A stretch of DNA of 51,421 nucleotides from Candidatus Magasanikiibacteriota bacterium (GTDB lineage Bacteria > Patescibacteriota > Patescibacteriia > Magasanikbacterales > GWA2-37-8), in contig JAHFHX010000007.1 of assembly GCA_023246655.1 (NCBI GenBank), positions 1 to 51,421 of the forward strand, in the 5' to 3' direction. Within the stretch, counting starts at the first letter, position 1; each line of letters begins with the position of its first letter. Position numbers and translations under genes: made by a program. Shown piece by piece: positions 1-51,421 of the stretch. The notes below the pieces were generated by a model that made no database searches, was not told the DNA's origin, and was given only the letters and a program-made list of their open reading frames with translations.

Positions 1-2
1 TC

Positions 3-551
3 AAAAAGAGAATTAAGAATGAAGAATCAATTTCCAAATCAAAAGTCACAAATCTTAAATCTAAAATTCTGGTGATGGACCCCGCGGGCAAAAAGTTTGA
101 TCAGCGGATGGCGGAGAAATATTCGAAGCTCGATCGTTTGGTTTTTATTTGTGGACGCTATGAGGGGTTTGATGCGCGGATTTATAAACTGGCGGATGAA
201 CGGGTGTCGGTGGGGGATTATGTTTTGGCAGGAGGAGAATTGCCGGCGTTGACGATTGTTGAAGCTGTATCGCGCTTGATTCCGGGGGTGTTAGGGAATG
301 AGGAGTCATTGAAGGAAGAGACGTTTGGGCGAAAATCACAAATCCAAAATTACAAATCCCAAATAAATCCAAAATTACAAATCCCAAATAAATCCAAAAA
401 TTTGGAGTTTGGAATTTGGAGTTTGGAATTTAATAAGGAGTATCCTCAATACACGCGACCAGAAAATTTTATGGGGATGAAGGTGCCGGAAGTTTTATTG
501 TCGGGGGATCATAAAAAGATTGAGGAGTGGAGGAGAAAGATGCAAAAATAA
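3..551 (+). CDS. trmD: tRNA (guanine37-N1)-methyltransferase, 5'-truncated by window edge
   Basis: Motifs ICGRYEGFD, SVGDYVLAGGELPA, EYPQYTRP, VPEVLLSGDH; frame open back to position 3. Confidence 0.96.
   Translation, partial: KKRIKNEESISKSKVTNLKSKILVMDPAGKKFDQRMAEKYSKLDRLVFICGRYEGFDARIYKLADERVSVGDYVLAGGELPALTIVEAVSRLIPGVLGNEESLKEETFGRKSQIQNYKSQINPKLQIPNKSKNLEFGIWSLEFNKEYPQYTRPENFMGMKVPEVLLSGDHKKIEEWRRKMQK
333..431. repeat. Heptamer-periodic imperfect palindrome inserted in-frame in trmD
   Basis: aaatcac/aaatcca/aaattac/aaatccc units followed by complementary tttggag/tttggaa units; translates SQIQNYKSQINPKLQIPNKSKNLEFGIWSLEF. Confidence 0.8.
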
Positions 552-557
552 AAAAGC

Positions 558-635
558 AAAATGAAAAGTTACAATGTAAAATTTAAAATTTTGATTTTTG
601 AACTGTAATTTTTCGTTTTTAATTTTACATTTTTC
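558..635. repeat. AT-rich imperfect palindrome between trmD and the HD gene
   Basis: aaaatgaaaagttacaatgtaaaattt ... tgtaatttttcgtttttaattttacatttt. Confidence 0.55.
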
Positions 636-638
636 ATT

Positions 639-1211
639 ATGTCATTAAAACCCATCGCCAATTTTCTCTACGAAGTCGGCATGCTCAACCGCACGCCGCG
701 TAGTGGTTTTCAATTTTTGGGGAGCGGTGAGCAAAGTGTTGCTGAGCATTCGCTCCGCACCGCCTATATTAGTTATGTTCTTGGGATGCTTGATGGTACG
801 GTGGACGTTGGACGAATGATGAAGATGGCGCTCCTGCATGATTTTGGCGAAGCACGAGTGTCAGATTTAAATCATGTCCACCAAAAATACGCCGAGCGTC
901 GGCAGCTGGAAGCAGTAAAAGAGGTGGCGGCGACGTTACCATTTGGAAATGATATTGTCGCGAGCTGCACTGAACAGGAAGAGAAAAAAACACCGGAAGC
1001 GATTTTGGTAAAAGATGCGGACACACTCGAGTGGATTATCTCTCTTAAAGAACAAGTGGATATTGGCAACGAGCGCGCTACCACCTGGATTGAGTATGCG
1101 CGGAAGAAATTAAAAACTGAAATTGCCCGTAAACTGGTAGAAGAAATTTTGAATACGGACTCCAATGAATGGTGGGGTGGGCAGGCCGGAGGCGAGTGGT
1201 GGGGACGATAG
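639..1211 (+). CDS. HD-domain phosphohydrolase (YfbR/HDDC2-like)
   Basis: RSGF..G...QSVAEHS, ALLHDFGEAR.SD, VKDADTLE motifs. Confidence 0.85.
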   Translation: MSLKPIANFLYEVGMLNRTPRSGFQFLGSGEQSVAEHSLRTAYISYVLGMLDGTVDVGRMMKMALLHDFGEARVSDLNHVHQKYAERRQLEAVKEVAATLPFGNDIVASCTEQEEKKTPEAILVKDADTLEWIISLKEQVDIGNERATTWIEYARKKLKTEIARKLVEEILNTDSNEWWGGQAGGEWWGR

Positions 1212-1303
1212 TCGAAAGTCAAAAGTCTATAAAGTCCTTAAAGTCCGTGAGGTCGCCAATTCACGACTTTACGGACTTTTGACTTTCGACTTTACAGACT
1301 TTG
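1211..1303. repeat. TAAAGTC-family palindromic element
   Basis: aaagtc units then gacttt units; arms identical to the 16S insertion at 3131-3216. Confidence 0.85.
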
Positions 1304-1322
1304 TTTATCCACACGTTCAGGC

Positions 1323-1351
1323 TTGACAAGGTTTTGAGAAAAGGCTACTAT
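1323..1351 (+). promoter_or_regulatory. Sigma70 promoter for the 16S transcript
   Basis: TTGACA-17-TACTAT; DnaA-box-like TTATCCACA at 1305-1313. Confidence 0.75.
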
Positions 1352-1630
1352 GTGGAAGCGAAATTAACCCAATTACCGGCACTTACATATCTCTCTACAA
1401 TTTAGATTCTGCTAAGTCTAGAAAGAGTCGCTCCCGAATGTAAATCGGGATCTCAGTTTCGGCTTCAAGAAACTAGCAAGAAGAAAGAGTAACCAAATTT
1501 CAGGTTCCTCTTTTTTCTTTCCCGCTCACAGCGGGTCCGCCTTGGGCGGATTATAACCACGGATCTTAGATTCACAGATTGACACTGATCGGTGTTGATC
1601 TGTGATAAAAAATCAGTGGTTCATTGACAA

Positions 1631-1649
1631 CACTAACGTGACAAAGACC
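1631..1649 (+). other. 5' arm of the 16S processing stem (pairs with 3832-3850)
   Basis: cactaacgtgacaaagacc is the exact reverse complement of ggtctttgtcacgttagtg. Confidence 0.85.
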
Positions 1650-1863
1650 ACAACCCCGTCAAGTCGCTTCGGCGACCACGGGGCAAAAAAGTCTATCTTT
1701 TGAGTAAGGCTCCATTTTGAGTAAGTGGAGTACACTCAACAAAAAATAATAAATCCAAAACTTCCAGAATTCATGTCTGGGAGATTGAATTCTCTACGAT
1801 GAGTTGAATCTTTTTCTGCTCCGTCATTGCGACTGGGCTCAAAAATGATTCGCTAGACTCATC

Positions 1864-3706
<1,843 letters not shown>

Positions 3707-3861
3707 TGGAGATACTCAGTGGAAACACTGTGATTCTTCTGTCGACATCTTCTGATCTTCCTGATCAAGGATGAATTCTTAATAGTCCCGACTCAGTCGG
3801 GAGACTATAAGAAGACATAAAGAGATAGACCGGTCTTTGTCACGTTAGTGAAGTTAAATGC

Positions 3862-3890
3862 AAAGCTCGCTTGAAAAAGCGAGTTTTTTG
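3862..3890 (+). terminator. Intrinsic terminator after 16S
   Basis: aaagctcgctt-gaa-aaagcgagtttttt. Confidence 0.8.
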
Positions 3891-4043
3891 TTACTGGCCT
3901 GAGAGAATGACGAGCTCACTTATGGCCAACGAAGGTATTTTTATTGGTAATAAAAATTCCGTCGCATGACGAGGTTGTTACCGTACTTGATTTTTTTATT
4001 CAGTTTGATATACTTGTTTTTGTTTGAAAAATATTGTAAAATA

Positions 4044-4095
4044 GGGCGACTAGCTCAGTTTTCGCCACAGGCGGACCCGCCTTTGGCGGGGGTTA
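4044..4095 (+). pseudogene. tRNA 5' fragment interrupted in the D-loop by a palindrome
   Basis: gggcgactagctcagtt [ttcgccacaggcggacccgcctttggcggg] ggtta, with no anticodon or T arm. Confidence 0.6.
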
Positions 4096-4098
4096 CAT

Positions 4099-4175
4099 GG
4101 GTCTATAGCTCAGCTGGTTAGAGCGCGTCGTTGACATCGACGAGGTCGACCGTTCAAGTCGGTCTAGACCCACCA
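4099..4175 (+). tRNA. tRNA-Val(GAC)
   Basis: Acceptor gggtcta/tagaccc, anticodon arm cgtcg-ttGACat-cgacg, T loop gttcaag, CCA encoded. Confidence 0.95.
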
Positions 4176-4191
4176 AGCGCAATTTAGAATT

Positions 4192-4258
4192 ATAAAGTTA
4201 TAAAGTCCATAAAGTCACAGTTGACTTTACGACTTTGGACTTTACGGACTTTTCAGAC
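4192..4258. repeat. TAAAGTC-family palindromic element between the tRNAs
   Basis: ataaagttataaagtccataaagtcac ... gactttacgactttggactttacggactttt. Confidence 0.8.
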
Positions 4259-4265
4259 TGACAAC

Positions 4266-4339
4266 GGGCATGTAGCTCAGATGGTTAGAGCGCGTCACTG
4301 ATAATGACGAGGTCCCAAGTTCGATTCTTGGCATGCCCA
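4266..4339 (+). tRNA. tRNA-Ile(GAT)
   Basis: Acceptor gggcatg/catgccc, anticodon arm cgtca-ctGATaa-tgacg; CCA not encoded. Confidence 0.95.
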
Positions 4340-4350
4340 CATGTGATAGT

Positions 4351-4382
4351 TTCCGCCACAGGCGGACCCGCCTTTGGCGGAA
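4351..4382. repeat. Short GC palindrome (related copies at about 1520-1550 and 4061-4090)
   Basis: ttccgccacaggcggacccgcctttggcggaa. Confidence 0.75.
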
Positions 4383-4616
4383 AAAGTCTATAAAGTCATT
4401 GAAGCGGGATTGTGATCCCGCTTTATTTCTTATGTCCCAACTAAAATTGAAAAAACTTGTCTTTAGCGAACAAGAAATCAATTGGACAACGAAATCGTTG
4501 TTTTTTGATTTTTTGCGCTTACGCGCAAGGCGCTGGTTTGCCAAAACCATTTTTTTCCTGTAGAGTATTGGTTGTTACCCTGTGGACAACCACCGGCAGT
4601 TGAATATATTTTTATT

Positions 4617-5219
4617 ATGGAATCTGAAAACAAATCCCCTTCGTTAAAATGGCTTGGGCGCGGGCTTGGTGCCGCTGGTCTTTTTATTTTGGAACTCATT
4701 AAAGTAGCAGTATTAGCTGGAATTACCATTGCGCTCGTGCGCTATTATTTATTTAAGCCTTTTTATGTGAAAGGCGCTTCCATGGAACCAAATTTTCATG
4801 ATCATGAATACCTTATCATTGATGAACTCAGTTATCGTTTCCGACCTATTGAACGAGGTGAAGTAATTGTGTTTAAGAATCCAAATAATCCTAAAGAATA
4901 TTTTTTGAAACGCATTATTGGGCTCCCTGGTGAACGGGTAAAGGTGGCAGAAGGTCAAGTAACAGTTTATAATGAAGCGCATCCTGAGGGAACAGAACTT
5001 CATGAAATATATTTGCCCAAGGATTTATTGACGGTTGGGGAAAAGGTAACGGTCTTGAAAGATAATCAATATTTTGTGCTCGGTGATAATCGCGACAATA
5101 GTTATGATTCCCGGCGTTTCGGATCAATTGATCGTAGTCTCATTGTGGGGCGTACCTGGTTTCGCGGTTGGCCGCTGAGTCGGATGCAAGTGTTTAAGGT
5201 TCCCGTATTTAATTTTTAA
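4617..5219 (+). CDS. lepB: Signal peptidase I
   Basis: GASMEPNF, FLKRIIGLPGE, GDNRDNSYDSR; N-terminal TM; ATG 4617 preferred. Confidence 0.95.
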   Translation: MESENKSPSLKWLGRGLGAAGLFILELIKVAVLAGITIALVRYYLFKPFYVKGASMEPNFHDHEYLIIDELSYRFRPIERGEVIVFKNPNNPKEYFLKRIIGLPGERVKVAEGQVTVYNEAHPEGTELHEIYLPKDLLTVGEKVTVLKDNQYFVLGDNRDNSYDSRRFGSIDRSLIVGRTWFRGWPLSRMQVFKVPVFNF

Positions 5220-5248
5220 ATACAAATTTAATCTGCGTAATTTGTGCT

Positions 5249-6658
5249 ATGAAAAAGAAAATTAAAAGTAAAAAGATAACCACCAAGCCGCTCAAACGGG
5301 AATCAAAGAATGCTCATGAGACTCCTTCCAAAGTGGATGTCAGTATCGAAGCAGGTGCCGGAGCAAAAGGAAAACGTGCCTTTTCACTTATTAGAGGTAT
5401 GCATGACATTCTGCCGCGCGAAGAGCGTTATTGGAAATCTTTTTTTCATCGGGCCGAACAGTTAGCAGATTATTTTCAATTTGGGCGACTAGAGACGCCG
5501 CTCTTAGAGGAGGCGAGTTTATTTGTGCGATCATTAGGACGCGGTACTGATGTGGTAGAAAAGGAAATGTACATTTTTGAAGATCGTGATGGTACACGAG
5601 TCGCTCTACGACCTGAAGCGACAGCCTCGGCAGTTCGGGCTTATATCATGCACGGTTTATGGAATACGCCACAGCCAGTAAAGTTTTGGTATTATGGGCC
5701 AATGTTTCGTCACGATCGTCCACAGGCCGGACGTTTTCGAGAATTTTTTCAGCTTGGTTTCGAGACCATCGGCGCACTTGATCCGGCGGTTGACGCCGAA
5801 TTACTGCTTGTAGCGTATACCATGTATCATGACCTTGGTTTGCCAATCGAATTACGAATTAATAGTATTGGCACCAAGCCTGAGCGCGAACGTTATAGTA
5901 ATGAGCTTACTAATTATTATCGCAGCAAGCGGAGTTACCTGTGTGAGCACTGTCGAATGCGTCTTACTAAGAATCCGCTCCGTCTTTTGGATTGCAAAGA
6001 AGAGCAATGTCAGCCCGTTAAAGAAACCGCGCCACAAATTATTGATTGGTTGGAAGAGTCGTCAAAAAGTTATTTTATGAAGGTGCTCGAGTATTTGGAT
6101 GAACTTAGTATCCCCTATCTTCTCGATCCGTACTTGGTACGAGGATTAGATTCCTATACCCATACCGTGTTTGAACTGTATCCGGTGGGGGGAACGGCCG
6201 GGGCCCAGAGCGAACTCGGTGGTGGTGGACGCTATGATGGACTTATTGAGGAAATGGGAGGAAAAACAACACCGGCGGCTGGGTTTGCTCTTGGCATGGA
6301 ACGCTCCGTTAGTTATCTTAAGCAGCGGGTAGAAGAAGGCGCTTTGGTGCTTCCCGAGGTAGGTCACCACATTTTTTTTGCTCAGCTCGGTGAGGAAGCC
6401 CGACGACGGTCGCTCAAGGTTATTAATGAGCTTCGGAAAAGTGGCATCCGCATTGCCTTTAACTTTTTTAAGAATTCATTAAAAAGCCAATTAGAGCTTG
6501 CGCACAATCTTAAGGTTCCCTTTGTCCTTATTCTCGGTCAAAAGGAGGTTCAAGATACTACCGTCATTATTCGCGATATGGAATCAGGTGTCCAAGAAAT
6601 TGTTGATCAGAAGAAGATTGAAAGTGTGTTAAAGAAAAAGCTTGGCTTAAGTGCTTAA
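5249..6658 (+). CDS. hisS: Histidine--tRNA ligase
   Basis: RGMHD, LRPEAT, MFRHDRPQAGRFREF, LVRGLDSY, GGGRYD, GFALGMER. Confidence 0.97.
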   Translation: MKKKIKSKKITTKPLKRESKNAHETPSKVDVSIEAGAGAKGKRAFSLIRGMHDILPREERYWKSFFHRAEQLADYFQFGRLETPLLEEASLFVRSLGRGTDVVEKEMYIFEDRDGTRVALRPEATASAVRAYIMHGLWNTPQPVKFWYYGPMFRHDRPQAGRFREFFQLGFETIGALDPAVDAELLLVAYTMYHDLGLPIELRINSIGTKPERERYSNELTNYYRSKRSYLCEHCRMRLTKNPLRLLDCKEEQCQPVKETAPQIIDWLEESSKSYFMKVLEYLDELSIPYLLDPYLVRGLDSYTHTVFELYPVGGTAGAQSELGGGGRYDGLIEEMGGKTTPAAGFALGMERSVSYLKQRVEEGALVLPEVGHHIFFAQLGEEARRRSLKVINELRKSGIRIAFNFFKNSLKSQLELAHNLKVPFVLILGQKEVQDTTVIIRDMESGVQEIVDQKKIESVLKKKLGLSA

Positions 6659-6687
6659 ATAATAAGTTTTAAGTAAATCTTGAGCAT

Positions 6688-6716
6688 TTGACGATATCGG
6701 AGCGGGGCGGTATACT
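6688..6716 (+). promoter_or_regulatory. Sigma70 promoter for rpsU
   Basis: TTGACG-17-TATACT. Confidence 0.6.
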
Positions 6717-6766
6717 ATACTTAGTAATAATTCATATTTAATCTTAAGAAACGGGGGTGAATTAGT

Positions 6767-7012
6767 GTGACAGAAATTAAGCGTCGTAAGACTGAGTCAT
6801 TCGAGGCTTTCATGCGTCGCGTTAAAAGACGTTGGCAACAATCAGGAAAAATTTTACAAGTCAAGAAGATTCGTTTCTTTACTGGCCAAAAGAGTAAAAA
6901 TATGCGCCGCCGCAGTGCGTTGCATCGCTTAGCTATGGCCGAGAAGATTACCTATCTCAAAAAGATCGGGCGCCTCCCTGAGGAGTTCGTGAAAAAAGGA
7001 GGTAAACGCTAG
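6767..7012 (+). CDS. rpsU: 30S ribosomal protein bS21
   Basis: Small basic protein, ESFEAFMRRVKR pattern, SD gggggtga before GTG. Confidence 0.8.
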   Translation: MTEIKRRKTESFEAFMRRVKRRWQQSGKILQVKKIRFFTGQKSKNMRRRSALHRLAMAEKITYLKKIGRLPEEFVKKGGKR

Positions 7013-7033
7013 AACATAAAGCGTAATTTTTAT

Positions 7034-9271
7034 TTGAATTACTGCATGCCGTGGAGTACTTCGATGAGAAAATCCAGTAGCTTGTCATGGTTATTTTCTC
7101 CAACGAAGTTTGGTAGAATTTTTTATTTCTTTATAGTAGGGCGCATATTGTGCCTCCACCAACCGGCAGCGCAACCGGCATCCTCTGAAAAAAATAAACG
7201 ACGTCACTATTCTGCTCGTGTAAAGCGTTGGGCAGTACTCGTGGCGTCGTTTTGTTATATGGTGATTATGTTTGGGTATACTCCATTGTCGGTTCAAGCC
7301 CAAACTTCCGACCTTCAACAAGGTGTCCAGATAATCCAGCAGCCGCTCGGTCTGCCTGCTACTGATATTCGTATTATAATTGCGCAAATAATTCGGGTCG
7401 CCTTAGGTTTGCTCGGCATTGTTTTATTGGTAATTGTCCTCTATGGCGGTTATCTATGGATGACGTCTGGTGGTAATGAAGAAAAGATCGGTGAGGCCAA
7501 AAAAATTGTTGTCAATTCGAGTATTGGTTTGGCTATTATTCTGAGCGCTTTTACCATTGTGAGCTTTATTTTAAAATTGCTCGGAGTGCCCGGCGGCGTT
7601 GGCTTGGGTGGTGAGGTTGGGGGCCCAGGAACTCAGAATTTTCAGGGGAGCGGAGCGTTGGGAGGAATTATTCGCGATCACTATCCCACGCGGGATCAAA
7701 AAGATGTGCCGCGCAACACCAAGATCATTATAACGTTCCGTAAGCCCATTCTCCTCACCGCGGATTGGGTAGCGGAAAAAGGTGATGATGGAAAATTAGG
7801 AACCTGTGTGTTGGGCGGTGGAAACATTGATTGGGAAAATAAATGCGATCAAATTAAAAACATTGCTGATGGTCAATTTTTGAGCATCACCCGCTCTGAT
7901 ACCGGGCAGCCAATTCGTGGTGCTAATATTCTGGCTGCGTTTGAAAATAATAAAATTTATACTATTGTAGTGCGTCCCCTTGATACCTTGGGGAGCGATA
8001 CTGATAATGTATCCTACCGCGTCCACCTGGGCAAAGGAATTCTCTTAGATGATCCAGCGAACAATAATCCGCCCGCCTTTAACCGTAGCGTGTTGGGCAA
8101 CGATTATTACGAATGGCAATTTACCTGCAATACGACTTTGGACCGTACCCCACCGTATGTCGTGAGCGTTTTTCCCGCTGCTCGCACTCGTGAGGTCAAA
8201 AATAGTGTTATTCAAATTGATTTCAGCGAGCCGGTTGATCCCATTGGCCTGCAGGGGGCATTTTCTGACACCCAAGACAACAATAACAGTTTTGTTGTCG
8301 ACGGCAATACCGTGTATCTTAAGAGTGCTTATAGCACCAAGCCGACGGGCACCTTCCGCCTAAGCAATGGTTACCGAACCTTGGAATTTACACCCGATAA
8401 ACAATGTGGTGTCAATGCTTGCGGTGGAAAAATTTTCTGTTTGCCCGTGTGTGATGGACCAAATGCAAACTGCCCAGCTGACCCCGTAAAGCAAGATACC
8501 TACGAGGTTCTCCTGCGCGCCGCTCAGACGGTGAGTAAAAATTCTTTTGAAGCTATTCCATTCTCTGGAGCAATGGACCTTTCGGGGAACGCTCTTGATG
8601 GTAATAAAAATAGTCAGGTAGAATCAGCCACCACAACGCTTCCGGTATTTCCTACCTGGAAACAACCCGATAATTTTTTCTGGACATTTATTTTAAAAGA
8701 TGAACTTGATATAACGTCACCGTATATTGCTAAAATTGCACCCGGGTTAGATGGGGAGTTTGTGGGGGCTCGTGATCCGTGGCAAATAATTATGAGCAAA
8801 CGGCTTCGAGTGGAATCAATTTATGATATTGGCATTGAAGAAAAACCTAGTCCTCGCGATCGCGGTGATAATATCCCCTTATGCAAACTTCCCCGTGCTT
8901 GGTTTAATATTGATGGCAGCACTCAGGTGATTATGGACCACTGCCCATTTTTGGATAAAATTCGTCAATATTATTTCCCCGTTGTCTCATCTTCAATTGA
9001 AGATGCGCATTTTAATTGTTTATATCCAGCACTTGGTCCGGGAGATAAAGGGAATAACGGAAATAAAGCCGGTGGCACTAGTTTTTGGAGTAATCAAGGG
9101 GGGGCTCATCGCAGCGAATCGTTAACATGTGATGGTGGCAATCCGGCGGTATGTTGTCCGGTAAGTTCCAGTTCGCCCGGGGCTGCCTTCTGTTGTAATG
9201 GGTTGGCGAACGTTCTTGATGCTACCACCACGCCTCGTTGTTTACAACAACTACGGGGTGATAGTTTATAA
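7034..9271 (+). CDS. Surface protein: TrbC/VirB2-pilin-like membrane domain plus Ig-like (Big_5-type) domains; true start probably downstream of 7034
   Basis: YGGYLWMTSGGNEEKIGEAKKIV...GLAIILSAF; HYPTRDQKDVPRNTKIIITF; VFPAARTREVKNSVIQIDFSEPVD; Cys-rich C-terminus. Confidence 0.8.
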   Translation: MNYCMPWSTSMRKSSSLSWLFSPTKFGRIFYFFIVGRILCLHQPAAQPASSEKNKRRHYSARVKRWAVLVASFCYMVIMFGYTPLSVQAQTSDLQQGVQIIQQPLGLPATDIRIIIAQIIRVALGLLGIVLLVIVLYGGYLWMTSGGNEEKIGEAKKIVVNSSIGLAIILSAFTIVSFILKLLGVPGGVGLGGEVGGPGTQNFQGSGALGGIIRDHYPTRDQKDVPRNTKIIITFRKPILLTADWVAEKGDDGKLGTCVLGGGNIDWENKCDQIKNIADGQFLSITRSDTGQPIRGANILAAFENNKIYTIVVRPLDTLGSDTDNVSYRVHLGKGILLDDPANNNPPAFNRSVLGNDYYEWQFTCNTTLDRTPPYVVSVFPAARTREVKNSVIQIDFSEPVDPIGLQGAFSDTQDNNNSFVVDGNTVYLKSAYSTKPTGTFRLSNGYRTLEFTPDKQCGVNACGGKIFCLPVCDGPNANCPADPVKQDTYEVLLRAAQTVSKNSFEAIPFSGAMDLSGNALDGNKNSQVESATTTLPVFPTWKQPDNFFWTFILKDELDITSPYIAKIAPGLDGEFVGARDPWQIIMSKRLRVESIYDIGIEEKPSPRDRGDNIPLCKLPRAWFNIDGSTQVIMDHCPFLDKIRQYYFPVVSSSIEDAHFNCLYPALGPGDKGNNGNKAGGTSFWSNQGGAHRSESLTCDGGNPAVCCPVSSSSPGAAFCCNGLANVLDATTTPRCLQQLRGDSL

Positions 9272-9277
9272 GATACC

Positions 9278-12200
9278 GTGAAGTTTATTTTTGCTCACAT
9301 GTCTCAGTCAAAGCGTTTAGCACTCATCACCTTTCTTTTCACCCTTGTCATGGGCGGAGTTTTGATTGGCGCGACCTTTGCCATAGCGCAAGAGAAACCA
9401 CTAGATGTTGGGCTTACTCCCATCCAGCCGGCGCTTGGGCTAGCCGCATTTGATATTCGAATCGTGGTGGCAAAAATAATCCGCGCAGTTTTAGCGCTCC
9501 TCGGGCTCGTTGCGCTTGTTCTTATGCTGTATGCTGGTTATACCTGGATGACAGCCGCGGGCAATGAAGAAAAAATTGAACAAGCCAAAAAGATACTCGT
9601 AAACGCCACCATCGGCTTGGCGATTATATTTTCTTCCTACGCCATTGTCAGTTTTGTGATTGGCAAATTGGTAGAGGCTACCATACAAGGTCAAGGTGGC
9701 GGTGGGGGTGGCGGGGGAGGGAATAATCCATACTTTCCACGAGATGCTTTTTATGTTGACCAACTTCCAGCCGGTGGCAACGTTTGTATTCGCAATGTTC
9801 ACCCGGTGGTTGTTTTTAATCGCAATGTCGTACTGGATGATGGTCTACAGAAAAATATTATCATTGAAAAAGTCGGCGAGCCCGGTAAAGCGGTGCCAGG
9901 AACTTGGAGTTATGCCGATCAGAAAAACACCATTATCTTTGCAGCCCAGGGTGATTGTGGTGGTGGGCCAGCCGATTGTTTCGATGCTTCTACAACCTAC
10001 CGGTTAATTTTTAAAGACGTTAGTCAAATTAAGGCAGAGGGCAGCCCTGATCTTCTGCTTAACTGTTCCCTCAAAGCTAATTGTAAGAATCCAGTTATTT
10101 TTACCACGGGCGAAGGCGTGGATCGGCAGCCACCGACAATAAAATTTGATGCTCCTGATCCGAATACTCCACTGCCACTCGGTCCACCCGTCGCGGTAAA
10201 AATTTCTTTCACTGATGATAATGGTGTACAAAATATTGCCCTGCGGGCCGATGGCTTTTTTGTCGGCAGTCAATCAATTGGTGGTTGTCAGAAATCTGGT
10301 TCGGTAACTATTACTTGGCCAACCGCTTTTGTGGGTGCTGGCCTTCATAATCTGGATTCAACTGGTTATGATTGGGCTGCCAATAAGGGCACCGCTAATG
10401 TTAAAGTTACATTACGCCCCCCGCATTGTTTTAATGGGGTTAGGGATGAGGATGAAACGGGCCTTGACTGTGGTGGATCCTGTGGATCCTGCGGCGGGGA
10501 CAAATGTTCCCAGGACAGTGATTGTTCCAGCGGCTATTGCGAGGCCGGAGTATGCGTCAATCGAATGCGTATTACAAATGTCTCTCCGCTTTCGAGCGCG
10601 CCCGGGGATTATGTCACCGTTTCGGGATTATTTTTTGGTACCACCACGGGTAAAATTTACTTTGCCAGCACCTCAGTGCCCACCGCCCAAGATTGGGTGG
10701 AGGCAAAACTCGCTCAATGTATTGGGGCTCCTAAGTTCAATAATTGGATACCGTGGCAAATTCTTGTGGAAGCACCAGGGTTGAGCGCTGGCATAAAGGG
10801 GCCGGTAAGAGTTGTTACCGCTAGCACTACAGTAAATGGGGTGGAACGCAAATTTACCGATCAAACCAATGATAATTTTGGACCAGTTATTTCGGATTTT
10901 ACCTTTACTAATCAACCACGACCAAGCTTATGTGCCGCTATTCCAGAAACTGCGCCACCAGCTACCAGTATTGCACTTGTTGGTAAGAATTTGGGAACTT
11001 TGGGAGGCAAGAGTCAAATACTCTTTGGCACGAGCCGCGCTACCGTGAATGCGCTCACCAAAAACGGGCTTCCCAATTGGACACCTAACCTTATTAATGA
11101 AGTATTCGTACCACTTCTTGGTCCAAGCGTAGTGGGAATAGCTGCGTTTAATGCCGATGGTCTTGAAAGTAACGGTATTCGATTTATTGTTCAGGCTGGT
11201 ATCAGTGCTGATTCGCCAATTATTTCCAGTGTTACTCCTACTCAGGGGAGTCGCGGTGAGTATATCACTATTATGGGGAAGAATTTTGGCGTCGTTCCGG
11301 GTGATATTTTATTTGACGATCAAAAGAATCTTCCGATTAAAGGAAATTTTAGTTTTCCACCAGTGTGCGGTTCTAGTTATTGGCAGGACAACCAAATTGT
11401 AGTTAAGTTTGATCAGGAGCGAGGAGTTTTTGGAACTACCTATGTCGTGCGCGTTCAAACTGCCACCGGAAAAGTAAGTTTACCAGATAGCAATTATGCC
11501 TTTTCATTACAGCCCGGTCAACCTGGTCCAGGAATTTGTAGAATTGATCCGGTGTCTGGGCCGGTACCATTGGGAGTAGGACAGAAATTAATGTTATCGG
11601 GTGAATATTTTGGAACTGATCCAGTACCTTATTTTTGGAAACTGGGAGCCGATCCAAAAACCACGGCTGGACGAAGCCCTGGTGTTAAAACCACCACATC
11701 CACGAGGGACGGGGCTGATGAAGCATCAACTACACCCCAACTCGGTGCCATTAGTGGGCCGGTGGTTATTAGTCGAACAGAAGATAAAAAAATAAGTAAT
11801 CCGGTAAGCTTTACCGCTAATGACTGTACTAAGCAGGATACCTGCTCCACCCTGGGTGAGTATCGTTGTTGTAGTAGTGGCGTTGACGTTGGACTGTGTA
11901 AATTAAAGAGCGAACTCTGTGCCGGCGAGACTAGGGCCACCGCCTATGTATGGCGGTTTTCAACTCAAGATATTGTGGCTGTGCCTCGAGTGGTTGAACG
12001 CTGCAATAGCGCTACTGACGAAGGAAAAAATATTCCCACTCCGGCCCCTAACATTCAATGGGATGGTATTAATGATAACGGTGATCACCACCGTGTTTGT
12101 CGTAATGCAGTGGCGACGGTGGAATTTAGCACCACCATGGATCAAAATACCGTTAATAATACAACAGTATTACTCAAAAAATGTAAGGACGTTACCGGTA

Positions 12201-15200
12201 ACAATTGTACGGAAAATGGTTCAGTAGCCTTGGATAGCGACAGCTTTCAACTCCGTACCGCGTTTGGCGGTGAGGGTGGTAGTCGGCAATATTTAGAAAT
12301 TAAACCACAAGTTACTCCTTGGGAGAATAACACCTGGTACCAAGTAGTTGTAACGGATGCCCTCAAATCAACGGGTGGGAAAGTTAACCTTACTATTGCC
12401 AAAGATAAGCCCTGTGGGAACGTTAAAAATTCCGCCTATTGCTTTGTGTTTAAAACCGACGATCAAGATTGTAAATTAAAGGCAGTGGTGGTAACCCCCT
12501 ATGCCTACTGGACACAGGTACTAGAACAACCAATTAAGTATCGGGTTTTGAATACCGTGTTTGGGGATCTTAATTATTTTGGAAATGGCTTGAGTACCCA
12601 ACATTGTATTCTCATGGATATGAGCGGATACGATTGGACTTGGGCAGCCGCCGATAAACAATACGCCGACATTTTTGGGCCAAACACCAAGCGACAAGCG
12701 CAAGCTTCAGCTTTGGCCAACACTGTTAACGTGGGCGTGCCCAACGACAGTGTTGATATTAAAGCAACCGCTAGTACCAATACTCCTGGTGGGTTAGTAA
12801 GTAAAACTGGGGTAAGCCCTTTGATAATTGATTTAAGTAAACCAGAAGTATTTGATTATTGGCCAAATTGTTTAGAAGCTTGTACGAATGCAGACGTAGG
12901 TGTTCAATTCACAACCCAAATGTCTAATGTGAATGTCAATTGGAATTCGGTGCGGCTATATAAATGTGTAGACGAAAATTGTTTTTCAACCGTTGAACTT
13001 AAAGCCAATGCCACGCCTTCTGTCCTTCAGGCCAACCGGTTTATTATTACCATTCCCCATGATGATTTCCAACCAAATAGTTTGTACAAGGTAAGTTTAT
13101 CCTCTACGAGTACCCCGGTAGTACAGTTGTGGTCCATGGGTAAACTCAATGATTTAAACAGTAAAGGTGCGCCGTATAAACAAGAGTTCAGCTGGCGGTT
13201 TCGCACTAAAAAGGAAGCCTGTAAGATTGATCGTTTAAGTATAGATCCCAAAGATTATCAGGCACGATTTTTGAATGATCGAGCGGTGTATACTGTGCAA
13301 CCATATTCAGCGCCCGATGCCTGTGCGGCGGCAGGGCAGCGTTTGAACCCCTGGGCGGTAAGTTGGGATTGGGTATCTTCCGACCCGGCCGTTGCGACTG
13401 TACAATCATTTAAGACCCAAGGCAAAAATAATCTTTGTACTGCCACTTGTGTAAAGCGAGGGAGCACCGTGCCCAGTGGTGTGGGTGTACTGTATCCGGT
13501 ATGTGGCAACGCTATAATTGAAGCAGGCGAAGATTGCGATAGCCCAGATAAAAGTAAGGGTTGTGGACTTGATTGTCGTTTCTTAGGAAATCAAGATCCC
13601 AAGACGTGTGGCGATGGTATCGTAGACCCAACCAAAGGTGAAGCTTGTGACCCTGGTGATGAAAAGACAAAGATTGCTTGTAGTAGTGATTGTCGTCATC
13701 TTGGTTCTACCTTTGCGCCACAATCTAAAGACGTAAATACGTCGATCTGTGGAAATGGTTTTATAGGTAGTGGCGAAGATTGTGATCTGGGCATTTCCCC
13801 CGATGTCACCACCCCGACGTCGTCTCTTGGTTGTTCCGATAAATGTGTACATTTTGGTACCCGTTTATCTACAAAGTGGTGTTATGACCATGGCGATAAG
13901 AACGGACAAGCTGGTGATTATGGTGGTTTTAGCAAAGTTGATTTTAATAAAATTTGTAGCCTTGCCTATAGTCAATGTGGAGATGGTATCGTGAGCCCAG
14001 ATGAGGACAAAGATTGCGATAAAGGGAATGGACAACACGAAAAGTGGTGTAATGATGTTTGTTTATATAATAGTAGTGATAAGAAACAGTGTACCCCAAA
14101 GGATGAAGGGTGTGATGCCAACGGTCAATACCTTGGTTCGTCGCTTTTGTATGCAACTCCTTCCGTGTGCGGTGATACTATAGTAGGAGTTGGGGAAGAT
14201 CCAGAATGCGAGAAGAATGTAACACAGGATCATGTTGGCCTTCTTGATCCTTGGAGCTTAGTAATTGGTGTTGGCCAAGGTAAACTCCAACCTAATAGTA
14301 AACCACCAGCACAACAAACCAATATTACTGCCAGTACTAATCAACAAACCAAGGGGGGAGGAACAGTAAGTGGCAGTGGAAAATTCTCTATTCCCTGTGG
14401 TTATACCACTGATGCCCAGTGTCAGGCATATTACAAGTCGTCGGATTATGGTGTCGGGGGTGATTCGTGTTGTTATCTTAAACCAAAATTGCAGACCGTA
14501 TTTCCGGTTGATAAGAGCACGAAGGTGTGTCCGAATACCTATATTGAGGCGGTGTTTAATAAACGAATTGATGAAGTGACGCTCAAAGGCAACCTGCTTA
14601 TTGCCCGCGGGCTTTTAGGAACCTCAAGCTCTTCGCCAACCCCGGTGTATAAAGGATTTATTGATAGTCAAAAAGATGCTCAAGTAAAATTAAGTGGCGC
14701 CACTGCAGTTGGAGTGATTGGTAAATATGCCTATGTGACAGCAGAATTAAGTAATGCCCTCGAAGTGGTTGACATTTCAAATCCAGCATCTCCAGCTCAT
14801 GTTACTGCCCTCCAAGGGCAAACGTTCATGAGCCCCACCGCAGTCGCGGTCGCTAGTCAGAGTTATTTGTATGTTGGAGCAGATAATACCTTTCAAATTA
14901 TTGATAGTAATATTGCTGATCAGACCAAACCTAAACTTCTAGGTGCTTTAAAGGACGGCGATGTCATTAACCAGCAAACCGCTCATTTAAAAGGGAGCTA
15001 TCATGGAATTGCTGTTGATGGTAACCAAGCTTATGTTACTTCATTTTTGAATGGAGGACTGGATGGAACATTACAAGTTATTGATGCTTCTGATAAAAAT
15101 AAACCGGTACCAGTTATTTCTTTCAGCAACCAAGATAAGGTTAACGGGCAAGCAATTAATTTGCCCGGAGCGCTTGCCATAACCGTAGCTAACGGGTATG

Positions 15201-18200
15201 CCTACGTCGTTGGTTATGGTGGGTATTTACAAATTATTGATGTGCACGATCCCGGGAAACCCCTCACCCTTGGTTCACTCGGTGGCTTAGGGGTTATATA
15301 TGGTACCCCGATAGTAGTAGGGGATATTGCTTATGTAGCATCCTATAGTTCTAATAAATTATGGATTATAAATGTTCAAGATAAAAATAAACCAGTGATT
15401 GTTGGTTCCTTGGCTAACGGCACTGATGGAAGTTACTTAAGTAACCCTACTGCCGTTCGCGTCCTTGGGAAATATGCCTTTATTATATCTAATGATGAAC
15501 AAAATAAGAGTGGTAGTGTTGGCTTAGAAATTGTTGATATTTCCAGCTCCACTCTTCCTCGTCATGTCATGGCGGTTCCTACCAAGAAGTCTCAGCCCTA
15601 TGGGGTGATGATTGCATCTGATTATGTTTATGTTACTGCGTATAGTGGCGGAGCACTCGAGATAATTGATGTGGCTGATTTTAACCCCTTAAATAGCAAC
15701 ACGTGTCTTGAGGATGTAACTAATTTAATTACTCAAGCCGGCGGTGATGTAGGAACATTTCCATGGTACAAACGTTGGCTATATTATGCAATTGCATTTT
15801 TGAAGAATGTATGGAGTAGCACGGCCGGTGCCGCTAATCCAGCTCCTTCGCGTTGGTGCGTTGTCGGTGATGTTGGCACCGCCCAGGTAGTACCACGAAC
15901 TACCACCACCTCCAGCGTTTTTGTTCGACTCACTCGGCCCTTAGCGTATGCTACGTCGTATGCCGTTATTCTTAAAGAAGGCATTCGTGATACCAACGGG
16001 GTCCGTATCGGAACCAGCACCATTCCTAATATTAAAAATATTAATTGGCGTTTCGAGACAGATAGCGCAATTTGTGAAGTAAAGGGGGCCAATATAGTTC
16101 CACCAGAAGTATTGTTCTCCCGGGTGGGCGCAAGCACTACTCTTGAGGCTAAAGCCACAACAGCCAACGGTGCTTTTATCCAATCTATTCCAGGCTTTTA
16201 CGCTTGGGATTATCTCTGGGGTCCACCAGACAACCCATTTGTCCAGGTCGCTGTTACCACGTCGAGCTTAGCTACTACGACTGCTAAAAATCGTAATGGT
16301 GAAATTGATGTGTGGGCCGCCGCCCGGATTACTAATAATATTTACACACCAACACAAGGAGTAGTGGCCACAGGGCGCTCTCATATAACAGTGCTGCTGT
16401 GTGAAAATCCGTGGCCGCCTAAAGATCTGTACTATAAAGGCCAGGGGCCGTTTACAATTTTGCCGTATGAAGACAGCGAAGTAAATAATGATGGCTATGA
16501 TACTGTTTCCGATACTTTTAGCAATATACCTATTTTGCCCTCTAAGGTAGTGACGGAACCAAAGAATGGCTATTTCCATTTTAGTACTTATTATTGTGCG
16601 GACAACGGCAGTGTAGGTACCTTTGACGATTTACCATATTTCCGATCGGTAGTTCAAGTAACCCCACAAGAATTAGAATATTCCACCAAGGGTACGTGCG
16701 AGGTGACAGGCAAAAGTTGTAGCAATGATGGAAATTGTGGCCAAGCATACTCCACTACCACGTATACTACCGATTATAATTTATTTATTGGTGATAAGGA
16801 CGGTGGCGTATGTGGTGGGACAGCGGCTGCTCCTCCAACAATAAGGTATTTTGCCGATAAAAATAATCAATCAATGGGGTGTAACTTTGCTATTGATTGT
16901 TTAGCACGCCAAGAATTTCAGGATTGGGCAGGCAAAAACAAATTAAGTCCAGATTGTTTTTCTGATGGTATTAAGACCGTTCTGCATTGCCAGAAATTTC
17001 AACCATTAAAACGCTGGCTGTTCACCAACAAAAATAATACCGATGTTATGGGAATTCAAGTTTTTGCTAATCCCAAGCATCTTTCGGCCGAGCAATGGTA
17101 TAAAAAGGAGAAAGTAGCTGGTGGACAAGGGTTCGCTGGGCAGGTAAGTTCGCTACAACTAGCTGGCTATAATGCGGTGAGTGATGGAAATAATGTGTAC
17201 ATTGATGCTTTAAATTACTCTACCACTACCGAGAGCCTCTTTAGCAACATTTATCTTTTTAGCATTAATAGTGACGCTCAAGCAGACACCCGGCAAGTAT
17301 TTGAACAGCTTTTAAAAAATCTTAAATTTAATACCAATCTTACTAACTTTGGATACTGTGGCCCTTCGATAGATAAACCACTATTCGAACAAACTTGTCG
17401 TACTGATATCGATTGCCCAGCCGGGCAAACGTGTTCAGCGCAGGTGGATAAATTGCTTCGCAACAATCAGCGGTTACATGATCTGCAAACTGTGGACCGA
17501 GCTTTAGAAAGTTATGTAAAGAATCAGAAGATTTATCCGAATCTCAAAGAAGGAACGTATCTCACCGGTCAAACCTTCAGCGTTTGGTCATCGTGGTCAG
17601 TGCTTGGTAATGCTCTGGGAACCGGCTTACCCACCGACCCAGTTAACCAGTTAGGAATGGCTGGAACTTGTGGTACCAGTACTCAATTTTTTGGAAAATT
17701 TTGTGTTCAAGATAGTGATTGCCCACAACTAAACAATGCTACTACAACGTGTGTACTACATGATCCAGCAACTGGCTGGAGCACCGCCGACCGTCGGTTT
17801 AGCTTTGCCTGTGCCTCCTCTTCCTACGCTTATCGGTACATTTTTTCTACCACTACTGGTTATACCTTCAAATCACACTTTGAAGATGCAGTACCGCTTA
17901 GCAAAGATAGTTTTACCGGGTTTATTAATGGTTTTGGTTTTTCTACTACAACACGATTTGGTTTAAGTGGTACCACCTTTCCAGCCAACATTTGCGCGGG
18001 AGATCAAGAAATTTCTACCCTTAATCAAGGCACCTGTGGTGATGGGCAAATTAACTGGGGGCGGGGAGAACAGTGTGATCCACCTGGGTATAAGCTGTAC
18101 GATAAAAGTACTTGTCAAAATAATCCCAACGGTTCCTATACAATTAAGGAATGTGATGCTACCTGTTTATGGAAAGCACCTCAGTCAATTGCTTGTAAAA

Positions 18201-21097
18201 ATTTGGCTAAATGTGGGAATGGTAAAATTGAACCAGGTGAGGTGTGTGATGATGGCAGGCTGAATGATACCTATAATCATTGCAATGCCCAGTGTACCGG
18301 ACTGGTTGCCCCCCAAGGTAACGGTTCGCCAGGATACTGTGGTGATAACAAAGTAAACCCTCAAAATGAGTTGTGTGACGTAGGCAATAAGATTTGTTTC
18401 GGTGGAATAAATGATAAACAACCATGCCAAAAGGCAGCTCAGTGTAATGAGGAGTTTACACTCAATAATCCACAAATTAATCAAGGAAAAACGAATTTGG
18501 CGGTGGTAATCTGTCAAATCGTCAACAATCCTCCGCCAGATTATAAATGCCAGGTGCTTGATTTTAATTTTCAATTTGGTTTGGCAACATTAGATCTTAG
18601 TTCGTGTAAAGGCAGTAATTGCGACTTGGCTTTTGATGCCCCGACCGCACAAATGTTTGGGTTAGGACAAGACGCTGTTAAAGTACCAGTGGAAGTTAAT
18701 TGGAGTAAATGTGCTTCAGATCCAGCCAAGGTCAAAAATGGGTTATTGTATGGCTACAACAAAAAAACTGATTCGTGCAATTTTGATTGCCAGTCCTACG
18801 GCCCGTATTGTGGTGATGGGGTAGTGCAAGATGAATTTGGTGAAGACTGTGATGGGAATCAATCATGTACTATCGATGGACATAACGGTCAGCGGTTATG
18901 TAATTTATGCTCAGCTACTGATGCGGCTACTCTGGTGGGATGGTGGAAATTAGATGAAAACAGTAAGATTTTTATTGATTCTTCCGGTAAAAATAATGTG
19001 GGCGGTTGCACGAATAACGATTGTCCTATCTTTATTGCTCAAGGTAAAACCCGAGGAGCTGCTCAATTCGATTCTAGCAGCTTTATTAAGATTGATCATT
19101 CGCCCTCCCTTGATTTTAAAACTGTGACAATTGAAGCGTGGGTCAAAACTGCTAAGGCTGGTTATCAGTCGGGAATTCATAGTTTCATTAAGAAACAAAA
19201 AGCACGATATGATGGAGCTAATCAACTTGATGATATTGATTTTCAGTTGGAGTATTATCATAATGTATCAAATGGCCAAATTACCGCCGTGCGCTTAGAC
19301 TCGGGAGTATTCGGTGGGGTGACGGCGGATTTAGTAACGCCGTTTGAACCTGGTGAATGGCACCACTTAGCTGTTACGATTGACGATCAAAAGCAAATTA
19401 AATTTTTTGCCGATGGCGAACTATTAACCAATGTTACTAGGGTATATCCGCTAGGGGGGAGCAGGCCAATAGCTAATGGGAATTTCCCTATTTTCATTGG
19501 TGGCCAGCTTGACGATGGTAGCGCTATTGATGAAGTGAAGATATATAACCGTGCCTTGGTGGCCGGGGAAATCAAAGATCATTTTGCTCATAATTGGGTA
19601 TGTCAAGTCAATGATCTTAAGGAATTGTCGGTTGCAACTCCAGGCACGTGTGGTGATGGTGTGGTGGATCAGAATACCGAGGTGTGTGATCGGGGAAAGG
19701 CCAATAATGGTATTGCTTGCGCACCATCCTATGGCAAATCTTGTTCCTACTGTTCAGTTGATTGCAAACATGTTATCGATGTGCAGCCCACGGAATATTG
19801 TGGGGATGGTACGATCAATGGTTCCGAAGTGTGTGACACGGATAATAGCGTAAGCCCAACGGTTCTTTATGCCCGGGATAAAGATACTACGAGTACTGAA
19901 CAAAATCTAACGAACCGTGGTTATAAAGTGCGTGCTTGTGTAGAAGAGCCTCAGCCATTTTATGTTAATAAGCTTAATCAGTCGTATAGCCAAACCTTTG
20001 CTAAGGGAACCAAAACCTGTGTTAATAATTGTTCAAAAATAATTGTTAAAGAAACCGGAACGAACAGTTGCGTGGTGTGCGGTATTGATCCGAACGGCGT
20101 TAGTATTAATGGTAATATTCTCAATGTGTTAGAGCCACAATCGAACGATCCGCTTTATATGGCCTTAGAAAAAGCTTATTTGGATATCATATCCCCCAAT
20201 ATTGCTATGGGGTTATTTCATGTGGAGAACCACGCAGTAACTAATGTCTCTTCCTTTATTAATTTAGATTATAAAACTCCCTCTACCTTCAATAGCAACA
20301 GTTTATGTTCTATTGGTACGCCACGGTATCAAGCTCTATTACAATATGATCCAAACCCCAGTCATATATTTGATTTCCCAATTGTCTCTAAACCGCAGCC
20401 TTGGCAGTATGATTTAATTCTTTCGCCGGTGATGAGCGCGGATGGTTTAAAAGATTCAAAAACCAACCCGCTCCCACAAAGCGCCACGCCGGATAACGTG
20501 CGCGTAGTCGTTAGTTGGCTCGGAGTCGGCGGAGCCGATTTTATTGGTGGTTTTGTAGGTTTCGACGCCCAACAAAATTCTTTTACCTACGAAGGTCCTA
20601 GTCTCATGCCGACACAAGGTACAAATTACTATACCCAGCCGCCGTCCAAAAAATTTAGTGATATTTGGTATCATGGTTTTGGTCAGACCGCGGGAGGCAT
20701 TAACGAAGCAGCCTTTACGGTTAATACAAAACAGATGCCGCTTGATTTTTATTCCTTTTACGTTCGTAGCCCGGGCTCCAATTTTCCCCTCAAAAAGTTT
20801 AAAAGTTTGGTAAAATTGAAGGTCGATATTTATCTACCTGACAATGATGGTGTGGTGCCTTTTAATCTATTCGCTCGACCGTACAAGACGTTTACTTTAG
20901 ATGCTGCTGATTTTTCGACCCAGAATCCAGCCGCTAATTATTGGCAAGTGTTCAACCTGGTGTTTGGTCAGGATCCTGGCCAGTGTATTCAACAAGGAAA
21001 TAGCATATTTTGTGAGCCTGGAAAGGACATATCATTAGTTAGACGAATCGTTCCGGTTAATAAGATTATTACTGCACCAGAAAGTTTTAGTCACTAA
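9278..21097 (+). CDS. Giant 3939-aa surface protein: pilin-like anchor, Ig-like and IPT/TIG domains, Myxococcus-type Cys-rich repeats, LVIVD propeller, GspG-like segment, LamG domain
   Basis: YAGYTWMTAAGNEEKIEQAKK; ISSVTPTQGSRGEYITIMGKNFG; CGNAIIEAGEDCD/CGDG repeats; LEVVDISNPASP; LVGWWKLDE..WHHLAVT..IDEVKIYNRAL. Confidence 0.88.
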   Translation: MKFIFAHMSQSKRLALITFLFTLVMGGVLIGATFAIAQEKPLDVGLTPIQPALGLAAFDIRIVVAKIIRAVLALLGLVALVLMLYAGYTWMTAAGNEEKIEQAKKILVNATIGLAIIFSSYAIVSFVIGKLVEATIQGQGGGGGGGGGNNPYFPRDAFYVDQLPAGGNVCIRNVHPVVVFNRNVVLDDGLQKNIIIEKVGEPGKAVPGTWSYADQKNTIIFAAQGDCGGGPADCFDASTTYRLIFKDVSQIKAEGSPDLLLNCSLKANCKNPVIFTTGEGVDRQPPTIKFDAPDPNTPLPLGPPVAVKISFTDDNGVQNIALRADGFFVGSQSIGGCQKSGSVTITWPTAFVGAGLHNLDSTGYDWAANKGTANVKVTLRPPHCFNGVRDEDETGLDCGGSCGSCGGDKCSQDSDCSSGYCEAGVCVNRMRITNVSPLSSAPGDYVTVSGLFFGTTTGKIYFASTSVPTAQDWVEAKLAQCIGAPKFNNWIPWQILVEAPGLSAGIKGPVRVVTASTTVNGVERKFTDQTNDNFGPVISDFTFTNQPRPSLCAAIPETAPPATSIALVGKNLGTLGGKSQILFGTSRATVNALTKNGLPNWTPNLINEVFVPLLGPSVVGIAAFNADGLESNGIRFIVQAGISADSPIISSVTPTQGSRGEYITIMGKNFGVVPGDILFDDQKNLPIKGNFSFPPVCGSSYWQDNQIVVKFDQERGVFGTTYVVRVQTATGKVSLPDSNYAFSLQPGQPGPGICRIDPVSGPVPLGVGQKLMLSGEYFGTDPVPYFWKLGADPKTTAGRSPGVKTTTSTRDGADEASTTPQLGAISGPVVISRTEDKKISNPVSFTANDCTKQDTCSTLGEYRCCSSGVDVGLCKLKSELCAGETRATAYVWRFSTQDIVAVPRVVERCNSATDEGKNIPTPAPNIQWDGINDNGDHHRVCRNAVATVEFSTTMDQNTVNNTTVLLKKCKDVTGNNCTENGSVALDSDSFQLRTAFGGEGGSRQYLEIKPQVTPWENNTWYQVVVTDALKSTGGKVNLTIAKDKPCGNVKNSAYCFVFKTDDQDCKLKAVVVTPYAYWTQVLEQPIKYRVLNTVFGDLNYFGNGLSTQHCILMDMSGYDWTWAAADKQYADIFGPNTKRQAQASALANTVNVGVPNDSVDIKATASTNTPGGLVSKTGVSPLIIDLSKPEVFDYWPNCLEACTNADVGVQFTTQMSNVNVNWNSVRLYKCVDENCFSTVELKANATPSVLQANRFIITIPHDDFQPNSLYKVSLSSTSTPVVQLWSMGKLNDLNSKGAPYKQEFSWRFRTKKEACKIDRLSIDPKDYQARFLNDRAVYTVQPYSAPDACAAAGQRLNPWAVSWDWVSSDPAVATVQSFKTQGKNNLCTATCVKRGSTVPSGVGVLYPVCGNAIIEAGEDCDSPDKSKGCGLDCRFLGNQDPKTCGDGIVDPTKGEACDPGDEKTKIACSSDCRHLGSTFAPQSKDVNTSICGNGFIGSGEDCDLGISPDVTTPTSSLGCSDKCVHFGTRLSTKWCYDHGDKNGQAGDYGGFSKVDFNKICSLAYSQCGDGIVSPDEDKDCDKGNGQHEKWCNDVCLYNSSDKKQCTPKDEGCDANGQYLGSSLLYATPSVCGDTIVGVGEDPECEKNVTQDHVGLLDPWSLVIGVGQGKLQPNSKPPAQQTNITASTNQQTKGGGTVSGSGKFSIPCGYTTDAQCQAYYKSSDYGVGGDSCCYLKPKLQTVFPVDKSTKVCPNTYIEAVFNKRIDEVTLKGNLLIARGLLGTSSSSPTPVYKGFIDSQKDAQVKLSGATAVGVIGKYAYVTAELSNALEVVDISNPASPAHVTALQGQTFMSPTAVAVASQSYLYVGADNTFQIIDSNIADQTKPKLLGALKDGDVINQQTAHLKGSYHGIAVDGNQAYVTSFLNGGLDGTLQVIDASDKNKPVPVISFSNQDKVNGQAINLPGALAITVANGYAYVVGYGGYLQIIDVHDPGKPLTLGSLGGLGVIYGTPIVVGDIAYVASYSSNKLWIINVQDKNKPVIVGSLANGTDGSYLSNPTAVRVLGKYAFIISNDEQNKSGSVGLEIVDISSSTLPRHVMAVPTKKSQPYGVMIASDYVYVTAYSGGALEIIDVADFNPLNSNTCLEDVTNLITQAGGDVGTFPWYKRWLYYAIAFLKNVWSSTAGAANPAPSRWCVVGDVGTAQVVPRTTTTSSVFVRLTRPLAYATSYAVILKEGIRDTNGVRIGTSTIPNIKNINWRFETDSAICEVKGANIVPPEVLFSRVGASTTLEAKATTANGAFIQSIPGFYAWDYLWGPPDNPFVQVAVTTSSLATTTAKNRNGEIDVWAAARITNNIYTPTQGVVATGRSHITVLLCENPWPPKDLYYKGQGPFTILPYEDSEVNNDGYDTVSDTFSNIPILPSKVVTEPKNGYFHFSTYYCADNGSVGTFDDLPYFRSVVQVTPQELEYSTKGTCEVTGKSCSNDGNCGQAYSTTTYTTDYNLFIGDKDGGVCGGTAAAPPTIRYFADKNNQSMGCNFAIDCLARQEFQDWAGKNKLSPDCFSDGIKTVLHCQKFQPLKRWLFTNKNNTDVMGIQVFANPKHLSAEQWYKKEKVAGGQGFAGQVSSLQLAGYNAVSDGNNVYIDALNYSTTTESLFSNIYLFSINSDAQADTRQVFEQLLKNLKFNTNLTNFGYCGPSIDKPLFEQTCRTDIDCPAGQTCSAQVDKLLRNNQRLHDLQTVDRALESYVKNQKIYPNLKEGTYLTGQTFSVWSSWSVLGNALGTGLPTDPVNQLGMAGTCGTSTQFFGKFCVQDSDCPQLNNATTTCVLHDPATGWSTADRRFSFACASSSYAYRYIFSTTTGYTFKSHFEDAVPLSKDSFTGFINGFGFSTTTRFGLSGTTFPANICAGDQEISTLNQGTCGDGQINWGRGEQCDPPGYKLYDKSTCQNNPNGSYTIKECDATCLWKAPQSIACKNLAKCGNGKIEPGEVCDDGRLNDTYNHCNAQCTGLVAPQGNGSPGYCGDNKVNPQNELCDVGNKICFGGINDKQPCQKAAQCNEEFTLNNPQINQGKTNLAVVICQIVNNPPPDYKCQVLDFNFQFGLATLDLSSCKGSNCDLAFDAPTAQMFGLGQDAVKVPVEVNWSKCASDPAKVKNGLLYGYNKKTDSCNFDCQSYGPYCGDGVVQDEFGEDCDGNQSCTIDGHNGQRLCNLCSATDAATLVGWWKLDENSKIFIDSSGKNNVGGCTNNDCPIFIAQGKTRGAAQFDSSSFIKIDHSPSLDFKTVTIEAWVKTAKAGYQSGIHSFIKKQKARYDGANQLDDIDFQLEYYHNVSNGQITAVRLDSGVFGGVTADLVTPFEPGEWHHLAVTIDDQKQIKFFADGELLTNVTRVYPLGGSRPIANGNFPIFIGGQLDDGSAIDEVKIYNRALVAGEIKDHFAHNWVCQVNDLKELSVATPGTCGDGVVDQNTEVCDRGKANNGIACAPSYGKSCSYCSVDCKHVIDVQPTEYCGDGTINGSEVCDTDNSVSPTVLYARDKDTTSTEQNLTNRGYKVRACVEEPQPFYVNKLNQSYSQTFAKGTKTCVNNCSKIIVKETGTNSCVVCGIDPNGVSINGNILNVLEPQSNDPLYMALEKAYLDIISPNIAMGLFHVENHAVTNVSSFINLDYKTPSTFNSNSLCSIGTPRYQALLQYDPNPSHIFDFPIVSKPQPWQYDLILSPVMSADGLKDSKTNPLPQSATPDNVRVVVSWLGVGGADFIGGFVGFDAQQNSFTYEGPSLMPTQGTNYYTQPPSKKFSDIWYHGFGQTAGGINEAAFTVNTKQMPLDFYSFYVRSPGSNFPLKKFKSLVKLKVDIYLPDNDGVVPFNLFARPYKTFTLDAADFSTQNPAANYWQVFNLVFGQDPGQCIQQGNSIFCEPGKDISLVRRIVPVNKIITAPESFSH

Positions 21098-21102
21098 TCA
21101 AT

Positions 21103-21528
21103 ATGAATAAAAGAACTTTGGTAATAGTTGTTGGAGTAGTGATAGTGGGCATCATCATTGCCATAATTGTTCAGCGACGGCACGGCCAGTCACCGGCTGT
21201 TCTCACAACAACCGCTGCTCCGACGGCAGACCCTCAAACACAACAAGCAAACCGAATCGCTCAAACTTTTCAGACCGCCCTTAAAATCGATCAAGATTTA
21301 GATGGGTTGAGTGATGAAGAAGAAAAAAAGTACGGTACCAGTCCAGCCTCTTCTGATACTGATCAGGATGGTTTGCTTGATAAAGACGAAGTAACTATTT
21401 TTAAGACTGATCCGCTTAAAACGGATACCTATGGCATTGGCCATCTGGATGGGTGGAGTGTACAGCGTGGTATTATTTTGCCTGATGGGAAAATTAATCA
21501 AGCGCAGTTGAATAAATTTAAAAAATAA
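21103..21528 (+). CDS. Membrane-anchored protein with bacterial TSP3-like Ca-binding repeats
   Basis: N-terminal TM; DQDLDGLSDEEE, DTDQDGLLDKDE. Confidence 0.8.
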   Translation: MNKRTLVIVVGVVIVGIIIAIIVQRRHGQSPAVLTTTAAPTADPQTQQANRIAQTFQTALKIDQDLDGLSDEEEKKYGTSPASSDTDQDGLLDKDEVTIFKTDPLKTDTYGIGHLDGWSVQRGIILPDGKINQAQLNKFKK

Positions 21529-21561
21529 TTTTTAATCTCTTTGAATTTTTGAACATACCTT

Positions 21562-21663
21562 TTGTCATCCCGAGCGAGGCTTCGCAGCCGACGAGGGATC
21601 TCTGTCCGGTTCGACAATTGGCCAAGTGAGCCAGAGATTCCTCCTTCGTCGTCGGAATGACAA
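21562..21663. repeat. GTCATCCCGAG...GGAATGAC palindromic element (REP/MITE-like)
   Basis: ttgtcatcccgagcgaggc...gagggatctct ... agagattcctc...ggaatgacaa. Confidence 0.85.
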
Positions 21664-21699
21664 TTGGGTTCCGTAATTCAAGGTAAACTTTATTCTCAT

Positions 21700-22578
21700 A
21701 TGTTTGAAAACCAACCTTCCAACCAAGCTCTACCACCAACCAATCTTCCTACCGAACCGGAAGATATGCTGGCTGGGGTCGAACAAGAACCAGCGGCCGG
21801 TTCAACTCCAGTCGAACCAACTAGTGCTATGCAGGCCGGGCTCCTTAAGAAAAAAATGCCATCCGTCAGCGCTATGGCTCCAGCGATTCCTGAAAGCATG
21901 AGTCCACCACTTGAAGAATTAACCGGAGTAATGATGAAAAAACCGGTAATTGGGAAAATTTTTATTGTTGTGGGGGTAATTTTAGTAATAAGTGTTATCG
22001 GTTTTGCGGGAGTTTGGTTTTTTGGACAGCGCAATAATTCGTCTTCCCCACTAACAGCGCCTCCAACTGTAACGGAACCAGAACCATCACCCCCTGCACC
22101 CGCAGCTCCAGCCCCTGAGGCAGCCGCACCCCAACCACCACCCGCGCCATTAACTGCAAGTAGTGCGGCTGATGTTGCTCTTAAAACGAAGAGTGACAAG
22201 ATCCTTTTTGGAGAACAAGTGGATGCTGATAAAGATGGAATTGCTGATTCCCACGAGCAAGAGTTAGGCACTAATCCAAATAATCCTGATACGGATCGCG
22301 ATGGTTTAACTGATGGTGAGGAAGTAGCTCAATATCATACCAATCCTCTTAATCCAGATAGTGATGGGGATGGGCTCAGCGATGGCGATGAAATAAAAAT
22401 ATGGCATACTGATCCATTGAATCCCGACACTGACCATGATGGCTATCCTGATGGTACAGAGGTGAAGAATGGTTATAATCCGTTAGGATCAGGGCGCATG
22501 CCATCAGGCAGTCCTTCCAGCACTGTTGTCACTAGTTCAGCAAAAAGTTCAGCTGCAGCCTCTTCATCGTTAAAATAG
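21700..22578 (+). CDS. Single-TM protein with Pro-rich linker and TSP3-like repeats
   Basis: DADKDGIADSHE, DTDRDGLTDGEE, DSDGDGLSDGDE, DTDHDGYPDGTEVKNGYNP. Confidence 0.85.
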   Translation: MFENQPSNQALPPTNLPTEPEDMLAGVEQEPAAGSTPVEPTSAMQAGLLKKKMPSVSAMAPAIPESMSPPLEELTGVMMKKPVIGKIFIVVGVILVISVIGFAGVWFFGQRNNSSSPLTAPPTVTEPEPSPPAPAAPAPEAAAPQPPPAPLTASSAADVALKTKSDKILFGEQVDADKDGIADSHEQELGTNPNNPDTDRDGLTDGEEVAQYHTNPLNPDSDGDGLSDGDEIKIWHTDPLNPDTDHDGYPDGTEVKNGYNPLGSGRMPSGSPSSTVVTSSAKSSAAASSSLK

Positions 22579-22611
22579 AAATCAATCATCATTGACGATT
22601 AAGTAAAGCGT

Positions 22612-23778
22612 ATGTGGGGAAAAAAAAAGATTGCACCAACAGCTCATCAACCAACCATGGCTATTCAAACGATGCCACGGGAGTTTTATGCTGGCGCTAA
22701 TCCGGTTGTTAAGTTCAAAACCGTCGAACAGGAAGTACTCATTCATCCCCCTCCTTCCGCTGTTCCAGCGCGCTCTCCTTCGGCATCACCACCACAAGCA
22801 CCATCAGGAATTAAAGCGTGGCTTGGGAACAGGCGACGATTATGGTGGGGAATAGCAGGGTTACTCATTATCTTTGTGGTTGGTGCTAGTTGGTATTATT
22901 GGCGACAAGCCACGCGGCTGCAGCCACCAGTTACGGTACAATTAGCTGAGCAAACCCCGCCGTCACCTGCTTCAGAAAATACCGTTCCGGTTATTCCCTC
23001 AACAACCCCCGAGGAAACGCCACCGCCTCTGGCCGCTACTTCTACCCAGGAAAAAATTGAATTTCCTTCGGTATTACTTGGTGATAGTGAGGATTCAGAT
23101 CATGATGGTCTTACTGAAGCTGAAGAAGAACTCTTTGGGACTGATCAGAGTGTACCCGATACTGACGCCGATCGGTATCCGGATGGCCATGAAGTGTATA
23201 ATTTGTACAATCCAGGCGGTAAAGAACCAGAAAAATTAATTGAATCCGGTCGAGTTAAAGATTGGGAAAATCCATTATATGGTTACCACATATATTATCC
23301 AGCGTCATGGGCAGTAGGAAACGTTGATCCTGATTATCGTACCGTATTATTTAGTGCTATTACTGGGGAGTATGTTGAAGTCCGGGTTGTCGATAAAGGC
23401 CCGTCATTTACCTTGGCCGATTGGCTCGCGGTGGAGGCACCCACAGAGCGACAGAGTGATTTAGTGAATTTCCAGAGTGTTTTTAAAGTGCCCGGAATGC
23501 GGCGAGCCGATTACCTCGTATACTATTTTGAAGATGAAAAACATTTGTATATTATATTGTATAATACAACTACCAGTCCCGTAGTAAATTATCGACTTAC
23601 TGTAAAAATGATGGCAAGAAGTTTTCGTCTTCCCGAAAGTACAAACCTTATACCACGGCGAGTCGATATCGAGAGCGCTCCAACCACGACTGAAGGTGCC
23701 CAGGTGGTAACGGCAACATCTTCCAATAAAGAAAGTGCTACTTCATCAGTAGTTAGTTCATCAACAGCGCCCTTATGA
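22612..23778 (+). CDS. Single-TM protein with TSP3-like repeats and a PsbP-like C-terminal region
   Basis: DSDHDGLTEAEE, DTDADRYPDGHE, YGYHIYYPASW. Confidence 0.8.
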   Translation: MWGKKKIAPTAHQPTMAIQTMPREFYAGANPVVKFKTVEQEVLIHPPPSAVPARSPSASPPQAPSGIKAWLGNRRRLWWGIAGLLIIFVVGASWYYWRQATRLQPPVTVQLAEQTPPSPASENTVPVIPSTTPEETPPPLAATSTQEKIEFPSVLLGDSEDSDHDGLTEAEEELFGTDQSVPDTDADRYPDGHEVYNLYNPGGKEPEKLIESGRVKDWENPLYGYHIYYPASWAVGNVDPDYRTVLFSAITGEYVEVRVVDKGPSFTLADWLAVEAPTERQSDLVNFQSVFKVPGMRRADYLVYYFEDEKHLYIILYNTTTSPVVNYRLTVKMMARSFRLPESTNLIPRRVDIESAPTTTEGAQVVTATSSNKESATSSVVSSSTAPL

Positions 23779-24221
23779 TTGAGGTCATGGTGAATCAAAC
23801 GGTGCGGACGAAGCTCCATTCTTCTTCCATTCGGAAGGCGGTAGAATTTATTGCTCGTCATGAGCCGCGCGTGCGTGGTGCCGTTGAGATACAGCTAATT
23901 GGAGAGCGTTACATGCAAAAACTCAATCATCGTTTCCGGGGTCAAAATCGAGTCACCGACGTCTTATCGTTTTCGTGGCGGGAGGATACACAGTGGCAGG
24001 GAAACCATCTTGGGCAGCTCTATCTTTGTCCAAAATATATTCAGCGGCAGGCGAAGCGTTTTGGGGTCACGCCAACCGAAGAATTTTTACGCACCTTAGT
24101 GCACGGATTGCTGCACTTAATTGGATACGACCATCAAACTGCACAAGAAGCACGACGGATGTTTTCTGTACAAGAACGATTAGTCGACCGGGCAGGAGTC
24201 CGTTACCGAATTCATATATGA
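23775..24221 (+). CDS. ybeY: rRNA maturation endoribonuclease YbeY
   Basis: TDVLSF and HGLLHLIGYDH motifs. Confidence 0.95.
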   Translation: MIEVMVNQTVRTKLHSSSIRKAVEFIARHEPRVRGAVEIQLIGERYMQKLNHRFRGQNRVTDVLSFSWREDTQWQGNHLGQLYLCPKYIQRQAKRFGVTPTEEFLRTLVHGLLHLIGYDHQTAQEARRMFSVQERLVDRAGVRYRIHI

Positions 24222-24583
24222 AATATTTTCGTCTTATTCAAAGTTTCCGTGATGCCATCCGAGGATTTCGGTTTGTATTTCGAACTGAGCAGAATTTTCG
24301 TATTCAAGTACTGGTGGCCATGGTGGCCTTGGGCGCGGTGATATTATTTCCCTTGCGCACAACGGAGCGAATTGTTATTGTATTGCTTATCACCATGGTT
24401 TTAACTATGGAACTCTTAAATACTGCTTTAGAATATTTTACCGATCTTCTTAAACCACGCCTTCATCAATATGTTGAAAGAATTAAAGATATTATGGCGG
24501 GAGCGGTCCTCTTGACATCGCTCGCGGCAGTGGTAGTGGGTCTCCTTATTTTTGTACCGTACTTTATTGATTTAGTAAAATAG
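24218..24583 (+). CDS. dgkA: Diacylglycerol/undecaprenol kinase family protein
   Basis: SFRDAIRG, EQNFR, ELLNTALE, KDIMAGAVL; ATGA overlap with ybeY. Confidence 0.9.
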   Translation: MKYFRLIQSFRDAIRGFRFVFRTEQNFRIQVLVAMVALGAVILFPLRTTERIVIVLLITMVLTMELLNTALEYFTDLLKPRLHQYVERIKDIMAGAVLLTSLAAVVVGLLIFVPYFIDLVK

Positions 24584-24613
24584 TGTATAATGAGTGAGGG
24601 TGAGAATTTATGT

Positions 24614-25879
24614 ATGAGTATGCGCAAGCGTCACGATCAATTAATTGCCGGGCTTGATATTGGTTCCTCGGCTATCAGAATGGCGGTGGGCCAGTTTATT
24701 GCTCGAGATGATGAACGAGAAGTGCTGCTCCAAATTCTAGGAGCCGCCGAGGCACCATCAAGCGGAATACACAAAGGAGTAATAACGAGTATTGAGGATG
24801 TAGTATCTTCTATTTCGGCGTGCTTAGAGAATGCTGAACGCATGGTAGGGGTCCCTGTTCAGAGCGCCTGGGTAGGAATTTCTGGTCTGCATATAATGTC
24901 GCAAACCAGTAAGGGGGTGGTAGCAGTTTCTAAAGCCGATAATGAAATTTCCGAAGAGGATGTTGAACGGGCAATTGAAGCCTCACGCGCGATTGCCACC
25001 CCACTCAATTATGAAGTGCTTCACGTGTTGCCCCGTAGTTTTGCCATTGATGGACAAGCTAATATTAAAGATCCCATTGGCATGACGGGAATTCGGTTAG
25101 AAGTGGATGCCAATATAATCCTTGGTTCGTCCTCCCAAATTAAGAATTTAACCAAAGCCGTGTATCGTACCGGCCTTTCAATTGAAGATTTAGTATTGTC
25201 AGTTTTGGCTACCGCTGAAGCCGTGGTTACTGATCGGCAAAAAGAGCTGGGTGTTATGGTGGTAAATATGGGCGTAGCAACCACCAGTATTGCTGTGTTT
25301 GAAGAGGGTGATTTATTGGCAACAACAATTTTACCCATTGGGTCAGAACATATCACTAATGATATTGCGATTGGTCTTAGAACGTCCATTGATTTAGCGG
25401 AAGCGGTAAAAATCAATCATGGTGATTGTCGCGCTGCAGAAATTTCCAAGCGAGAAGAAATTGATTTATTAGAGCTGGGATCGCCGGAACATGAATTGAT
25501 AAAAAAACAATACGTTAGCGAGATTATTAACGCTCGGGTTGAGGAAATTCTTCATAAAATTGATCAAGAACTTATTCGAATTAAACGGTCAGGATTATTA
25601 CCAGCCGGAGTAGTGTTAACCGGCGGTGGGGCTAAATTGCCAGGAATGGTAGAAATAGTTAAGCAGAAACTCAGGCTGCCAGCTCTGCTTGGGTACCCAT
25701 TGCATCTTACGAGTGTTACTGACAAAGTCAACGATCTAGCTTTCTCCACAGCCGTTGGGTTGGTACAATGGGGCAGTCATATGTTGGGGGAGGGAAGCGG
25801 ACATTCGCCTGGCCATTTCCAAAAGGTCAATGCTGCTTCCAATCAACTTAAACGATGGATTAAGGCCTTACTCCCTTAG
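24614..25879 (+). CDS. ftsA: Cell division protein FtsA
   Basis: GLDIGSS, DPIGMTGIRLE, HITNDIA, GVVLTGGGAKL; upstream of ftsZ. Confidence 0.96.
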   Translation: MSMRKRHDQLIAGLDIGSSAIRMAVGQFIARDDEREVLLQILGAAEAPSSGIHKGVITSIEDVVSSISACLENAERMVGVPVQSAWVGISGLHIMSQTSKGVVAVSKADNEISEEDVERAIEASRAIATPLNYEVLHVLPRSFAIDGQANIKDPIGMTGIRLEVDANIILGSSSQIKNLTKAVYRTGLSIEDLVLSVLATAEAVVTDRQKELGVMVVNMGVATTSIAVFEEGDLLATTILPIGSEHITNDIAIGLRTSIDLAEAVKINHGDCRAAEISKREEIDLLELGSPEHELIKKQYVSEIINARVEEILHKIDQELIRIKRSGLLPAGVVLTGGGAKLPGMVEIVKQKLRLPALLGYPLHLTSVTDKVNDLAFSTAVGLVQWGSHMLGEGSGHSPGHFQKVNAASNQLKRWIKALLP

Positions 25880-25902
25880 TGGATTTTTTGTGACCATGGC
25901 GA

Positions 25903-25947
25903 AAACGCAGAGTATGTTCTACATAAGATAGTAGAAACTCTGCGTTT
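25903..25947. terminator. Hairpin between ftsA and ftsZ
   Basis: aaacgcagagt...actctgcgttt followed by attttt. Confidence 0.55.
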
Positions 25948-26056
25948 ATTTTTTCAAGGCCAACGAACACTAAAAGTGTTCATTAAAACTGTACAGATAA
26001 TTGAGACTGTGTTACTCTAGAAATTAGCCTTTTCGTTATTTTTAAAATCATTGTGT

Positions 26057-27280
26057 ATGCCTCAAGTTAAACCTGACATCGAAGCCTTTGCAAAAATTAA
26101 AGTCGTTGGGGTGGGTGGCTCAGGGGGGTCTGGTATTACTCGCATGATGGCAGCCAAAATTCGCGGAGTAGATTTTGTCGCCATGAATACTGATGTACAA
26201 GCGCTGCACCACAATAGTGCCCCCCACAAATTACATATTGGAAAATCAGTCACTCGCGGTTTGGGTGCGGGAATGGACCCTGAGATTGGTCGTAAAGCTG
26301 CCGAAGAATCACAAAATGAAATCCGCGATATTTTAAAAGATGCGGACATGGTTTTTGTAACCTGTGGTCTGGGTGGCGGAACAGGAACGGGTGCCGCTCC
26401 CATTGTTGCTCAAGTTGCTAAAGAATTAGGGGCATTGACAGTGGCGGTTGTTACTAAACCCTTTGCCTTTGAAGGTGCCCAACGGGCCGCTCTTGCCGAG
26501 AAAGGATGGGAGCAGCTAGCTAAGAATGTTGATACCATTATAACTATTCCCAATGATCGTATTTTGCAGGTCATTGATAAAAAAACAACGCTCCTTGATG
26601 CTTTTCAGGTTGTTGACGATATTCTTCGTCAAGGTGTGCAAGGCATTTCTGAACTTATCACGATTCCTGGTCTTATTAATGTGGATTTTGCCGACGTCCG
26701 GACAATTATGCGTGATACTGGTTCAGCACTTATGGGTATTGGCACTGGCACTGGGGAAAACCGAGCCCAACAGGCCGCGAGCATGGCAATTTCCAGTCCG
26801 CTTCTGGAAATTTCCATTGATGGCGCTCAGGGTATTCTTTTTACCATTACGGGTGGACCAGATTTAACCATGCATGAAGTGGATGAGGCGGCTAAAATTA
26901 TTACCAGTTCCGCTGCCAAAGATGCTAAAGTAATTTTTGGAGCCATTATTGATGAGACTATGACGGGCAGTATGCGAATTACGGTGGTGGCAACCGGTTT
27001 TGACAGTCGTCGTCCGAGCCTCATGGTTGAGGAAGAAGCGCCCACGTCGACGTTCTTTTCTGGTGGCAAATATCAACCCAGCAATTTTTTACGTAAAACC
27101 CAACGAGAAGAGGAAGAAGAAGAAAAAAGATTCAAACATTTAACTCAACGCTCCTCTATGCCAGCTGCCAGTAGTACCACACCCTTTCACGATGATTTTA
27201 GAACCACGAAGTCAGCCCCCCCAGCAACTGATGAGGATTTAGAAATCCCCGCCTTTATTCGAAAGAAAATGGGAGGATGA
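26057..27280 (+). CDS. ftsZ: Cell division protein FtsZ
   Basis: [21 protein letters not shown]-terminal LEIPAFIRK. Confidence 0.98.
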
Positions 27281-27334
27281 GAGTTGCTAAAATCAAAGGG
27301 CATTATCGTTATTAGAAATTAGTGAACTTACAGT

Positions 27335-27787
27335 ATGCGTTGTCCGGTGTGCAATTTTAGTGATGTGAGTGTGGTGGATACGCGCTCCGCCGAAGATGAA
27401 TGGTCGGTACGCCGTCGCCGGGAGTGCGATAAATGCCACTATCGTTTTTCTACGGTAGAGGAAATAGAACTCCTTGATATAATTGTAGTAAAAGAAAATG
27501 GTGGACGTGAGAGTTATATGCGCGATAAAATAGAGAATGGTATTCGACGATCTCTTACCAAACGGCCTTTTACGCAGGATAAATTCCATCGTTTAATTCA
27601 CGCTATTGAACGTGATATTCAGAAGAAAAAGAAGCGAGAAATTGCCAGTAATGAAATTGGTGAATTAGTAATAAAACATCTGCAAACGTTTGATAAAGTT
27701 GCCTATATTCGATTTGCCAGTGTATATCGTGATTTTAAAGATGTAAAGACCTTTGAGAAAGAATTGAAAAAGTTAGCCAAAAAATAA
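27335..27787 (+). CDS. nrdR: Transcriptional repressor NrdR
   Basis: CPVC..VVDTR..RRRRECDKC..RFSTVE, ATP cone, DKVAYIRFASVY. Confidence 0.96.
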   Translation: MRCPVCNFSDVSVVDTRSAEDEWSVRRRRECDKCHYRFSTVEEIELLDIIVVKENGGRESYMRDKIENGIRRSLTKRPFTQDKFHRLIHAIERDIQKKKKREIASNEIGELVIKHLQTFDKVAYIRFASVYRDFKDVKTFEKELKKLAKK

Positions 27788-27816
27788 TTATAATAGGACT
27801 TTCGCGTTGGCGTCTG

Positions 27817-27921
27817 TTGTCATTCCGAGGAGGCTCACGCCGACGAGGAATCTCTGTCCCAATCAATATTCGCCAAATAACAAGTGAGACAGAGATCCCT
27901 CCTGTGACGTCGGGATGACAA
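27817..27921. repeat. GTCATCCCGAG-family palindromic element
   Basis: ttgtcattccgaggaggc...gaggaatctctgtc ... gacagagatccctc...gggatgacaa. Confidence 0.85.
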
Positions 27922-27977
27922 ATGAGGCCAAAAGCTTAAGTCCTAGTATAATTTATAACGGATCCGTTATAAATTTT

Positions 27978-28412
27978 ATGTTCAAGCACCCTGTTAACCC
28001 TCCAGCCGAAAATTCACTCTCCAGTGTTGCCTTAGAAGAAAAAAAAATGAATGTTCCCGAGCAGCCCAAACCCTCTCCGAATAAAGTGGATACCAGCCCA
28101 GCTGCATTACGCGATCTGTTGGAAAAAAATTTAAAATGGTCACAGATCATTTACGAACAAAATCGTAAATTAAATAACAAATTACTGTGGAGTGCAATTG
28201 CCGAATGGTTCCGAGTTCTCATTATTATCATTCCGCTCATCGCCGGTGTTATTTATTTACCAAAATTATTACGCCAGTTTCAGGCTACCTATGGTGGAAT
28301 GTTTAAAGCTGCTCAATCCGGAAAAATTTCTCCCGGGGCACTCGAGAATATCCTTAATATTTTACCACTGGATGGAGTGCAGCGAGATCAGTTGAAGACA
28401 ATCTTGAAATAA
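27978..28412 (+). CDS. Hypothetical membrane protein
   Basis: Coiled-coil-like segment then TM WFRVLIIIIPLIAGVIYLP. Confidence 0.7.
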   Translation: MFKHPVNPPAENSLSSVALEEKKMNVPEQPKPSPNKVDTSPAALRDLLEKNLKWSQIIYEQNRKLNNKLLWSAIAEWFRVLIIIIPLIAGVIYLPKLLRQFQATYGGMFKAAQSGKISPGALENILNILPLDGVQRDQLKTILK

Positions 28413-28427
28413 ACGCATAAGGGTCAA

Positions 28428-28524
28428 GGGATTCTTCGACTCCGGCTGCGAAGCCTTCGCTCAGAATGACAAACGGAGTTTACCCTGAGCGAGCGGAGCG
28501 AGTCGAATGGGTTCGGAATGACAA
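28428..28524. repeat. Degenerate or composite GTCAT-family element
   Basis: gattcttcgactcc...ctcagaatgacaa ... ccctgagcgagcggagcgagtcgaa...ggaatgacaa. Confidence 0.65.
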
Positions 28525-28549
28525 GTAAACATGTAAGCCCCCAATCCAT

Positions 28550-29989
28550 ATGTTTAAACACACCAAAATTGGCGCCACCATTGGCCCCGCTTGTCAGGAT
28601 GCTGCCACCCTTGAGGAAATGGTGAAAGCAGGACTGAATTTTGCCCGGTTGAATTTTGCGCATGGCACCTATGATACACATACCGAATTAATTAAAACTA
28701 TCCGAGCCGTTGAGACCAAAACCGGGAAGCCAATTCCTATTCTCCAAGATCTCCAAGGTCCGCGTATTAGAATTGGAACGATGCCAGATGCGGGTGTTGA
28801 GATTAAAACCGGTGCCACTGTGACGCTCGATACTGGGAAGCAAACCTATGATGGAGCGGAGCTCCCCGTGGATCATCCGGAATTGCATAAAGATTTAAAA
28901 CCCGGCGAGCGGATTTTAATTGATGATGGCCGGATTGAACTTAAAATTACCACGGTCAATGGCACTCAAATCGAGACCGAGGTAATTGAAGGCGGCGTGG
29001 TAAAATCCCACAAAGGCATTAACGCTCCCGATAGCTCCCTTCATATTCCGGCCTTAAGTGATAAAGATCGGGAAGACTTGCGGTTCGGGGTAAAAATGGG
29101 CGTGGATATGGTGGGAATGTCGTTTGTGAGTACCGCGAGCGATATCCTCGATATTAAATTTTTAATCAAACAGATTGCCGAAGAGGAGCAGATCAAGCTC
29201 GATCAACCAATTTTTATTATTGCTAAAATTGAGCGGCACGAGGCGGTGGAAAACCTCAAAGAAATTTTAGAAGTGGTGGATGGGATTATGGTAGCGCGGG
29301 GAGATTTGGGGCTCGAGATGCCCAAAGAAGAATTGCCCATGATGCAGAAAAAAATTATTGATGCCGCCAACCTTCATGCTAGGCCGGTAATTGTGGCTAC
29401 ACAACTTTTGGATTCCATGCAAACCAACCGTCGCCCCACCCGCGCGGAAGTCAGCGACGTGGCGAACGCGGTAATTGATCACACCGATGCACTACTTCTT
29501 ACCAACGAAACCGCGGCCGGTAACCACCCAACGCTGGTCGTTGAAACCATGAACGAAATTGTGGTGGCAACGGAGAAATCGCACTATGGCGATAAACCTT
29601 TACCAAGTGTCCACCCACAAGGAGTGTCTACCGAGGTTGCGATTACTGAACTTTCCCGGATGTTAGCCGAAGAAGTAAAAGCCAAGCTGATTCTAGCGGC
29701 ATCCTTAACCGGCGAAACCGGACGCCTCATTAGCCAAGTGCGACCGCATCGCCCCATTATGGTCGCTACGAGCGCAATAATAGTATGGCGGCAGTTAAAT
29801 CTTTCCTGGGGGATTCATCCGTTCATTATGTTGCCATGCCAATCACTTGAAGAGTTGGTAGAACGCGCCGTCAATTACATCAAACAGCACAAATTCGCCA
29901 AGACGGGGGATAAAATGATTATCGTCGCGGGGGAACCTGTGGGCCAGGCGGGGAATGTGAATTTAGTGGAGGTGAGAGAGATAAAGTAA
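28550..29989 (+). CDS. pyk: Pyruvate kinase
   Basis: TKIGATIGP, ARLNFAHG, DLQGPRIR, AKIE, MVARGDLG, PTRAEVSDVANA. Confidence 0.97.
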   Translation: MFKHTKIGATIGPACQDAATLEEMVKAGLNFARLNFAHGTYDTHTELIKTIRAVETKTGKPIPILQDLQGPRIRIGTMPDAGVEIKTGATVTLDTGKQTYDGAELPVDHPELHKDLKPGERILIDDGRIELKITTVNGTQIETEVIEGGVVKSHKGINAPDSSLHIPALSDKDREDLRFGVKMGVDMVGMSFVSTASDILDIKFLIKQIAEEEQIKLDQPIFIIAKIERHEAVENLKEILEVVDGIMVARGDLGLEMPKEELPMMQKKIIDAANLHARPVIVATQLLDSMQTNRRPTRAEVSDVANAVIDHTDALLLTNETAAGNHPTLVVETMNEIVVATEKSHYGDKPLPSVHPQGVSTEVAITELSRMLAEEVKAKLILAASLTGETGRLISQVRPHRPIMVATSAIIVWRQLNLSWGIHPFIMLPCQSLEELVERAVNYIKQHKFAKTGDKMIIVAGEPVGQAGNVNLVEVREIK

Positions 29990-30007
29990 ACGGGATTTCG
30001 TGAAATC

Positions 30008-31279
30008 CTAGTTAGGTAGCGGAAAATTCTTTGTAAATTCCCTTACTTCGTCGCGAATTTTTTTCAACTTTTCTGCATCTTGCCAATTTTGAATCGCCTC
30101 GTCAATCCACGTGGCGATTTTTTTCATTTCAGTTTCTTTCATACCTCTCGTTGTCAAAGCTGGTGTGCCCAGGCGAATGCCAGATGGGTCAAACGGCGTG
30201 CGTGGGTCATGGGGAATGGTGTTCTTATTGACGGTGATGCCGGCACTGCCGAGGGCTGCCTCGCCCTGTTTACCAGTGACACCTTTGCTCATTAAGTTGA
30301 TGAGGAGCAAATGCGACTCGGTGCCACCAGTTACTAATTCAAATCCTTTAGCTATCAGTTCATTAGCTAATACCGTGGCATTGGTTAACACCTGCCGGGC
30401 GTAGGCTTTAAATGCTGGTTGCAAAGCTTCTTTAAGCGCCACGGCAATGGCGGCGGTTTGGTGGTTATGCGGCCCACCCTGGATGCCAGGAATAATTGCT
30501 CGGTCAATAAGCGTGGGAATATTTTCTTTAGTACGCTCCACTTTTTTAAGTGGGTTAGACGGCTTGCCATTCGCGAGGATGATAGCACCACGCGGTCCAC
30601 GTAGCGTTTTGTGCGTAGTGGTGGTAACTACATCCGCAATACCAACCGGGTTAGGGTACACGCCACCCGCAATGAGACCAGCCACATGGCTCATGTCGGC
30701 GAGGAGGAATGCTCCAACTTCATCGGCAATTTCCTTGTACTTGGCCCACTCGTAGATGCGCGGATAAGCGCTCCCACCACCGATAATCATTTTTGGTTTA
30801 TGCTCATGCGCCAGGCGACGCATTTCATCAAGGTCAATATACCCATCCGGTCGGCAGCCATATTGAACACTTTTATAAATCGTTCCCGAGAAGTTGAGTT
30901 TAAGTCCGTGCGTCATGTGGCCCCCATGGGGAAGGCTAAGCCCCAGAACCGTATCACCCGGATCAAGCAATGCATAGTAAACCGCAAAATTCGCGGGGCA
31001 GCCAGAGTGCGGTTGCACGTTGGCATGGGTAGCACCAAACAATTCTTTTGCTCTATCACGCGCCAAATTTTCTACCGCATCAACATTTTCACAGCCGCCA
31101 TAATAGCGCATGCCCGGGTAGCCTTCGGAATATTTGTCTGTAAGGCGCGAGCCTAAAGCTTCCAGCACTGCCGGTGAGGTATGGTTTTCACTCGGAATCA
31201 TTTCCAAACCCTCACTTTGGCGCTCAATTTCTTTTTGGATGAGATTATAAATGTCAGGATCTTGTTGTTGAAGTTTCAT
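30008..31279 (-). CDS. glyA: Serine hydroxymethyltransferase
   Basis: IPSEN, KYSEGYPG.RYYGG, TTTHKTLRGPRG, GIRLGTPA. Confidence 0.98.
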   Translation of the reverse strand: MKLQQQDPDIYNLIQKEIERQSEGLEMIPSENHTSPAVLEALGSRLTDKYSEGYPGMRYYGGCENVDAVENLARDRAKELFGATHANVQPHSGCPANFAVYYALLDPGDTVLGLSLPHGGHMTHGLKLNFSGTIYKSVQYGCRPDGYIDLDEMRRLAHEHKPKMIIGGGSAYPRIYEWAKYKEIADEVGAFLLADMSHVAGLIAGGVYPNPVGIADVVTTTTHKTLRGPRGAIILANGKPSNPLKKVERTKENIPTLIDRAIIPGIQGGPHNHQTAAIAVALKEALQPAFKAYARQVLTNATVLANELIAKGFELVTGGTESHLLLINLMSKGVTGKQGEAALGSAGITVNKNTIPHDPRTPFDPSGIRLGTPALTTRGMKETEMKKIATWIDEAIQNWQDAEKLKKIRDEVREFTKNFPLPN

Positions 31280-31316
31280 AGGAAGAAAAAAATAAAAATA
31301 GAATATGAAACAAAAA

Positions 31317-31416
31317 TGTCATCCCGAGCGAGGCCTCGCGGCCGACGAGGGATCTCTGTCCGTTATTCGGTGAGCCAGAGATTCCTCACCCCTGCGACGG
31401 GGATTCGGAATGACAA
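31317..31416. repeat. GTCATCCCGAG-family palindromic element
   Basis: tgtcatcccgagcgaggc...gagggatctct ... agagattcctc...ggaatgacaa. Confidence 0.85.
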
Positions 31417-31552
31417 TGGGGGCAGTCCCGTTACTTAAACTCGAGCGATTCGTAAATCATAGGTTTTTCAAATGGTCATCAATGATTCATTGCCAGCGAC
31501 TGCTCTATATGTTACCATCCTAGCGTATTTTTAGCAATTGACTGTCTGACGC

Positions 31553-32542
31553 ATGAATAAAGATTTTGCTCTCATTGACGCCAATTTTGCCCGCGCGCGG
31601 GAGGGATTTAGAGTGCTTGATGAAAGTGCGCGGTTTGTATTGTGTGACCATAAAATTTTTGAAATTATCAAACAGTTACGTCACCGGTTAGTGGGAATAG
31701 AGGAGCGAATTGGCTTACATTTTCTTAGTGCTCAAGAGGGGAACGATGTTGGCGAAACAGTCATCGGTGAGAATAATCATCGTCGTTCCTCACTCTACGA
31801 TATTATCCGCGCTAATAGCCGGCGGGTTACCGAATCACTCCGCGTCCTTGAGGAAGTTTTAAAAATATATCGACCGGAGATAATTCGAGAATGTTCCACT
31901 ATGCGCTATCGCGTGTATGAAGCAGAAGCGGCACTGGCCCGGCAAACACCACACTATTATTTGCATCGCTATTGTGCGAGGGGTATTGTGTATCCATTGG
32001 CGGAAACGGTTGAGGAAATTATATGGTTGGTTACTCATGGCGCGCGCCTGGTGCAATTGCGGGATAAAACGAGTAATAAAATTGAGATTGAGACTAAGAT
32101 TCAACGGTTGTGTCGAGCAATCAGCGAGATCAATACATTACGAGAAGACAAAGTTTTACTTATCATCAATGATTATCCCGAGCTCGCGGCGAAGTATCCG
32201 GTCGCAGGGGTACATGTGGGCCAGGAGGATGGGAATATTAGTGCGGTTCGTCAACTAGTTGGCAGCAATAAAATTATTGGTCGATCAAACCATTCGCTAG
32301 CGCAGGTACGGCAATCGGTTGCCGCAGGGGCAGATTATATTAGTATTGGCCCAGTGTATGCCACCCCCACTAAAGCCGAGCGGCCCCCAGTGGGACTGGA
32401 ATTGGTGCGGCAGGTAGCCTTAGAGAGCAGTATCCCATGGCTCGCTATTGGGGGCATTGATGAAAAAACCATCCATGAGGTCCGGGCCGCAGGCGCCAAG
32501 AATGTAGCGGTAGTGCGCTCTGGCAGGAAATTTTTTAGTTAA
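31553..32542 (+). CDS. thiE: Thiamine-phosphate synthase with N-terminal ThiD2-like helical domain
   Basis: DANFARAREGFRVLDE; VQLRDK, IIND, GVHVGQED, GPVYATPTK, AIGGI. Confidence 0.9.
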   Translation: MNKDFALIDANFARAREGFRVLDESARFVLCDHKIFEIIKQLRHRLVGIEERIGLHFLSAQEGNDVGETVIGENNHRRSSLYDIIRANSRRVTESLRVLEEVLKIYRPEIIRECSTMRYRVYEAEAALARQTPHYYLHRYCARGIVYPLAETVEEIIWLVTHGARLVQLRDKTSNKIEIETKIQRLCRAISEINTLREDKVLLIINDYPELAAKYPVAGVHVGQEDGNISAVRQLVGSNKIIGRSNHSLAQVRQSVAAGADYISIGPVYATPTKAERPPVGLELVRQVALESSIPWLAIGGIDEKTIHEVRAAGAKNVAVVRSGRKFFS

Positions 32543-32568
32543 GTATTTTGAATTTACGAAACGTTTCA

Positions 32569-32674
32569 ATTCCCCGCTTGGGCGGGGACGGCCGCAGCCG
32601 GGGGTGGGTGAGACCAAAGCGTCGGCAATTGGCGCAATTGTCTTACCCACCCCTACCCCGCCCAAGCGGGGAAT
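32569..32674. repeat. TCCCC...GGGGA double-hairpin palindromic element
   Basis: attccccgcttgggcgggg ... ccccgcccaagcggggaat terminal inverted repeats. Confidence 0.85.
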
Positions 32675-32823
32675 ACAGCGAATCGACCATTTCGCAATTC
32701 AAACTCAGTAAGAATAAGCCTTAATCTTCGTCTTCTATAAAGTGAAGGTTTCCAAGCTATTTGTTAGCCAAATTCACGAATAGTGGTAATTTATTTTTCC
32801 TGTCCGTCGTTGGTTGATTGAGA

Positions 32824-32864
32824 CAGAGATTCCTCACCCCTGCGACGGGGATTCGGAATGACAA
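32824..32864. repeat. Half copy of the GTCAT-family element
   Basis: 41 bp identical to 31376-31416. Confidence 0.85.
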
Positions 32865-32918
32865 GTGTTTTTTGGCTAAAATTAGCAATTATTATACTTC
32901 TATCAAACCAATTAGACC

Positions 32919-32947
32919 TTGACAAAAGCTAGGTTTTGTGGTATACT
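32919..32947 (+). promoter_or_regulatory. Sigma70 promoter upstream of GC-rich ORF
   Basis: TTGACA-17-TATACT with TG extension. Confidence 0.75.
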
Positions 32948-33250
32948 CATTTGTTATAACTAAGCAAGGTAACAAATAGAAATTACTTATCTTACATTAG
33001 CCAAATATAGGGTTTTGCGTCTAGATGCGTTTACAGCACATTTGGGCGTAGAACCTTAGGGTTCTATAAGTTCTTTACAATAATGGATTTGCTCAAAGTA
33101 GTGTCTTAGGGTGGAGCCAATGAGACCTTGATATTTTAGGGAATAGTAAATAGCTGTTTTCTTAAATATCAAGGTCTATGCTGCCACGCCCACCGCCATC
33201 ACGGCGAATGGGATAACGTTGCAGCAGCAGAGTTTCGCGAAGGAGGCCCC

Positions 33251-34063
33251 ATGTTGCCCGAGACCACCCCCCCCGTCATCAAGTTTGATTTTCCTTCCCT
33301 CGACGCGCAGGCTGCGATGTGGCGCCGTGTCGCCATCATCGTCGCCGTCGTCGCGACGGTGATCTGCGCCTCCCTCGGCGCCCTGGCCGGCGCCGTGCAG
33401 TACCGGCGCAACCAGGACGCCGCGGCCTGCCAGCACAACAGCGCCCCCCCCGCCGCGCAGCCGGCCGTCGCCATCGCGTCCCGGAAGGCCGTCGAGGCGC
33501 CCACGCCGTCGCCCACTCCCGCCCCGAAGGTGGCCAAGCGGCACCGCCGCACGCGCCTCACCCCGCCGGTCATCGCACCGCTCGTGATCGAGCCGGCCGC
33601 GGACCTCGCCGCGATCCTCGCTAAGTCGGGGGGCATCGGCACCGCCGGCATCCTGGCGGAGTTCCGCCCCCTCCAGCCCCGCGGCATCGGCGCCCCCCGC
33701 TTTCGATCGCTCGGCGGGCAAGACCCGACAGCTCTTGAGGAGCTCGAGGCGGCTCCAATTACCGTTCGGGGCCACCTCGAAATCGACCTCAGCGACGAGG
33801 TTGAGACGCCGCCGCAGCTGGCGGTCTTCGTCGGGGCCTTCCCCGGCGAGGAGCCTCGCGAGATGAACCTCGCCCTGCTCCACCGGAGCATCGAGCGCCG
33901 GCTTGCGGAGCTGAAGGCGAACCCGCCCCCGGCCGCGCCGGCCGAGCACGCCCCCACCTTCGTGGAGGAGCCGTGCCACCCAGTCGACGAGATGACCGGG
34001 TACTGCGCCCGCAAGAAGGCGGCCGACCCCGGGTGGGGATGGTCGCCTCCGGCCGGCAACTAA
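33251..34063 (+). CDS. GC-rich hypothetical single-TM Pro/Ala-rich protein
   Basis: SD aggagg at 33241, G/C-ending codons in this frame, TM VAIIVAVVATVICASLGALAGAV. Confidence 0.7.
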   Translation: MLPETTPPVIKFDFPSLDAQAAMWRRVAIIVAVVATVICASLGALAGAVQYRRNQDAAACQHNSAPPAAQPAVAIASRKAVEAPTPSPTPAPKVAKRHRRTRLTPPVIAPLVIEPAADLAAILAKSGGIGTAGILAEFRPLQPRGIGAPRFRSLGGQDPTALEELEAAPITVRGHLEIDLSDEVETPPQLAVFVGAFPGEEPREMNLALLHRSIERRLAELKANPPPAAPAEHAPTFVEEPCHPVDEMTGYCARKKAADPGWGWSPPAGN

Positions 34064-34208
34064 CCCCGGCACAGCAGGGGGGGCAAGGGCCGAGCAAATC
34101 CCGTCCCGCCGCACCATCGCTGGTGCAGGCGGGCGAAGTAGCGCGGGGGACGATTCAGACGTCCCCCCATCAATCCTTGTTCATAATTATATTGTGACCA
34201 GAGATTAT

Positions 34209-34245
34209 AAAAAATCCTCCCAACTAAGTTTGGGAGGATTTTTTT
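34209..34245. terminator. Bidirectional terminator
   Basis: aaaaaatcctccca...tgggaggattttttt between convergent genes. Confidence 0.8.
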
Positions 34246-34247
34246 AA

Positions 34248-36038
34248 TTACACATTTTTTACCATATACGTTTTTTGCAGTCGGTATCCAAGGTGGCGAT
34301 AATAATCACGGACGCCCACCCCAGAGATAACAGCCAGTTTGTGTAGCTTCTGTTTTTTAACAATCCGTTCTGCCTCGTGCACCAACTTTTTTCCAAGGCC
34401 GGTATGTTGGGTTAATTCCTTTTGATGTTTACCAATGCCCACGAGTTGGCCATAGGTGTGGAGTTCGCGGATGTAGGCGGCGAAGGGTCTTTGTTTGTCA
34501 TTCTGAGGCGGAGCCGAAGAATCTAGTTGTCGCGAACTAGATCCTTCGCTTCGCTCTGGATGACAGATACGAAGTCGGCAAAACGCAAACACTACCTGTC
34601 GTTTGGTATCTTCGAAGCTTAAAAAATATTCCGTGCCGCCGTGTGTCTTATAGTGGTCAACAAATAATTTCGGTTTCAAATTTTGTATCGTTTTATATGT
34701 ATCGTGTATCATGTTCGCGGCGTGCCCAATTTCTCGGCATCGCAAACATTTACAGGCGCGGCCTTCTTTTTTTAATTCCGCTTGAATCACTTGCCGCAAG
34801 TTTGTTACCTTGTTTCCGTTTTCAATATATTGCCCGGGAATATCGCGAATGAGGCGGGAGATGCGGCAGTAGCGGGGGACAGTGGTTTTAAATTCTTTAA
34901 GAATTCGAATGAGATCTTCCGTGGGGTACGTCTTAAATTTTCCGGCTCTGAACCAATCGTACAACTCTGAACCCTTAACCACCGAGCACGGGTAAATTTT
35001 AATCATGTCGGGGCGGTATCCTGGGTCGGTAAAAATAGTTTTAAGCATTGCCAAATCAGTTTCTGGTGTTGCGCCCGGGAGTTGGGGCATAAGGTGAAAG
35101 TCTGTTTTAAAGCCGTAATTACGAAGTAGCTCGGCGGCATCTTTCGCCTGTTCGGCGCTATGGCCGCGTTTCGTTAATTTTAAAATGTCGTTATCCGTAT
35201 GCTGAATTCCCAGTTCAATTCTGGTCGTGCCCATCTCCCGCATTTGCCACATTGATTTTGGAGTAATACAATCCGGCCGCGTCTCCAGCGTGAGGCCGAT
35301 AATTCGGTGCTTGGCATGTTCATTAAGTCGTTGTTGCTGTTTAAGCTCATCCCGAAGATCAGCGAGCGAGGAATTTTCGGTCAACTTCAATTCCCCCCTC
35401 GAGGGGGGTAGTGGGGGTGTAAGACCGTTGCGTCGTAAAAGGTAGGTGAGTGGCGAACCACGCAGAGGACTCACACCCCCCATGAGCCCCCCTCGAGGGG
35501 GGAATTCATTACACGCTTTGAACGACTCCAGCACAAACCAGTATTGGTAGGGCAGGGGATATGAATTCCAGGTGCCACCTTTGATGATGAGTTCAATTTT
35601 ATCGGTGGGGTGGCCATTATTCTCCAAGGCCTCAATGCGCCTGGCCATTTGTTCGTAGGGGTCAAATTTTAAGGCAAGCGCTCGCATGGCGGCTGGTTCT
35701 TCCGATAAGTAACTTTTTGGCATTCGTTCATCCAATGGGCAATACACACATTGCCCAGGGCAGGGGTAAGGTTTTACCAATGAGGTGACAATAGTGACCC
35801 CCGAGAGCGTGCGCACCGCTCGGCGTGTGAGGAGTTTTTCTAAATTTTTATTTGGCTGAATGTTTTTATTTTTTAAAAGTTTGTGGTACGCTGAAAGGAG
35901 TTCAGTTTTGGTTGGTAACGGCGAGCCCCTTTTTCCTGGTATGCCCCTGGACAGTTGCCGTTTAAGGATATTAAAATCAACCTCATTTTTAAGAGGATTT
36001 GTAAGAGCAGCGAGAATAATTTTTTCTGTGAGGGACAT
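34248..36038 (-). CDS. elp3: Elp3 radical SAM/KAT tRNA uridine(34) carboxymethylase with two in-frame palindromic insertions
   Basis: VRTLSGV, CPGQCVYCP, PKSY, ETRPD, ELGIQ, KIYP, RLIRDIP, C.CLRCRE, RELHTYG, QHTGLGKKL, VISGVGVRDYY. Confidence 0.93.
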   Translation of the reverse strand: MSLTEKIILAALTNPLKNEVDFNILKRQLSRGIPGKRGSPLPTKTELLSAYHKLLKNKNIQPNKNLEKLLTRRAVRTLSGVTIVTSLVKPYPCPGQCVYCPLDERMPKSYLSEEPAAMRALALKFDPYEQMARRIEALENNGHPTDKIELIIKGGTWNSYPLPYQYWFVLESFKACNEFPPRGGLMGGVSPLRGSPLTYLLRRNGLTPPLPPSRGELKLTENSSLADLRDELKQQQRLNEHAKHRIIGLTLETRPDCITPKSMWQMREMGTTRIELGIQHTDNDILKLTKRGHSAEQAKDAAELLRNYGFKTDFHLMPQLPGATPETDLAMLKTIFTDPGYRPDMIKIYPCSVVKGSELYDWFRAGKFKTYPTEDLIRILKEFKTTVPRYCRISRLIRDIPGQYIENGNKVTNLRQVIQAELKKEGRACKCLRCREIGHAANMIHDTYKTIQNLKPKLFVDHYKTHGGTEYFLSFEDTKRQVVFAFCRLRICHPERSEGSSSRQLDSSAPPQNDKQRPFAAYIRELHTYGQLVGIGKHQKELTQHTGLGKKLVHEAERIVKKQKLHKLAVISGVGVRDYYRHLGYRLQKTYMVKNV

Positions 36039-36044
36039 TACATT

Positions 36045-36597
36045 TAATGCTAATAACGAATGTATGCAAATCTACCAATGTGCGAATTAATAGTGTGAGT
36101 AATTTATAGCAAGCATATACTATTATGGCTTATCTTGTCCATCCTGAATTGTCCTATCAAGTTGTTGGTATTCTGTATGAGGCACATAATGAAGTCAGCA
36201 GGTTCAGTAGCGAACAAGAAATAGGGGATATAATTGCTTTGCGATTAAAAATCGTAGGAATACCGTTTGTGAGAGAGTTTAATTTGCAGCCAATCCATCG
36301 GGGGGAACACAACGGCAGGCATCGAGTAGATTTTTTAATAGAAGATAAAATTGTATTAGAAATAAAAACTAAAAAATTTTTGACTAAAGAGGACTATTAC
36401 CAAGTACAACGCTACCTTAAACATCTGAATTTGAAGTTGGGAATTTTAGTAAATTTTAGAGATGAACGCCTTCATCCAAAACGTATCCTAAATAGTGTCG
36501 GCAAGGAATAAGCCTTTTTTAATTATGCTGCTGTAATTATTAGTTGGTATTATTATTCGCACATTAGTAGATTTGCATACATTCGTTATTAGCATTA
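36045..36597. mobile_element. Inverted-repeat-bounded GxxExxY cassette
   Basis: 43-bp inverted repeats at 36045-36087 and 36555-36597 (one mismatch) enclosing a single gene. Confidence 0.65.
36125..36511 (+). CDS. GxxExxY family PD-(D/E)XK nuclease-like protein
   Basis: ELSYQVVGILYEAHNE, RVDFLIEDKIVLEIK, QVQRYL...LKLGILVNF; namesake motif degenerate (RFSSEQEI). Confidence 0.88.
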   Translation: MAYLVHPELSYQVVGILYEAHNEVSRFSSEQEIGDIIALRLKIVGIPFVREFNLQPIHRGEHNGRHRVDFLIEDKIVLEIKTKKFLTKEDYYQVQRYLKHLNLKLGILVNFRDERLHPKRILNSVGKE

Positions 36598-36598
36598 T

Positions 36599-37303
36599 AT
36601 GCATCATCTTATACAAAAAACCCGCCAAGATTACAATAAAATCGCTCAGCACTTCTCTGGCACGCGGTATGATGTGTGGCCGGAACTAGAACAGTTTAAA
36701 CCACTTATTAAAGATGGTCAACGGATTTTGGATTGGGGGTGTGGGAACGGCCGACTGCTGCTTTTAATTGGAGAAAGGGCGGCGCATTATGTAGGGGTTG
36801 ACCAGAGCATAGAGCTGTTAAAAATTGCTCGGCACAAGCACCTATTAGCGATAAAAGCTGGGCGAGCACGATTCTACTCAACGGCCCGGCGTGAAAAAAA
36901 GTTTCCCTCAAACTATTTTGATTTGGTTTTTATGGTGGCTTCATTTCATCATCTACCGGATAGTGCTAGTCGTTTGGCGTTACTTAAAAAGGTGCAGCAG
37001 GAATTAAAGCCAGAGGGAAAGCTTGTTATAACCGTGTGGAATTTAAGCAGTACGTGGGCTCGCCAGGTGTTACAAAAGAAGGGCTGGCATCAGATTGGTA
37101 AACAAGATTTTCTAATTCCTTGGAAAGATAACCGTACCGGGAAAGTTATTGTCGAACGGTATTATCATCATTGTACCCCCACCGAAATGCGTGGCCTGCT
37201 TAAAGAAGCTGGCTTTAAGGTCATAAGGCTTGGGTATGGCCCGGGGGTTAAGACCAGCGAAAGAAAAGGCCGTAACCTCATTGTGGTGGCTACTAAAAAG
37301 TAA
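36599..37303 (+). CDS. Class I SAM methyltransferase, Trm9/ALKBH8-like
   Basis: YNKIAQHFSGTR..W, LDWGCGNGR, ASFHH, LITVW-like LVITVW, DFLIPW, RYYH, N..VVATK. Confidence 0.8.
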   Translation: MHHLIQKTRQDYNKIAQHFSGTRYDVWPELEQFKPLIKDGQRILDWGCGNGRLLLLIGERAAHYVGVDQSIELLKIARHKHLLAIKAGRARFYSTARREKKFPSNYFDLVFMVASFHHLPDSASRLALLKKVQQELKPEGKLVITVWNLSSTWARQVLQKKGWHQIGKQDFLIPWKDNRTGKVIVERYYHHCTPTEMRGLLKEAGFKVIRLGYGPGVKTSERKGRNLIVVATKK

Positions 37304-37328
37304 ATCCTCCCAATTGCGGGAGGATTTA
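37301..37328. terminator. Hairpin between convergent genes
   Basis: taaatcctccc-aattgc-gggaggattta. Confidence 0.7.
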
Positions 37329-38486
37329 AGCGACTTTGAGATGGGACGTCAGGGGGGTTTCTGGTGTACACGGGCGAGCATAGAGCCGCTCGGTTTTTTT
37401 AACCAACTCAGTCCACGTGTAGTGTTCACGCACCGTCTGGCTATTTTTTTGGCCGGCGGTGGCCAAGAGGGAAGGGTTTTTAATAAGTTCAATAATTTTA
37501 TCAGCTAAGTCGGCTACGCTCGTGTTCGTAAACCAGAAACGGTTATCGGTAATTAATTCTTGGTGTTCGGGAATATTAGAAACCAGCGCTGGTCGGCCAT
37601 AGGCCATCGCTTGGAGCACGGTGAGCGGCAAGCCTTCGTTTTCCGATGGATGAATAAAGAGCCCCGCATGTGCATAGAGCTGTTCCAGTGGTTCCCCCGA
37701 AAGCCAGTCGGTAAAGATAATGCTGTGGTCATCGTGTGCCAACTCGTGGAGCTCCTCAACATAATCATCGGTAAAAGCACTTCCACCTACTATGATCAGT
37801 TTATAATCTTTAAGGAGTTGAGGATATTGTTTTTTGGCAAAGCTCCAGGCCGCTACCAAATAATGAGCGCCTTTGTGGCGTACTAACCGAGACACCATGA
37901 GCACATATTTTTGGGGGGCAATGTGCCAACGGGGCAGAAGGTTAGTTGCAGCCACGGCAGGAATGGTGGTGCCATTGGGAATGAGGGAAGTATTTTTTTG
38001 GTATTCATTAAGACAATAACTATGGATAGTTTTGGAGACAGAAATTGTTTCGTGTGGAAAAAGACAGGCCGCCAATTCTCCCCAGCGCAACGCCAAGCGA
38101 GCCAACCAACCCCATTTTTGATGATAGCGATCAATACAGTGGAACGTTGCTATTACTTTAATCCGTGGCGATAACAGTCGGGGCAGCCAGCTTAACAGTG
38201 ATGGACCAACGCCATGGTAATGAATAACATCCACTTTTTGGAAAAGGGCGTGGATGGTAGCAGATAAGGTATGGGTTAAGGCATCTAAATGTTTGGTATG
38301 AATGGTGGGAGTATGTATCACCATAGTGCCACGCTGTCGGCCAGTGGCTGGGGAATACCATTTGCGCGCATATACCAAAACATTATGGCCTTGGGTGGCC
38401 AATTCAGTCGCCAAATCTTCTACGTGGCGTTCAATGCCACCGTAGAGAGCGGGGATTCCTTTTTGTCCAATCATGGCAATACGCAT
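37326..38486 (-). CDS. Glycosyltransferase family 4
   Basis: MRIAMIGQKGIPALYGGIE, SRLVRHKG, PSENEGLPLTVLQAMAYG. Confidence 0.92.
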   Translation of the reverse strand: MRIAMIGQKGIPALYGGIERHVEDLATELATQGHNVLVYARKWYSPATGRQRGTMVIHTPTIHTKHLDALTHTLSATIHALFQKVDVIHYHGVGPSLLSWLPRLLSPRIKVIATFHCIDRYHQKWGWLARLALRWGELAACLFPHETISVSKTIHSYCLNEYQKNTSLIPNGTTIPAVAATNLLPRWHIAPQKYVLMVSRLVRHKGAHYLVAAWSFAKKQYPQLLKDYKLIIVGGSAFTDDYVEELHELAHDDHSIIFTDWLSGEPLEQLYAHAGLFIHPSENEGLPLTVLQAMAYGRPALVSNIPEHQELITDNRFWFTNTSVADLADKIIELIKNPSLLATAGQKNSQTVREHYTWTELVKKTERLYARPCTPETPLTSHLKVA

Positions 38487-38708
38487 AGTTTAATGCTAGA
38501 AAGTTGGTAACAATAGCACATTTTTATCTATTTGTCAAGCTGAAAGCAATCGATTTTATAATCAGGCTACCATGAGGATATGCGAAATAGAAAGCTGCGA
38601 AAGGATAATTGATTTTTCGCGTATTAAAAAAATAAAACTTCTGTTAAGAGAAGTGGGGGTGGGAGCGTGCAGCCGGCCTTGTTAGGCTAGTATGCACACT
38701 CCCGGTGG

Positions 38709-39236
38709 TCAGTGCCGGTGGTGGTGCCGGCGGTGATGCTCGTGGTGATGGTGCCGGTGTCGCTTGGGCGCCGTCGGCACGTCTGCCGGTTCGGGCTCGG
38801 CCGCTTCCGGCGTGGCGGCCTCCGCCTGGCTCGGCGGGGCAGACAGTGCCGCCGGCTGCGGTGCTGCTGCGGCCGGCGCGCTGTCAGCAGCCGCATCGGC
38901 TGCAGTTGCGCCTGCGTCCGGCGGCGGGGGCAGGTCGGCCGGAGCGGCGAGCACCGCGTCGGTCACGGCTGCGCCTGCGTCCGGCGGGACGCGCAGATCG
39001 GCGGGAGCGTGGGCCGCATCGGCCGCGGTCCCTGCGTCCGCCGCTGCGTAGCGGGGTTCCACCGGCGTGGGTGCCGGCGGGGCGGGCGAGTCGGGGATAT
39101 AGATGGCGCCCGTGATGATGAGCGCCAAGAGGAGAAGACAAAAAACTCCCACCCACGGCCTGGACCGCTCGATGAGCGGGTCCAGGTGCTTCTCGTCGAA
39201 CTGGTCCATGCGGACCAAGAGCTTTTGCAACCACAT
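38709..39236 (-). CDS. GC-rich single-TM protein with DAG repeats and a His/Arg tail
   Basis: SD aaggagga upstream of ATG 39236; TM WVGVFCLLLLALIITGAIYI; PPDAG repeats; KRHRHHHHEHHRRHHHRH. Confidence 0.7.
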   Translation of the reverse strand: MWLQKLLVRMDQFDEKHLDPLIERSRPWVGVFCLLLLALIITGAIYIPDSPAPPAPTPVEPRYAAADAGTAADAAHAPADLRVPPDAGAAVTDAVLAAPADLPPPPDAGATAADAAADSAPAAAAPQPAALSAPPSQAEAATPEAAEPEPADVPTAPKRHRHHHHEHHRRHHHRH

Positions 39237-39371
39237 GATTTTTTCCTCCTTGGTTAATTTAATAACTACCACAAAAATAGGCTTTTGTCAATGGCAGATG
39301 AGTCAAATTTTAGGTTGTGGATAAGTAGCCTTGAGAGATATAAAAAACTTTGTTATGGTAGTTATAGATTT

Positions 39372-39476
39372 ATGCACAAACATCACTCCAACAATTTGGC
39401 TCTCATTTGCAAGGTGACAAAGGTCTCCTTCATTTTGGTACGTCAATTAAAGTCTTGGGGTGAAAGTAGTCATTAA
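39372..39476 (+). CDS. Putative leader peptide MHKHHSNNLALICKVTKVSFILVRQLKSWGESSH
   Basis: Just downstream of TTGAGA-17-TATGGT; 3' end overlaps an antiterminator arm. Confidence 0.5.
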   Translation: MHKHHSNNLALICKVTKVSFILVRQLKSWGESSH

Positions 39477-39563
39477 GAAAGCTGCCAACAGATTAAGAAA
39501 GAAACAGCACTAGTGATACTAAACCATCACCCTGAAGACTAACCGTCCAGGGTGATTTTCTTT
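39451..39563 (+). promoter_or_regulatory. Attenuator-like switch 1
   Basis: agtcttggggtga/tcaccctgaagact competes with terminator atcaccctg/cagggtgat-tttcttt. Confidence 0.6.
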
Positions 39564-39589
39564 AGTAGAAAAAATTGTTCTTTACATAT

Positions 39590-39925
39590 AGTGCGTTTGG
39601 CTCAGGTTATTAAGACTCACTTAAATAAGTGATTCTGGATAACCTGAGTCAAAACACTTGCCTTGGGCAGAGAATTCTTCGGTAGAGGAAACCGGAGCTC
39701 TAGCTTTGGCAAGTGTCAACGCATTCACTCCGCTCCGAAGGGAGCGGAAAACCAACCTGAAAGGAGGTGGTTACAATGCAATGCCCCCAGGTTTGGGGGG
39801 AGGGTTTTTCCGACGAGTTTTTCCTTAAAATAACTCGTCAACCAATGAGTCTCTAAAATCTTTGGAGATTGATTGGTAGAAATTAAACCAAGCCTTTTGA
39901 TTTGGAGATCCAAAGCAAAAGGCAA
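39590..39925 (+). ncRNA. Densely structured putative RNA (leader or ncRNA)
   Basis: At least seven consecutive stems, e.g. ctcaggttat/ataacctgag, acacttgcc/ggcaagtgt, tccgctcc/ggagcgga, gacgagtt/aactcgtc, gccttttg/caaaaggc. Confidence 0.5.
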
Positions 39926-39937
39926 AGGAGGATCGAA

Positions 39938-40207
39938 TTGTCAAGCAACGGAGGCGGGGTCGCCATGACCCCGGATGAAGAAGCAAATTACACCCGGTGG
40001 CGGCACGAAAGTGCCGACACCAAGTTCAAGAGTTTTGAGCTGCTCCCCGTGCCGCAGGCCGTGATCCGTCTGCCCTGCGGCTGTACGAATGGGCGCGGCC
40101 AGGAGCAGCTCTGGGTCGAGCGTGACCCCAAGAGCCCGCAGCGGCCCGCGCCGCTCAAATGTCGCCGCTGCCAGGCGACGCTCCCCGCGGTTCCGCGCCG
40201 CCCTTGA
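39938..40207 (+). CDS. GC-rich small protein with CxC...CxxC (possible Zn ribbon)
   Basis: SD aaggagg before TTG 39938 (alternative ATG 39965); LPCGC...KCRRC. Confidence 0.55.
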   Translation: MSSNGGGVAMTPDEEANYTRWRHESADTKFKSFELLPVPQAVIRLPCGCTNGRGQEQLWVERDPKSPQRPAPLKCRRCQATLPAVPRRP

Positions 40208-40349
40208 GGAGGAATTTTTCTCTGGGAGGGTACCCAACCAATGGTGCTGCCCTCCCCCCTATATACAATTAAATTTTACTCACCAGCGAATCTCTAAAGA
40301 TATTCGGAGATTAGCTGGTGTGTAGCAATGCACCAGAAAGGAAAAAGGC

Positions 40350-40445
40350 ATGGACCCGGTGCCAATTGAATGCCCCGGCCCGTACGGGCAGCCTCGCCCG
40401 CGGCCGAAACCTCGGCCCAAACCCCTGCCTCCCAAGCCGAATTGA
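40350..40445 (+). CDS. 31-aa Pro/Arg/Lys-rich peptide MDPVPIECPGPYGQPRPRPKPRPKPLPPKPN
   Basis: aaagga SD, ATG 40350, TGA 40443; translated by hand. Confidence 0.5.
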   Translation: MDPVPIECPGPYGQPRPRPKPRPKPLPPKPN

Positions 40446-40525
40446 TCCCGCCCCGTGTGCTGGGATCGCACTCCGGGGGCCGCCGTCACACGCGGTTGTG
40501 CCCCCACTCTCCATCATTAAAAGCC

Positions 40526-40555
40526 TTGACAGGTTTATATAAAATAACATAGAAT
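40526..40555 (+). promoter_or_regulatory. Sigma70 promoter
   Basis: TTGACA-18-TAGAAT. Confidence 0.65.
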
Positions 40556-40568
40556 GTTGGAATCATTT

Positions 40569-40655
40569 ATGACCGCTTCGCAAAACTTTGTTATTATTAC
40601 GATCATTGTAGCCCTCTTGTTGCCGTGGGGTGATTATGGTGTTGTCAAAAGATAA
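40569..40655 (+). CDS. Putative attenuator leader peptide MTASQNFVIITIIVALLLPWGDYGVVKR
   Basis: Ile/Val/Leu run, starts just after the promoter, overlaps the antiterminator. Confidence 0.6.
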   Translation: MTASQNFVIITIIVALLLPWGDYGVVKR

Positions 40656-40705
40656 CGAAACACAAAACCATAATCACCCCTGAGGCAACTCGGGGGTTTT
40701 TGTTT
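40627..40705 (+). promoter_or_regulatory. Attenuator-like switch 2
   Basis: 14-bp ggggtgattatggt/accataatcacccc competes with terminator acccctgag-GCAA-ctcgggggt-ttttgttt. Confidence 0.7.
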
Positions 40706-40817
40706 AAATTGTTCTTTCCACCAGTTCTCAATCGCTCAGCCAAAAGGGAATATTGTTTCTTTTTGAATGAGCGATTGGGACGAAAGTTTTAAAAGCTCAG
40801 AGACACGAGGAGTCAAC

Positions 40818-40982
40818 ATGCCCAGTGACGAACGCCCGCTCCCCCCGTTTGCGATTGGCGACGAGCCAGTCGCCCAGGAACCCCAACCGCCCAAGAAAAA
40901 AGTGGGTGAGACTGAAGCCGAGCGCAATGCTCGTCTTCGCCACCCCGCCGGTGAGGCGGACATGTCGGATTTCCTGGTCTGA
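40818..40982 (+). CDS. GC-rich 54-aa hypothetical protein
   Basis: SD aggag before ATG 40818; followed by long hairpin cctagg...cctagg. Confidence 0.55.
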   Translation: MPSDERPLPPFAIGDEPVAQEPQPPKKKVGETEAERNARLRHPAGEADMSDFLV

Positions 40983-41147
40983 GCTTTGCGCCTAGGGCGC
41001 GCTACCCACGTCCATCACCATGGATGCGGGCGGCGCACCTAGGCCGGCTCGTTGTGAGCAAAATTAGTTTTGCTTATATCAGCTGATGTTCTAGGTAACG
41101 ATGGTGTTGCCTGGAACTAACTGACCATTTTCAGAGGAGACTAGTAA

Positions 41148-42302
41148 ATGGAAACTCGCCGGACGCGGATCGCGGTCGTGGGAGCAGGCCTCAACAGTGC
41201 CCTGCTCGCAACCGCCCTCGTCCGGGCGGGTATCGATGATTTCGTCGTCGTCGATCAATTCCCTTTCCTTAGCCGTTGGTTTAACATAATCCAGCGGCAA
41301 GGGGCAAACTCCATGTGGACGGCCTGGCCGTATCACCTGGAGTGGGGAGTGGACGAAAGTCTGCGGCGTTTTGCGGAAACGCAGGCCGTTGCCGACTTCT
41401 CGGGCAACCCGAGCGTTGCTCTGTTCAACGCTCATGCCCAAGGTGTAATTCAGGAATACCACCTCGAGCAGCACCGCCTGGCTGGGGTGGTAACTAACAT
41501 TGAACGCGGCGCAGGCGGTTGGCAGCTTACCGTGACGGGTGAGCAGCCTGCCTCCATCGAGGCGTCTCGTGTCGTCATCGCGCTCGGCATCGGCGCTCCG
41601 GCCATGCCGCTCAATGGTTGTCCGCCGTCGGCTCTGGTGAGCCATGTTGCCAGCTTGGACCTCAGTGCGCTAAAGGCGCATGACTGGCAAGGTCGCTCGG
41701 TCTTGGTGGTAGGCCGGGGTCCGTCGGCGTTTGTAGCCGCCAAGCGTTTTGCCGAAGCGGCCGCCGCGGTGACCGTGGTTGCCAAAGGCGGCAGCCTCAC
41801 CGCAACGAATGGGGACTGCGCCAGTGCTTGGCAACCACCTGCTGGGCGGCTCTACCAAGAGTTCGCTCGCCTCGGGAGCGCTGAGCGCCGGGAGCGGCTA
41901 CGCTCTGCCTGGATCACCAACACCACCGCCACAGGCGCTGCCTGGAGCGATCTACTCCGCCACTACCCAATCAACCATATCTCTACGGAGGCAGGGTTGA
42001 CTCACTGGTCCACAGCGGGTGGTGTGGTGAGGGTAGACAGCATAGGCAACTGCTTTCACCAAGTGGTGATGGCAACCGGGTACCGGTGGGATGTTGCGGA
42101 GATTGGTTTCCTTCGCAATCTCCTTCCACGCCTTCCCGTCGTAGGTGGGCTCCCCATCCTCAACCAAACCCTTGAGGCCTTACCTGGTCTTCACTTCCTT
42201 GGCGGCTTGTCCGCTTTGGAGCTGGGGCCGGCGGCGCTCGATCTTACCGGGGCTACCTACGGGGTGGGTAGGCTCCGCAACGCACTTCTTTCCCTTGTCT
42301 AG
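41148..42302 (+). CDS. FAD/NAD(P)-dependent oxidoreductase (flavoprotein monooxygenase-like)
   Basis: IAVVGAGLNS, VLVVGRGPSA, MATGY, GLHFLGGLSALELGP; SD gaggag. Confidence 0.8.
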   Translation: METRRTRIAVVGAGLNSALLATALVRAGIDDFVVVDQFPFLSRWFNIIQRQGANSMWTAWPYHLEWGVDESLRRFAETQAVADFSGNPSVALFNAHAQGVIQEYHLEQHRLAGVVTNIERGAGGWQLTVTGEQPASIEASRVVIALGIGAPAMPLNGCPPSALVSHVASLDLSALKAHDWQGRSVLVVGRGPSAFVAAKRFAEAAAAVTVVAKGGSLTATNGDCASAWQPPAGRLYQEFARLGSAERRERLRSAWITNTTATGAAWSDLLRHYPINHISTEAGLTHWSTAGGVVRVDSIGNCFHQVVMATGYRWDVAEIGFLRNLLPRLPVVGGLPILNQTLEALPGLHFLGGLSALELGPAALDLTGATYGVGRLRNALLSLV

Positions 42303-42474
42303 GGAGCACCCTGGTTCTGCACGGTTCTGCCGTAAGGAACTAACTAAGCAACTCAGCGTGAGTCGCTTCTCTCCCTAGACAACCAACAACTCATTATAAT
42401 TCCGGCGGCTTGGAGGCCGTTATTTTTTTACCAATAGTATGATATACTATTGGTAACATAATTACTTTCCTCAT

Positions 42475-43398
42475 GTGTCTTTATCTATTTCCCTGGCACT
42501 CTTGGGTTATCTGCTTTTGGCGGTAGTGTCAATTCTTGATAAGTTTATTGTCACCAATGACCGTATTAAACCAGTGGTGGTGACATTTTACTCCACCGCA
42601 CCGCTGGTGCTGCTTTTTTTATTACTTCCATTTAAAATTCAACCACTGGTGACACCTTGGGATTGGATAATAGCCCTGATAGCCGGAGGGAGTTTTACCG
42701 TTGCCCTCTTAACCATGTATATTGGTTTTGAAAAAACTAAAGTAAGTCATAGTGGCCCACTGGTTGGGGCGGCAATTCCTTTTTTTGTAACATTCCTTGG
42801 AATTTTATTGCTTCACGAACACATTGCAACCGTGCACTATGTTGGCGTTGGTTTACTCATTATCGGGTCGCTTGTTATTTCATTCGTACAAACCCGTCGC
42901 CAGCAGGGGTGGAACATTCAATCGCTCTGGGCTGTTGTCGCCGGTTTTAGTTTTGCTCTTTCCCATGTCGCTTCTAAATACCTTTATGATCGTTACGGCT
43001 TTTATAGTGGTTTTACGTGGAGCAGAGGACTGATGGGAGTGAGTGGTTTAGTTCTGCTGTTAGTTCCAACGGTGCGGGATAGTTTTAGAAAAAAATCAAT
43101 CATGCTCGGCGCTCTGCATCGGCAACACACCTCTGCTCATAAAATAATTATTGTTATTATTGATAAAGTACTTGGCACGGGAGCCGTAATACTGTTACAA
43201 TATGCCATTGCCTTGGGGAGTGTTACCCTTATTAACGCTCTTACTGGTATTCAGTATGCACTCCTTATTATTTTAGTGGCTGCCTTGTCACGATTTTCCC
43301 CCAAACTTTTTCACGAAGAATACGCGCCAGGTGAAATTATACGCGAGGTTATAGCTGTTTTTATTATTGGGGCGGGATTAGTTTTGTTAATTAGGTAA
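42475..43398 (+). CDS. EamA/DMT family transporter
   Basis: About ten TM segments in two repeats. Confidence 0.8.
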   Translation: MSLSISLALLGYLLLAVVSILDKFIVTNDRIKPVVVTFYSTAPLVLLFLLLPFKIQPLVTPWDWIIALIAGGSFTVALLTMYIGFEKTKVSHSGPLVGAAIPFFVTFLGILLLHEHIATVHYVGVGLLIIGSLVISFVQTRRQQGWNIQSLWAVVAGFSFALSHVASKYLYDRYGFYSGFTWSRGLMGVSGLVLLLVPTVRDSFRKKSIMLGALHRQHTSAHKIIIVIIDKVLGTGAVILLQYAIALGSVTLINALTGIQYALLIILVAALSRFSPKLFHEEYAPGEIIREVIAVFIIGAGLVLLIR

Positions 43399-43421
43399 TA
43401 CTTTGCACCTAGCAAAATAGT

Positions 43422-44444
43422 ATGAAATTTTTTAAGGGTACATTTTTTTTAGTTCTGCTTATTATTGTAGGCTTAGGTGGTATTTTTTATTTGAGTCTGT
43501 TATTTATCGATCATTTTTACGCTCGCTCAAATAGCAACGTGGTATATGGCGTGAGTTTTAGTCCGGAGTATGCGCGTTATTTAGAACTTGATTCAAGAAA
43601 AGTTTTTACCACGATTCTTGATGAATGGAAATTCCGATATCTCCGTTTTTCGGCCCAGTGGGATAGTGTGGAACCAACAGCGGGGAAGTTTGATTTCAGC
43701 GAACTCGATTGGCTCATGAACGAAGCAGCTCACCGCCAGGCCAAAGTGATTCTCACCATTGGACAAAAGACACCGCGCTGGCCAGAATGCCATTTACCAA
43801 AGTGGGCACAAGAATTATCAGTTGCTGATTACCGCACGGCGCTGCCGCGCTATCTTGCTACTGTTGTTGAACGCTATAAAAACCACCCCGCCCTCGAAGT
43901 GTGGCAAGTAGAAAACGAGCCCTTCTTACCATTTGGAATTACCTGTCCAAATTTTAACAGCGAATTATTATCTCAAGAATTGACACTGGTTAAGCAGTTG
44001 GATCCGCATCACTCTACACTGGTGACCGATAGTGGTGAACTCAGTACCTGGCGCAAAACCGCTCAAGCGGCTGATCTTTTTGGTACTACCATGTATCGGA
44101 TTGTATGGAATAAATATATTGGGTATTGGAGTTATAATTGGATTCCAGCTCAATTTTATCGCCTTAAATTATGGTTGACCGGGCGGAATCCTCTACAAGC
44201 CTACGTGGTTGAGCTTCAGGGAGAACCGTGGCTTCCCGATAAGCACATTACCGAAATACCATTGGCGGAACAATATAAATCCATGAATGCACAGCAGCTT
44301 GAAAAAAATGTTGCCTATGCACGTATGGTTGGCCTGCCCCGAGCGTATCTATGGGGAGCGGAATGGTGGTATTGGCTTAGAGAGCGGGGAGAACCAGCAT
44401 TAAGTAATTTTATTACGACATTAAATATTACTCAGGCTCATTGA
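43422..44444 (+). CDS. Membrane-anchored clan GH-A glycoside hydrolase
   Basis: WDSVEPTAGKFDF, WQVENEP, ELQGEPW. Confidence 0.8.
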   Translation: MKFFKGTFFLVLLIIVGLGGIFYLSLLFIDHFYARSNSNVVYGVSFSPEYARYLELDSRKVFTTILDEWKFRYLRFSAQWDSVEPTAGKFDFSELDWLMNEAAHRQAKVILTIGQKTPRWPECHLPKWAQELSVADYRTALPRYLATVVERYKNHPALEVWQVENEPFLPFGITCPNFNSELLSQELTLVKQLDPHHSTLVTDSGELSTWRKTAQAADLFGTTMYRIVWNKYIGYWSYNWIPAQFYRLKLWLTGRNPLQAYVVELQGEPWLPDKHITEIPLAEQYKSMNAQQLEKNVAYARMVGLPRAYLWGAEWWYWLRERGEPALSNFITTLNITQAH

Positions 44445-44482
44445 CTTTTTTACCCATTTTTTGTACTATAATAACCACTTCT

Positions 44483-44556
44483 GCACGCCTAGCTCAGTTG
44501 GTTAGAGCACCTCGTTTACACCGAGGGGGTCAGGGGTTCGAATCCCTTGGCGTGCA
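44483..44556 (+). tRNA. tRNA-Val(TAC)
   Basis: Acceptor gcacgcc/ggcgtgc, anticodon arm cctcg-ttTACac-cgagg, ggttcgaatcc; promoter TTGACT-17-TACTAT at 44441-44469. Confidence 0.95.
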
Positions 44557-44573
44557 CTGATATTGGCATACGT

Positions 44574-45746
44574 ATGCAGGATGAGCGACCTGTCGTTCTC
44601 CATAAAGGTATTTATAAACCAACCGCCACCACTGCTGAGGCGGTGTTTATGATTACCGGGATGACTATCGGCGCTGGGATTTTAGGTATTCCCTTTGTGG
44701 TTTCACGGGTAGGAATTCTCATTGGAGTAAGCTATATAATCATTCTGGGTATCGTAATGTTGTTTTTAAATGTAATGATTGGCGAGATTATCGCTCGAAC
44801 AGACGAAAGCCTACAGCTTCCGGGACTGGCAGGTAAATATCTTGGGTCCCACGCGAAACAACTACTTACCATCACTACCACTTTTGGGGCAGTGGGGGCA
44901 CTCCTTGCCTATATTATTGGTGAAGGCAAAGTTTTGGCAACGTTATTTGGCGGCGAACCTGTTAGATGGAGCATTATTTTTTGGTCAATTGGAAGTGCCT
45001 TTATTGTAGCCGGACTTAACCGCATAAAAAAAGCCGAGAAAATTCTAAGCAGCACGGTTATTGTTCTTATTCTTTTATTATCGCTATATCTTTTACCACA
45101 TTTTAAGGCTCCTAACCTTAGTTATGTAGATCTCAGCGCGGTATTTTTGCCCTACGGCGTCATTCTGTTTGCGCTTCATGGGGCGCCGGCGATTGCGGAG
45201 GCCCACGCTTTGCTGCCTCGTGATCCTGGCCGATTTCAGCGAGCGCTTATTATTGGCACACTTATTCCAATTGCTGTGTATGTACTATTTGCTGTTGCCG
45301 TAGCGGGAGCACAAGGATTGCTAACCACCGAAGTAGCCACAGTGGGCTTGGGACAGCGATTTGGTGCTGGTGTTTTAGTAGTGGCTAATATTTTTGCAGT
45401 TTTTGCCATGTGCACCGGGTTCATGGGTTTGGGTACCGCCCTTAAAGAAACATTAGTGTGGGACCACGGTTTGAGTAATTGGTTAGGAACGTTTTTAGTT
45501 ATTTCCGTACCGCTGCTATTATTCCTAGCTGGATTTCATAATTTTGTGAATATTCTAAGTATTGTTGGTGGTCTATTTATTGGTTTGGAAGCTGTGGTGA
45601 TGGTGTTGGTATATTGGCAAGCCCGAGTTACTGGAGTGCTACCACCGTCACGCTATGGTGCACACTATGGGCTTCTCATAAGCGTGCCCGTATTTATTAT
45701 CTTTGGGTTTATTACAATGCATAGTATTTTTAAATTGTTATTTTAA
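44574..45746 (+). CDS. Aromatic amino acid permease family (Trp/Tyr-like)
   Basis: GMTIGAGILGIP, multi-TM, YGVILFA. Confidence 0.85.
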   Translation: MQDERPVVLHKGIYKPTATTAEAVFMITGMTIGAGILGIPFVVSRVGILIGVSYIIILGIVMLFLNVMIGEIIARTDESLQLPGLAGKYLGSHAKQLLTITTTFGAVGALLAYIIGEGKVLATLFGGEPVRWSIIFWSIGSAFIVAGLNRIKKAEKILSSTVIVLILLLSLYLLPHFKAPNLSYVDLSAVFLPYGVILFALHGAPAIAEAHALLPRDPGRFQRALIIGTLIPIAVYVLFAVAVAGAQGLLTTEVATVGLGQRFGAGVLVVANIFAVFAMCTGFMGLGTALKETLVWDHGLSNWLGTFLVISVPLLLFLAGFHNFVNILSIVGGLFIGLEAVVMVLVYWQARVTGVLPPSRYGAHYGLLISVPVFIIFGFITMHSIFKLLF

Positions 45747-45748
45747 TG

Positions 45749-45881
45749 TACGCCGATGGTGTTCGTTGTTGGTCGGGTTTATGAGCCGGTGGTCGATCAA
45801 GCTGGTTACTCATCAACAACGTCCTTCTATCTGAATTTTATCTCGCGAGAAAATTCACTTCTGAACGAGCCACAGCGAGTA
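45749..45881 (+). promoter_or_regulatory. Candidate structured cis-regulatory RNA upstream of metK
   Basis: Nested stems cgttgttg/caacaacg, atgag/ctcat, ccggt/gctgg, tgaattt/aaattca, gttc/gaac. Confidence 0.5.
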
Positions 45882-45923
45882 AAGAAGATCCTTATTCAAA
45901 GTAATTGAAAATTTTTATTTACT

Positions 45924-47081
45924 ATGTCCGACAATTATCTATTCACATCCGAATCAGTCACTGAGGGGCATCCCGATAAAATTTGTGATCAAATTTCCGA
46001 TGCCGTACTTGATAATTTACTAGAGCAAGATCCAACTTCACATGTGGCGGTAGAATGCTTTACCACCACCGGTTTAGTTATTGTGGGTGGTGAAGTAACG
46101 AGTAGGGGGTATGTTGATGTGCAGAAAATTACCCGGAGTGTTTTAAATGATATTGGCTATACTGATCCGGCGTATGGTATTGATGCGGAGCACGCTGGTA
46201 TCCTGGTGTCAATTCATGAACAATCACCCGATATTGCCCAAGGGGTTAATAAAACAACTGTCGAAGAACAAGGAGCAGGGGATCAGGGGCTCATGTTTGG
46301 GTACGCTTGTAATGAAACTCCAGAACTCATGCCGCTGCCTATAATGTTGGCGCATCGGTTAGCAGAGCAATTAGCAATGGTTAGAAAAAGTGGTGAATTA
46401 AGTTATCTGCGCCCTGATGGCAAAACACAGGTAGCCGTTGAATATCAAGGAAATAAACCAGTTCGGCTGCATAATGTGGTGGTGGCTGCGCAGCATCATG
46501 ATACGGTCTCCTTAGAACAGATTCGTCAGGATATTACTCAACATGTTATTGAACCAATCTGTTCTCATTATATGGATGACAAGACACAGTTTTTTATTAA
46601 TATGACCGGTAAATTCGTGGTGGGTGGGCCGCAAGGTGACACGGGGCTTACGGGGCGTAAAATTATTGTAGATACCTATGGCGGTATGGGGCGACATGGC
46701 GGAGGCTGCTTTTCGGGCAAAGACCCCTCCAAGGTGGATCGTTCCGGCGCCTATATGGCTCGCTATGTAGCAAAGCACCTTGTCGCTGCTGGGTTTGCTG
46801 AACGCTGTGAATTGCAAGTGTCGTATGTTATTGGTAGGGCTGAACCCACGAGTATTAATATTAACACCTTTGGCTCTGGTAAATTAACTGATGAAAAATT
46901 AGTGGCAGCGATAAAAAAAGTATTTGATTTTCGTCCGGGAAAAATTATTGAACATTTAGATTTGCTTCGACCGATGTATCGTCCCACCGCCGCTTATGGC
47001 CATTTTGGTCGCGCTGAATTTCCGTGGGAGCATCTCAATAAGGTGGCACAACTTCAAGCAGCGGTTGCGGGAATGGCTTAA
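45924..47081 (+). CDS. metK: S-adenosylmethionine synthetase
   Basis: [46 protein letters not shown]. Confidence 0.98.
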
Positions 47082-47131
47082 ATTTATTTCGTGGAGCCAA
47101 TGCATATGTACCTGCAGCGGTTTGTTTTTAT

Positions 47132-48193
47132 ATGAATAACAGATCCTCCAATCCGATACCAACCAAAGAGAGTCGTTGGCAGCGCTTGAAAATTGGGCTC
47201 TTGTTCACACTCGTCGCAGTAATAATTTTTGGTGGCGGAATTGTGCTTGGTCGAAAGTTACCACGCCGATCGCGGTTACGTCTTCAGCAAATTCGCGAAG
47301 GGCAATTTGTACCCGATAAATATATCTTCATTAATCCTTTACTCAGTTGCGAAGTGGCTGGACGCAAAGAGGTGGTGGAATTGGCACCGCTGAAAAGTCA
47401 ACTTTTGGAATTTATTGACGCCAAAGTCCGCGCTGGCGATGTCATGCGTGTTTCGATTTATTTTGATACGCGTGATGGCCGTTGGCTTGGGGTAAACACC
47501 AATGAAAAATATTTTCCGGCCAGTTTAATGAAAGTACCAACGATGATTGCGCTTCTTAAAGTCGCTGAAGAGCATCCCGACATTTTGACTAAAAAAATCA
47601 CCTATCACGGTGATTTTGATTTGAATAGTTTAGAGTATTTTAAACCGGAAAAAACATTACGCGTCGGTGTGCCGTATACCGTAGAAGAACTCATTGAGCG
47701 AATGATTGTGTATTCTGATAATAATGCTCTGCCGCTTCTCCTTACCGCTATTGATAACAAAGAACTGCAAGAAGTATATACTGATCTTGGTATTGTAATT
47801 CCACCTGAGGTGAGTGACAGTCTGGTGGATTATATGACCGTAAAATCGTACGCTAGTTTTTTCCGTGTATTGTATAATGCAACTTATCTTAGTCGGGCAA
47901 TGTCGGAGAAAGCTCTCAAATTGTTAGGTCAGTCGTCCTTTAAAGAAGGGCTCGTGGCCGGGTTGCCGTCGTACATTACGGTAGCAAAAAAATTTGGGGA
48001 GCGTAATTTTAGTTCTCCACCCAATGATCGCACCAGCCAAAAAGAACTGCATGATTGTGGTGTAGTTTATTTTCCCAGTCATCCCTATCTTTTGTGTATT
48101 ATGACGAAAGGAAAAGATTTTGAGCGCTTAGCGAAAACCATTAAAGAAATTTCTCGGATGGTATACGAATTTCAGAATCGACAATTTAAATAA
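47132..48193 (+). CDS. Membrane-anchored serine hydrolase, class A beta-lactamase-like/PBP fold
   Basis: ASLMK (SxxK), SDN, KFG, HDCGVVY. Confidence 0.85.
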   Translation: MNNRSSNPIPTKESRWQRLKIGLLFTLVAVIIFGGGIVLGRKLPRRSRLRLQQIREGQFVPDKYIFINPLLSCEVAGRKEVVELAPLKSQLLEFIDAKVRAGDVMRVSIYFDTRDGRWLGVNTNEKYFPASLMKVPTMIALLKVAEEHPDILTKKITYHGDFDLNSLEYFKPEKTLRVGVPYTVEELIERMIVYSDNNALPLLLTAIDNKELQEVYTDLGIVIPPEVSDSLVDYMTVKSYASFFRVLYNATYLSRAMSEKALKLLGQSSFKEGLVAGLPSYITVAKKFGERNFSSPPNDRTSQKELHDCGVVYFPSHPYLLCIMTKGKDFERLAKTIKEISRMVYEFQNRQFK

Positions 48194-48199
48194 AACTCT

Positions 48200-49942
48200 T
48201 CAGGGGCTGACTCGTGCGGCGGCGTGCACTCCCCGATCGTCCGCCGGAAGAACATTGGTAAGTCCTGGTGAGGAAATATTAAATTCTTTGCCAACAACTG
48301 CATCAGTTGCTTTGAGTGTTACCGGACCAGTGAGGGAAAGTGGTTTGCCGAGCTGCTCAGGGGACGGTGTCACCGCCACTTCAAAATACCAACCAGTTTG
48401 GCTCGCCGCTGGAATGTCTCGAAAATTCCAGCTCATAGTTTGGGAATCAGAATTGAGTCGTAATTCTGGTCCAAGTGTGACACTCTGTTTACCGGTAAAC
48501 TTAACACCAGGCACGAGCGTAGTTGTTAAGGCAATATCACGGAGTGGATTGACGCCATTAGTAGCTTGAAGAAAAATCCAATATTTAGTAGTTTCACCAA
48601 CTCGTGGTGGCAATGGTCCGCGGCCGAGTTGGTCTCCTTCATTCGTATAATAGCGGGTTTCGGTTCGTAGGGTAACTTGAGTTGCGAGCGGTAGTTTAAT
48701 TGATTCCGCAGCTTGTCGAAAGGGTTGCCCAGGAACTGCGGAGGTAATAGCTTCCCACAGTGGGTTGATGGTAAGAATATTGTTATGTGGATCATGAAGG
48801 GCAAAAGTTTTGGCCGTCTTGAGTAAAACAGTAAAAGTGTCGGTGCTACCAGGGAGCGGAGCTGCCAGTAGAGTACGATTTTGTTCATCAATAACTAATT
48901 CATCATCAATTACGCGGAGATGATGAGCACGAGCGGTGGCCGAGAGATCAACAATTCCAGCTGGAGAAAATGTAAGACGTAGATGCGCTTTTTCAAAGGG
49001 AAAAGCGCTTTTGTTTTCCCAATGAATTTCTATAGGTAAATCTTCTCCCGCTTCGGCATAGTGCAGTGTTGGTGGAATTTGTGCATAAAATATGAGCCTA
49101 GGTTCAATCAATCGCACGGATGTCTTGAGTGGAGTAAGTGAAATGGTATTTTGTTGAATTGTTATTTGTGGTACGGTCTCAAGTACAAAATTGGAGGCAT
49201 GGGTGGCTGGGAAAGTAATTTCTCCTCGAATTTGTTTTGTTTCTTGTGGAGCTAGGGAAAGATTTTGCAAAGCAGCTTTGTCCAAAGAAGTGCCACGCCA
49301 ATTATGGTTAATAGAAATTCCAGTAACTGGGTACGTTCCGTTGTTAGAAATAGTAAAAAGATAGGGGAGTGGTTGATTAGGAAAAGAAGTAGTTGCTACA
49401 TCCAGTGTGGCAGTAATAATACTTTCGGGTAAGCGAATAATAAAGGAAGCAAATTTTTGTTCCGGAACACTACGATTCTGAGTAAGGTACGAGAGGACGC
49501 CGATAATTTTTTCTTCGGTATTTGGTGTGGTCCAGAGCCAGCCCGTAATTTCACTGTGGCCACTCGCGCCAGGCGCTAGCGCAGGAATAATCAAAGTAGC
49601 TTCTTCAGATAGTGTAGTTGTAGGGGTACGTGAACGGTCAATAATGAATCCAGGGGGTAAATGGAGTGCCAAAGAAGCATTATGGAGATTAAATTTACTG
49701 TGGTTAGTAAAATTAATGTTCAGGTGCACCAAATCTCCGCTTTTAAGACGAGCAGTGCCAACAGATAGTGTAAGTTCAATAAGGTTACTTATGCCTGGTT
49801 TCCAGAAAAAAAACCAGAGGCTTGTACCAAGCATTCCAATAGCCAAGCCGAGGAGAATGATATCGAAAATAAATAATTGTTGAGCGTGTTGGTAGATACC
49901 ATGATAGCGACGATGGTAGAGATGGTGAAAAAATTTAATCAC
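48200..49942 (-). CDS. Membrane-anchored hypothetical protein with Ig-like/DUF11-like domains
   Basis: N-terminal TM, beta-rich repeats, GPLPPRVGETTKYWI. Confidence 0.75.
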   Translation of the reverse strand: MIKFFHHLYHRRYHGIYQHAQQLFIFDIILLGLAIGMLGTSLWFFFWKPGISNLIELTLSVGTARLKSGDLVHLNINFTNHSKFNLHNASLALHLPPGFIIDRSRTPTTTLSEEATLIIPALAPGASGHSEITGWLWTTPNTEEKIIGVLSYLTQNRSVPEQKFASFIIRLPESIITATLDVATTSFPNQPLPYLFTISNNGTYPVTGISINHNWRGTSLDKAALQNLSLAPQETKQIRGEITFPATHASNFVLETVPQITIQQNTISLTPLKTSVRLIEPRLIFYAQIPPTLHYAEAGEDLPIEIHWENKSAFPFEKAHLRLTFSPAGIVDLSATARAHHLRVIDDELVIDEQNRTLLAAPLPGSTDTFTVLLKTAKTFALHDPHNNILTINPLWEAITSAVPGQPFRQAAESIKLPLATQVTLRTETRYYTNEGDQLGRGPLPPRVGETTKYWIFLQATNGVNPLRDIALTTTLVPGVKFTGKQSVTLGPELRLNSDSQTMSWNFRDIPAASQTGWYFEVAVTPSPEQLGKPLSLTGPVTLKATDAVVGKEFNISSPGLTNVLPADDRGVHAAARVSP

Positions 49943-50050
49943 ATTAAGTTATTTTAATCTAAGCCTCACAGTATAATAATTTCCTACTAGTTCAATTATT
50001 AATATTATAACGATTTATTTTTATTATTGTCAAACAAAAAACTCCCCACT

Positions 50051-50383
50051 TTAGGGAGTTGATGGTGATTCTTGAATTTTGTTGTCCGTAGCAGGTTTGA
50101 CAGATTTTGGATTTGGAGAAAAGAGTGGGTTTTTAATTTTCCATTTATCCACAAATCGCCCAATACCTTGTTTGGCCAGTTTGTTGCGGATAGTTGTGTG
50201 CCGTTGAGACCATTTAACCAAGCTTTCAAAATTTAGCTTATATCTTGCTCCTACTACTACGTAGGTGACTTCCTGGGCACGGATCGCCCGGCGAATTGTT
50301 TGACCATTGACACCAAATAATCGAGCGGCTTCAGAAACAGAGACACGAATTATTTCATTTTTTTCTGTTGTTAGTTTTTCCAT
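50051..50383 (-). CDS. Excisionase/MerR-like HTH DNA-binding protein
   Basis: VSVSEAARLFGVNGQTIRRAI. Confidence 0.8.
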   Translation of the reverse strand: MEKLTTEKNEIIRVSVSEAARLFGVNGQTIRRAIRAQEVTYVVVGARYKLNFESLVKWSQRHTTIRNKLAKQGIGRFVDKWKIKNPLFSPNPKSVKPATDNKIQESPSTP

Positions 50384-50662
50384 ATGAATTGTCTAAGCTA
50401 GTATATACAAAATATAGTATATAATAGCTAAACTGTCAAGTATTTAAAATTTTATCTTTAATTATTGTATATACAAATGTATACAAAATATATTTATCAA
50501 TATAAAATTTGTATAGACTAATCTATACAAATTTAGAATTAATACTGTCATTCCGATTGCATCAAATAATTTACTGCTAGGTAGGTTGAAATAATACCTC
50601 ATATAAAATGGTTGACCAAGGTTACTATTTTTGTTATCCTAGGAGCAATTGATATAGGGAAG

Positions 50663-50688
50663 TGTAACACCTTTATTTTTTTTACGTC
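50663..50688 (+). promoter_or_regulatory. Putative autoregulatory ECF promoter
   Basis: TGTAAC-16-CGTC immediately before the sigma ATG. Confidence 0.6.
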
Positions 50689-50695
50689 TTCTATA

Positions 50696-51235
50696 ATGTC
50701 CACAACTCTAAACGAAAAGATTCTTCTTTATAAATTGCAAACCGAACAAGATCCAGAAGCATTTGTGGCTCTTTACGATAATTATGTAAAGAGAATTTAT
50801 CGGTTTGTTTACTTTAAGGTAGCTACTCACGAGGAAGCCGAAGACATAACCTCAGAGGTTTTTTTAAAAGCTTGGCACTACGTGCAGGACCATCGAGAAG
50901 TCAAAAGTTTCAGTGGTCTATTATATCGAATCGCACGTAACTGTGTTATTGATCTCTATCGCCGGAAAGCAGCTCAACCAGAAATTAATCTTAATGAGGA
51001 AATTGATGTTGGAGATGAAGGACGCTGGTTTAAAGTAATAAATGCTCGAGTAGAAAACCAGCAGCTCCTGGTGGCCTTGAAACGTTTAAAACAAGAGTAT
51101 CAAGAAGTATTGACCTTACGGTATATTGATGAATTGGAGACCGAAGAGATTGCCCAAATAATTGGCAAAGGTACCATCGCGGTACGAGTAACGCTCCATC
51201 GTGCTGTAAAAAAATTACGAGAACTGCTGCAGTAG
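50696..51235 (+). CDS. ECF RNA polymerase sigma factor
   Basis: EAEDITSEVFLKAW, LYRIARNCVID, EEIAQIIGK...VRVTLHRA. Confidence 0.93.
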   Translation: MSTTLNEKILLYKLQTEQDPEAFVALYDNYVKRIYRFVYFKVATHEEAEDITSEVFLKAWHYVQDHREVKSFSGLLYRIARNCVIDLYRRKAAQPEINLNEEIDVGDEGRWFKVINARVENQQLLVALKRLKQEYQEVLTLRYIDELETEEIAQIIGKGTIAVRVTLHRAVKKLRELLQ

Positions 51236-51263
51236 CTAGAAAATCGAAATTTTAAAAAAGCAT

Positions 51264-51421
51264 ATGCGTCACCGGGCGCTCATCCAACAACTCAAGAGTT
51301 CACAATCGACGGATGTCAATCCGCGAGCTGAATGGTTGAAAAGCAACCGTGCTTTGTTATTATCCCAAATCACCAATACTCTCCCGGTTGCTAAAGAGGA
51401 GCGTACGTATCGGAAACAACA
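51264..51421 (+). CDS. Partial ORF, possible anti-sigma factor
   Basis: MRHRALIQQLKSSQSTDVNPRAEWLKSNRALLL; open to the window end, directly after the ECF sigma. Confidence 0.5.
   Translation, partial: MRHRALIQQLKSSQSTDVNPRAEWLKSNRALLLSQITNTLPVAKEERTYRKQ

Follow-up and report, generated by a model that had tools for sequence, protein, structure and literature searches.

A divergent elp3 and Trm9-like gene pair in Patescibacteria as a candidate Trm112-free, Elongator-type pathway for wobble-uridine modification

A stretch of 51,421 nucleotides from a Candidatus Magasanikiibacteriota bacterium (assembly GCA_023246655.1, contig JAHFHX010000007.1; hereafter the window) carries elp3 and, on the opposite strand, a gene for a Trm9-like class I SAM methyltransferase (Table 1). 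Both open reading frames (ORFs) lie at exactly the coordinates given in a preliminary description of this DNA, which had presented them as a head-to-head pair closed at both ends by related hairpins. The genes are indeed divergent, but they do not directly adjoin each other: their start codons are 560 nt apart, and between them lies a GxxExxY ORF that was absent from that description. The related hairpins also exist, with a common 12-mer, AAATCCTCCCAA, and folding energies of -21.2 kcal/mol (z -6.2) for 34209-34244 and -17.4 kcal/mol (z -5.1) for 37302-37325. However, they do not mark a module, because they are terminator-like and common to neighboring genes, and because their stem motif, AAATCCTCCC, recurs in the genome (nine occurrences, four in the two end hairpins and five elsewhere). 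The hairpin 3' of elp3 looks like a terminator common to elp3 and the upstream plus-strand ORF, and the one over the methyltransferase stop codon serves, judging from its T-run, as a terminator of the convergent glycosyltransferase gene. With each hairpin serving a neighboring gene in this way, a role as module markers was ruled out.

Table 1. Positions of genes and sequence elements around elp3 and the methyltransferase gene in the window
Feature	Position	Strand	Description
Hairpin 3' of elp3	34209-34244		15-nt perfect arms, 6-nt loop, T-runs on both strands
elp3	34248-36038	-	596 aa; radical-SAM + GNAT; predicted tRNA U34 carboxymethyl (cm5U) synthase
Second palindrome, imperfect	34500-34565		in frame in elp3; variable GNAT-domain loop, aa ~493-515
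Palindromic repeat element	35393-35502		110 bp; bounded by two copies of CCCCCCTCGAGGGGGG; in frame within elp3
Inverted repeat, left arm	36045-36087		43 nt; ends 7 nt from elp3 start codon
GxxExxY / PD-(D/E)XK family ORF	36125-36511	+	128 aa
Inverted repeat, right arm	36555-36597		43 nt; ends 2 nt before methyltransferase start codon
Trm9-like class I SAM methyltransferase	36599-37303	+	234 aa; predicted cm5U34 -> mcm5U34 carboxyl methyltransferase
Second hairpin, over methyltransferase stop codon	37301-37328		stem 37302-37325; T-run on - strand
GT4 glycosyltransferase gene	37326-38486		convergent with methyltransferase gene

The product of the minus-strand gene is Elp3. It scored 520.8 bits against TIGR01211, above the curated cut-off of 350, and covered positions 38-521 of the 522 in the model, so that its earlier description as a full Elp3 holds. 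Its Pfam domains were Radical_SAM, Radical_SAM_C and Acetyltransf_10, and its best relatives of solved structure were the Elp3 proteins of Methanocaldococcus infernus (PDB 6iaz; 7.9e-116) and Dehalococcoides (5l7j; 3.3e-109). The motifs CPGQCVYCP, CKCLRC and QHTGLGKKL were present and aligned with those of relatives. We assign CPGQCVYC to the Cys triad of the radical-SAM domain, CKCLRC to the Cys-rich site in the linker of bacterial and archaeal Elp3, and QHTGLGKKL to the acetyl-CoA motif of the GNAT domain. The predicted activity of the protein is that of a cm5U34 synthase.

The methyltransferase is supported as a Trm9-type catalytic subunit, for which methyl esterification of cm5U34 is predicted. 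In a single-sequence phmmer search against the PDB, Yarrowia Trm9 (5cm2_Z) was matched at 8.5e-20 and the runner-up at 1.1e-11; with a 22-sequence family profile, the corresponding values were 8.9e-31 (110.4 bits) and 4.9e-22 (81.8 bits). The single-sequence match lies well outside what chance would give. The motifs TRY..W, D-x-GCGNG, HH, D-x-x-x-PW and RYYH aligned with 5cm2_Z, and N-L-I-V-V-A-T-K was matched by eye, outside the HMMER alignment, with N-W-W-V-V-A-K of Yarrowia. Each motif quoted earlier as Trm9-like is present, in order along the protein, and paired with a motif of the Yarrowia enzyme. In Pfam and NCBIfam, no family named for Trm9 was matched, only generic methyltransferase families. 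A fold search against the PDB ranked Trm9 first at 4.1e-16 and gave an unrelated methyltransferase at 8.7e-16; the fold does not discriminate between Trm9 and other class I methyltransferases, whose scores are nearly as good.

According to Letoquart 2015 (PMC4678810), zymocin-resistant alanine mutants of yeast Trm9 were obtained at R29, D72, H116, W145, W168, R241, Y243 and N271. All eight residues are present here, as R23, D45, H118, W147, W175, R187, Y189 and N226, respectively, the correspondence of N226 to N271 having been set by eye on the profile alignment. Among 72 Trm9-like rows (38 CPR, 18 other bacteria, 3 archaea and 13 eukaryotes), R23, D45, H118 and W147 were conserved in 72, R187 in 71, W175 in 64 and N226 in 63; Y189 occurred in only 1 of the 18 rows of the non-CPR bacterial clade. 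Neither R187 nor W175 was conserved in any of ten methyltransferase paralogues of the same genome. Trm9 has a two-stranded lid inserted after beta5, as stated in the same paper (PMC4678810), and in an AlphaFold2 model of the methyltransferase (pLDDT 93.3), strands 170-176 and 183-190 follow strand 136-147; the modeled two-stranded lid after beta5 bears W175 and R187-Y189, as in Trm9.

Phylogenetically, the bacterial clade (SH-aLRT 97) adjoined archaeal and named eukaryotic Trm9/ALKBH8 sequences (90), and a quick search split the 72 Trm9-like rows from the paralogues at 85% SH-aLRT, with ten paralogues of one genome as the outgroup. One long-branch paralogue was placed within the bacterial clade when the tree was unconstrained; a tree constrained to keep the ten paralogues on one side was better by 5.3 lnL and was not rejected (p-AU 0.63). 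The original assignment to Trm9/ALKBH8 rather than to generic methyltransferases is upheld by the profile search (110.4 versus 81.8 bits), and the tree, with its narrow outgroup, is consistent with it. Two relatives had received the automated names TRM9 and 'tRNA methyltransferase ... esterification of modified uridine' from the JGI and NCBI pipelines (P0087, P0059). Among the longer or fused relatives listed, a word-dependent and hence weak search returned no ALKBH8-type protein. In P0121-P0123 the methyltransferase is fused with a glycosyltransferase of the WecG type (confirmed for P0121 by a Pfam scan), and a Plasmodium gene model with a Trm9 domain was also encountered (P0124). Identity with CmoM/CmoB was ruled out: the score against NF008264 was 21.7 bits with a cut-off of 366, and CmoB is absent from the genome.

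The methyltransferase is linked to Elp3 beyond local chance. In a sample of 301 Patescibacteria genomes, it was found at E<=1e-20 in 68, and every one of these also encodes Elp3; the two genes lie <3 kb apart in 60 of the 68, and all 60 pairs are divergent. At E<=1e-10, the methyltransferase was found in 94 of the 301 genomes (88 with Elp3; 73 adjoining and divergent; 34 family codes). Elp3 was present in 121 of the 301, most of which have a Trm9-type gene next to it, and is independent of the methyltransferase, because 33 of these 121 genomes had no methyltransferase match at 1e-10. In a separate collection of named records, Elp3 lay within 4 kb at 60 of 80 loci and was divergent at <1.5 kb at 53; pair loci in this collection include those of Chloroflexota, Myxococcota, Fermentibacterota and Acidobacteriota. 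Synteny in relatives, a natural expectation of the preliminary description, is therefore found both within the phylum and in others. At a Crenarchaeota locus (L088), elp3 and the methyltransferase gene adjoin and are co-directional.

The genome in question is 96.8% complete. In agreement with the earlier suggestion that the MnmE/MnmG route and perhaps Trm112 are dispensed with, no match was found in it for MnmG or Trm112 (PF03966), and none above the cut-off for MnmE; MnmA was found with 378.4 bits. Across the 301 genomes, MnmG occurred in 11, none of them among the 121 with Elp3, and 169 had neither Elp3 nor MnmG detected. Trm112 (PF03966) was unmatched in 63 of the 68 methyltransferase genomes, and the five matches were not near the methyltransferase gene. 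Eukaryotic and archaeal Trm9 require Trm112 for solubility and activity, according to PMC4678810 and PMC6144793. At the positions equivalent to the Trm112-contacting V59, F78 and A110 of Yarrowia, three of six hydrophobic contact positions, no aliphatic residue or Phe was found in 22, 21 and 22 of 22 family members, respectively, and the residues there are mostly polar or charged. The absence of Trm112 lowers the standing of a canonical Trm9-Trm112 holoenzyme and leaves that of a Trm9-type catalytic subunit intact.

From the identities of both proteins, the conservation of catalytic residues, the gene linkage, the absences described above and the presence of MnmA, all of which were observed, we infer the chemistry, tRNA substrates and Trm112 independence of the following pathway. 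Stand-alone Elp3, through its radical-SAM and acetyl-CoA domains, would carboxymethylate U34 at C5 in certain tRNAs, yielding cm5U. The bacterial orthologue of Trm9/ALKBH8 would then methyl-esterify the cm5U carboxyl with SAM to give mcm5U, and would do so without Trm112. Bacterial-type MnmA would complete mcm5s2U by 2-thiolation of tRNA-Lys(UUU), Glu(UUC) and Gln(UUG). Such a pathway would replace MnmE/MnmG. We consider it probable that this member of the Patescibacteria possesses a two-gene, Trm112-free Elongator-type wobble-uridine module, with cm5U34, mcm5U34 and mcm5s2U34 as the successive products of Elp3, the Trm9-like enzyme and MnmA. The preliminary description had spoken of a non-bacterial route; an Elp3/Trm9-type pathway agrees with the identities, linkage and absences, but 'non-bacterial' is too strong because the gene pair is widespread in bacteria.

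A true Trm9 relative acting downstream of Elp3 may nevertheless have an end product other than mcm5U, formed from another intermediate, at another atom, or as an xcm5U derivative peculiar to these bacteria. What has been shown is linkage to Elp3, the chemistry being deduced; Trm112 is absent; and the position of Y189 (yeast Y243) is variable in bacterial clades. In addition, according to PMC6144793, a Haloferax trm9 mutant did not accumulate cm5U, an unidentified species appearing instead; we take this to mean that Elp3 products are easily diverted. On the other hand, R23, H118, R187, N226 and W147, which were modeled as binding the carboxylate of cm5U and the uracil ring, are almost invariably conserved, and a product other than mcm5U seems unlikely to us.

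The activity of the elp3 product in this particular genome is not assured, because the gene contains two in-frame repeat insertions. The element at 35393-35502 sits in a variable surface loop of Elp3, inside the unaligned aa 180-230; its type was found at 15 loci in the genome, 13 of them within frames that run for 216 aa or more without a stop. Contig depth was 112-1522 over the second palindrome and 23-54 over the 110-bp element, versus about 0-9 in most other bins. Some contig joints skip 34479-34575 (X2) and 35301-35567 (X1, X2). Their sides match over no more than 24-33 nt, with 90% likeness, and they point weakly at best to versions of elp3 that lack the insertions. The sequencing runs listed as containing the sequence were four DNA runs, all from one groundwater study, and no RNA run. 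The GxxExxY ORF (PF13366, 1.3e-20; TIGR04256, 72.8 bits with a cut-off of 35) is an inserted cassette outside the tRNA pathway. The inverted repeat around it, identical over 43 nt and 83% alike over 66 nt, belongs to the cassette, because four of the five GxxExxY genes in the genome carry their own flanking inverted repeats; for the same reason, the 43-nt identity upstream of both start codons was ruled out as a shared promoter or leader.

These insertions, and the splitting of a shared promoter region by a selfish cassette between the start codons, could mean that the pair is decaying or inactive here. We see only a slight chance of this, since both frames are intact, all cofactor motifs are conserved, both elp3 insertions lie in loops of variable length among relatives, the in-frame occurrence of the same palindromic element at 13 of 15 loci suggests that it is tolerated, and the genome has no MnmE/MnmG as a fallback. 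That the enzyme is instead a generic small-molecule or protein methyltransferase, whose position beside elp3 has no functional meaning, would agree with the purely generic Pfam and NCBIfam matches and the non-discriminating fold search, but is very nearly negligible given adjacency and orientation conserved in 60/68 and 53/80 loci of many phyla, the constant company of Elp3 at E<=1e-20 (68/68), and Trm9-specific lid residues that are absent from 10/10 paralogues.

The proposed mcm5U pathway would be a Trm112-less bacterial version of the known Elp3/Trm9 wobble pathway, and no description of it was found in the literature searched. A 2017 specialist review states that Trm112-dependent methyltransferases have no detectable bacterial homologues (PMC5372719). 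In a 2020 review (PMC7663514), Elp3 is restricted among bacteria to a single clade, Dehalococcoides, evidence of bacterial xcm5U is said to be lacking, and Trm9 is not mentioned. The accessible portions of the Trm9/Dehalococcoides literature (PMC5372719, PMC6144793, PMC6367351, PMC13315578) name no bacterial Trm9, and the portions of the searched literature open to us held no earlier description of an Elp3 and Trm9-like pair in Patescibacteria or the candidate phyla radiation. We lean, with reserve, toward a wider reading. In it, bacterial Trm9 proteins that do without Trm112 make up a clade placed beside those of archaea and eukaryotes, and their genes, each paired divergently with that of a stand-alone Elp3, constitute a conserved module. 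This module would be the chief route to xm5U34, perhaps the sole one, for about 40% of Patescibacteria and for part of the Chloroflexota, the Myxococcota and further phyla, and bacterial MnmA would turn its product into the 'eukaryotic' mcm5s2U. On this reading, the Elongator-type wobble pathway would not be an archaeal/eukaryotic trait with a rare bacterial exception; it would be common in bacteria as a substitute for MnmEG, and the picture of split-codon-box decoding would change for a large part of bacterial diversity. Biochemical and structural work would also gain a Trm9 that is free of Trm112 by nature, the eukaryotic enzyme alone being insoluble, and a simple two-gene system for rebuilding the synthesis of mcm5U in E. 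coli.

Several known systems can be set beside the present one. CmoM, which forms the cmo5U34 methyl ester in Gammaproteobacteria, is also a bacterial class I methyltransferase esterifying a wobble-uridine carboxyl, but belongs to a different family, as the NF008264 score and the lack of CmoB indicate. MnmE-MnmG (with MnmC) fills the same niche by giving wobble uridines an xm5 side chain, as (c)mnm5U34, in combination with MnmA thiolation; its enzymes and chemistry are unrelated, and it is exclusive with Elp3 in our sample (0/11 MnmG genomes have Elp3). Eukaryotic Trm9-Trm112 (yeast, Yarrowia; PDB 5CM2) and the ALKBH8 methyltransferase domain are alike in the class I SAM fold and beta-hairpin lid, and Trm9 also in the eight essential yeast residues, as the best solved-structure match and in the inferred action on the Elp3 product; the bacterial protein differs in the lack of Trm112 in the genome, the changed contact positions, its gene beside elp3, its separate clade, and the lack of both RRM and AlkB domains. 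Archaeal Trm9 (Haloferax HVO_1032 with Trm112) likewise works with stand-alone Elp3 in the absence of other Elongator subunits, and an Elp3-Trm9 gene cluster has been noted in Sulfolobus solfataricus, according to PMC2584109 and PMC6144793. However, Trm112 is needed there in vivo and for solubility whereas none was found here, the archaeal pair (L088) is co-directional whereas bacterial pairs are divergent, and thiolation relies on Ncs6/Tuc1-type enzymes rather than bacterial MnmA. Dehalococcoides mccartyi Elp3 (DmcElp3; PDB 5L7J) is another bacterial stand-alone Elp3; no downstream methyltransferase is named for it in the accessible portions of the literature on it, and Chloroflexota loci have the same divergent methyltransferase partner as here. 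The present Elp3 has an N-terminal extension that DmcElp3 lacks, and scores higher against the archaeal MinElp3 (391 bits) than against DmcElp3 (369.1 bits).

Elp3 and a Trm9-like methyltransferase are encoded by a divergent gene pair that is conserved across much of Patescibacteria and in several other phyla, and the two enzymes, judged from their sequences, quite probably operate an mcm5(s2)U34 mechanism. The pair apparently represents a bacterial version of the Elp3/Trm9 wobble-uridine pathway, one that would work independently of Trm112. The accessible text of a 2020 review confined bacterial Elp3 to Dehalococcoides and described evidence of xcm5U in bacteria as lacking (PMC7663514), and that of a 2026 paper mentioned Elp3 alone in 'numerous bacteria' (PMC13315578). 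No literature linking Elp3 or Trm9 to Patescibacteria or to the candidate phyla radiation (CPR) was found in a search that left most subscription journals outside.

A preliminary description of this interval had reported Elp3 and a Trm9-like protein encoded head-to-head and had proposed a candidate mcm5U34 pathway, a proposal that the present results support. The reading frames, families and motif residues were confirmed, and the genes are indeed divergent and placed as reported, but the interval holds three ORFs rather than two, the additional one being a GxxExxY ORF that had not been mentioned. Because this ORF, enclosed in an inverted repeat, sits between the genes, the start codons of elp3 and the methyltransferase gene are separated by 560 nt. 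Elp3 matched TIGR01211 with 520.8 bits (cut-off 350) over model positions 38-521 of 522, contains Radical_SAM, Radical_SAM_C and GNAT domains, and has as its top solved relatives the Elp3 proteins of Methanocaldococcus infernus (7.9e-116) and Dehalococcoides mccartyi (3.3e-109).

Genes and repeat elements of the elp3-methyltransferase interval (window coordinates)
Feature	Position	Strand	Remarks
elp3	34248-36038	-	596 aa
Second imperfect palindrome	~34500-34565		in frame in elp3
Palindromic element, ~110 bp, bounded by CCCCCCTCGAGGGGGG	35393-35502		in frame in elp3
Inverted repeat, left arm	36045-36087		within 7 nt of elp3 start codon
GxxExxY / PD-(D/E)XK ORF	36125-36511	+	128 aa; PF13366 1.3e-20; TIGR04256 72.8 bits (cut-off 35)
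Inverted repeat, right arm	36555-36597		within 2 nt of methyltransferase start codon
Methyltransferase gene	36599-37303	+	234 aa

The methyltransferase matched generic Pfam families alone (Methyltransf_23, _11, _25 and others), and nothing in NCBIfam exceeded a cut-off. In a sequence search of the PDB, the best match was 5cm2_Z, the Trm9 chain of Yarrowia Trm9-Trm112 (8.5e-20, residues 20-214), followed by a match at 1.1e-11. The margin was wider for a profile built from a 22-row family alignment (the window protein, 10 of 120 listed relatives and 11 of 30 phylum-sample loci), with which 5cm2_Z reached 8.9e-31 and 110.4 bits, and the runner-up 4.9e-22 and 81.8 bits; within the window's own genome, this profile gave the window protein 319.9 bits and the top paralogue 60.4 bits. 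According to the accessible text of Letoquart et al. 2015 (PMC4678810), alanine substitution of yeast Trm9 R29, D72, H116, W145, W168, R241, Y243 or N271 caused zymocin resistance, with activity lost or decreased at least tenfold. As the preliminary description had suggested from motifs, the protein follows Trm9: all eight residues are kept, as R23, D45, H118, W147, W175, R187, Y189 and N226, respectively. They were mapped by means of printed alignments, with exact offsets to the Yarrowia numbering of that paper, except that N226 was left unaligned by HMMER and was placed by pairing N-L-I-V-V-A-T-K with N-W-W-V-V-A-K by eye. Conservation was counted in an 82-row alignment composed of 72 Trm9-like sequences and 10 class I methyltransferase paralogues from the window's own genome. 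R23, D45, H118 and W147 are present in 72/72 Trm9-like rows, R187 in 71, W175 in 64 (Phe in the remaining eight), N226 in 63 and Y189 in 45, this last residue being replaced mainly by Cys or Val in the clade of non-CPR bacteria; neither R187 nor W175 occurs in any of the 10 paralogues. An AlphaFold2 model (pLDDT 93.3) has a two-stranded lid after beta5, as the accessible text of PMC4678810 describes for Trm9. Foldseek also ranked 5cm2_Z first, with other methyltransferases scoring nearly equally, so that the fold does not decide Trm9 identity. Annotation pipelines had already called two relatives TRM9-like, and the similarity had thus been picked up automatically. In some relatives (P0121-P0123; ~500-527 aa), a WecG/TagA/CpsF-type glycosyltransferase domain is fused to the Trm9-like domain, and in two sampled genomes the methyltransferase lies within long open frames of 495 aa (G199:C1:344791-345468) and 518 aa (G127:C3:57490-58119), away from elp3.

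Linkage to elp3 was evaluated in 300 genomes sampled evenly across the phylum, with the window's own genome added. Methyltransferase matches at E<=1e-20 occurred in 68 of these 301 genomes, every one of which encodes Elp3, and in 60 of the 68 the two genes lie less than 3 kb apart and are always divergent, which bears out the proposed synteny across CPR; gaps between paired genes are typically 35-230 bp. At E<=1e-10, 94 genomes had the methyltransferase, 88 of them with Elp3 and 73 with an adjacent, divergent pair, and these 73 are spread over 34 family codes. Elp3 itself was matched in 121 genomes (118 above cut-off). Against the reading as a linked pair, 33 Elp3 genomes had no methyltransferase match, and the genes are not adjacent in eight of the 68 genomes, being on different contigs in some and 73 kb and 446 kb apart in two. 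In one family code, Elp3 was found in 14/14 genomes and the methyltransferase in 0/14. Among named records, 80 of 421 confirmed loci were kept: Elp3 is encoded within 4 kb in 60, and divergently at less than 1.5 kb in 53. Of the 20 loci in which Elp3 was missing, seven are uninformative, since their upstream sequence is shorter than 1.1 kb. The kept loci carry the CPR labels Magasanikbacteria, Saccharibacteria, Paceibacterota, Komeili-, Peregrini-, Gracili-, Kuenen-, Moran-, Portnoy-, Lloyd-, Falkow- and Dojkabacteria, and the non-CPR labels Chloroflexota, Myxococcota, Fermentibacterota, Omnitrophota and Acidobacteriota; some automatic labels look unreliable, e.g., 'uncultured Gammaproteobacteria'. 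In a Crenarchaeota locus, the methyltransferase precedes Elp3 on one strand, in agreement with the Elp3-Trm9 gene clustering noted for Sulfolobus in the accessible parts of two papers (PMC2584109, PMC6144793). In one locus labelled Candidatus Gracilibacteria (L056), Elp3 precedes the methyltransferase with a 41-nt gap, both on one strand, in contrast to the divergent layout of nearly all other bacterial loci.

For phylogeny, named eukaryotic sequences were collected with a query cut from a Plasmodium gene model, namely its methyltransferase domain; the model itself had come up in a search for longer relatives. The matches include a Theileria 'tRNA (carboxymethyluridine(34)-5-O)-methyltransferase', spider 'alkylated DNA repair protein alkB homolog 8' and fungal 'TRM9'. 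The tree contained 82 of 137 assembled rows (38 CPR, 18 other bacteria, 3 archaea, 13 eukaryotes and the 10 own-genome paralogues as outgroup), the 55 left out being mostly further CPR loci. In a quick IQ-TREE analysis, bacterial rows formed one group (SH-aLRT 97), and eukaryotes, themselves one clade (100), formed another with two archaea (90). The branch to nine of the ten paralogues received 85, and the remaining, long-branch paralogue was placed within the bacterial group; constraining all paralogues together changed lnL by +5.3 relative to the free search (p-AU 0.63). With this narrow outgroup, the result agrees only tentatively with a Trm9 family in which bacteria have a clade of their own.

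The window's own genome (1.126 Mb, 32 contigs, 96.8% complete) had no match to MnmG (TIGR00136) or Trm112 (PF03966); MnmE (TIGR00450) was matched by the GTPase domains of Der-/Era-like frames alone, all under cut-off, and CmoB is absent. MnmA is present (378.4 bits; cut-off 236.95). Across the sample, MnmG was detected in 11/301 genomes, none of them among the 121 with Elp3, and 169 genomes had neither protein at the thresholds used. Trm112-like matches occurred in 19 genomes (12 above cut-off), all within frames of 200-758 aa; five of the 68 methyltransferase genomes had one, never close to the methyltransferase. Trm112 buries six hydrophobic Trm9 residues, as the accessible text of PMC4678810 states. 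The positions of Yarrowia V59, F78 and A110 are non-aliphatic and non-Phe in 22, 21 and 22 of the 22 family-alignment rows, mostly polar or charged; those of V102 and F116 remain hydrophobic, and P112 is kept in 13/22. These changed contact positions would fit an enzyme independent of Trm112. Among 48 tRNA genes, both U34 and C34 isoacceptors are present for Lys, Glu, Gln, Arg (UCU/CCU), Leu (UAA/CAA) and Gly, the same setting as that of eukaryotic tRNAs bearing mcm5(s2)U. The genome also has a tRNA-Ile(UAU), only two CAU tRNA genes and no TilS match above cut-off, so that AUA decoding probably falls to tRNA-Ile(UAU) and not to a lysidine tRNA.

The GxxExxY ORF is enclosed by a near-perfect 43-nt inverted repeat (66 nt at 83%) spanning 36045-36597, and the fold of its RNA (36040-36602; z -7.1) has a long terminal stem. 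The repeat sequence occurs at this locus only in the genome. A role as a shared regulatory sequence was rejected, since four of the five GxxExxY genes bear their own, different flanking inverted repeats (26-43 nt); the repeat and its ORF are accordingly read as an inserted cassette. The ORF-in-a-stem layout, which resembles rRNA intervening sequences, suggests a mobile or processed cassette. Related hairpins had also been described as closing both ends of the module. Both exist, fold strongly and share the 12-mer AAATCCTCCCAA, but each also closes a neighbouring gene, and of nine genome-wide occurrences of the stem motif these two hairpins account for four; we read them as ordinary terminator-like structures.

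Two palindromes are inserted in frame in elp3 itself. The 110-bp element is found at 15 genome loci, 14 besides elp3 (e.g., C2:107866-107973 and C24:56181-56291). Stop-free frames of 216-1163 aa surround 13 of the 15 copies, and the element thus seems to enter protein-coding genes in frame, much as Rickettsia palindromic elements do. The second palindrome is a repeat that many organisms in the groundwater habitat have in common, as indicated by its high summed depth in groundwater metagenome contigs (112-1522, versus ~0-9 in most other bins; 23-54 over the first palindrome). Both insertions fall in loops of variable length among relatives and leave the cofactor motifs intact, and Elp3 carrying them is expected to be still active; relatives free of these repeats include loci L036 and L109. 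Elsewhere in the window, and with no relation to the gene pair, the upstream interval 31553-32542 codes for a ThiD2-ThiE (TMP-TENI) fusion protein. GC-rich islands at 33176-34117, 38700-39272 and ~40000-42000 (GC 0.56-0.58 versus ~0.43-0.47 elsewhere) hold long ORFs on both strands, whose products, without Pfam match, are likely Ala/Pro-rich with a hydrophobic segment.

What the first reader, a model, noticed from the sequence alone, without database searches (positions are those of the whole stretch)
36045..36597. GxxExxY nuclease cassette with 43-bp inverted repeats filling the whole elp3/MTase intergenic space
Seen: 42/43 identical inverted repeats enclose only the GxxExxY gene. The left repeat begins 6 nt from the elp3 start codon and the right ends 1 nt before the MTase ATG, so promoters for both genes must lie within the cassette and both genes have nearly identical 5' leaders. 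No transposase is present. Inference: a minimal mobile or invertible element using a PD-(D/E)XK nuclease, possibly the autonomous form of gene-less palindromes, or an RNA stem that is processed out.
Basis: partly seen in the sequence, partly recalled or inferred. Interest (0 to 1): 0.75.

Follow-up and report, generated by a model that had tools for sequence, protein, structure and literature searches.

The report
Nuclease gene cassette between divergent genes
A small nuclease gene bracketed by 43-base inverted repeats has been inserted exactly between the back-to-back start codons of two conserved tRNA-modification genes, and it looks like a selfish one-gene cassette built like the intervening sequences of ribosomal RNA.

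Summary
Arms 36045-36087 and 36555-36597 match at 42/43 and enclose only a 128-aa GxxExxY (PF13366) PD-(D/E)XK gene.

The cassette is a lineage-specific insertion. In 75 of 75 informative Patescibacteria loci, elp3 and the methyltransferase sit back to back (median gap 3 nt, maximum 367). None carries a GxxExxY gene there.

49 of 75 relatives have a promoter-like motif for elp3 (TTGTAA-N17-TATAAT) inside the first methyltransferase codons. The cassette separates this motif from elp3, and the window's copy reads TATAAG.

Other GxxExxY genes are also wedged between co-oriented housekeeping genes. Of 11 examined, 5 have inverted and 3 have direct flanking repeats.

The arm has no second copy in 1.37 Mb. 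The window's gene-less palindromes belong to another family, whose gene-bearing form in a relative encloses a GIY-YIG gene.

Best reading: a selfish, intervening-sequence-like nuclease cassette. Its arms supply identical short leaders, possibly with weak outward promoters, or form an RNase III-type stem in read-through RNA. The mobility mechanism is inferred, not shown. I rate it a new variant of a known kind, of moderate interest.

The parts
36045..36087 (.). Left terminal inverted repeat (43 nt). With a CAT at 36041-36043 it extends to 47 nt.
36555..36597 (.). Right terminal inverted repeat, 42/43 complementary to the left arm. It extends to the methyltransferase ATG (36599-36601).
36125..36511 (+). 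GxxExxY-family PD-(D/E)XK nuclease gene, 128 aa. D69, E79 and K81 are intact. The residue at the namesake Y position is I33.
   Evidence: PF13366 1.3e-20; TIGR04256 2.8e-20, profile 1-115 of 116. (conserved columns). (model pLDDT 90.4; nearest folds are Cas4, lambda exonuclease and Hjc).
36041..36598 (.). Inferred inserted segment, about 553-558 bp, 33% GC. The boundaries are ambiguous within 36039-36045 and 36597-36598. Removing 36041-36598 leaves CAT-TA-ATG.
   Evidence: relatives: median gap 3 nt. (GC 0.333 against 0.47 for elp3, 0.451 for the methyltransferase and 0.457 for the window).
34248..36038 (-). elp3 (radical SAM/GNAT tRNA U34 modification enzyme), the left neighbour, with an intact N-terminus.
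   Evidence: TIGR01211 3.4e-156..
36599..37303 (+). Class I SAM methyltransferase, the right neighbour. Its best solved relative is a tRNA methyltransferase chain (5cm2_Z).
36608..36636 (-). Remnant of the promoter-like motif for elp3 that is conserved in relatives: TTGTAA (36636-36631), 17-nt spacer, TATAAG (36613-36608). The final T of the -10 is replaced by G.
   Evidence: 49 of 75 relatives have TTGnnn-N16-18-TAnnnT here (36 with TATAAT), against 1 control window.
36693..36721 (-). Distal promoter-like site pointing toward elp3 (TTGACC-17-TAAACT), at the position of a second cluster of hits in relatives.
   Evidence: It overlaps conserved codons, so function is not shown.
36059..36086 (-). 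Weak outward promoter-like motif in the left arm: TTCGCA-16-TACATT, 8 of 12 matches. The -10 ends 20 nt before the elp3 ATG.
   Evidence: It falls below the 9/12 threshold.
36556..36583 (+). The same outward motif in the right arm. The -10 ends 15 nt before the methyltransferase ATG.

Best explanation
The segment from about 36041/36045 to 36597/36598 is a lineage-specific insertion of a one-gene selfish cassette. It consists of an AT-rich GxxExxY-family PD-(D/E)XK nuclease gene bounded by 43-47-bp terminal inverted repeats. It landed exactly between the back-to-back start codons of a conserved divergent pair, elp3 and a Trm9-like tRNA methyltransferase.

Shown: the ancestral state at this site is start codon against start codon. 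In most relatives a conserved promoter-like motif pointing toward elp3 lies inside the first methyltransferase codons. The cassette now sits between that motif and elp3.

Inferred: the insertion is tolerated because of the arms. Each arm places the same 43 nt directly in front of a start codon, with the same weak outward promoter-like TTCGCA-N16-TACATT ending 15-20 nt before the ATG. That would imitate the short leaders implied by the motif's position in relatives. In any read-through transcript, on either strand, the arms pair into a stem of about 48 bp whose base abuts both start codons. This is the architecture that RNase III cuts out of ribosomal RNA intervening sequences.

Also inferred: the nuclease serves the spread or retention of the cassette. 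It would cleave empty or palindromic target sites, and repair would then copy the cassette in. It would not serve tRNA modification.
For: Insertion:
- The methyltransferase is divergent and adjacent to elp3 in 75 of 80 loci. The other 5 are cut at the contig end.
- The gap has a median of 3 nt, a 75th percentile of 22 and a maximum of 367.
- A GxxExxY gene is present at the junction in 0 of 75 loci. Only 3 GxxExxY genes occur in 1.37 Mb.
- The cassette is 33% GC, against 45-47% for its neighbours.

Displaced promoter-like motif:
- Promoter-like sites toward elp3 occur in the first 150 nt of the methyltransferase gene in 56 of 73 loci, against 8 and 9 of 73 in control windows.
- TTGnnn-N16-18-TAnnnT occurs in 49 of 75 loci against 1 control. 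The window reads TTGTAA-17-TATAAG.
- The motif is missing in 11 of 19 relatives with a gap of 29 nt or more, against 15 of 56 others (Fisher p = 0.024).

Arms belong to the gene family:
- Of 11 other GxxExxY loci, flanking inverted repeats reach p <= 0.02 in 5 (L067, L082, L084, L085 with 30 nt, L087 with 28 nt).
- Direct repeats reach p = 0 in 3 loci (L084, L086, L088).
- The window's flanks share an 11-nt exact match and a 13/15 match with the corresponding L067 flanks.
- In the 6 annotated plasmid loci, and in L067 and L018, the gene is co-oriented with its neighbours in tight gaps, for example fabD-GxxExxY-fabG.

Stem: both strands fold with the terminal stem, z = -6.8 and -7.5.

Analogue: the Coxiella 23S intervening sequence is 428-444 nt. 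It has a 28-bp terminal stem with one mismatch, one small ORF and lower GC than its genome, and RNase III excises it (PMC4990558, passages read).

The same architecture occurs in relatives around a GIY-YIG gene, a PF05635 gene and a DUF559 gene.
Against: - No transcript, cleavage or mobility data exist.
- The arm has no second copy anywhere in the data held, so mobility of this particular element is not shown.
- The closest relative is only 68% identical in Elp3. No population-level empty site or recent event can therefore be seen.
- The outward promoter match in the arms is weak (8/12) and was not called at the 9/12 threshold.
- No conserved promoter toward the methyltransferase was found in elp3 of relatives (8 of 73, against 2 and 5 in controls). 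Read-through into the methyltransferase is therefore unsupported.
- Flanking repeats are absent at 2 of 11 other GxxExxY loci (L081, L083) and marginal at L018 (p = 0.064) and L089 (direct repeat, p = 0.02). On the broad null, L067 and L018 score only 10 and 8.
- Fold matches are generic for PD-(D/E)XK (best E = 3e-4, TM about 0.5) and do not name a substrate.
Confidence: 0.5

Rival explanations
1. A minimal terminal-inverted-repeat transposon in which the PD-(D/E)XK nuclease acts as the transposase. It would be the autonomous parent of gene-less palindromes.
For: - The repeats are terminal, near-perfect and 43 bp long.
- The cassette is an insertion.
- In L039 a GIY-YIG gene lies between 38-nt perfect arms that match the halves of the gene-less TGTCATYC palindromes. 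Of the 28 paired elements of that family, 26 are 51-132 nt and 3 lie in the window. So nuclease-in-palindrome elements with gene-less relatives do exist in these genomes.
Against: - The arm has no other copy in the window or in 1.32 Mb of relatives.
- GxxExxY genes are rare here, 3 in 1.37 Mb.
- The window's palindromes are a different family.
- No clear target-site duplication is visible.
- From general knowledge, a PD-(D/E)XK nuclease alone has no known strand-transfer activity.
- Three other GxxExxY loci have direct rather than inverted flanking repeats.
Confidence: 0.15
2. Palindrome first. A gene-less hairpin element inserted at the junction, as in several relatives. The GxxExxY gene later inserted into the apex of that hairpin, so the arms are not part of the gene's own cassette.
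For: - Sixteen relatives have junction gaps of 50 nt or more. By eye, most of these fold into one dominant hairpin of unrelated sequence, with arms up to about 36-60 nt, for example L025, L080 and L067 (no shuffle control was run).
- Ribosomal RNA intervening sequences also sit at helix tips (PMC4990558).
Against: - Both window flanks share short matches with the corresponding flanks of the L067 GxxExxY gene, which lies at a different site.
- L085 and L087 also have inverted repeats that fill the gaps around their GxxExxY genes.
- No gene-less copy of this arm is known.
Confidence: 0.15
3. A host-evolved regulatory palindrome. One leader was duplicated in inverted orientation so that elp3 and its partner methyltransferase share the same leader or operator. 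The GxxExxY gene is an incidental passenger.
For: - The two genes are a conserved pair in 75 of 75 informative loci and are probably functionally linked. The best solved relative of the methyltransferase is a tRNA methyltransferase.
- The 43 nt before both start codons are 42/43 identical.
- The ancestral promoter-like motif has a damaged -10.
Against: - Relatives have essentially no leader to duplicate (gap 0-13 nt).
- Flanking repeats recur around GxxExxY genes in unrelated contexts and phyla.
- The arms are as AT-rich as the cassette.
Confidence: 0.08
4. An invertible DNA switch. Recombination between the arms flips the cassette and changes which flank receives read-through or antisense transcription.
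For: Inverted repeats of 43 bp at 98% identity can support inversion.
Against: - No invertase or recombinase family was found among the 32 window ORFs scanned.
- Because the arms are symmetric, inversion would leave both flanking leaders unchanged.
- In the 8 other loci where neighbour orientation was checked, the GxxExxY gene is co-oriented with its downstream gene.
Confidence: 0.04
5. A chance repeat or an assembly artefact.
For: None was found.
Against: - None of 100 shuffles gave a second match.
- The flank-repeat score of 41 compares with a 99th percentile of 12 among 1772 ORFs.
- Both neighbouring genes and the enclosed gene are intact and full length.
Confidence: 0.01

Closest known systems
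ORF-bearing intervening sequences of 23S rRNA, for example the Coxiella burnetii element (PMC4990558, passages read)
   Same: Both are a few hundred bases long and have terminal complementary sequences that form a long, near-perfect stem (28 bp there, 43-47 bp here). Both carry a single small ORF, have lower GC than the host, are distributed sporadically, and have no transposase.
   Different: This cassette is not in an rRNA helix. It lies between two divergent protein genes. Its ORF is a PD-(D/E)XK nuclease (PF13366) rather than a four-helix-bundle protein (PF05635). RNase III excision has not been tested here.
Free-standing homing endonuclease genes, such as the seg and mob genes of T4-like phages (recalled, not checked in a call)
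   Same: A small nuclease gene is wedged into a tight gap between conserved genes. It is present at the site in one lineage and absent in relatives, and usually co-oriented with its neighbours.
   Different: Homing endonuclease genes are not known for long flanking inverted repeats. The families differ (GIY-YIG and HNH there). Cleavage of the empty site is not shown here.
REP/REPIN elements with their RAYT gene flanked by inverted REPs (recalled, not checked in a call)
   Same: A single gene is bracketed by inverted copies of a repeat and is proposed to be the mobilising partner of gene-less hairpin repeats.
   Different: RAYT is a Y1 HUH transposase, and REPs are present in many copies. Here the protein is a PD-(D/E)XK nuclease and no other copy of the arm was found.
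MITE-like TGTCATYC palindromes of these Patescibacteria and the GIY-YIG cassette in L039
   Same: The layout is the same: arm, one nuclease gene of about 110-130 aa, arm. It occurs in the same group of organisms.
   Different: The arms and the nuclease family are unrelated. That family has many gene-less copies, and the window's 43-nt arm has none in the data held.

Membership tests
GxxExxY protein family (TIGR04256 / Pfam PF13366 PDDEXK_3) | Score above the curated cut-off over the full profile length | tested here: met
   PF13366 74.4 bits (cut-off 22), profile 2-111 of 117. TIGR04256 72.8 bits (cut-off 35), profile 1-115 of 116.
GxxExxY protein family (TIGR04256 / Pfam PF13366 PDDEXK_3) | PD-(D/E)XK catalytic core (D ... 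E-x-K) | tested here: met
   D69 and K81 are invariant and E79 is at least 90% conserved among 38 sequences. All three are present in the window protein. The fold was modelled at pLDDT 90.4, with PD-(D/E)XK nucleases as nearest structures.
GxxExxY protein family (TIGR04256 / Pfam PF13366 PDDEXK_3) | The namesake G-x-x-E-x-x-Y motif (the motif position itself is recalled) | tested here: inconclusive
   E30 is invariant. Three residues later the consensus is Y, but the window protein has I33 and its closest relatives have V or I. This looks like a clade-level deviation.
rRNA intervening sequence (IVS) | Terminal complementary sequences forming a long stem around the element | tested here: met
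rRNA intervening sequence (IVS) | Located inside an rRNA helix | tested here: not met
   The element lies between elp3 and a methyltransferase gene. The only rRNA gene in the window is the 16S gene at 1864-3705.
rRNA intervening sequence (IVS) | Excised from the transcript by RNase III | not testable with these tools
   Only the predicted stem is available.
Terminal-inverted-repeat transposon / parent of MITEs | Terminal inverted repeats | tested here: met
Terminal-inverted-repeat transposon / parent of MITEs | Encodes a recognised transposase (DDE, HUH, serine or tyrosine recombinase) | tested here: not met
   The only ORF inside is PF13366. No such family was found among the 32 window ORFs scanned.
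Terminal-inverted-repeat transposon / parent of MITEs | Multiple copies or gene-less derivatives sharing the arms | tested here: not met
   no other copy in the window plus 80 loci (1.37 Mb). The rest of this genome and the metagenomes could not be searched.
Terminal-inverted-repeat transposon / parent of MITEs | Direct target-site duplication | tested here: inconclusive
   outside the 47-nt repeat the flanks read CATTA and CATCA (4/5). This is too short to judge.
Free-standing homing endonuclease gene | Nuclease gene present at a site that is empty in relatives | tested here: met
   0 of 75 junctions are occupied. A second site, upstream of glyA, is occupied in 2 of 66 loci.
Free-standing homing endonuclease gene | The enzyme cleaves the empty allele | not testable with these tools
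   This needs purified protein and the CAT-TA-ATG junction DNA.
Invertible promoter or gene switch | Nearby site-specific recombinase and both orientations present in the population | tested here: inconclusive
   No recombinase family was found among the scanned ORFs. Orientation in reads could not be tested.

The most novel reading that the evidence does not exclude
GxxExxY nucleases, together with small GIY-YIG, DUF559 and four-helix-bundle genes, may define a widespread and undescribed class of minimal one-gene mobile cassettes. They would carry no transposase. They would insert at palindrome centres or tight gene junctions, carry flanking repeats that the nuclease or RNase III recognises, and seed the gene-less palindromes that litter Patescibacteria genomes. 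Under this reading the window's element is an intact, recently active example that has rewired the expression of two tRNA-modification genes.
Probability: 0.2. Interest if true: 0.85.

Novelty: new variant of a known kind. Interest (0 to 1): 0.55.

Why it matters
PF13366/GxxExxY is a large protein family. The 2012 PD-(D/E)XK survey lists it as function 'Unknown' (PMC3424549, passage read). My full-text searches for GxxExxY, PDDEXK_3, PF13366 and TIGR04256 found no paper that describes its genomic behaviour.

This locus gives a clean before-and-after picture. The conserved junction is start codon against start codon, with a promoter-like motif embedded in the neighbouring gene. Here it is split by a repeat-bounded nuclease cassette. 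That makes three questions directly testable:
- How do such cassettes move?
- How is an insertion tolerated at a site with no spare intergenic DNA?
- Do intervening-sequence-type elements operate outside rRNA?

The locus also links small nuclease genes to the origin of gene-less palindromes in reduced genomes.

Tried and rejected
- Hot spot for palindromes at the junction: not supported. With arms of at least 18 nt at 85% or more, 125 hairpins occur in 1.37 Mb and only 3 of 75 junction loci hold one. An earlier blastn-based count missed short-loop hairpins and was discarded.
- Conserved promoter toward the methyltransferase inside elp3: not found (8 of 73, against 2 and 5 in controls).
- Other copies of the arm: none.
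- Phage records: no GxxExxY match by tblastn.
- Plasmid records: only 3, then 8, records matched.
- Solved structures by sequence profile: nothing meaningful (best E = 0.012).
- Rfam around the cassette: no match at E <= 1.
- Homodimer prediction for the nuclease: no verdict.
- The 66-nt extension of the repeat into both coding regions: treated as unproven, because the extra matches are mostly A-runs.
- Papers on GIY-YIG genes with miniature inverted repeats in bacteria: none relevant among 5 listings.
- Patescibacteria palindrome search: 5 listings, none on this subject.

Full report
**Observation.** The 43-nt sequence at 36045-36087 recurs once in the window, reverse-complemented at 36555-36597 with one mismatch. 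No second match arose in 100 dinucleotide-preserving shuffles. Allowing one mismatch, the repeat runs 47 nt, from a CAT at 36041-36043 to the methyltransferase ATG at 36599-36601. The elp3 start codon (36038-36036, minus strand) is 6 nt from the left arm. The methyltransferase ATG is 1 nt from the right arm. The only gene inside is 36125-36511 (+), a 128-aa protein. It matches PF13366 (1.3e-20) and TIGR04256 'GxxExxY protein' (2.8e-20) over the whole profile. The neighbours are Elp3 (TIGR01211, 3.4e-156) and a class I SAM methyltransferase. The best solved relative of the methyltransferase is chain 5cm2_Z, labelled tRNA methyltransferase (8.5e-20). I recall this entry as a Trm9-Trm112 complex, but that identification comes from memory.

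**It is an insertion.** A scan of one genome per species with the Elp3 protein returned 80 loci. Most records that carry an informative organism name are Candidatus Magasanikbacteria or other Patescibacteria, and the best identity is 68%. The methyltransferase is divergent and immediately adjacent to elp3 in 75 of them. In the other 5, elp3 lies at the contig edge. With start codons assigned by extrapolating the alignments, the gap between the two start codons has a median of 3 nt, a 75th percentile of 22 nt and a maximum of 367 nt. The window has 560 nt. No relative has a GxxExxY gene at the junction. A profile built from 95 homologues found only three such genes in all six-frame ORFs of the window plus 80 loci, 1.37 Mb in total. 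The other two, in L067 and L018, both lie just upstream of glyA, a position occupied in 2 of the 66 loci that contain glyA. The typical gap cannot hold even one arm, so both arms are part of the extra DNA. Removing 36041-36598 restores CAT-TA-ATG. The boundaries cannot be placed more exactly than 36039-36045 and 36597-36598. The segment is 33% GC, against 47% for elp3, 45% for the methyltransferase and 46% for the window. No close relative is available, so the age of the insertion and any population-level polymorphism stay unknown.

**What the insertion displaced.** In relatives, the first 150 nt of the methyltransferase gene, read toward elp3, contain sigma-70-like sites in 56 of 73 loci. Control windows 300 and 450 nt deeper have them in 8 and 9 of 73. 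The alignment shows TTGTAA, 17 nt, then (TG)TATAAT, ending 6-24 nt before the methyltransferase start codon. The motif is conserved even where the methyltransferase proteins are only 30-35% identical. A strict pattern, TTGnnn-N16-18-TAnnnT, is present in 49 of 75 loci (36 with TATAAT, 35 with TTGTAA), against 1 control window. If this motif is the elp3 promoter, elp3 would be transcribed in relatives with a very short leader or none. That it functions as a promoter is inferred from conservation. The window keeps TTGTAA-17-TATAAG at 36636-36608, with the last T of the -10 replaced by G. The cassette lies between this site and elp3. Among relatives, the motif is missing in 11 of 19 loci with a gap of 29 nt or more, against 15 of 56 others (Fisher p = 0.024). 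This fits decay of the old promoter once something is inserted. No comparable conserved promoter toward the methyltransferase was found inside elp3 (8 of 73, against 2 and 5).

**What the arms could do.** Each arm carries the same outward motif TTCGCA-16-TACATT (8 of 12 matches). Its -10 ends 20 nt before the elp3 ATG and 15 nt before the methyltransferase ATG. This is weak and was not called at the 9/12 threshold. Its position does resemble the short leaders implied in relatives. Folding 36009-36606 (minus strand) and 36030-36630 (plus strand) as RNA gives, on both strands, a terminal stem of about 48 bp whose base abuts both start codons. The z-scores are -6.8 and -7.5. The single mismatch is G-U on the minus-strand RNA and C-A on the plus-strand RNA, read from the sequence. 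One substitution proves nothing.

**Are flanking repeats a family trait?** I examined 11 other GxxExxY loci: L067, L018 and nine places on eight plasmid records from six phyla. Each was tested against 500 shuffles of its own flanks.
- Inverted repeats reach p <= 0.02 in 5 loci: L067 (0.018), L082 (0.004), L084 (0.006), L085 (30 nt, p = 0) and L087 (28 nt, p = 0).
- L018 gives p = 0.064.
- Direct repeats reach p = 0 in 3 loci (L084, L086, L088).
- L081 and L083 show neither kind.
- L089 has only a marginal direct repeat (p = 0.02).

On the broader null of 1772 ORFs, L067 and L018 score only 10 and 8. The window scores 41 and the 99th percentile is 12. In L085 and L087, as in the window, the arms fill the gaps to the neighbouring genes. 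The window's downstream flank shares an exact 11-mer, and its upstream flank a 13/15 match, with the corresponding flanks of L067. In the 8 other loci where I checked neighbour orientation, the gene is co-oriented with its neighbours in tight gaps. One example sits between fabD and fabG.

**Related architectures nearby.** In the relatives' DNA, three other small genes lie between inverted repeats:
- a GIY-YIG gene between 38-nt perfect arms (L039);
- a PF05635 '23S rRNA intervening sequence protein' gene between 26-nt arms (L024);
- a DUF559 gene between 21-nt arms that are themselves palindromic (L007).

Most other members of these families in the same DNA lack such repeats: 4 of 5 GIY-YIG genes, and 1 of 2 DUF559 genes has only a weak one. 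The L039 arms are the halves of a gene-less palindrome family with TGTCATYC termini. That family has 90 termini in 33 of 81 sources and 28 paired elements, 26 of them 51-132 nt long. Three lie in the window, at 21563-21662, 27818-27920 and 31317-31415. They are unrelated to the 43-nt arm, which has no other copy in 1.37 Mb.

**The protein.** D69, E79 and K81 are conserved and present, as are E30, Q93 and Y97. The namesake Y is I33 here and V or I in the nearest clade. The model is confident (pLDDT 90.4). Its nearest solved folds are Cas4 SSO0001 (E = 3e-4, TM 0.52), lambda exonuclease and archaeal Hjc resolvases. This is a generic minimal PD-(D/E)XK core and names no substrate.

**Comparison with what is known.** The closest architecture in print is the ORF-bearing intervening sequence of 23S rRNA. 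The Coxiella element is 428-444 nt, has a 28-bp terminal stem with one mismatch and a bulge, one small ORF and lower GC than the genome, and RNase III excises it. Its mobility is unexplained (PMC4990558, passages read). The present element differs in three ways: it lies outside rRNA, it sits between divergent protein genes, and it carries a nuclease. The 2012 survey of the PD-(D/E)XK superfamily lists PF13366 as function 'Unknown' with multiple transfers (PMC3424549, passage read). The other papers that mention GxxExxY or PF13366 do so only in passing (search listings; one passage read). Supplements were not consulted.

**Verdict.** The element is best read as a selfish, intervening-sequence-like nuclease cassette inserted at a junction that had no intergenic DNA. 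Its arms now provide both genes' immediate upstream sequence. Insertion, displacement of the promoter-like motif and recurrence of flanking repeats are shown. Promoter activity of the arms, RNA processing and the nuclease's role in spread are inferred.

Noticed in passing
L001-L080, the first ~70 nt of the methyltransferase gene; window 36608-36636: A conserved promoter-like motif for elp3, TTGTAA-N17-(TG)TATAAT, is embedded in the first codons of the divergent methyltransferase gene in 49 of 75 relatives. This implies near-leaderless elp3 mRNA and dual coding and regulatory constraint on those codons.
   Followed up: yes
window 34248-37303 and 75 loci: elp3 and a methyltransferase form a conserved back-to-back pair across Patescibacteria. 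The methyltransferase's best solved relative is a tRNA methyltransferase (5cm2_Z, which I recall as Trm9). This suggests a bacterial two-step U34 modification module.
   Followed up: partly
window 21563-21662, 27818-27920, 31317-31415; L039 16977-17351: Gene-less palindromes of about 100 nt with TGTCATYC...GATGACA termini occur three times in the window and widely in relatives. In L039 the same arms (38 nt, 100% identical) enclose a 109-aa GIY-YIG nuclease gene, which looks like an autonomous and non-autonomous pair.
   Followed up: partly
window 35389-35506 and about 34496: A perfect 20-nt-arm hairpin and a TGTCATTC terminus lie inside the elp3 reading frame. They add in-frame peptide segments (PPRGG...SRGEL and HPERSEGS...). 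The L018 and L039 Elp3 proteins have different or no insertions at these places.
   Followed up: partly
L039 9573-9860: A second, independent gene insertion at the same elp3/methyltransferase junction. It is a 95-aa ORF with no Pfam match, in a 367-nt gap and without strong flanking repeats.
   Followed up: partly
L084, L086, L088: Some GxxExxY genes are flanked by direct repeats of about 20-70 nt rather than inverted repeats. The repeat duplicates the sequence that precedes the next gene.
   Followed up: partly
window 1864-3705: The 16S rRNA gene is 1842 nt long against a 1533-position model. It has a 110-nt insertion near model position 80, and further excess length that I did not locate.
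   Followed up: partly
window 33001-34100, 38700-39270, 40000-42000: Islands of 54-66% GC lie in a 46% GC window, with long overlapping ORFs on both strands. The plausible genes 33251-34063 (+) and 38709-39272 (-) encode proteins with Pro/Ala-rich or His-rich tails and have no Pfam match.
   Followed up: no
window 9278-21097: A 3939-aa ORF has a T4SS-pilin-like N-terminus plus Big_5, TIG, LVIVD and Laminin_G_3 domains. It is preceded by a 745-aa ORF with a similar N-terminus.
   Followed up: no
window 30008-31279 compared with L013, L014, L025, L053, L067: The window's glyA is 79-84% identical to that of these loci, whereas their Elp3 is only 52-63% identical to the window's. Most other loci show about 58-60% for glyA. 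This discordance was not explained.
   Followed up: no

Follow-up and report, generated by a model that had tools for sequence, protein, structure and literature searches.

Leader-peptide attenuators are known from the trp, his, leu, thr, ilv and pheA operons of enterobacteria. To our knowledge, almost nothing is known of gene regulation in Patescibacteria (the candidate phyla radiation). Most of these bacteria have not been grown in culture, and they lack the amino-acid biosynthesis in which leader-peptide attenuation is classically found. Leader-peptide attenuation has been described in general terms (excerpts of PMC1183508 and PMC2965389). In Bacillus subtilis, bmrCD and vmlR are presented, in the available sections of two papers (PMC4191407; PMC9226507), as ribosome-mediated attenuators that answer translation inhibitors and are turned on by slow translation. 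Extracts of two further papers (PMC7298713; PMC7968998) describe rnTrpL/peTrpL of Sinorhizobium meliloti as a small RNA and a peptide derived from an attenuator.

Here we analyse two elements, el1 and el2, in a 51,421-nt stretch of DNA from a Magasanikbacteria genome (the window). Each probably acts as a trp-type, ribosome-mediated (leader-peptide) attenuator of transcription, and each belongs to a module conserved in two Magasanikbacteria families. We infer transcription start (from promoter geometry), leader translation, stalling and read-through from the sequence. The predicted attenuator is conserved, is backed by covariation, and has neither an Rfam family nor a description that we found in the literature.

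Layout of the two elements and the genes that follow

Both elements have the parts that a preliminary description had laid out: promoter, short ORF, GGGTGA arm, ATCACCC terminator and AAATTGTTCTTT. The features of the locus are:

39316..39324, + strand: TGTGGATAA box, ending 6 nt upstream of the el1 -35 hexamer
39331..39359, + strand: el1 promoter, TTGAGA (39331-39336), 17 nt, TATGGT (39354-39359); 9 of 12 matches
39372..39476, + strand: el1 leader ORF, ATG, 34 codons and stop, peptide MHKHHSNNLALICKVTKVSFILVRQLKSWGESSH
39383..39391, + strand: el1 R1, TCACTCCAA, R3-like; pairs with R2 in minimum-free-energy folds
39455..39463, + strand: el1 R2 core, TTGGGGTGA; extended arm 39451-39475
39526..39564, + strand: el1 terminator, R3 ATCACCCTG, loop, R4 CAGGGTGAT, then TTTTCTTT; -17.4 kcal/mol
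39572..39583, + strand: el1 AAATTGTTCTTT box (core GTTCTTT), first conserved box of the downstream 5' UTR
39584..39937, + strand: long hairpin-rich 5' UTR after el1; inspection of the sequence shows a third short ORF in it and two hairpins (39840-39880, 39893-39925)
39938..40207, + strand: GC-rich ORF of 89 aa (TTG start) or 80 aa (ATG start at 39965); Shine-Dalgarno AAAGGAGG
40350..40445, + strand: GC-rich, Pro-rich ORF, MDPVPIECPGPYGQPRPRPKPRPKPLPPKPN
40526..40555, + strand: el2 promoter, TTGACA (40526), 18 nt, TAGAAT (40550-40555); 11 of 12 matches
40569..40655, + strand: el2 leader ORF, 28 codons and stop, peptide MTASQNFVIITIIVALLLPWGDYGVVKR
40627..40639, + strand: el2 R2, GGGGTGATTATGG, a perfect 13-nt complement of CCATAATCACCCC (40668-40680)
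40668..40705, + strand: el2 R3 (CCATAATCACCCC), terminator stem (40676-40697) and T run; R3 overlaps the 5' arm of the terminator
40706..40717, + strand: el2 AAATTGTTCTTT box
40818..40982, + strand: GC-rich ORF, 54 aa (MPSDERPLPPFAIGDEP...); Shine-Dalgarno GAGGAG
41148..42302, + strand: GC-rich (0.62) flavoprotein-like ORF, 384 aa; Pfam Pyr_redox_2 and Pyr_redox_3
42475..43398, + strand: EamA-family membrane protein (Pfam EamA), conserved downstream anchor of the locus

The second hexamer of the el1 promoter is preceded by TG, and 12 nt, with no Shine-Dalgarno sequence, separate it from the leader ATG. The el1 terminator hairpin (39526-39556) scores 73.5 bits against a covariance model of terminator plus GTTCTTT, and is not listed by a simple terminator scan because its 13-nt loop exceeds the limit of that scan. 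The scan does list the el2 hairpin; as it gives four sites in the region where shuffles lead one to expect 5.7, it is no evidence by itself. In el1, where TGGGGTGA is located at 39456-39463, R1:R2 comprises nine pairs, one of them G-U, and, taken for el1 alone, is no better than shuffles (65 of 200 reach its energy); when the dinucleotides of the upstream sequence are shuffled, 5 of 200 shuffles reach the energy of R2:R3. The el2 R2:R3 duplex (-29.1 kcal/mol, z = -6.3) is matched by none of 200 such shuffles. Neither el2 nor its orthologue has an R1: 115 of 200 shuffles reach the energy of R1:R2 in el2, and the fold of its leader ORF has z = +1.0. The lowest-energy fold of the whole el2 leader is one long hairpin, with AGCCCUC paired to GGGGGUU at its base, which ends at the U run, so that the "antiterminated" fold of el2 might still terminate.

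In a MAFFT alignment el1 and el2 have little overall similarity; layout and motifs are common to both, the sequence is not. In the closest relative (genome G064, locus L056) both have an orthologue and their order is kept, the leader peptides being MHLNHSAIQTIIRKVALKVTRVYVLVLPFLSWGEYSANAL (el1) and MVSLKIQLINIINLILSWGDYGYVKK (el2); this supports the earlier view of the two as paralogues, and makes them old ones. A strong Shine-Dalgarno sequence precedes the third short ORF (39776-39856, MQCPQVWGEGFSDEFFLKITRQPMSL), which is indeed present and lacks GGGTGA, a TCACCC partner and every other feature of the module.

The ORFs at 39938..40207 and 40818..40982 are the predicted first genes under the control of el1 and el2, respectively. 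The 89-aa product contains two Cys pairs (CGC ... CRRC), belongs to no Pfam family, finds only itself among 5.8 billion clusters, and matches its G064 counterpart marginally (E = 0.004); the 54-aa product has no Pfam family and no similarity to its G064 counterpart. The Pro-rich ORF has, by eye, a counterpart at the same place in G064 (L056:1667-1783). The flavoprotein-like ORF may be co-transcribed with the el2 unit, and the EamA gene follows the module also in g12, g19, g7 and g13. The GC content of the downstream ORFs is 0.64-0.68 versus 0.447 for the genome, and none of 27 downstream proteins matches a Pfam family at E <= 0.001 (one is weakly matched by DUF5817_CT, at 18.2 bits and E = 0.0022, where the cut-off is 29 bits), which agrees with their initial characterization as GC-rich unknowns rather than biosynthetic genes. 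Recent horizontal transfer was considered as the origin of this cargo and rejected: no donor is evident, since the best outside homologue of the flavoprotein is 30% identical and the 89-aa protein matches itself only. Four sequencing runs contain the stretch, all of them DNA from groundwater metagenomes of one study.

Distribution and conservation of the module

The lead to the family came from a nucleotide search of 40 relatives with 39280-41150 as the query, which returned one 43-nt match, a terminator in genome G011. The covariance model was then run over 100 genomes of the family; 19 of the 21 best places inspected had promoter, ATG ORF, GGGTGA and terminator, and the remaining two were ordinary gene-end terminators. 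At the level of the order, six of 13 new loci inspected carried the module (L042, L044, L045, L054, L052 and L047) and seven were plain terminators. Since L047 is a truncated duplicate of L052 at a contig end, this makes five distinct leaders, and a second family (f5) contributes four of the five. Loci anchored by EamA added seven leaders. The wider search for this layout that had been proposed thus yielded a catalogue of 31 copies from two families of one order (records titled Candidatus Magasanikbacteria, Patescibacteria), to be read with the relatedness of the genomes in mind, as the counts are not independent. In 150 genomes that belong to other families of the class, the model had no match at E <= 5e-4, and among 240 genomes of the order the el2-type pattern occurs only in G000 and G064. 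At one locus (L062) promoter and UTR are kept and leader and terminator are absent, as would fit a regulatory insert.

A pattern scan of metagenomes gave 25 stretches, about nine of which have a -35 hexamer and an upstream ORF of 29-38 codons (the leader-bearing stretches are L088, L093, L094, L098, L104, L107, L108, L109 and possibly L112); the others have the hairpin and GTTCTTT with no leader. These stretches were left out of all statistics. Rfam returned only rRNA and tRNA for the whole window at the gathering threshold, and no family for the module, T-box included, at E <= 10 on 39200-41200 or at E <= 0.01 on 11 related loci. Our literature search found no description of the module.

Throughout, R3 (the 5' arm of the terminator) is complementary both to R4 (the 3' arm) and to R2 (the GGGTGA arm at the end of the ORF). 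All of the 24 leaders compared have a terminator hairpin of -14.6 to -22.1 kcal/mol with a T run, and in 20 of them no shuffle out of 200 reaches the energy of the R2:R3 duplex, the exceptions being el1 (5), G050 (4), G053 (4) and G051 (12). The pair table of these leaders contains substitutions in R3 that are matched in both R2 and R4: position 3 changes from T to A (G047, G134) or C (G146), and position 9 from T to G (three g7 genomes) or C (G151, G143). At position 8 of G046, where C becomes T, R2 has the matching change from G to A and the pair with R4 turns into G-U. Pairs were counted on 12 leaders that MAFFT aligned in register; RNAalifold on unrefined MAFFT alignments put the stems out of register, and its result was useless. 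In the 12 leaders, 92.6% of R2:R3 cells are paired, three pairs are changed on both sides, and the covariation score is 0.231 versus 0.127 when shuffled (0 of 500) and at most 0.054 with the partner slid. For R3:R4, 92.4% are paired, two pairs are changed on both sides, and the score is 0.207 versus 0.116 (0 of 500). The covariation analysis suggested at the outset thus finds compensatory changes in both helices, and these, with the shuffles exceeded, argue for the antiterminator and the mutually exclusive terminator then proposed. R1:R2 pairs in most minimum-free-energy structures and beats shuffles (at most 9 of 200) in 9 of the 24 leaders; in 15 of 17 cases the fold of the leader ORF is better than that of shuffles, with z between -1.6 and -4.7. 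Part of the conservation of the ATCACCC..GGGTGAT stem is not specific to the switch, since ordinary gene-end terminators of these genomes also use it (L028, L033).

The conservation expected of the leader ORFs is borne out: an ATG ORF of 26-53 codons is open in all 31 copies, and the position of its stop is fixed. Over 24 leaders, frame 0 has no stops and the other two frames have 63 and 77, a statistic somewhat inflated because the ORF was picked as the open frame; the chance of an open frame is 1.5-22% per leader. The distance from ATG to GGGT falls into seven length classes (59, 74, 77, 83, 86, 89 and 92), all 2 mod 3. The stop lies 11-27 nt upstream of the R3 stem in 22 of the 24 leaders and beyond R3 in none, and it lies 3-59 nt after the R2 core in all but G012, in which it is 6 nt before the core. 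GGGTGA itself is read as xxG GGT GAx in 16 of the 24, as GGG TGA or GGG TAA (Gly-stop) in three and as GGG GTG in four; in the last, G012, the stop is upstream of the motif. As all three frames are used, the constraint is on the RNA, and the WG(D/E) once proposed as a conserved peptide motif becomes a by-product of an RNA motif.

The peptides diverge strongly except at the parts constrained by RNA pairing. Richness in Ile, Val and Leu, likened earlier to ilv leaders, holds for el2 and its single orthologue (13 of the 26 residues of the orthologue) and does not extend to the el1 type. By eye, these two peptides look like single membrane helices and the other 29 do not. In codons 2-12 of 17 lineage representatives, Asn accounts for 39 of 187 residues (20.9% versus a background of 4.2%, 5-fold) and His for 15 (8.0% versus 2.2%, 3.7-fold); Asp, Glu, Gly and Pro are absent (0 of 187). 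The excess may be structural rather than regulatory, as it overlaps the AATCAC of R1, which is forced by pairing with GGGTGATT. The leaders have no tandem run of codons for one amino acid in the style of classical attenuators. Dependence on asparagine finds no support, as the genome encodes asnS, gatB and asparagine synthase. The Cys-rich C-termini of the f5 leaders were considered as cores of peptide natural products; a GC-rich apical hairpin (GTTGC/GCAAC) is, by eye, the simpler explanation.

Two boxes flank the module. GTTCTT[TC] or GCTCTTT follows the terminator in 29 of the 31 leaders. TTCTTT is present in 28 copies; the three others are the el2 orthologue of G064, with GTTCTTC, and L068 and L071, which lack the box. 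The full 12-mer AAATTGTTCTTT occurs four times in the 1.13-Mb genome, two of these beyond el1 and el2 in unrelated contexts, and UTRs of the GTTCTTT type stand directly after the promoters of other GC-rich genes that have no leader. The box is therefore a separate 5'-UTR element and not part of the switch, which corrects the preliminary description. Pairing of GTTCTTT with a leader AAGAAC was rejected by eye, as the G055 leader has AAAAAC and an internal GTGTTTTT with GTTCTTT unchanged downstream; so was a sigma-70 promoter at GTTCTTT or the next bases, where the spacings do not fit. Upstream, TGTGGATAA is the reverse complement of TTATCCACA, which we take to be the DnaA-box consensus. A box of this type (exact or with one mismatch, in either orientation) lies 13-16 nt from the -35 hexamer, start to start, in 29 of the 31 leaders, the two el2-type copies being without it; the genome has 38 copies of the 9-mer, and some precede other promoters. 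The NusG-dependent pause motif is given, in the part of the source at hand, as -11 TTNTTT -6 on the non-template strand (PMC9963633); in the downstream box the flanking G and the central C of TTCTTT are also conserved, neither of which the pause motif needs.

Proposed mechanism and competing explanations

In the attenuation model, a sigma-70-type promoter would give an mRNA with its AUG at or a few nucleotides from the 5' end; as no Shine-Dalgarno sequence precedes the ATG, translation must begin leaderless or from a UTR of 1-10 nt. The 26-53-codon ORF would end between R2 and R3. R3 (consensus AATCACCCT) and R4 (AGGGTGATT, then a U run) would form the terminator, and R3 could alternatively pair with R2 (AGGGTGATT-like, in the last codons of the ORF) as the antiterminator. 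A ribosome reaching the stop codon would cover R2, letting R3:R4 form and transcription end; a ribosome stalled early would free R2 to capture R3, and the polymerase would read on, through the 5' UTR that contains GTTCTTT, into the GC-rich small genes. Most el1-type copies have, near codons 4-5, a box resembling R3 (AATCAC, Asn-His) that could pair with R2, so that an untranslated leader would also terminate; el2 and its orthologue, with no R1, would be a simpler three-arm version. Our best guess for the signal is slow translation, caused by starvation or translation stress; the Asn and His codons concentrated in codons 2-12 are possibly where it is sensed.

The same helices could form a genuine terminator/antiterminator switch that is set by a trans-acting factor (a protein, tRNA, small RNA or small molecule stabilising R1:R2 or R2:R3) rather than by a translating ribosome, the open frame being kept otherwise or tolerated. 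Conservation is indeed strongest at the RNA level, with GGGTGA read in every frame; helices within the ORF vary and, by eye, keep pairing (CACA/TGTG, GGTCAAC/GTTGACC, ATCGAC/GTCGAT); the leader ATG lacks a Shine-Dalgarno sequence; and the unusually fixed stem of ATCACCC with GGGTGAT could be a recognition site. An RNA that is not translated would, however, hardly be expected to avoid stops in one frame, to change length in multiples of three and to place a stop between R2 and R3, and neither an Rfam family nor a conserved pocket-like multi-helix junction is evident, for which reasons we regard such a factor as unlikely. Somewhat less likely is that promoter, ORF and terminator make up an independent small gene, for a small protein, a stable small RNA or, in the hydrophobic el2 type, a toxin-like membrane peptide. 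The GC-rich genes would then have expression of their own, from the GTTCTTT UTR, as other GC-rich genes that have such a UTR directly after their promoter and no leader may suggest, and R2:R3 would serve mRNA stability or control of ORF translation. In favour of a small gene are also the hairpin and GTTCTTT found after ordinary genes in G080, the helix-like peptides of el2 and its orthologue, and the report, in the excerpt available, that in Sinorhizobium terminated attenuator transcripts, and leader peptides too, can have a function in trans (PMC7298713). Yet neither el1 nor el2 has, by eye or in a promoter scan, a promoter in the interval from the terminator to the Shine-Dalgarno sequence downstream, the genes that the module faces are always arranged alike, the peptides diverge where RNA pairing leaves them free, and a plain terminator needs no R2 that matches and co-varies with R3.

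That two ordinary terminators happen to follow meaningless short ORFs is scarcely credible. Short ORFs are common in AT-rich spacers, a single leader has a 1.5-22% chance of being open, and the el1 R2:R3 duplex is within reach of a few shuffles; against this stand 31 copies with the same order of parts over two families, covariation in both helices, and a G064 orthologue for each element. Attenuation by a translating ribosome remains our preferred explanation, and it has a bolder extension that we consider a long shot: the module would be a translation-stress sensor that switches on fast-evolving secreted or host-directed small proteins of an ultra-small episymbiotic bacterium, stalling coupling the cell's own translation state, or the action of a Pro-rich peptide, to interaction genes. 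The ORF at 40350-40445 encodes a proline-rich peptide with PRP repeats, and PRP-type peptides resemble the ribosome-targeting proline-rich antimicrobial peptides of animals. If this extension were true, GC-rich ORFan genes would form a wider regulon, defined by the shared GTTCTTT box of the 5' UTR and the TGTGGATAA box at the promoter.

Significance and comparison with known systems

The regulator is far better conserved than its cargo, which is barely or not alignable between the two closest genomes; such a pattern is uncommon and suggests that the genes turn over fast. The module thus marks a set of GC-rich, rapidly diverging genes that are evidently regulated with care. It is a defined cis-regulatory RNA that could be put to the test in a surrogate host or in vitro. 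A wider regulatory vocabulary is hinted at by the leaderless starts and by the two boxes, TGTGGATAA at the promoter and GTTCTTT in the UTR.

With enterobacterial attenuators the module shares a short leader ORF, arms with competing 2:3 and 3:4 pairings, to which most el1-type copies may add a 1:2 pairing by an R1 that resembles R3, an intrinsic terminator that precedes the first structural gene, and a stop codon placed so that a terminating ribosome would mask R2. It differs from them in its Patescibacteria host, in its fast-evolving GC-rich downstream ORFs, which belong to no known family and form no biosynthetic operon, in the lack of a tandem run of codons for one amino acid, in a leader without a Shine-Dalgarno sequence that starts at or near the 5' end, and in the TGTGGATAA box upstream and the GTTCTTT box after the terminator. 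With the Rfam His_leader model, whose gathering score is 49, el2 reaches only 17.2 bits (E = 9.1).

Like T-boxes and riboswitch platforms, the module has a terminator and an antiterminator that share one arm, the 5' strand of the antiterminator being G-rich (AGGGUG...); unlike them, it has no aptamer or specifier domain and no Rfam match, and a conserved ORF overlaps the switch. It differs from type I toxin-antitoxin systems in that no membrane-helix peptide is conserved across copies, el2 and its orthologue alone having a peptide that looks, by eye, like one. A leader ORF with a terminator and antiterminator over non-biosynthetic genes is also the arrangement of bmrCD and vmlR, and the TTCTTT after the module terminator recalls the NusG-dependent TTNTTT pause of vmlR (as given in the available part of PMC9226507). 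The module differs from these two in that its genes do not resemble resistance factors and in that we identified no known arrest motif in it. Like rnTrpL/peTrpL, its terminated transcript would be an RNA of about 190 nt encoding a small peptide, and could act in trans.

Two leader elements and their relatives

The window is contig C29 of a 1.13 Mb genome (G000; 44.7% GC, 32 contigs). Titles of related records read Candidatus Magasanikbacteria, Magasanikiibacteriota or Patescibacteria, and the sequencing runs containing the stretch are DNA from groundwater metagenomes. Two leader elements, el1 and el2, were re-found where the preliminary description had placed them, with the same layout: a promoter, a short ORF ending in a GGGTGA arm (R2), a terminator with 5' arm R3 and 3' arm R4, and a GTTCTTT box.

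Features of el1 and el2 in the window
39331-39359, + strand: el1 promoter, TTGAGA-17-TATGGT
39372-39476, + strand: el1 leader ORF, ATG start
39456, + strand: el1 R2 motif TGGGGTGA
39526-39556, + strand: el1 hairpin ATCACCCTG..CAGGGTGAT, then TTTTCTTT
39572, + strand: el1 GTTCTTT-type box AAATTGTTCTTT
40526-40555, + strand: el2 promoter, TTGACA-18-TAGAAT
40569-40655, + strand: el2 leader ORF
40627, + strand: el2 GGGGTGATTATGG, perfect complement of CCATAATCACCCC at 40668
40676-40697, + strand: el2 terminator stem, T run after the stem
40706, + strand: el2 box AAATTGTTCTTT

The elements have low overall sequence similarity and share the order of their parts. The 12-mer AAATTGTTCTTT has four copies in the genome, the two outside el1 and el2 being in unrelated contexts. 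Gene order in the window (el1, Cys-pair ORF, Pro-rich ORF, el2, 54-aa ORF, flavoprotein-like ORF, EamA) is an expanded form of the module's usual order. The third short ORF (39776-39856) has 26 codons and a strong Shine-Dalgarno AAAGGAGG; within it, a CCCCCA/TGGGGG hairpin precedes GAGGGTTTTT. Elsewhere in the window, the 16S rRNA gene (1864-3705) measures 1842 nt against a 1533-position model, indicating about 300 nt of inserted sequence.

A DNA search of 40 relatives gave a single 43-nt match, to the el1 terminator, in genome G011, at a locus with the layout of el1 and a related leader peptide. Further copies were found by pattern search and then with a covariance model of the terminator plus GTTCTTT. 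In the family search (100 genomes), 19 of the 21 best places inspected had the full layout, and the remaining two were L028 and L033, both ordinary gene-end terminators. In the order search (151 genomes), the module was present at 6 of 13 new loci inspected (L042, L044, L045, L054, L052 and L047), the other seven being plain terminators; L047 is a truncated duplicate of L052, so this search yielded 5 distinct leaders, four of which belong to a second family, f5. Seven more divergent leaders, poorly scored by the covariance model, came from loci anchored on the EamA gene conserved downstream. The catalogue holds 31 leaders in two families, and the covariance model did not detect the module at E <= 5e-4 in 150 genomes spread over some 90 further families of the class. 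Of 25 stretches from a metagenome pattern scan, about nine are further candidates; these were left out of the statistics. No Rfam family matched the leader element in the window and related loci scanned, and a search of the available papers found no description of it. Judged by sequence, the module is a conserved family.

Anatomy of the module, its boxes and its cargo

Upstream of the promoter, 29 of 31 copies carry a TGTGGATAA box (exact or one mismatch, either orientation), missing from both el2-type copies. A -35 hexamer of TTGAC type follows the box after 4-7 nt. The leader ATG lies 35-54 nt from the start of this hexamer and lacks a Shine-Dalgarno; it would be at, or within about ten nt of, the transcript start expected from the promoter. 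The leader ORF (26-53 codons) holds R2, which is AGGGTGATT-like, in its last codons, and is followed by a variable apical hairpin, the terminator arms R3 (AATCACCCT) and R4 (AGGGTGATT), and a T run. GTTCTT[TC] or GCTCTTT occurs 6-140 nt after the terminator in 29/31 copies, ahead of a hairpin-rich UTR. The cargo ORF has a strong Shine-Dalgarno; its GC content lies between 0.55 and 0.69 in most loci, with lower values (0.42-0.45) in G146 and genus g12. In most loci an EamA-family gene closes the module, with its own TATAAT a few nt before its ATG. At L013, L012, L016, L019 and others, the EamA genes lack a Shine-Dalgarno and have this TATAAT-like hexamer about 5 nt ahead of the ATG; in the group, leaderless mRNAs seem to be common.

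The GTTCTTT and TGTGGATAA boxes are not parts of the switch. In the G000 genome, TGTGGATAA occurs 38 times (for example at window 39316-39324, C16:1695, C24:23325, C27:14446, C7:53584 and C31:42636), against about 11 estimated from base composition. It is often found 5-25 nt ahead of the TTGACA promoters of unrelated genes and looks like a general promoter-upstream site. It is the reverse complement of the DnaA-box consensus and may bind DnaA. GTTCTTT is also found 10-30 nt 3' of the -10 hexamers of other GC-rich genes without a leader, and after ordinary terminators in G080 and several metagenome contigs. With crude gene calls, it lies <= 250 nt upstream of 5/56 GC-rich vs 12/952 ordinary genes. 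GTTCTTT, often with ACAA after it, stands in 5' UTRs of other G000 GC-rich genes, ahead of a long hairpin and then a Shine-Dalgarno (C24 start 36221, minus strand; C26:4091, 5214; C7:38080, 76706; C16:74460; C21:1516; C18:2828), and it may be a UTR box common to a set of GC-rich genes. In G080, one cassette occurs twice (L007, L011), each copy directly after an ordinary gene: aaattagccaaaa, ATCACCCC hairpin, ATTGTTCTTT, UTR and a roughly 200-aa GC-rich ORF. GTTCTTT contains TTCTTT and fits the NusG pause motif TTNTTT (PMC9963633); unlike in that motif, the G and C are also conserved, and a reader more specific than NusG is possible.

The downstream genes had been described as GC-rich unknowns, and this description holds: none of 27 downstream proteins matched Pfam at E <= 0.001, one weak match (E = 0.0022) falling below the curated cut-off. 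The 89-aa protein after el1 matched itself alone among 5.8 billion clusters. Cargo proteins within genus g19 are 30-45% identical. Against its counterpart in G064, the closest relative of G000, the el1 cargo gives a marginal alignment (E = 0.004) and the el2 cargo none; the two genomes share both leaders, the Pro-rich ORF and their order of genes. The Pro-rich ORF (40350-40445) encodes 31 aa with PRPRPKPRPKP repeats, and its counterpart in G064 (L056:1667-1783) keeps the position and, roughly, the sequence; the product resembles ribosome-targeting proline-rich peptides. In genus g19 the stretch from the GC-rich ORF to the EamA gene contains a conserved block, GGAGTGGGGTTGGTAGTTGCGCACTACTCTCCACG... 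(L062:2200-2245, and 3' of the GC-rich ORF in G048, G049, G051, G055 and G046), with similar alternative-frame translations.

GC-rich islands occur genome-wide (188 stretches, 80.8 kb, about 7% of bases, 58-69% GC), and their ORFs are mostly without a known family.

GC-rich islands in the window
33161-34240
38621-39260
39901-42420

Since the islands are genome-wide and the 384-aa flavoprotein lacks close relatives, recent transfer of the GC-rich cargo from a known donor is unsupported. One island ORF (38709-39272, minus strand) has a hydrophobic stretch at its N-terminus and a tail rich in His. At C7:98944, C13:50702, C16:21816 and C18:16020 of G000 there is a repeat made up of TAATTGTTCTTT and then GTTAATTGTTAATT-like sequence.

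Alternative pairing of R3

The RNA-switch part of the attenuator reading, in which R3 pairs either with R2 (antiterminator) or with R4 (terminator), is well supported. The R2:R3 duplex energy was reached by 0/200 shuffles in 20 of 24 leaders; in the exceptions it was reached by 5 (el1), 4 (G050), 4 (G053) and 12 (G051) of 200. Covariation of R3 with both partners is stronger evidence than these energies. R3 position 3 changes T->A (G047, G134) or T->C (G146), and position 9 T->G (three g7 genomes) or T->C (G151, G143), each time with matching changes in R2 and R4. At position 8 in G046 (C->T), R2 compensates G->A and the pair with R4 becomes G-U. The covariation analysis suggested in the preliminary description finds compensatory changes in both helices.

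Pair counting on the 12 of 24 leaders in register in the MAFFT alignment
R2:R3: 92.6% of cells paired; 3 pairs changed on both sides; score 0.231; shuffled mean 0.127; reached by 0/500 shuffles
R3:R4: 92.4% of cells paired; 2 pairs changed on both sides; score 0.207; shuffled mean 0.116; reached by 0/500 shuffles

These shuffle counts overstate significance because the leader sequences are related. The slid controls (R2:R3 score <= 0.054 with the partner moved one to three columns) and the lineage-by-lineage compensations are more telling. At lowest energy the whole el2 leader folds into a single long hairpin whose end is again at the U run, and the 'on' state of el2 is putative. Ordinary terminators in these genomes typically use the ATCACCC/GGGTGAT stem too. 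In one relative (L062:1856-1960), promoter and ATGCAAA are fused to the UTR motif TAGAGTAGTGCG, and leader body and terminator are missing; such a natural deletion of the attenuator fits a dispensable regulatory insert.

Predicted translation of the leader and the candidate signal

Ribosome dependence is reasonably supported, translation of the leader and stalling being predictions. The chosen frame has 0 stops in 24 leaders, vs 63 and 77 in the alternative frames; for any single leader the chance of an open frame is 1.5-22%, but the copies represent at least ten well-separated lineages. In family f1 the ATG-to-GGGT distance takes seven values (59, 74, 77, 83, 86, 89, 92), all 2 mod 3. The stop codon lies 11-27 nt upstream of the R3 stem in 22/24 leaders (49 in el1, 59 in G012) and beyond R3 in none of the 24. 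The peptide is poorly conserved among copies. GGGTGA occurs in each of the three frames, giving Gly-Asp/Glu (16 leaders), Gly-stop (3) or Gly-Val (4), the stop preceding the motif in G012; the WG(D/E) motif of the preliminary description is therefore a translated RNA motif and no peptide signal. The ilv-like richness noted for el2 is present (11/28 residues Ile, Leu or Val, and 13/26 in its orthologue) and is confined to these two sequences.

A further arm may lie within the ORF. Of 17 leader ORFs tested, 15 have better folds than their shuffles (z -1.6 to -4.7), the other two being el2 (z +1.0) and G053 (z -0.1). In most minimum-free-energy structures R2 is paired with a 5' R3-like box (R1), often AATCAC (Asn-His, codons 4-5), which in G134 follows that lineage's ACAC variant (AAACACTCC). 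The isolated R1:R2 duplex beats shuffles (<= 9/200) in only 9/24 leaders, el1 and el2 not among them. We therefore read el1-type copies as four-arm attenuators, with moderate support for R1, and el2-type copies as three-arm ones.

Codons 2-12 of 17 lineage representatives are rich in Asn (39/187, 20.9%, vs 4.2% in the genome's long ORFs) and His (15/187, 8.0%, vs 2.2%), with Asp, Glu, Gly and Pro at 0/187. This composition could suggest amino-acid-specific sensing, which we consider unlikely: the Asn/His-rich codons overlap bases constrained by pairing with R2, and asnS, gatB and an asparagine synthase are encoded in the genome. It is safer to name a general slowing of translation as the signal. 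In classical attenuators stalling at early codons frees R2, and codons 2-12 of the module occupy the matching place.

What the first reader, a model, noticed from the sequence alone, without database searches (positions are those of the whole stretch)
45749..45881. Multi-stem RNA upstream of metK: candidate SAM-sensing element of unrecognised class
Seen: 45764-71 pairs with 45814-21, 45781-85 with 45809-13, 45786-90 with 45801-05, a hairpin at 45832-57, gttc/gaac closing pairs, and a possible gggt/gtcc pseudoknot, ending about 40 nt before the metK ATG. Established: metK leaders commonly carry SAM riboswitches. I do not recognise SAM-I, SAM-II or SMK consensus here.
Basis: partly seen in the sequence, partly recalled or inferred. 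Interest (0 to 1): 0.7.

Follow-up and report, generated by a model that had tools for sequence, protein, structure and literature searches.

The report
Unclassified riboswitch-like leader RNA of metK
The first half of the flagged stretch is a real, conserved, folded RNA that sits in front of the SAM-synthetase gene in one order of ultra-small groundwater bacteria and matches no catalogued RNA family, so it is a good candidate for a new metabolite-sensing switch, while the second half is an unrelated repeated element.

Summary
Window 45755-45831 (77 nt) is a genuine structured RNA in the metK 5' leader. It has P1, a conserved internal loop (UGUU opposite UYC), P2, a short GGU/ACU helix and a variable P3. 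A covariance model finds exactly one copy per genome in 54 of 151 genomes of the window's order (three families). It finds none in 300 genomes sampled from the rest of the class and phylum. In 73 of 76 fetched loci metK starts just downstream; two of the other three are cut by contig ends and one is a false hit. Pairing is 84.9% against 72.2% in shuffles, and 23 of 29 pairs change on both sides. No Rfam 15 family matches at E<=10, and six full-text searches found no description. In 13 sister genomes without the element, a SAM-I riboswitch sits in front of metK instead. Best reading: a new riboswitch class, most likely sensing SAM. The ligand and the sign of regulation are untested.

The rest of the finding is different. 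The hairpin at 45832-57, the gttc/gaac pairs and everything up to 45904 belong to a repeat with five other copies in this genome. The nearest relative lacks it at metK.

The parts
45755..45759 (+). P1, 5' strand (GAUGG)
   Evidence: Pairs with 45827-31. In 35 homologues without an insert the third pair from the junction is C-G in 22 and U-A in 12, with none unpaired. P1 is 4-16 bp elsewhere, with many compensatory versions.
45760..45764 (+). J1/2 (UGUUC): conserved unpaired UGUU, then a variable base that covaries with 45821
   Evidence: In 75 homologues U is 100%, G 100%, U 81% and U 91%. Columns 20 and 124 covary (MI 0.92).
45765..45772 (+). P2, 5' strand (GUUGUUGG)
   Evidence: Helix 2 is 95.7% paired, and 8 of its 11 pairs change on both sides.
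45775..45778 (+). P2a, 5' strand (GGGU; family consensus GGU)
   Evidence: Pairs with ACU(C) at 45808-11. G-C is replaced by A-U in 7 of 76 rows, with none unpaired at that pair.
45781..45790 (+). P3, 5' strand (register ambiguous in this copy)
   Evidence: Helix 3 is 90.9% paired and 7 of 8 pairs change on both sides. The minimum-energy fold pairs 45784-90 with 45801-07. P3 is missing altogether in a short variant of the family.
45791..45797 (+). GGUCGAU motif in the P3 loop
   Evidence: Present in about three quarters of the 75 homologues. It is replaced by plain loops in many members of family f5, so it is not part of the minimal core.
45798..45807 (+). P3, 3' strand
   Evidence: As for P3, 5' strand.
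45808..45811 (+). P2a, 3' strand (ACUC); A45808 is invariant in the family
   Evidence: A 100%, C 92%, U 95%.
45813..45820 (+). P2, 3' strand (UCAACAAC)
45821..45826 (+). J2/1 (GUCCUU): conserved U-Y-C. In many relatives an extra hairpin (P4) is inserted here
   Evidence: U 95%, C/U, C 95%. Inserts of 19-40 nt that form hairpins occur in most f5 members.
45827..45831 (+). P1, 3' strand (CUAUC)
45829..45904 (+). Repeat element 'B' (hairpins 45832-57 and 45858-87). It is an inverted, decayed copy inserted between the aptamer and the metK start, and it is not part of the metK element
   Evidence: There are five other copies in this genome and more in relatives. In 14 of 19 copies the reverse complement ends in the ATG of an unrelated gene. 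The closest relative, G082, has no such insert at metK. Rfam gives no match.
45905..45923 (+). AU-rich stretch with a U-tract just before the start codon
   Evidence: A U-tract within 45 nt of the ATG is found in 54 of 73 metK leaders against 139 of 530 control genes.
45924..47081 (+). metK (S-adenosylmethionine synthetase), the gene controlled
   Evidence: Pfam PF00438, PF02772 and PF02773, E 1e-42 to 1e-67.

Best explanation
Window 45755-45831 is the aptamer-like core of a cis-acting RNA at the 5' end of the metK mRNA. I read it as a riboswitch of an undescribed structural class, confined to one order of Patescibacteria whose named relatives are titled Candidatus Magasanikbacteria.

Anatomy (shown): P1 closes a small, highly conserved asymmetric loop (UGUU on the 5' side, U-Y-C on the 3' side). 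Many relatives carry an extra hairpin in that loop, which makes it a three-way junction. P2 follows, extended by GGU/ACU, and is capped by a variable or absent P3.

Function (inferred): the conserved junction binds a small molecule tied to MetK. The most likely ligand is the product SAM, which would repress metK.

Output (inferred, and it varies by lineage): in many relatives a hairpin plus U-tract follows P1 directly and shares 2-7 nt with the outer P1 strand, so control there is probably by transcription termination. In short-P1 forms such as this window and its nearest relative there is no separate terminator. This genome also shows no Shine-Dalgarno signal. Control here is therefore more likely through access to the AU-rich start region or through P1 itself.

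In this window an unrelated repeat was later inserted between the aptamer and the start codon.
For: Structure:
- 76 aligned hits are 84.9% paired against 72.2% in shuffles (0 of 500 shuffles reach it). 23 of 29 pairs change on both sides. There are 302 compensatory cells against 106 in shuffles. Slid controls reach at most 58.4%.
- The 35 sequences without an insert are 87.7% paired against 77.3%.
- The top mutual-information pairs are the proposed helices.
- G-U pairs are frequent on the metK-sense strand (34, 41 and 59 rows at three pairs). They would be C-A mismatches on the other strand or in DNA.

Specificity:
- One hit per genome in 44 of 100 family genomes and 54 of 151 order genomes.
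- metK follows on the same strand in 73 of 76 loci, 13-354 nt from the hit. The exceptions are two contig ends and one false hit.
- 19 of 19 true hits of a strict pattern in 185,579 species genomes precede metK, as do 14 of 14 evaluable hits in metagenome contigs.

5' UTR position:
- Consensus -35/-10 promoters lie directly upstream in several loci.
- 18 of 76 loci have no upstream permease match in the flank held.

No known family.

Functional replacement:
- Of 88 order genomes with metK, 54 carry this element, plus 2 divergent ones found with filters off.
- In 13 of the 34 without it at the default search, SAM-I lies 40-240 nt upstream of metK.
- In the 17 genomes that have both RNAs, SAM-I is never at metK (tables; loci).

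Loss: G158 keeps the promoter and the P1 5' strand but has the aptamer deleted.

Output:
- U-tracts occur in 54 of 73 leaders against 139 of 530 control genes.
- 17 leaders have a hairpin plus U-tract that overlaps outer P1.
- The full-P1 and full-terminator states differ by 0.4-7.4 kcal/mol.

Background: invariant junction uridines fit the uridine-O4/sulfonium contacts described for SAM classes (PMC6914780, passages read). This is consistent with SAM binding, not evidence for it.
Against: - No ligand binding or regulation has been measured, and no RNA-seq run holds the locus.
- The element is linked to a single gene, so context cannot tell SAM from SAH, methionine or a protein partner.
- Where a terminator is present it overlaps the outer P1 3' strand. 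That is the geometry of an ON switch if the ligand stabilises P1, which argues against simple SAM feedback.
- P1 is 14-16 bp in many members, long enough to form without a ligand.
- Both P1 strands are unusually conserved in sequence, which hints at a further constraint such as a protein or an alternative pairing.
- This genome already has a SAM-I riboswitch elsewhere (contig C7:88694-88801, 57.9 bits).
- About 19 of the 88 metK-bearing genomes have neither RNA in front of metK.
- Alignments A5 and A6 were fitted to the model, which inflates the paired percentages somewhat.
Confidence: 0.55

Rival explanations
1. It is a riboswitch, but an ON switch. Ligand-stabilised P1, including its outer extension, acts as an antiterminator, so the ligand would be a signal to make more SAM, such as methionine (the substrate) or SAH.
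For: In 17 leaders the terminator's 5' strand lies 2-7 nt inside the outer P1 3' strand. In L180, L190 and L194 the overlap covers 5-7 nt of a 7-8-bp terminator stem, which is most or all of it. Both alternative helices covary. The two states are nearly equal in energy. A permease gene lies upstream of metK in most loci, which would fit control by substrate supply.
Against: Sister lineages put SAM-I, a SAM class that terminates when bound, in front of metK. The overlap is only 2-4 nt in most cases, so the aptamer and terminator can coexist in minimum-energy folds. Short-P1 members have no separate terminator. No natural methionine riboswitch is known to me (recalled).
Confidence: 0.15
2. It is a protein-binding (or otherwise trans-acting-factor-binding) leader rather than a small-molecule sensor, for example autoregulation by MetK or by an unidentified RNA-binding regulator.
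For: Both P1 strands and P2 are conserved in sequence beyond what pairing needs. P1 is long and stable without a ligand. The element serves a single gene.
Against: The pattern is the usual one for aptamers: a tiny invariant junction with freely varying peripheral helices (P3 present, absent or expanded; P4 optional). No conserved neighbouring regulator gene was seen in the loci examined. This was not searched systematically.
Confidence: 0.2
3. It is a constitutive structural element with no sensing role. A stable 5' hairpin would protect or shape the metK mRNA from the first transcribed base.
For: P1 starts within a few bases of the predicted transcription start.
Against: A stabilising hairpin does not need invariant unpaired nucleotides, a defined junction or a competing terminator. 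The swap with SAM-I in sister lineages points to regulation.
Confidence: 0.07
4. It is coding or belongs to the upstream gene. Either it is a leader peptide starting at the AUG in GAUGGUG (ORF 45756-45908, 50 aa), or it is the 3' UTR or terminator of the permease gene that ends at 45746.
For: An ATG-initiated 50-codon ORF exists here. The element starts 9 nt after the permease stop codon.
Against: 24 of the 75 real homologues have ACG in place of AUG. Indels in P3 shift the frame. The ORF has no Pfam hit. The element follows metK where there is no upstream permease match (18 of 76 loci), and promoters lie between the permease and the element.
Confidence: 0.02

Closest known systems
SAM-VI (Rfam RF02885) and SAM-III/SMK box (RF01767) riboswitches
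   Same: Both are small aptamers found essentially only in front of metK in one bacterial lineage. Both are built from helices around one central junction (PMC6914780, passages read). Members of the present family with the P4 insert also have three helices around one junction. Both have conserved uridines and a G next to the P1 end of the junction.
   Different: Neither Rfam model gives a match at E<=10. In SAM-III and SAM-VI the Shine-Dalgarno sequence is part of the aptamer (same paper). Here there is no SD, and this genome shows no SD enrichment (8% of 531 genes). The third helix is optional here. The conserved nucleotides and the host lineage differ.
SAM-I / S-box riboswitch (RF00162)
   Same: It occupies the same place, the metK 5' leader, in 13 genomes of the same order that lack this element. 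It is the natural functional analogue.
   Different: SAM-I is a four-helix junction of about 108 positions. It does not match this RNA. Both RNAs coexist in 17 genomes, always at different genes. The MetK proteins behind SAM-I are only 40-53% identical to this one, against 59-100% behind the new element.
Hairpin-with-internal-loop riboswitch classes (for example the NMT1/xanthine and THF-II motifs; recalled, not tested)
   Same: The overall design is the same: one long irregular hairpin whose conserved internal loop is the likely binding site, with dispensable distal parts.
   Different: The sequences and gene contexts are unrelated. No Rfam model matches.
pbuE-type adenine ON riboswitch (recalled)
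   Same: The 5' strand of the terminator overlaps the 3' strand of aptamer P1, so P1 and the terminator exclude each other.
   Different: The overlap here is only 2-7 nt, and the aptamer core survives when the terminator forms. The direction of control is untested.

Membership tests
Known SAM/SAH riboswitch classes in Rfam 15 (SAM-I, SAM-II, SAM-III/SMK, SAM-IV, SAM-I/IV, SAM-V, SAM-VI, SAM/SAH, SAH, SAM-Chlorobi) | Match to the family covariance model (sequence plus structure) | tested here: not met
   cmscan of all 4227 families gave nothing at gathering score in the window. Nothing relevant appeared at E<=10 in 45600-46000, and nothing on the element in 19 homologous leaders. The same tool does find SAM-I elsewhere in this genome and order.
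Riboswitch (generic) | Conserved structured domain supported by covariation, on the sense strand of a 5' UTR | tested here: met
   (covariation and directional G-U pairs). Promoters lie upstream and metK downstream.
Riboswitch (generic) | Consistent association with genes that make, use or transport one metabolite | tested here: met
   metK follows in 73 of 76 loci (two contig ends, one false hit), and in 19 of 19 and 14 of 14 true pattern hits.
Riboswitch (generic) | Direct, selective binding of a small molecule by the RNA alone | not testable with these tools
   Needs in-line probing, ITC or structure determination.
Riboswitch (generic) | Expression platform whose alternative folds couple binding to gene expression | tested here: inconclusive
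   A hairpin plus U-tract overlaps outer P1 in 17 of 73 leaders, and the two states are nearly equal in energy. This window and the short-P1 members have no separate terminator and no SD.
SAM-III / SAM-VI type | Shine-Dalgarno sequence embedded in the aptamer between P1 and P3 (PMC6914780) | tested here: not met
   The 3' junction and P1 3' strand are pyrimidine-rich (UCCUUCUAUC). No purine-rich SD lies in or after the element, and there is no SD signal genome-wide.
Repeat element B (this genome's repeated leader-like element) | Two hairpins plus CATATG, whose CAT is the start codon of a gene on the other strand | tested here: not met
   The copy at 45829-45904 keeps both hairpins, but it has TATCTG in place of CATATG and no gene on the minus strand. 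It is a decayed copy.

The most novel reading that the evidence does not exclude
The element is a new riboswitch class that turns metK ON. Its extended P1 would act as an antiterminator stabilised by a signal of substrate supply or methyl-cycle stress, namely methionine or SAH. To my knowledge a methionine-sensing version would be the first natural methionine riboswitch. It would work in bacteria that cannot make methionine and that initiate translation without Shine-Dalgarno pairing.
Probability: 0.13. Interest if true: 0.9.

Novelty: new variant of a known kind. Interest (0 to 1): 0.74.

Why it matters
If the RNA binds SAM, it adds a further independent structural solution for sensing this cofactor. 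It would be the first one specific to the candidate phyla radiation, and it sits in organisms that show no Shine-Dalgarno signal, so its output mechanism cannot copy the metK-specific classes SAM-III and SAM-VI.

If it binds something else, or turns metK on, it exposes an unknown control logic for SAM synthesis in bacteria that depend on imported methionine.

Either way the question is now directly testable. More than 100 natural variants are in hand. They define a minimal core of about 60 nt, two optional helices, a natural deletion (G158) and natural terminator fusions.

Tried and rejected
- Rfam at gathering score and at E<=10, on the window and on 19 leaders: no family.
- First pattern scan of genome contigs with a 16-mer: it was too unspecific. 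Nearly all of the 119 matching stretches were chance; only L069 and L114 (the G032 locus) were real members.
- The class-level hit G262 (27 bits with model R2, 33.8 with R3) lies inside a 424-aa ORF on the other strand with no metK nearby. I rejected it as false.
- Leader-peptide reading: rejected (see rivals).
- Antiterminator formed by J1/2 (GGUGUUC) or by P2 strands pairing with the terminator: considered by eye. There is no covariation and at most 6 bp, so I dropped it.
- A tertiary partner for the GGUCGAU loop motif: none found. The motif is absent from many f5 members.
- Sequencing runs: only four groundwater-metagenome DNA holders were listed and no RNA holder.
- Earlier notes of this scan: sequence look-ups found nothing. 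Word look-ups gave leads only.
- My automatic P1 and terminator calls contain errors. About 10 of 75 P1 picks are wrong, and several 'terminators' are really P4 plus the P1 strand. I say so where I use them.

Full report
**What is at the coordinates**

metK is at 45924-47081, with all three S-AdoMet synthetase domains. The gene upstream, ending at 45746, is an amino-acid permease of the Trp_Tyr_perm type. The 177-nt spacer is made of two unrelated modules. This showed up when the spacer was compared with 60 related genomes. Positions 9-86 and positions 83-158 of the spacer matched different places.
- Module A (45755-45831) is single-copy in this genome.
- Module B (45829-45904) has five other copies in this genome.

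**Module A is the metK element**

In four other genera, module A lies between a permease gene and metK, and the alignment already showed compensatory changes.

Distribution, from covariance models:
- A model built from five sequences (R1) found exactly one hit per genome in 44 of 100 genomes of the family, in 24 of 41 genera.
- A model built from 31 sequences (R2) found one hit each in 54 of 151 genomes sampled from the order: family f1 23 of 59, f5 28 of 58, f8 2 of 7, and the seven other families 0 of 26.
- Outside the order, R2 and a third model (R3) hit one of 150 class-level genomes. That hit lies inside a 424-aa ORF on the other strand and is false.
- None of 150 phylum-level genomes had a hit. 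These searches used Infernal's stricter filters.
- With filters off, two more divergent members turned up among 18 metK upstream regions from genomes scored negative.

Distribution, from a strict sequence-plus-spacing pattern:
- Over 185,579 species genomes it gave 24 hits. Nineteen are followed by the MetK N-terminal signature, and the other five are chance hits in unrelated phyla.
- The record titles of the true hits are mostly Candidatus Magasanikbacteria or Magasanikiibacteriota. Two are titled 'Parcubacteria', and several third-party assemblies are titled 'uncultured Gammaproteobacteria'. Given the 1.2-Mb chromosome of one of these, I take that last label to be unreliable.
- NCBI places Magasanikiibacteriota in the Patescibacteria group.
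- In metagenome contigs the same pattern gave 24 hits. Fifteen have the core features, 14 of those precede metK, and one is cut by a contig end.

**Gene association and position**

- In 73 of 76 fetched loci, metK starts on the same strand 13-354 nt after the model hit.
- The three exceptions are two loci cut by contig ends and the false class-level hit. In one of the cut loci, L069, the MetK N-terminus is still visible.
- A permease match lies somewhere upstream in 58 of 76 loci and is absent from the flank held in 18. The element therefore goes with metK.
- Several loci have a near-consensus promoter immediately upstream, such as TTGACA-17-TATACT in L069 and TTGAC(A/C/T) boxes in L154, L161, L170 and L173.
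- One genome, G158, keeps the promoter (TTGACA, 17 nt, TATAAT) and the P1 5' strand but has lost the aptamer by deletion.
- The RNA therefore begins at or near the first transcribed base. In the window itself I could not point to a convincing promoter, so read-through from the permease gene is possible here.

**Structure**

The consensus, taken from alignments A2-A6, reads 5' to 3':
- P1 5' strand, ending R-A-Y-G-G
- U-G-U-U-N
- P2 5' strand, G-U-U-G-U-U-G-G
- two variable bases
- G-G-U
- about three bases
- P3 hairpin
- U
- A-C-U
- two bases
- P2 3' strand, U-C-A-A-C-A-A-C
- N-U-Y-C
- optional hairpin P4
- about two bases
- P1 3' strand, starting C-Y-R-U-C

Pair counts:
- On 76 aligned hits the model structure is 84.9% paired against 72.2% in column shuffles (0 of 500 reach it).
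- 23 of 29 pairs change on both sides, with 302 compensatory cells against 106 in shuffles.
- Partners slid by 1-3 columns give 31.7-58.4%.
- By helix: P2 95.7%, P3 90.9%, P1 69.7%.
- The low P1 value is an alignment artefact. Many members carry a 19-40-nt hairpin between U-Y-C and the P1 3' strand, which the model skips.
- On the 35 members without that insert, P1 is 80.6% paired. Its five inner pairs are essentially always formed, and the third pair is C-G in 22 and U-A in 12, with none unpaired.
- A scripted search for the true P1 3' strand found helices of 4-16 bp with many different compensating sequences. About ten of the 75 automatic picks are wrong on inspection.

Other structural points:
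- The highest mutual-information column pairs are the proposed pairs, plus one more (columns 20 and 124) that extends P2.
- Invariant or nearly invariant unpaired bases are U-G-U-U in J1/2, U-Y-C in J2/1 and the A of A-C-U.
- A short variant lacks P3 altogether.
- In family f5 the GGUCGAU loop motif of P3 is often replaced by plain loops.
- The minimal core is therefore P1, the junction, P2 and GGU/ACU.
- G-U pairs are common and lie on the metK-sense strand, so the structure is RNA in the metK direction.
- Caveat: A3, A5 and A6 were aligned to the model, which favours its structure. The independent MAFFT alignments A2 and A4 show the same changes.

**The window's own copy**

| Part | Coordinates |
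|---|---|
| P1 | 45755-59 with 45827-31 (5 bp, as in its nearest relative G082) |
| J1/2 | 45760-64 |
| P2 | 45765-72 with 45813-20 |
| P2a | 45775-78 with 45808-11 |
| P3 | 45781/84-90 with 45798/801-07 |
| GGUCGAU | 45791-97 |
| J2/1 | 45821-26 |

The 81-nt core folds to -27.9 kcal/mol, z -3.13.

- 45764-71 with 45814-21 and 45786-90 with 45801-05 are right.
- 45781-85 with 45809-13 is not conserved: 45.9% paired against 45.7% in shuffles.
- The GGGU/GUCC pseudoknot is contradicted. All 6 real members in which the second G is A change the ACU partner instead, and 5 of the 6 keep the J2/1 CC.
- The GAAC of the 'closing pairs' and the hairpin 45832-57 lie in module B.

**Module B**

- B consists of two hairpins (45832-57 and 45858-87).
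- In 14 of 19 copies examined across five genomes it also has a CATATG. The CAT of that motif is the start codon of an ORF of at least 92 aa on the opposite strand.
- In this genome the genes led by it are a winged-helix-like protein, a HAD hydrolase, lumazine synthase, an SPFH protein and ribosomal protein S13.
- In relatives they include proteins whose N-termini I recognise by eye as ribosomal proteins and other housekeeping enzymes. That identification was not run through a tool.
- No Rfam family matches B.
- The metK copy is inverted relative to metK, has TATCTG in place of CATATG, and has no minus-strand gene.
- The closest relative (G082, MetK 87% identical) has only about 15-20 nt between the aptamer and the ATG. 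B is therefore a recent insertion, not part of the switch.

**Is the element known?**

- Rfam 15 gives nothing.
- Full-text searches found no description. The term sets were: riboswitch/Saccharibacteria/metK; riboswitch with candidate phyla radiation, Patescibacteria and S-adenosylmethionine; 'SAM-VII' and similar phrases; Magasanikbacteria with riboswitch (0 papers); and 'metK motif' phrases.
- Subscription-only papers and bioRxiv supplements were not searchable.
- PMC7736828 (passages read) only recounts that SAM-III was found by looking upstream of metK in species that lack known SAM classes. That is the same logic used here.

**What it senses**

The only associated gene is metK. I compared the order-level tables by hand:
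- 88 of 151 genomes have metK.
- 54 of those carry this element at metK, or 56 with the two divergent members.
- In 13 of the others a SAM-I match lies 40-240 nt upstream of metK on the same strand. Nine of these are above Rfam's cut-off and four are below. Four were confirmed in fetched loci.
- About 19 have neither RNA at metK. Rfam also finds no riboswitch in the 18 upstream regions scanned.
- Seventeen genomes have both RNAs, and in none of them is SAM-I near metK.
- This genome's own SAM-I is on contig C7. It is followed by a terminator and small ORFs, and then by tsaD and a PRPP synthetase gene.

So metK in this order is usually under leader-RNA control, and the new element and SAM-I replace each other there. 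This is the main, indirect reason to favour SAM. The junction's invariant uridines fit the uridine-O4/sulfonium contacts reported for all solved SAM classes (PMC6914780), but that is only compatibility.

**How it acts**

- The genome shows no Shine-Dalgarno enrichment: 8% of 531 long ORFs have a core SD motif at -20 to -5, with no positional peak. The 16S 3' end does carry CCUCC.
- metK leaders are enriched for a U-tract near the start: 54 of 73 against 139 of 530 control genes.
- My script found a hairpin plus U-tract in 38 of 73 leaders against 73 of 530 controls. Several of the 38 are really P4 plus the P1 strand.
- In 17 leaders the hairpin starts 2-7 nt inside the outer P1 3' strand.
- In five of these 17 the hairpin lies 79-139 nt from the ATG, so it goes with the aptamer, not with the start codon.
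- Forcing full P1 or the full terminator gives energies 0.4-7.4 kcal/mol apart, usually slightly in favour of P1.
- Minimum-energy folds of whole leaders show the aptamer followed directly by the hairpin.

This looks like a termination platform, but the overlap geometry is that of an ON switch if the ligand stabilises P1. A 14-16-bp P1 should also form without a ligand. In the short-P1 forms, including this window and G082, there is no separate terminator. P1 lies 13-20 nt from the ATG in several of them, so hindrance of initiation, or P1 plus the following U-rich tract, are the options. I therefore leave the sign of regulation open.

**Verdict**

| Claim | Probability |
|---|---|
| A real, conserved, metK-specific leader RNA | about 0.95 |
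| A metabolite-binding riboswitch | about 0.7 |
| SAM as the ligand, acting as an OFF switch | about 0.55 |

The element is not in Rfam or in the literature I could search. It is a new structural class of a known kind of element.

Noticed in passing
window 45829-45904; G000 C31:46422-46497, C13:73806-73882, C13:17350-17429, C2:48866-48932, C2:113449-113514; loci L002-L024: A two-hairpin repeat of about 70 nt whose reverse complement ends in CATATG, with the ATG starting unrelated housekeeping genes (S13, lumazine synthase, HAD hydrolase, an SPFH protein and others). This holds in 14 of 19 copies, and Rfam gives no match. Oddly, several copies have U-G wobbles in hairpin 1 on the strand opposite to the genes.
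   Followed up: partly
G000 contig C7:88694-88801 (locus L301:1195-1302): A SAM-I riboswitch (57.9 bits, above the cut-off) in the same genome, not at metK. It is followed by a terminator-like hairpin and about 530 nt holding only small ORFs (63-77 aa), and then by tsaD and a PRPP synthetase gene.
   Followed up: partly
window 1864-3705: The 16S rRNA match spans 1842 nt against a 1533-position model, so the gene carries roughly 300 nt of inserted sequence.
   Followed up: no
window 44547-45746 and homologous loci: A Trp_Tyr_perm-type permease gene lies upstream of metK in 58 of 76 loci across two families. It may be the methionine (or SAM) importer. The listed ORF start (TTG 44547) overlaps the tRNA at 44483-44556, so the true start is probably further in.
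   Followed up: no
L268 (G158:C1:26440-27152): A natural deletion. The promoter and the P1 5' strand are retained and joined directly to a U-tract before metK, with the aptamer gone.
   Followed up: partly
L144, L146, L147, L165, L211 and others, between the aptamer and metK: Unrelated GC-rich palindromic inserts, for example ones bounded by GTCATTGCGAG...CTCGCAATGAC, have landed between the aptamer and the metK start in several genomes. This spacer seems to be a hot spot for small repeats.
   Followed up: no
L262-L264 (family f8, genus g61): Here metK has no leader RNA. It follows directly, within 40-80 nt, a gene whose C-terminus resembles a pyruvoyl-type decarboxylase. This is by eye and was not run through a tool.
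   Followed up: no
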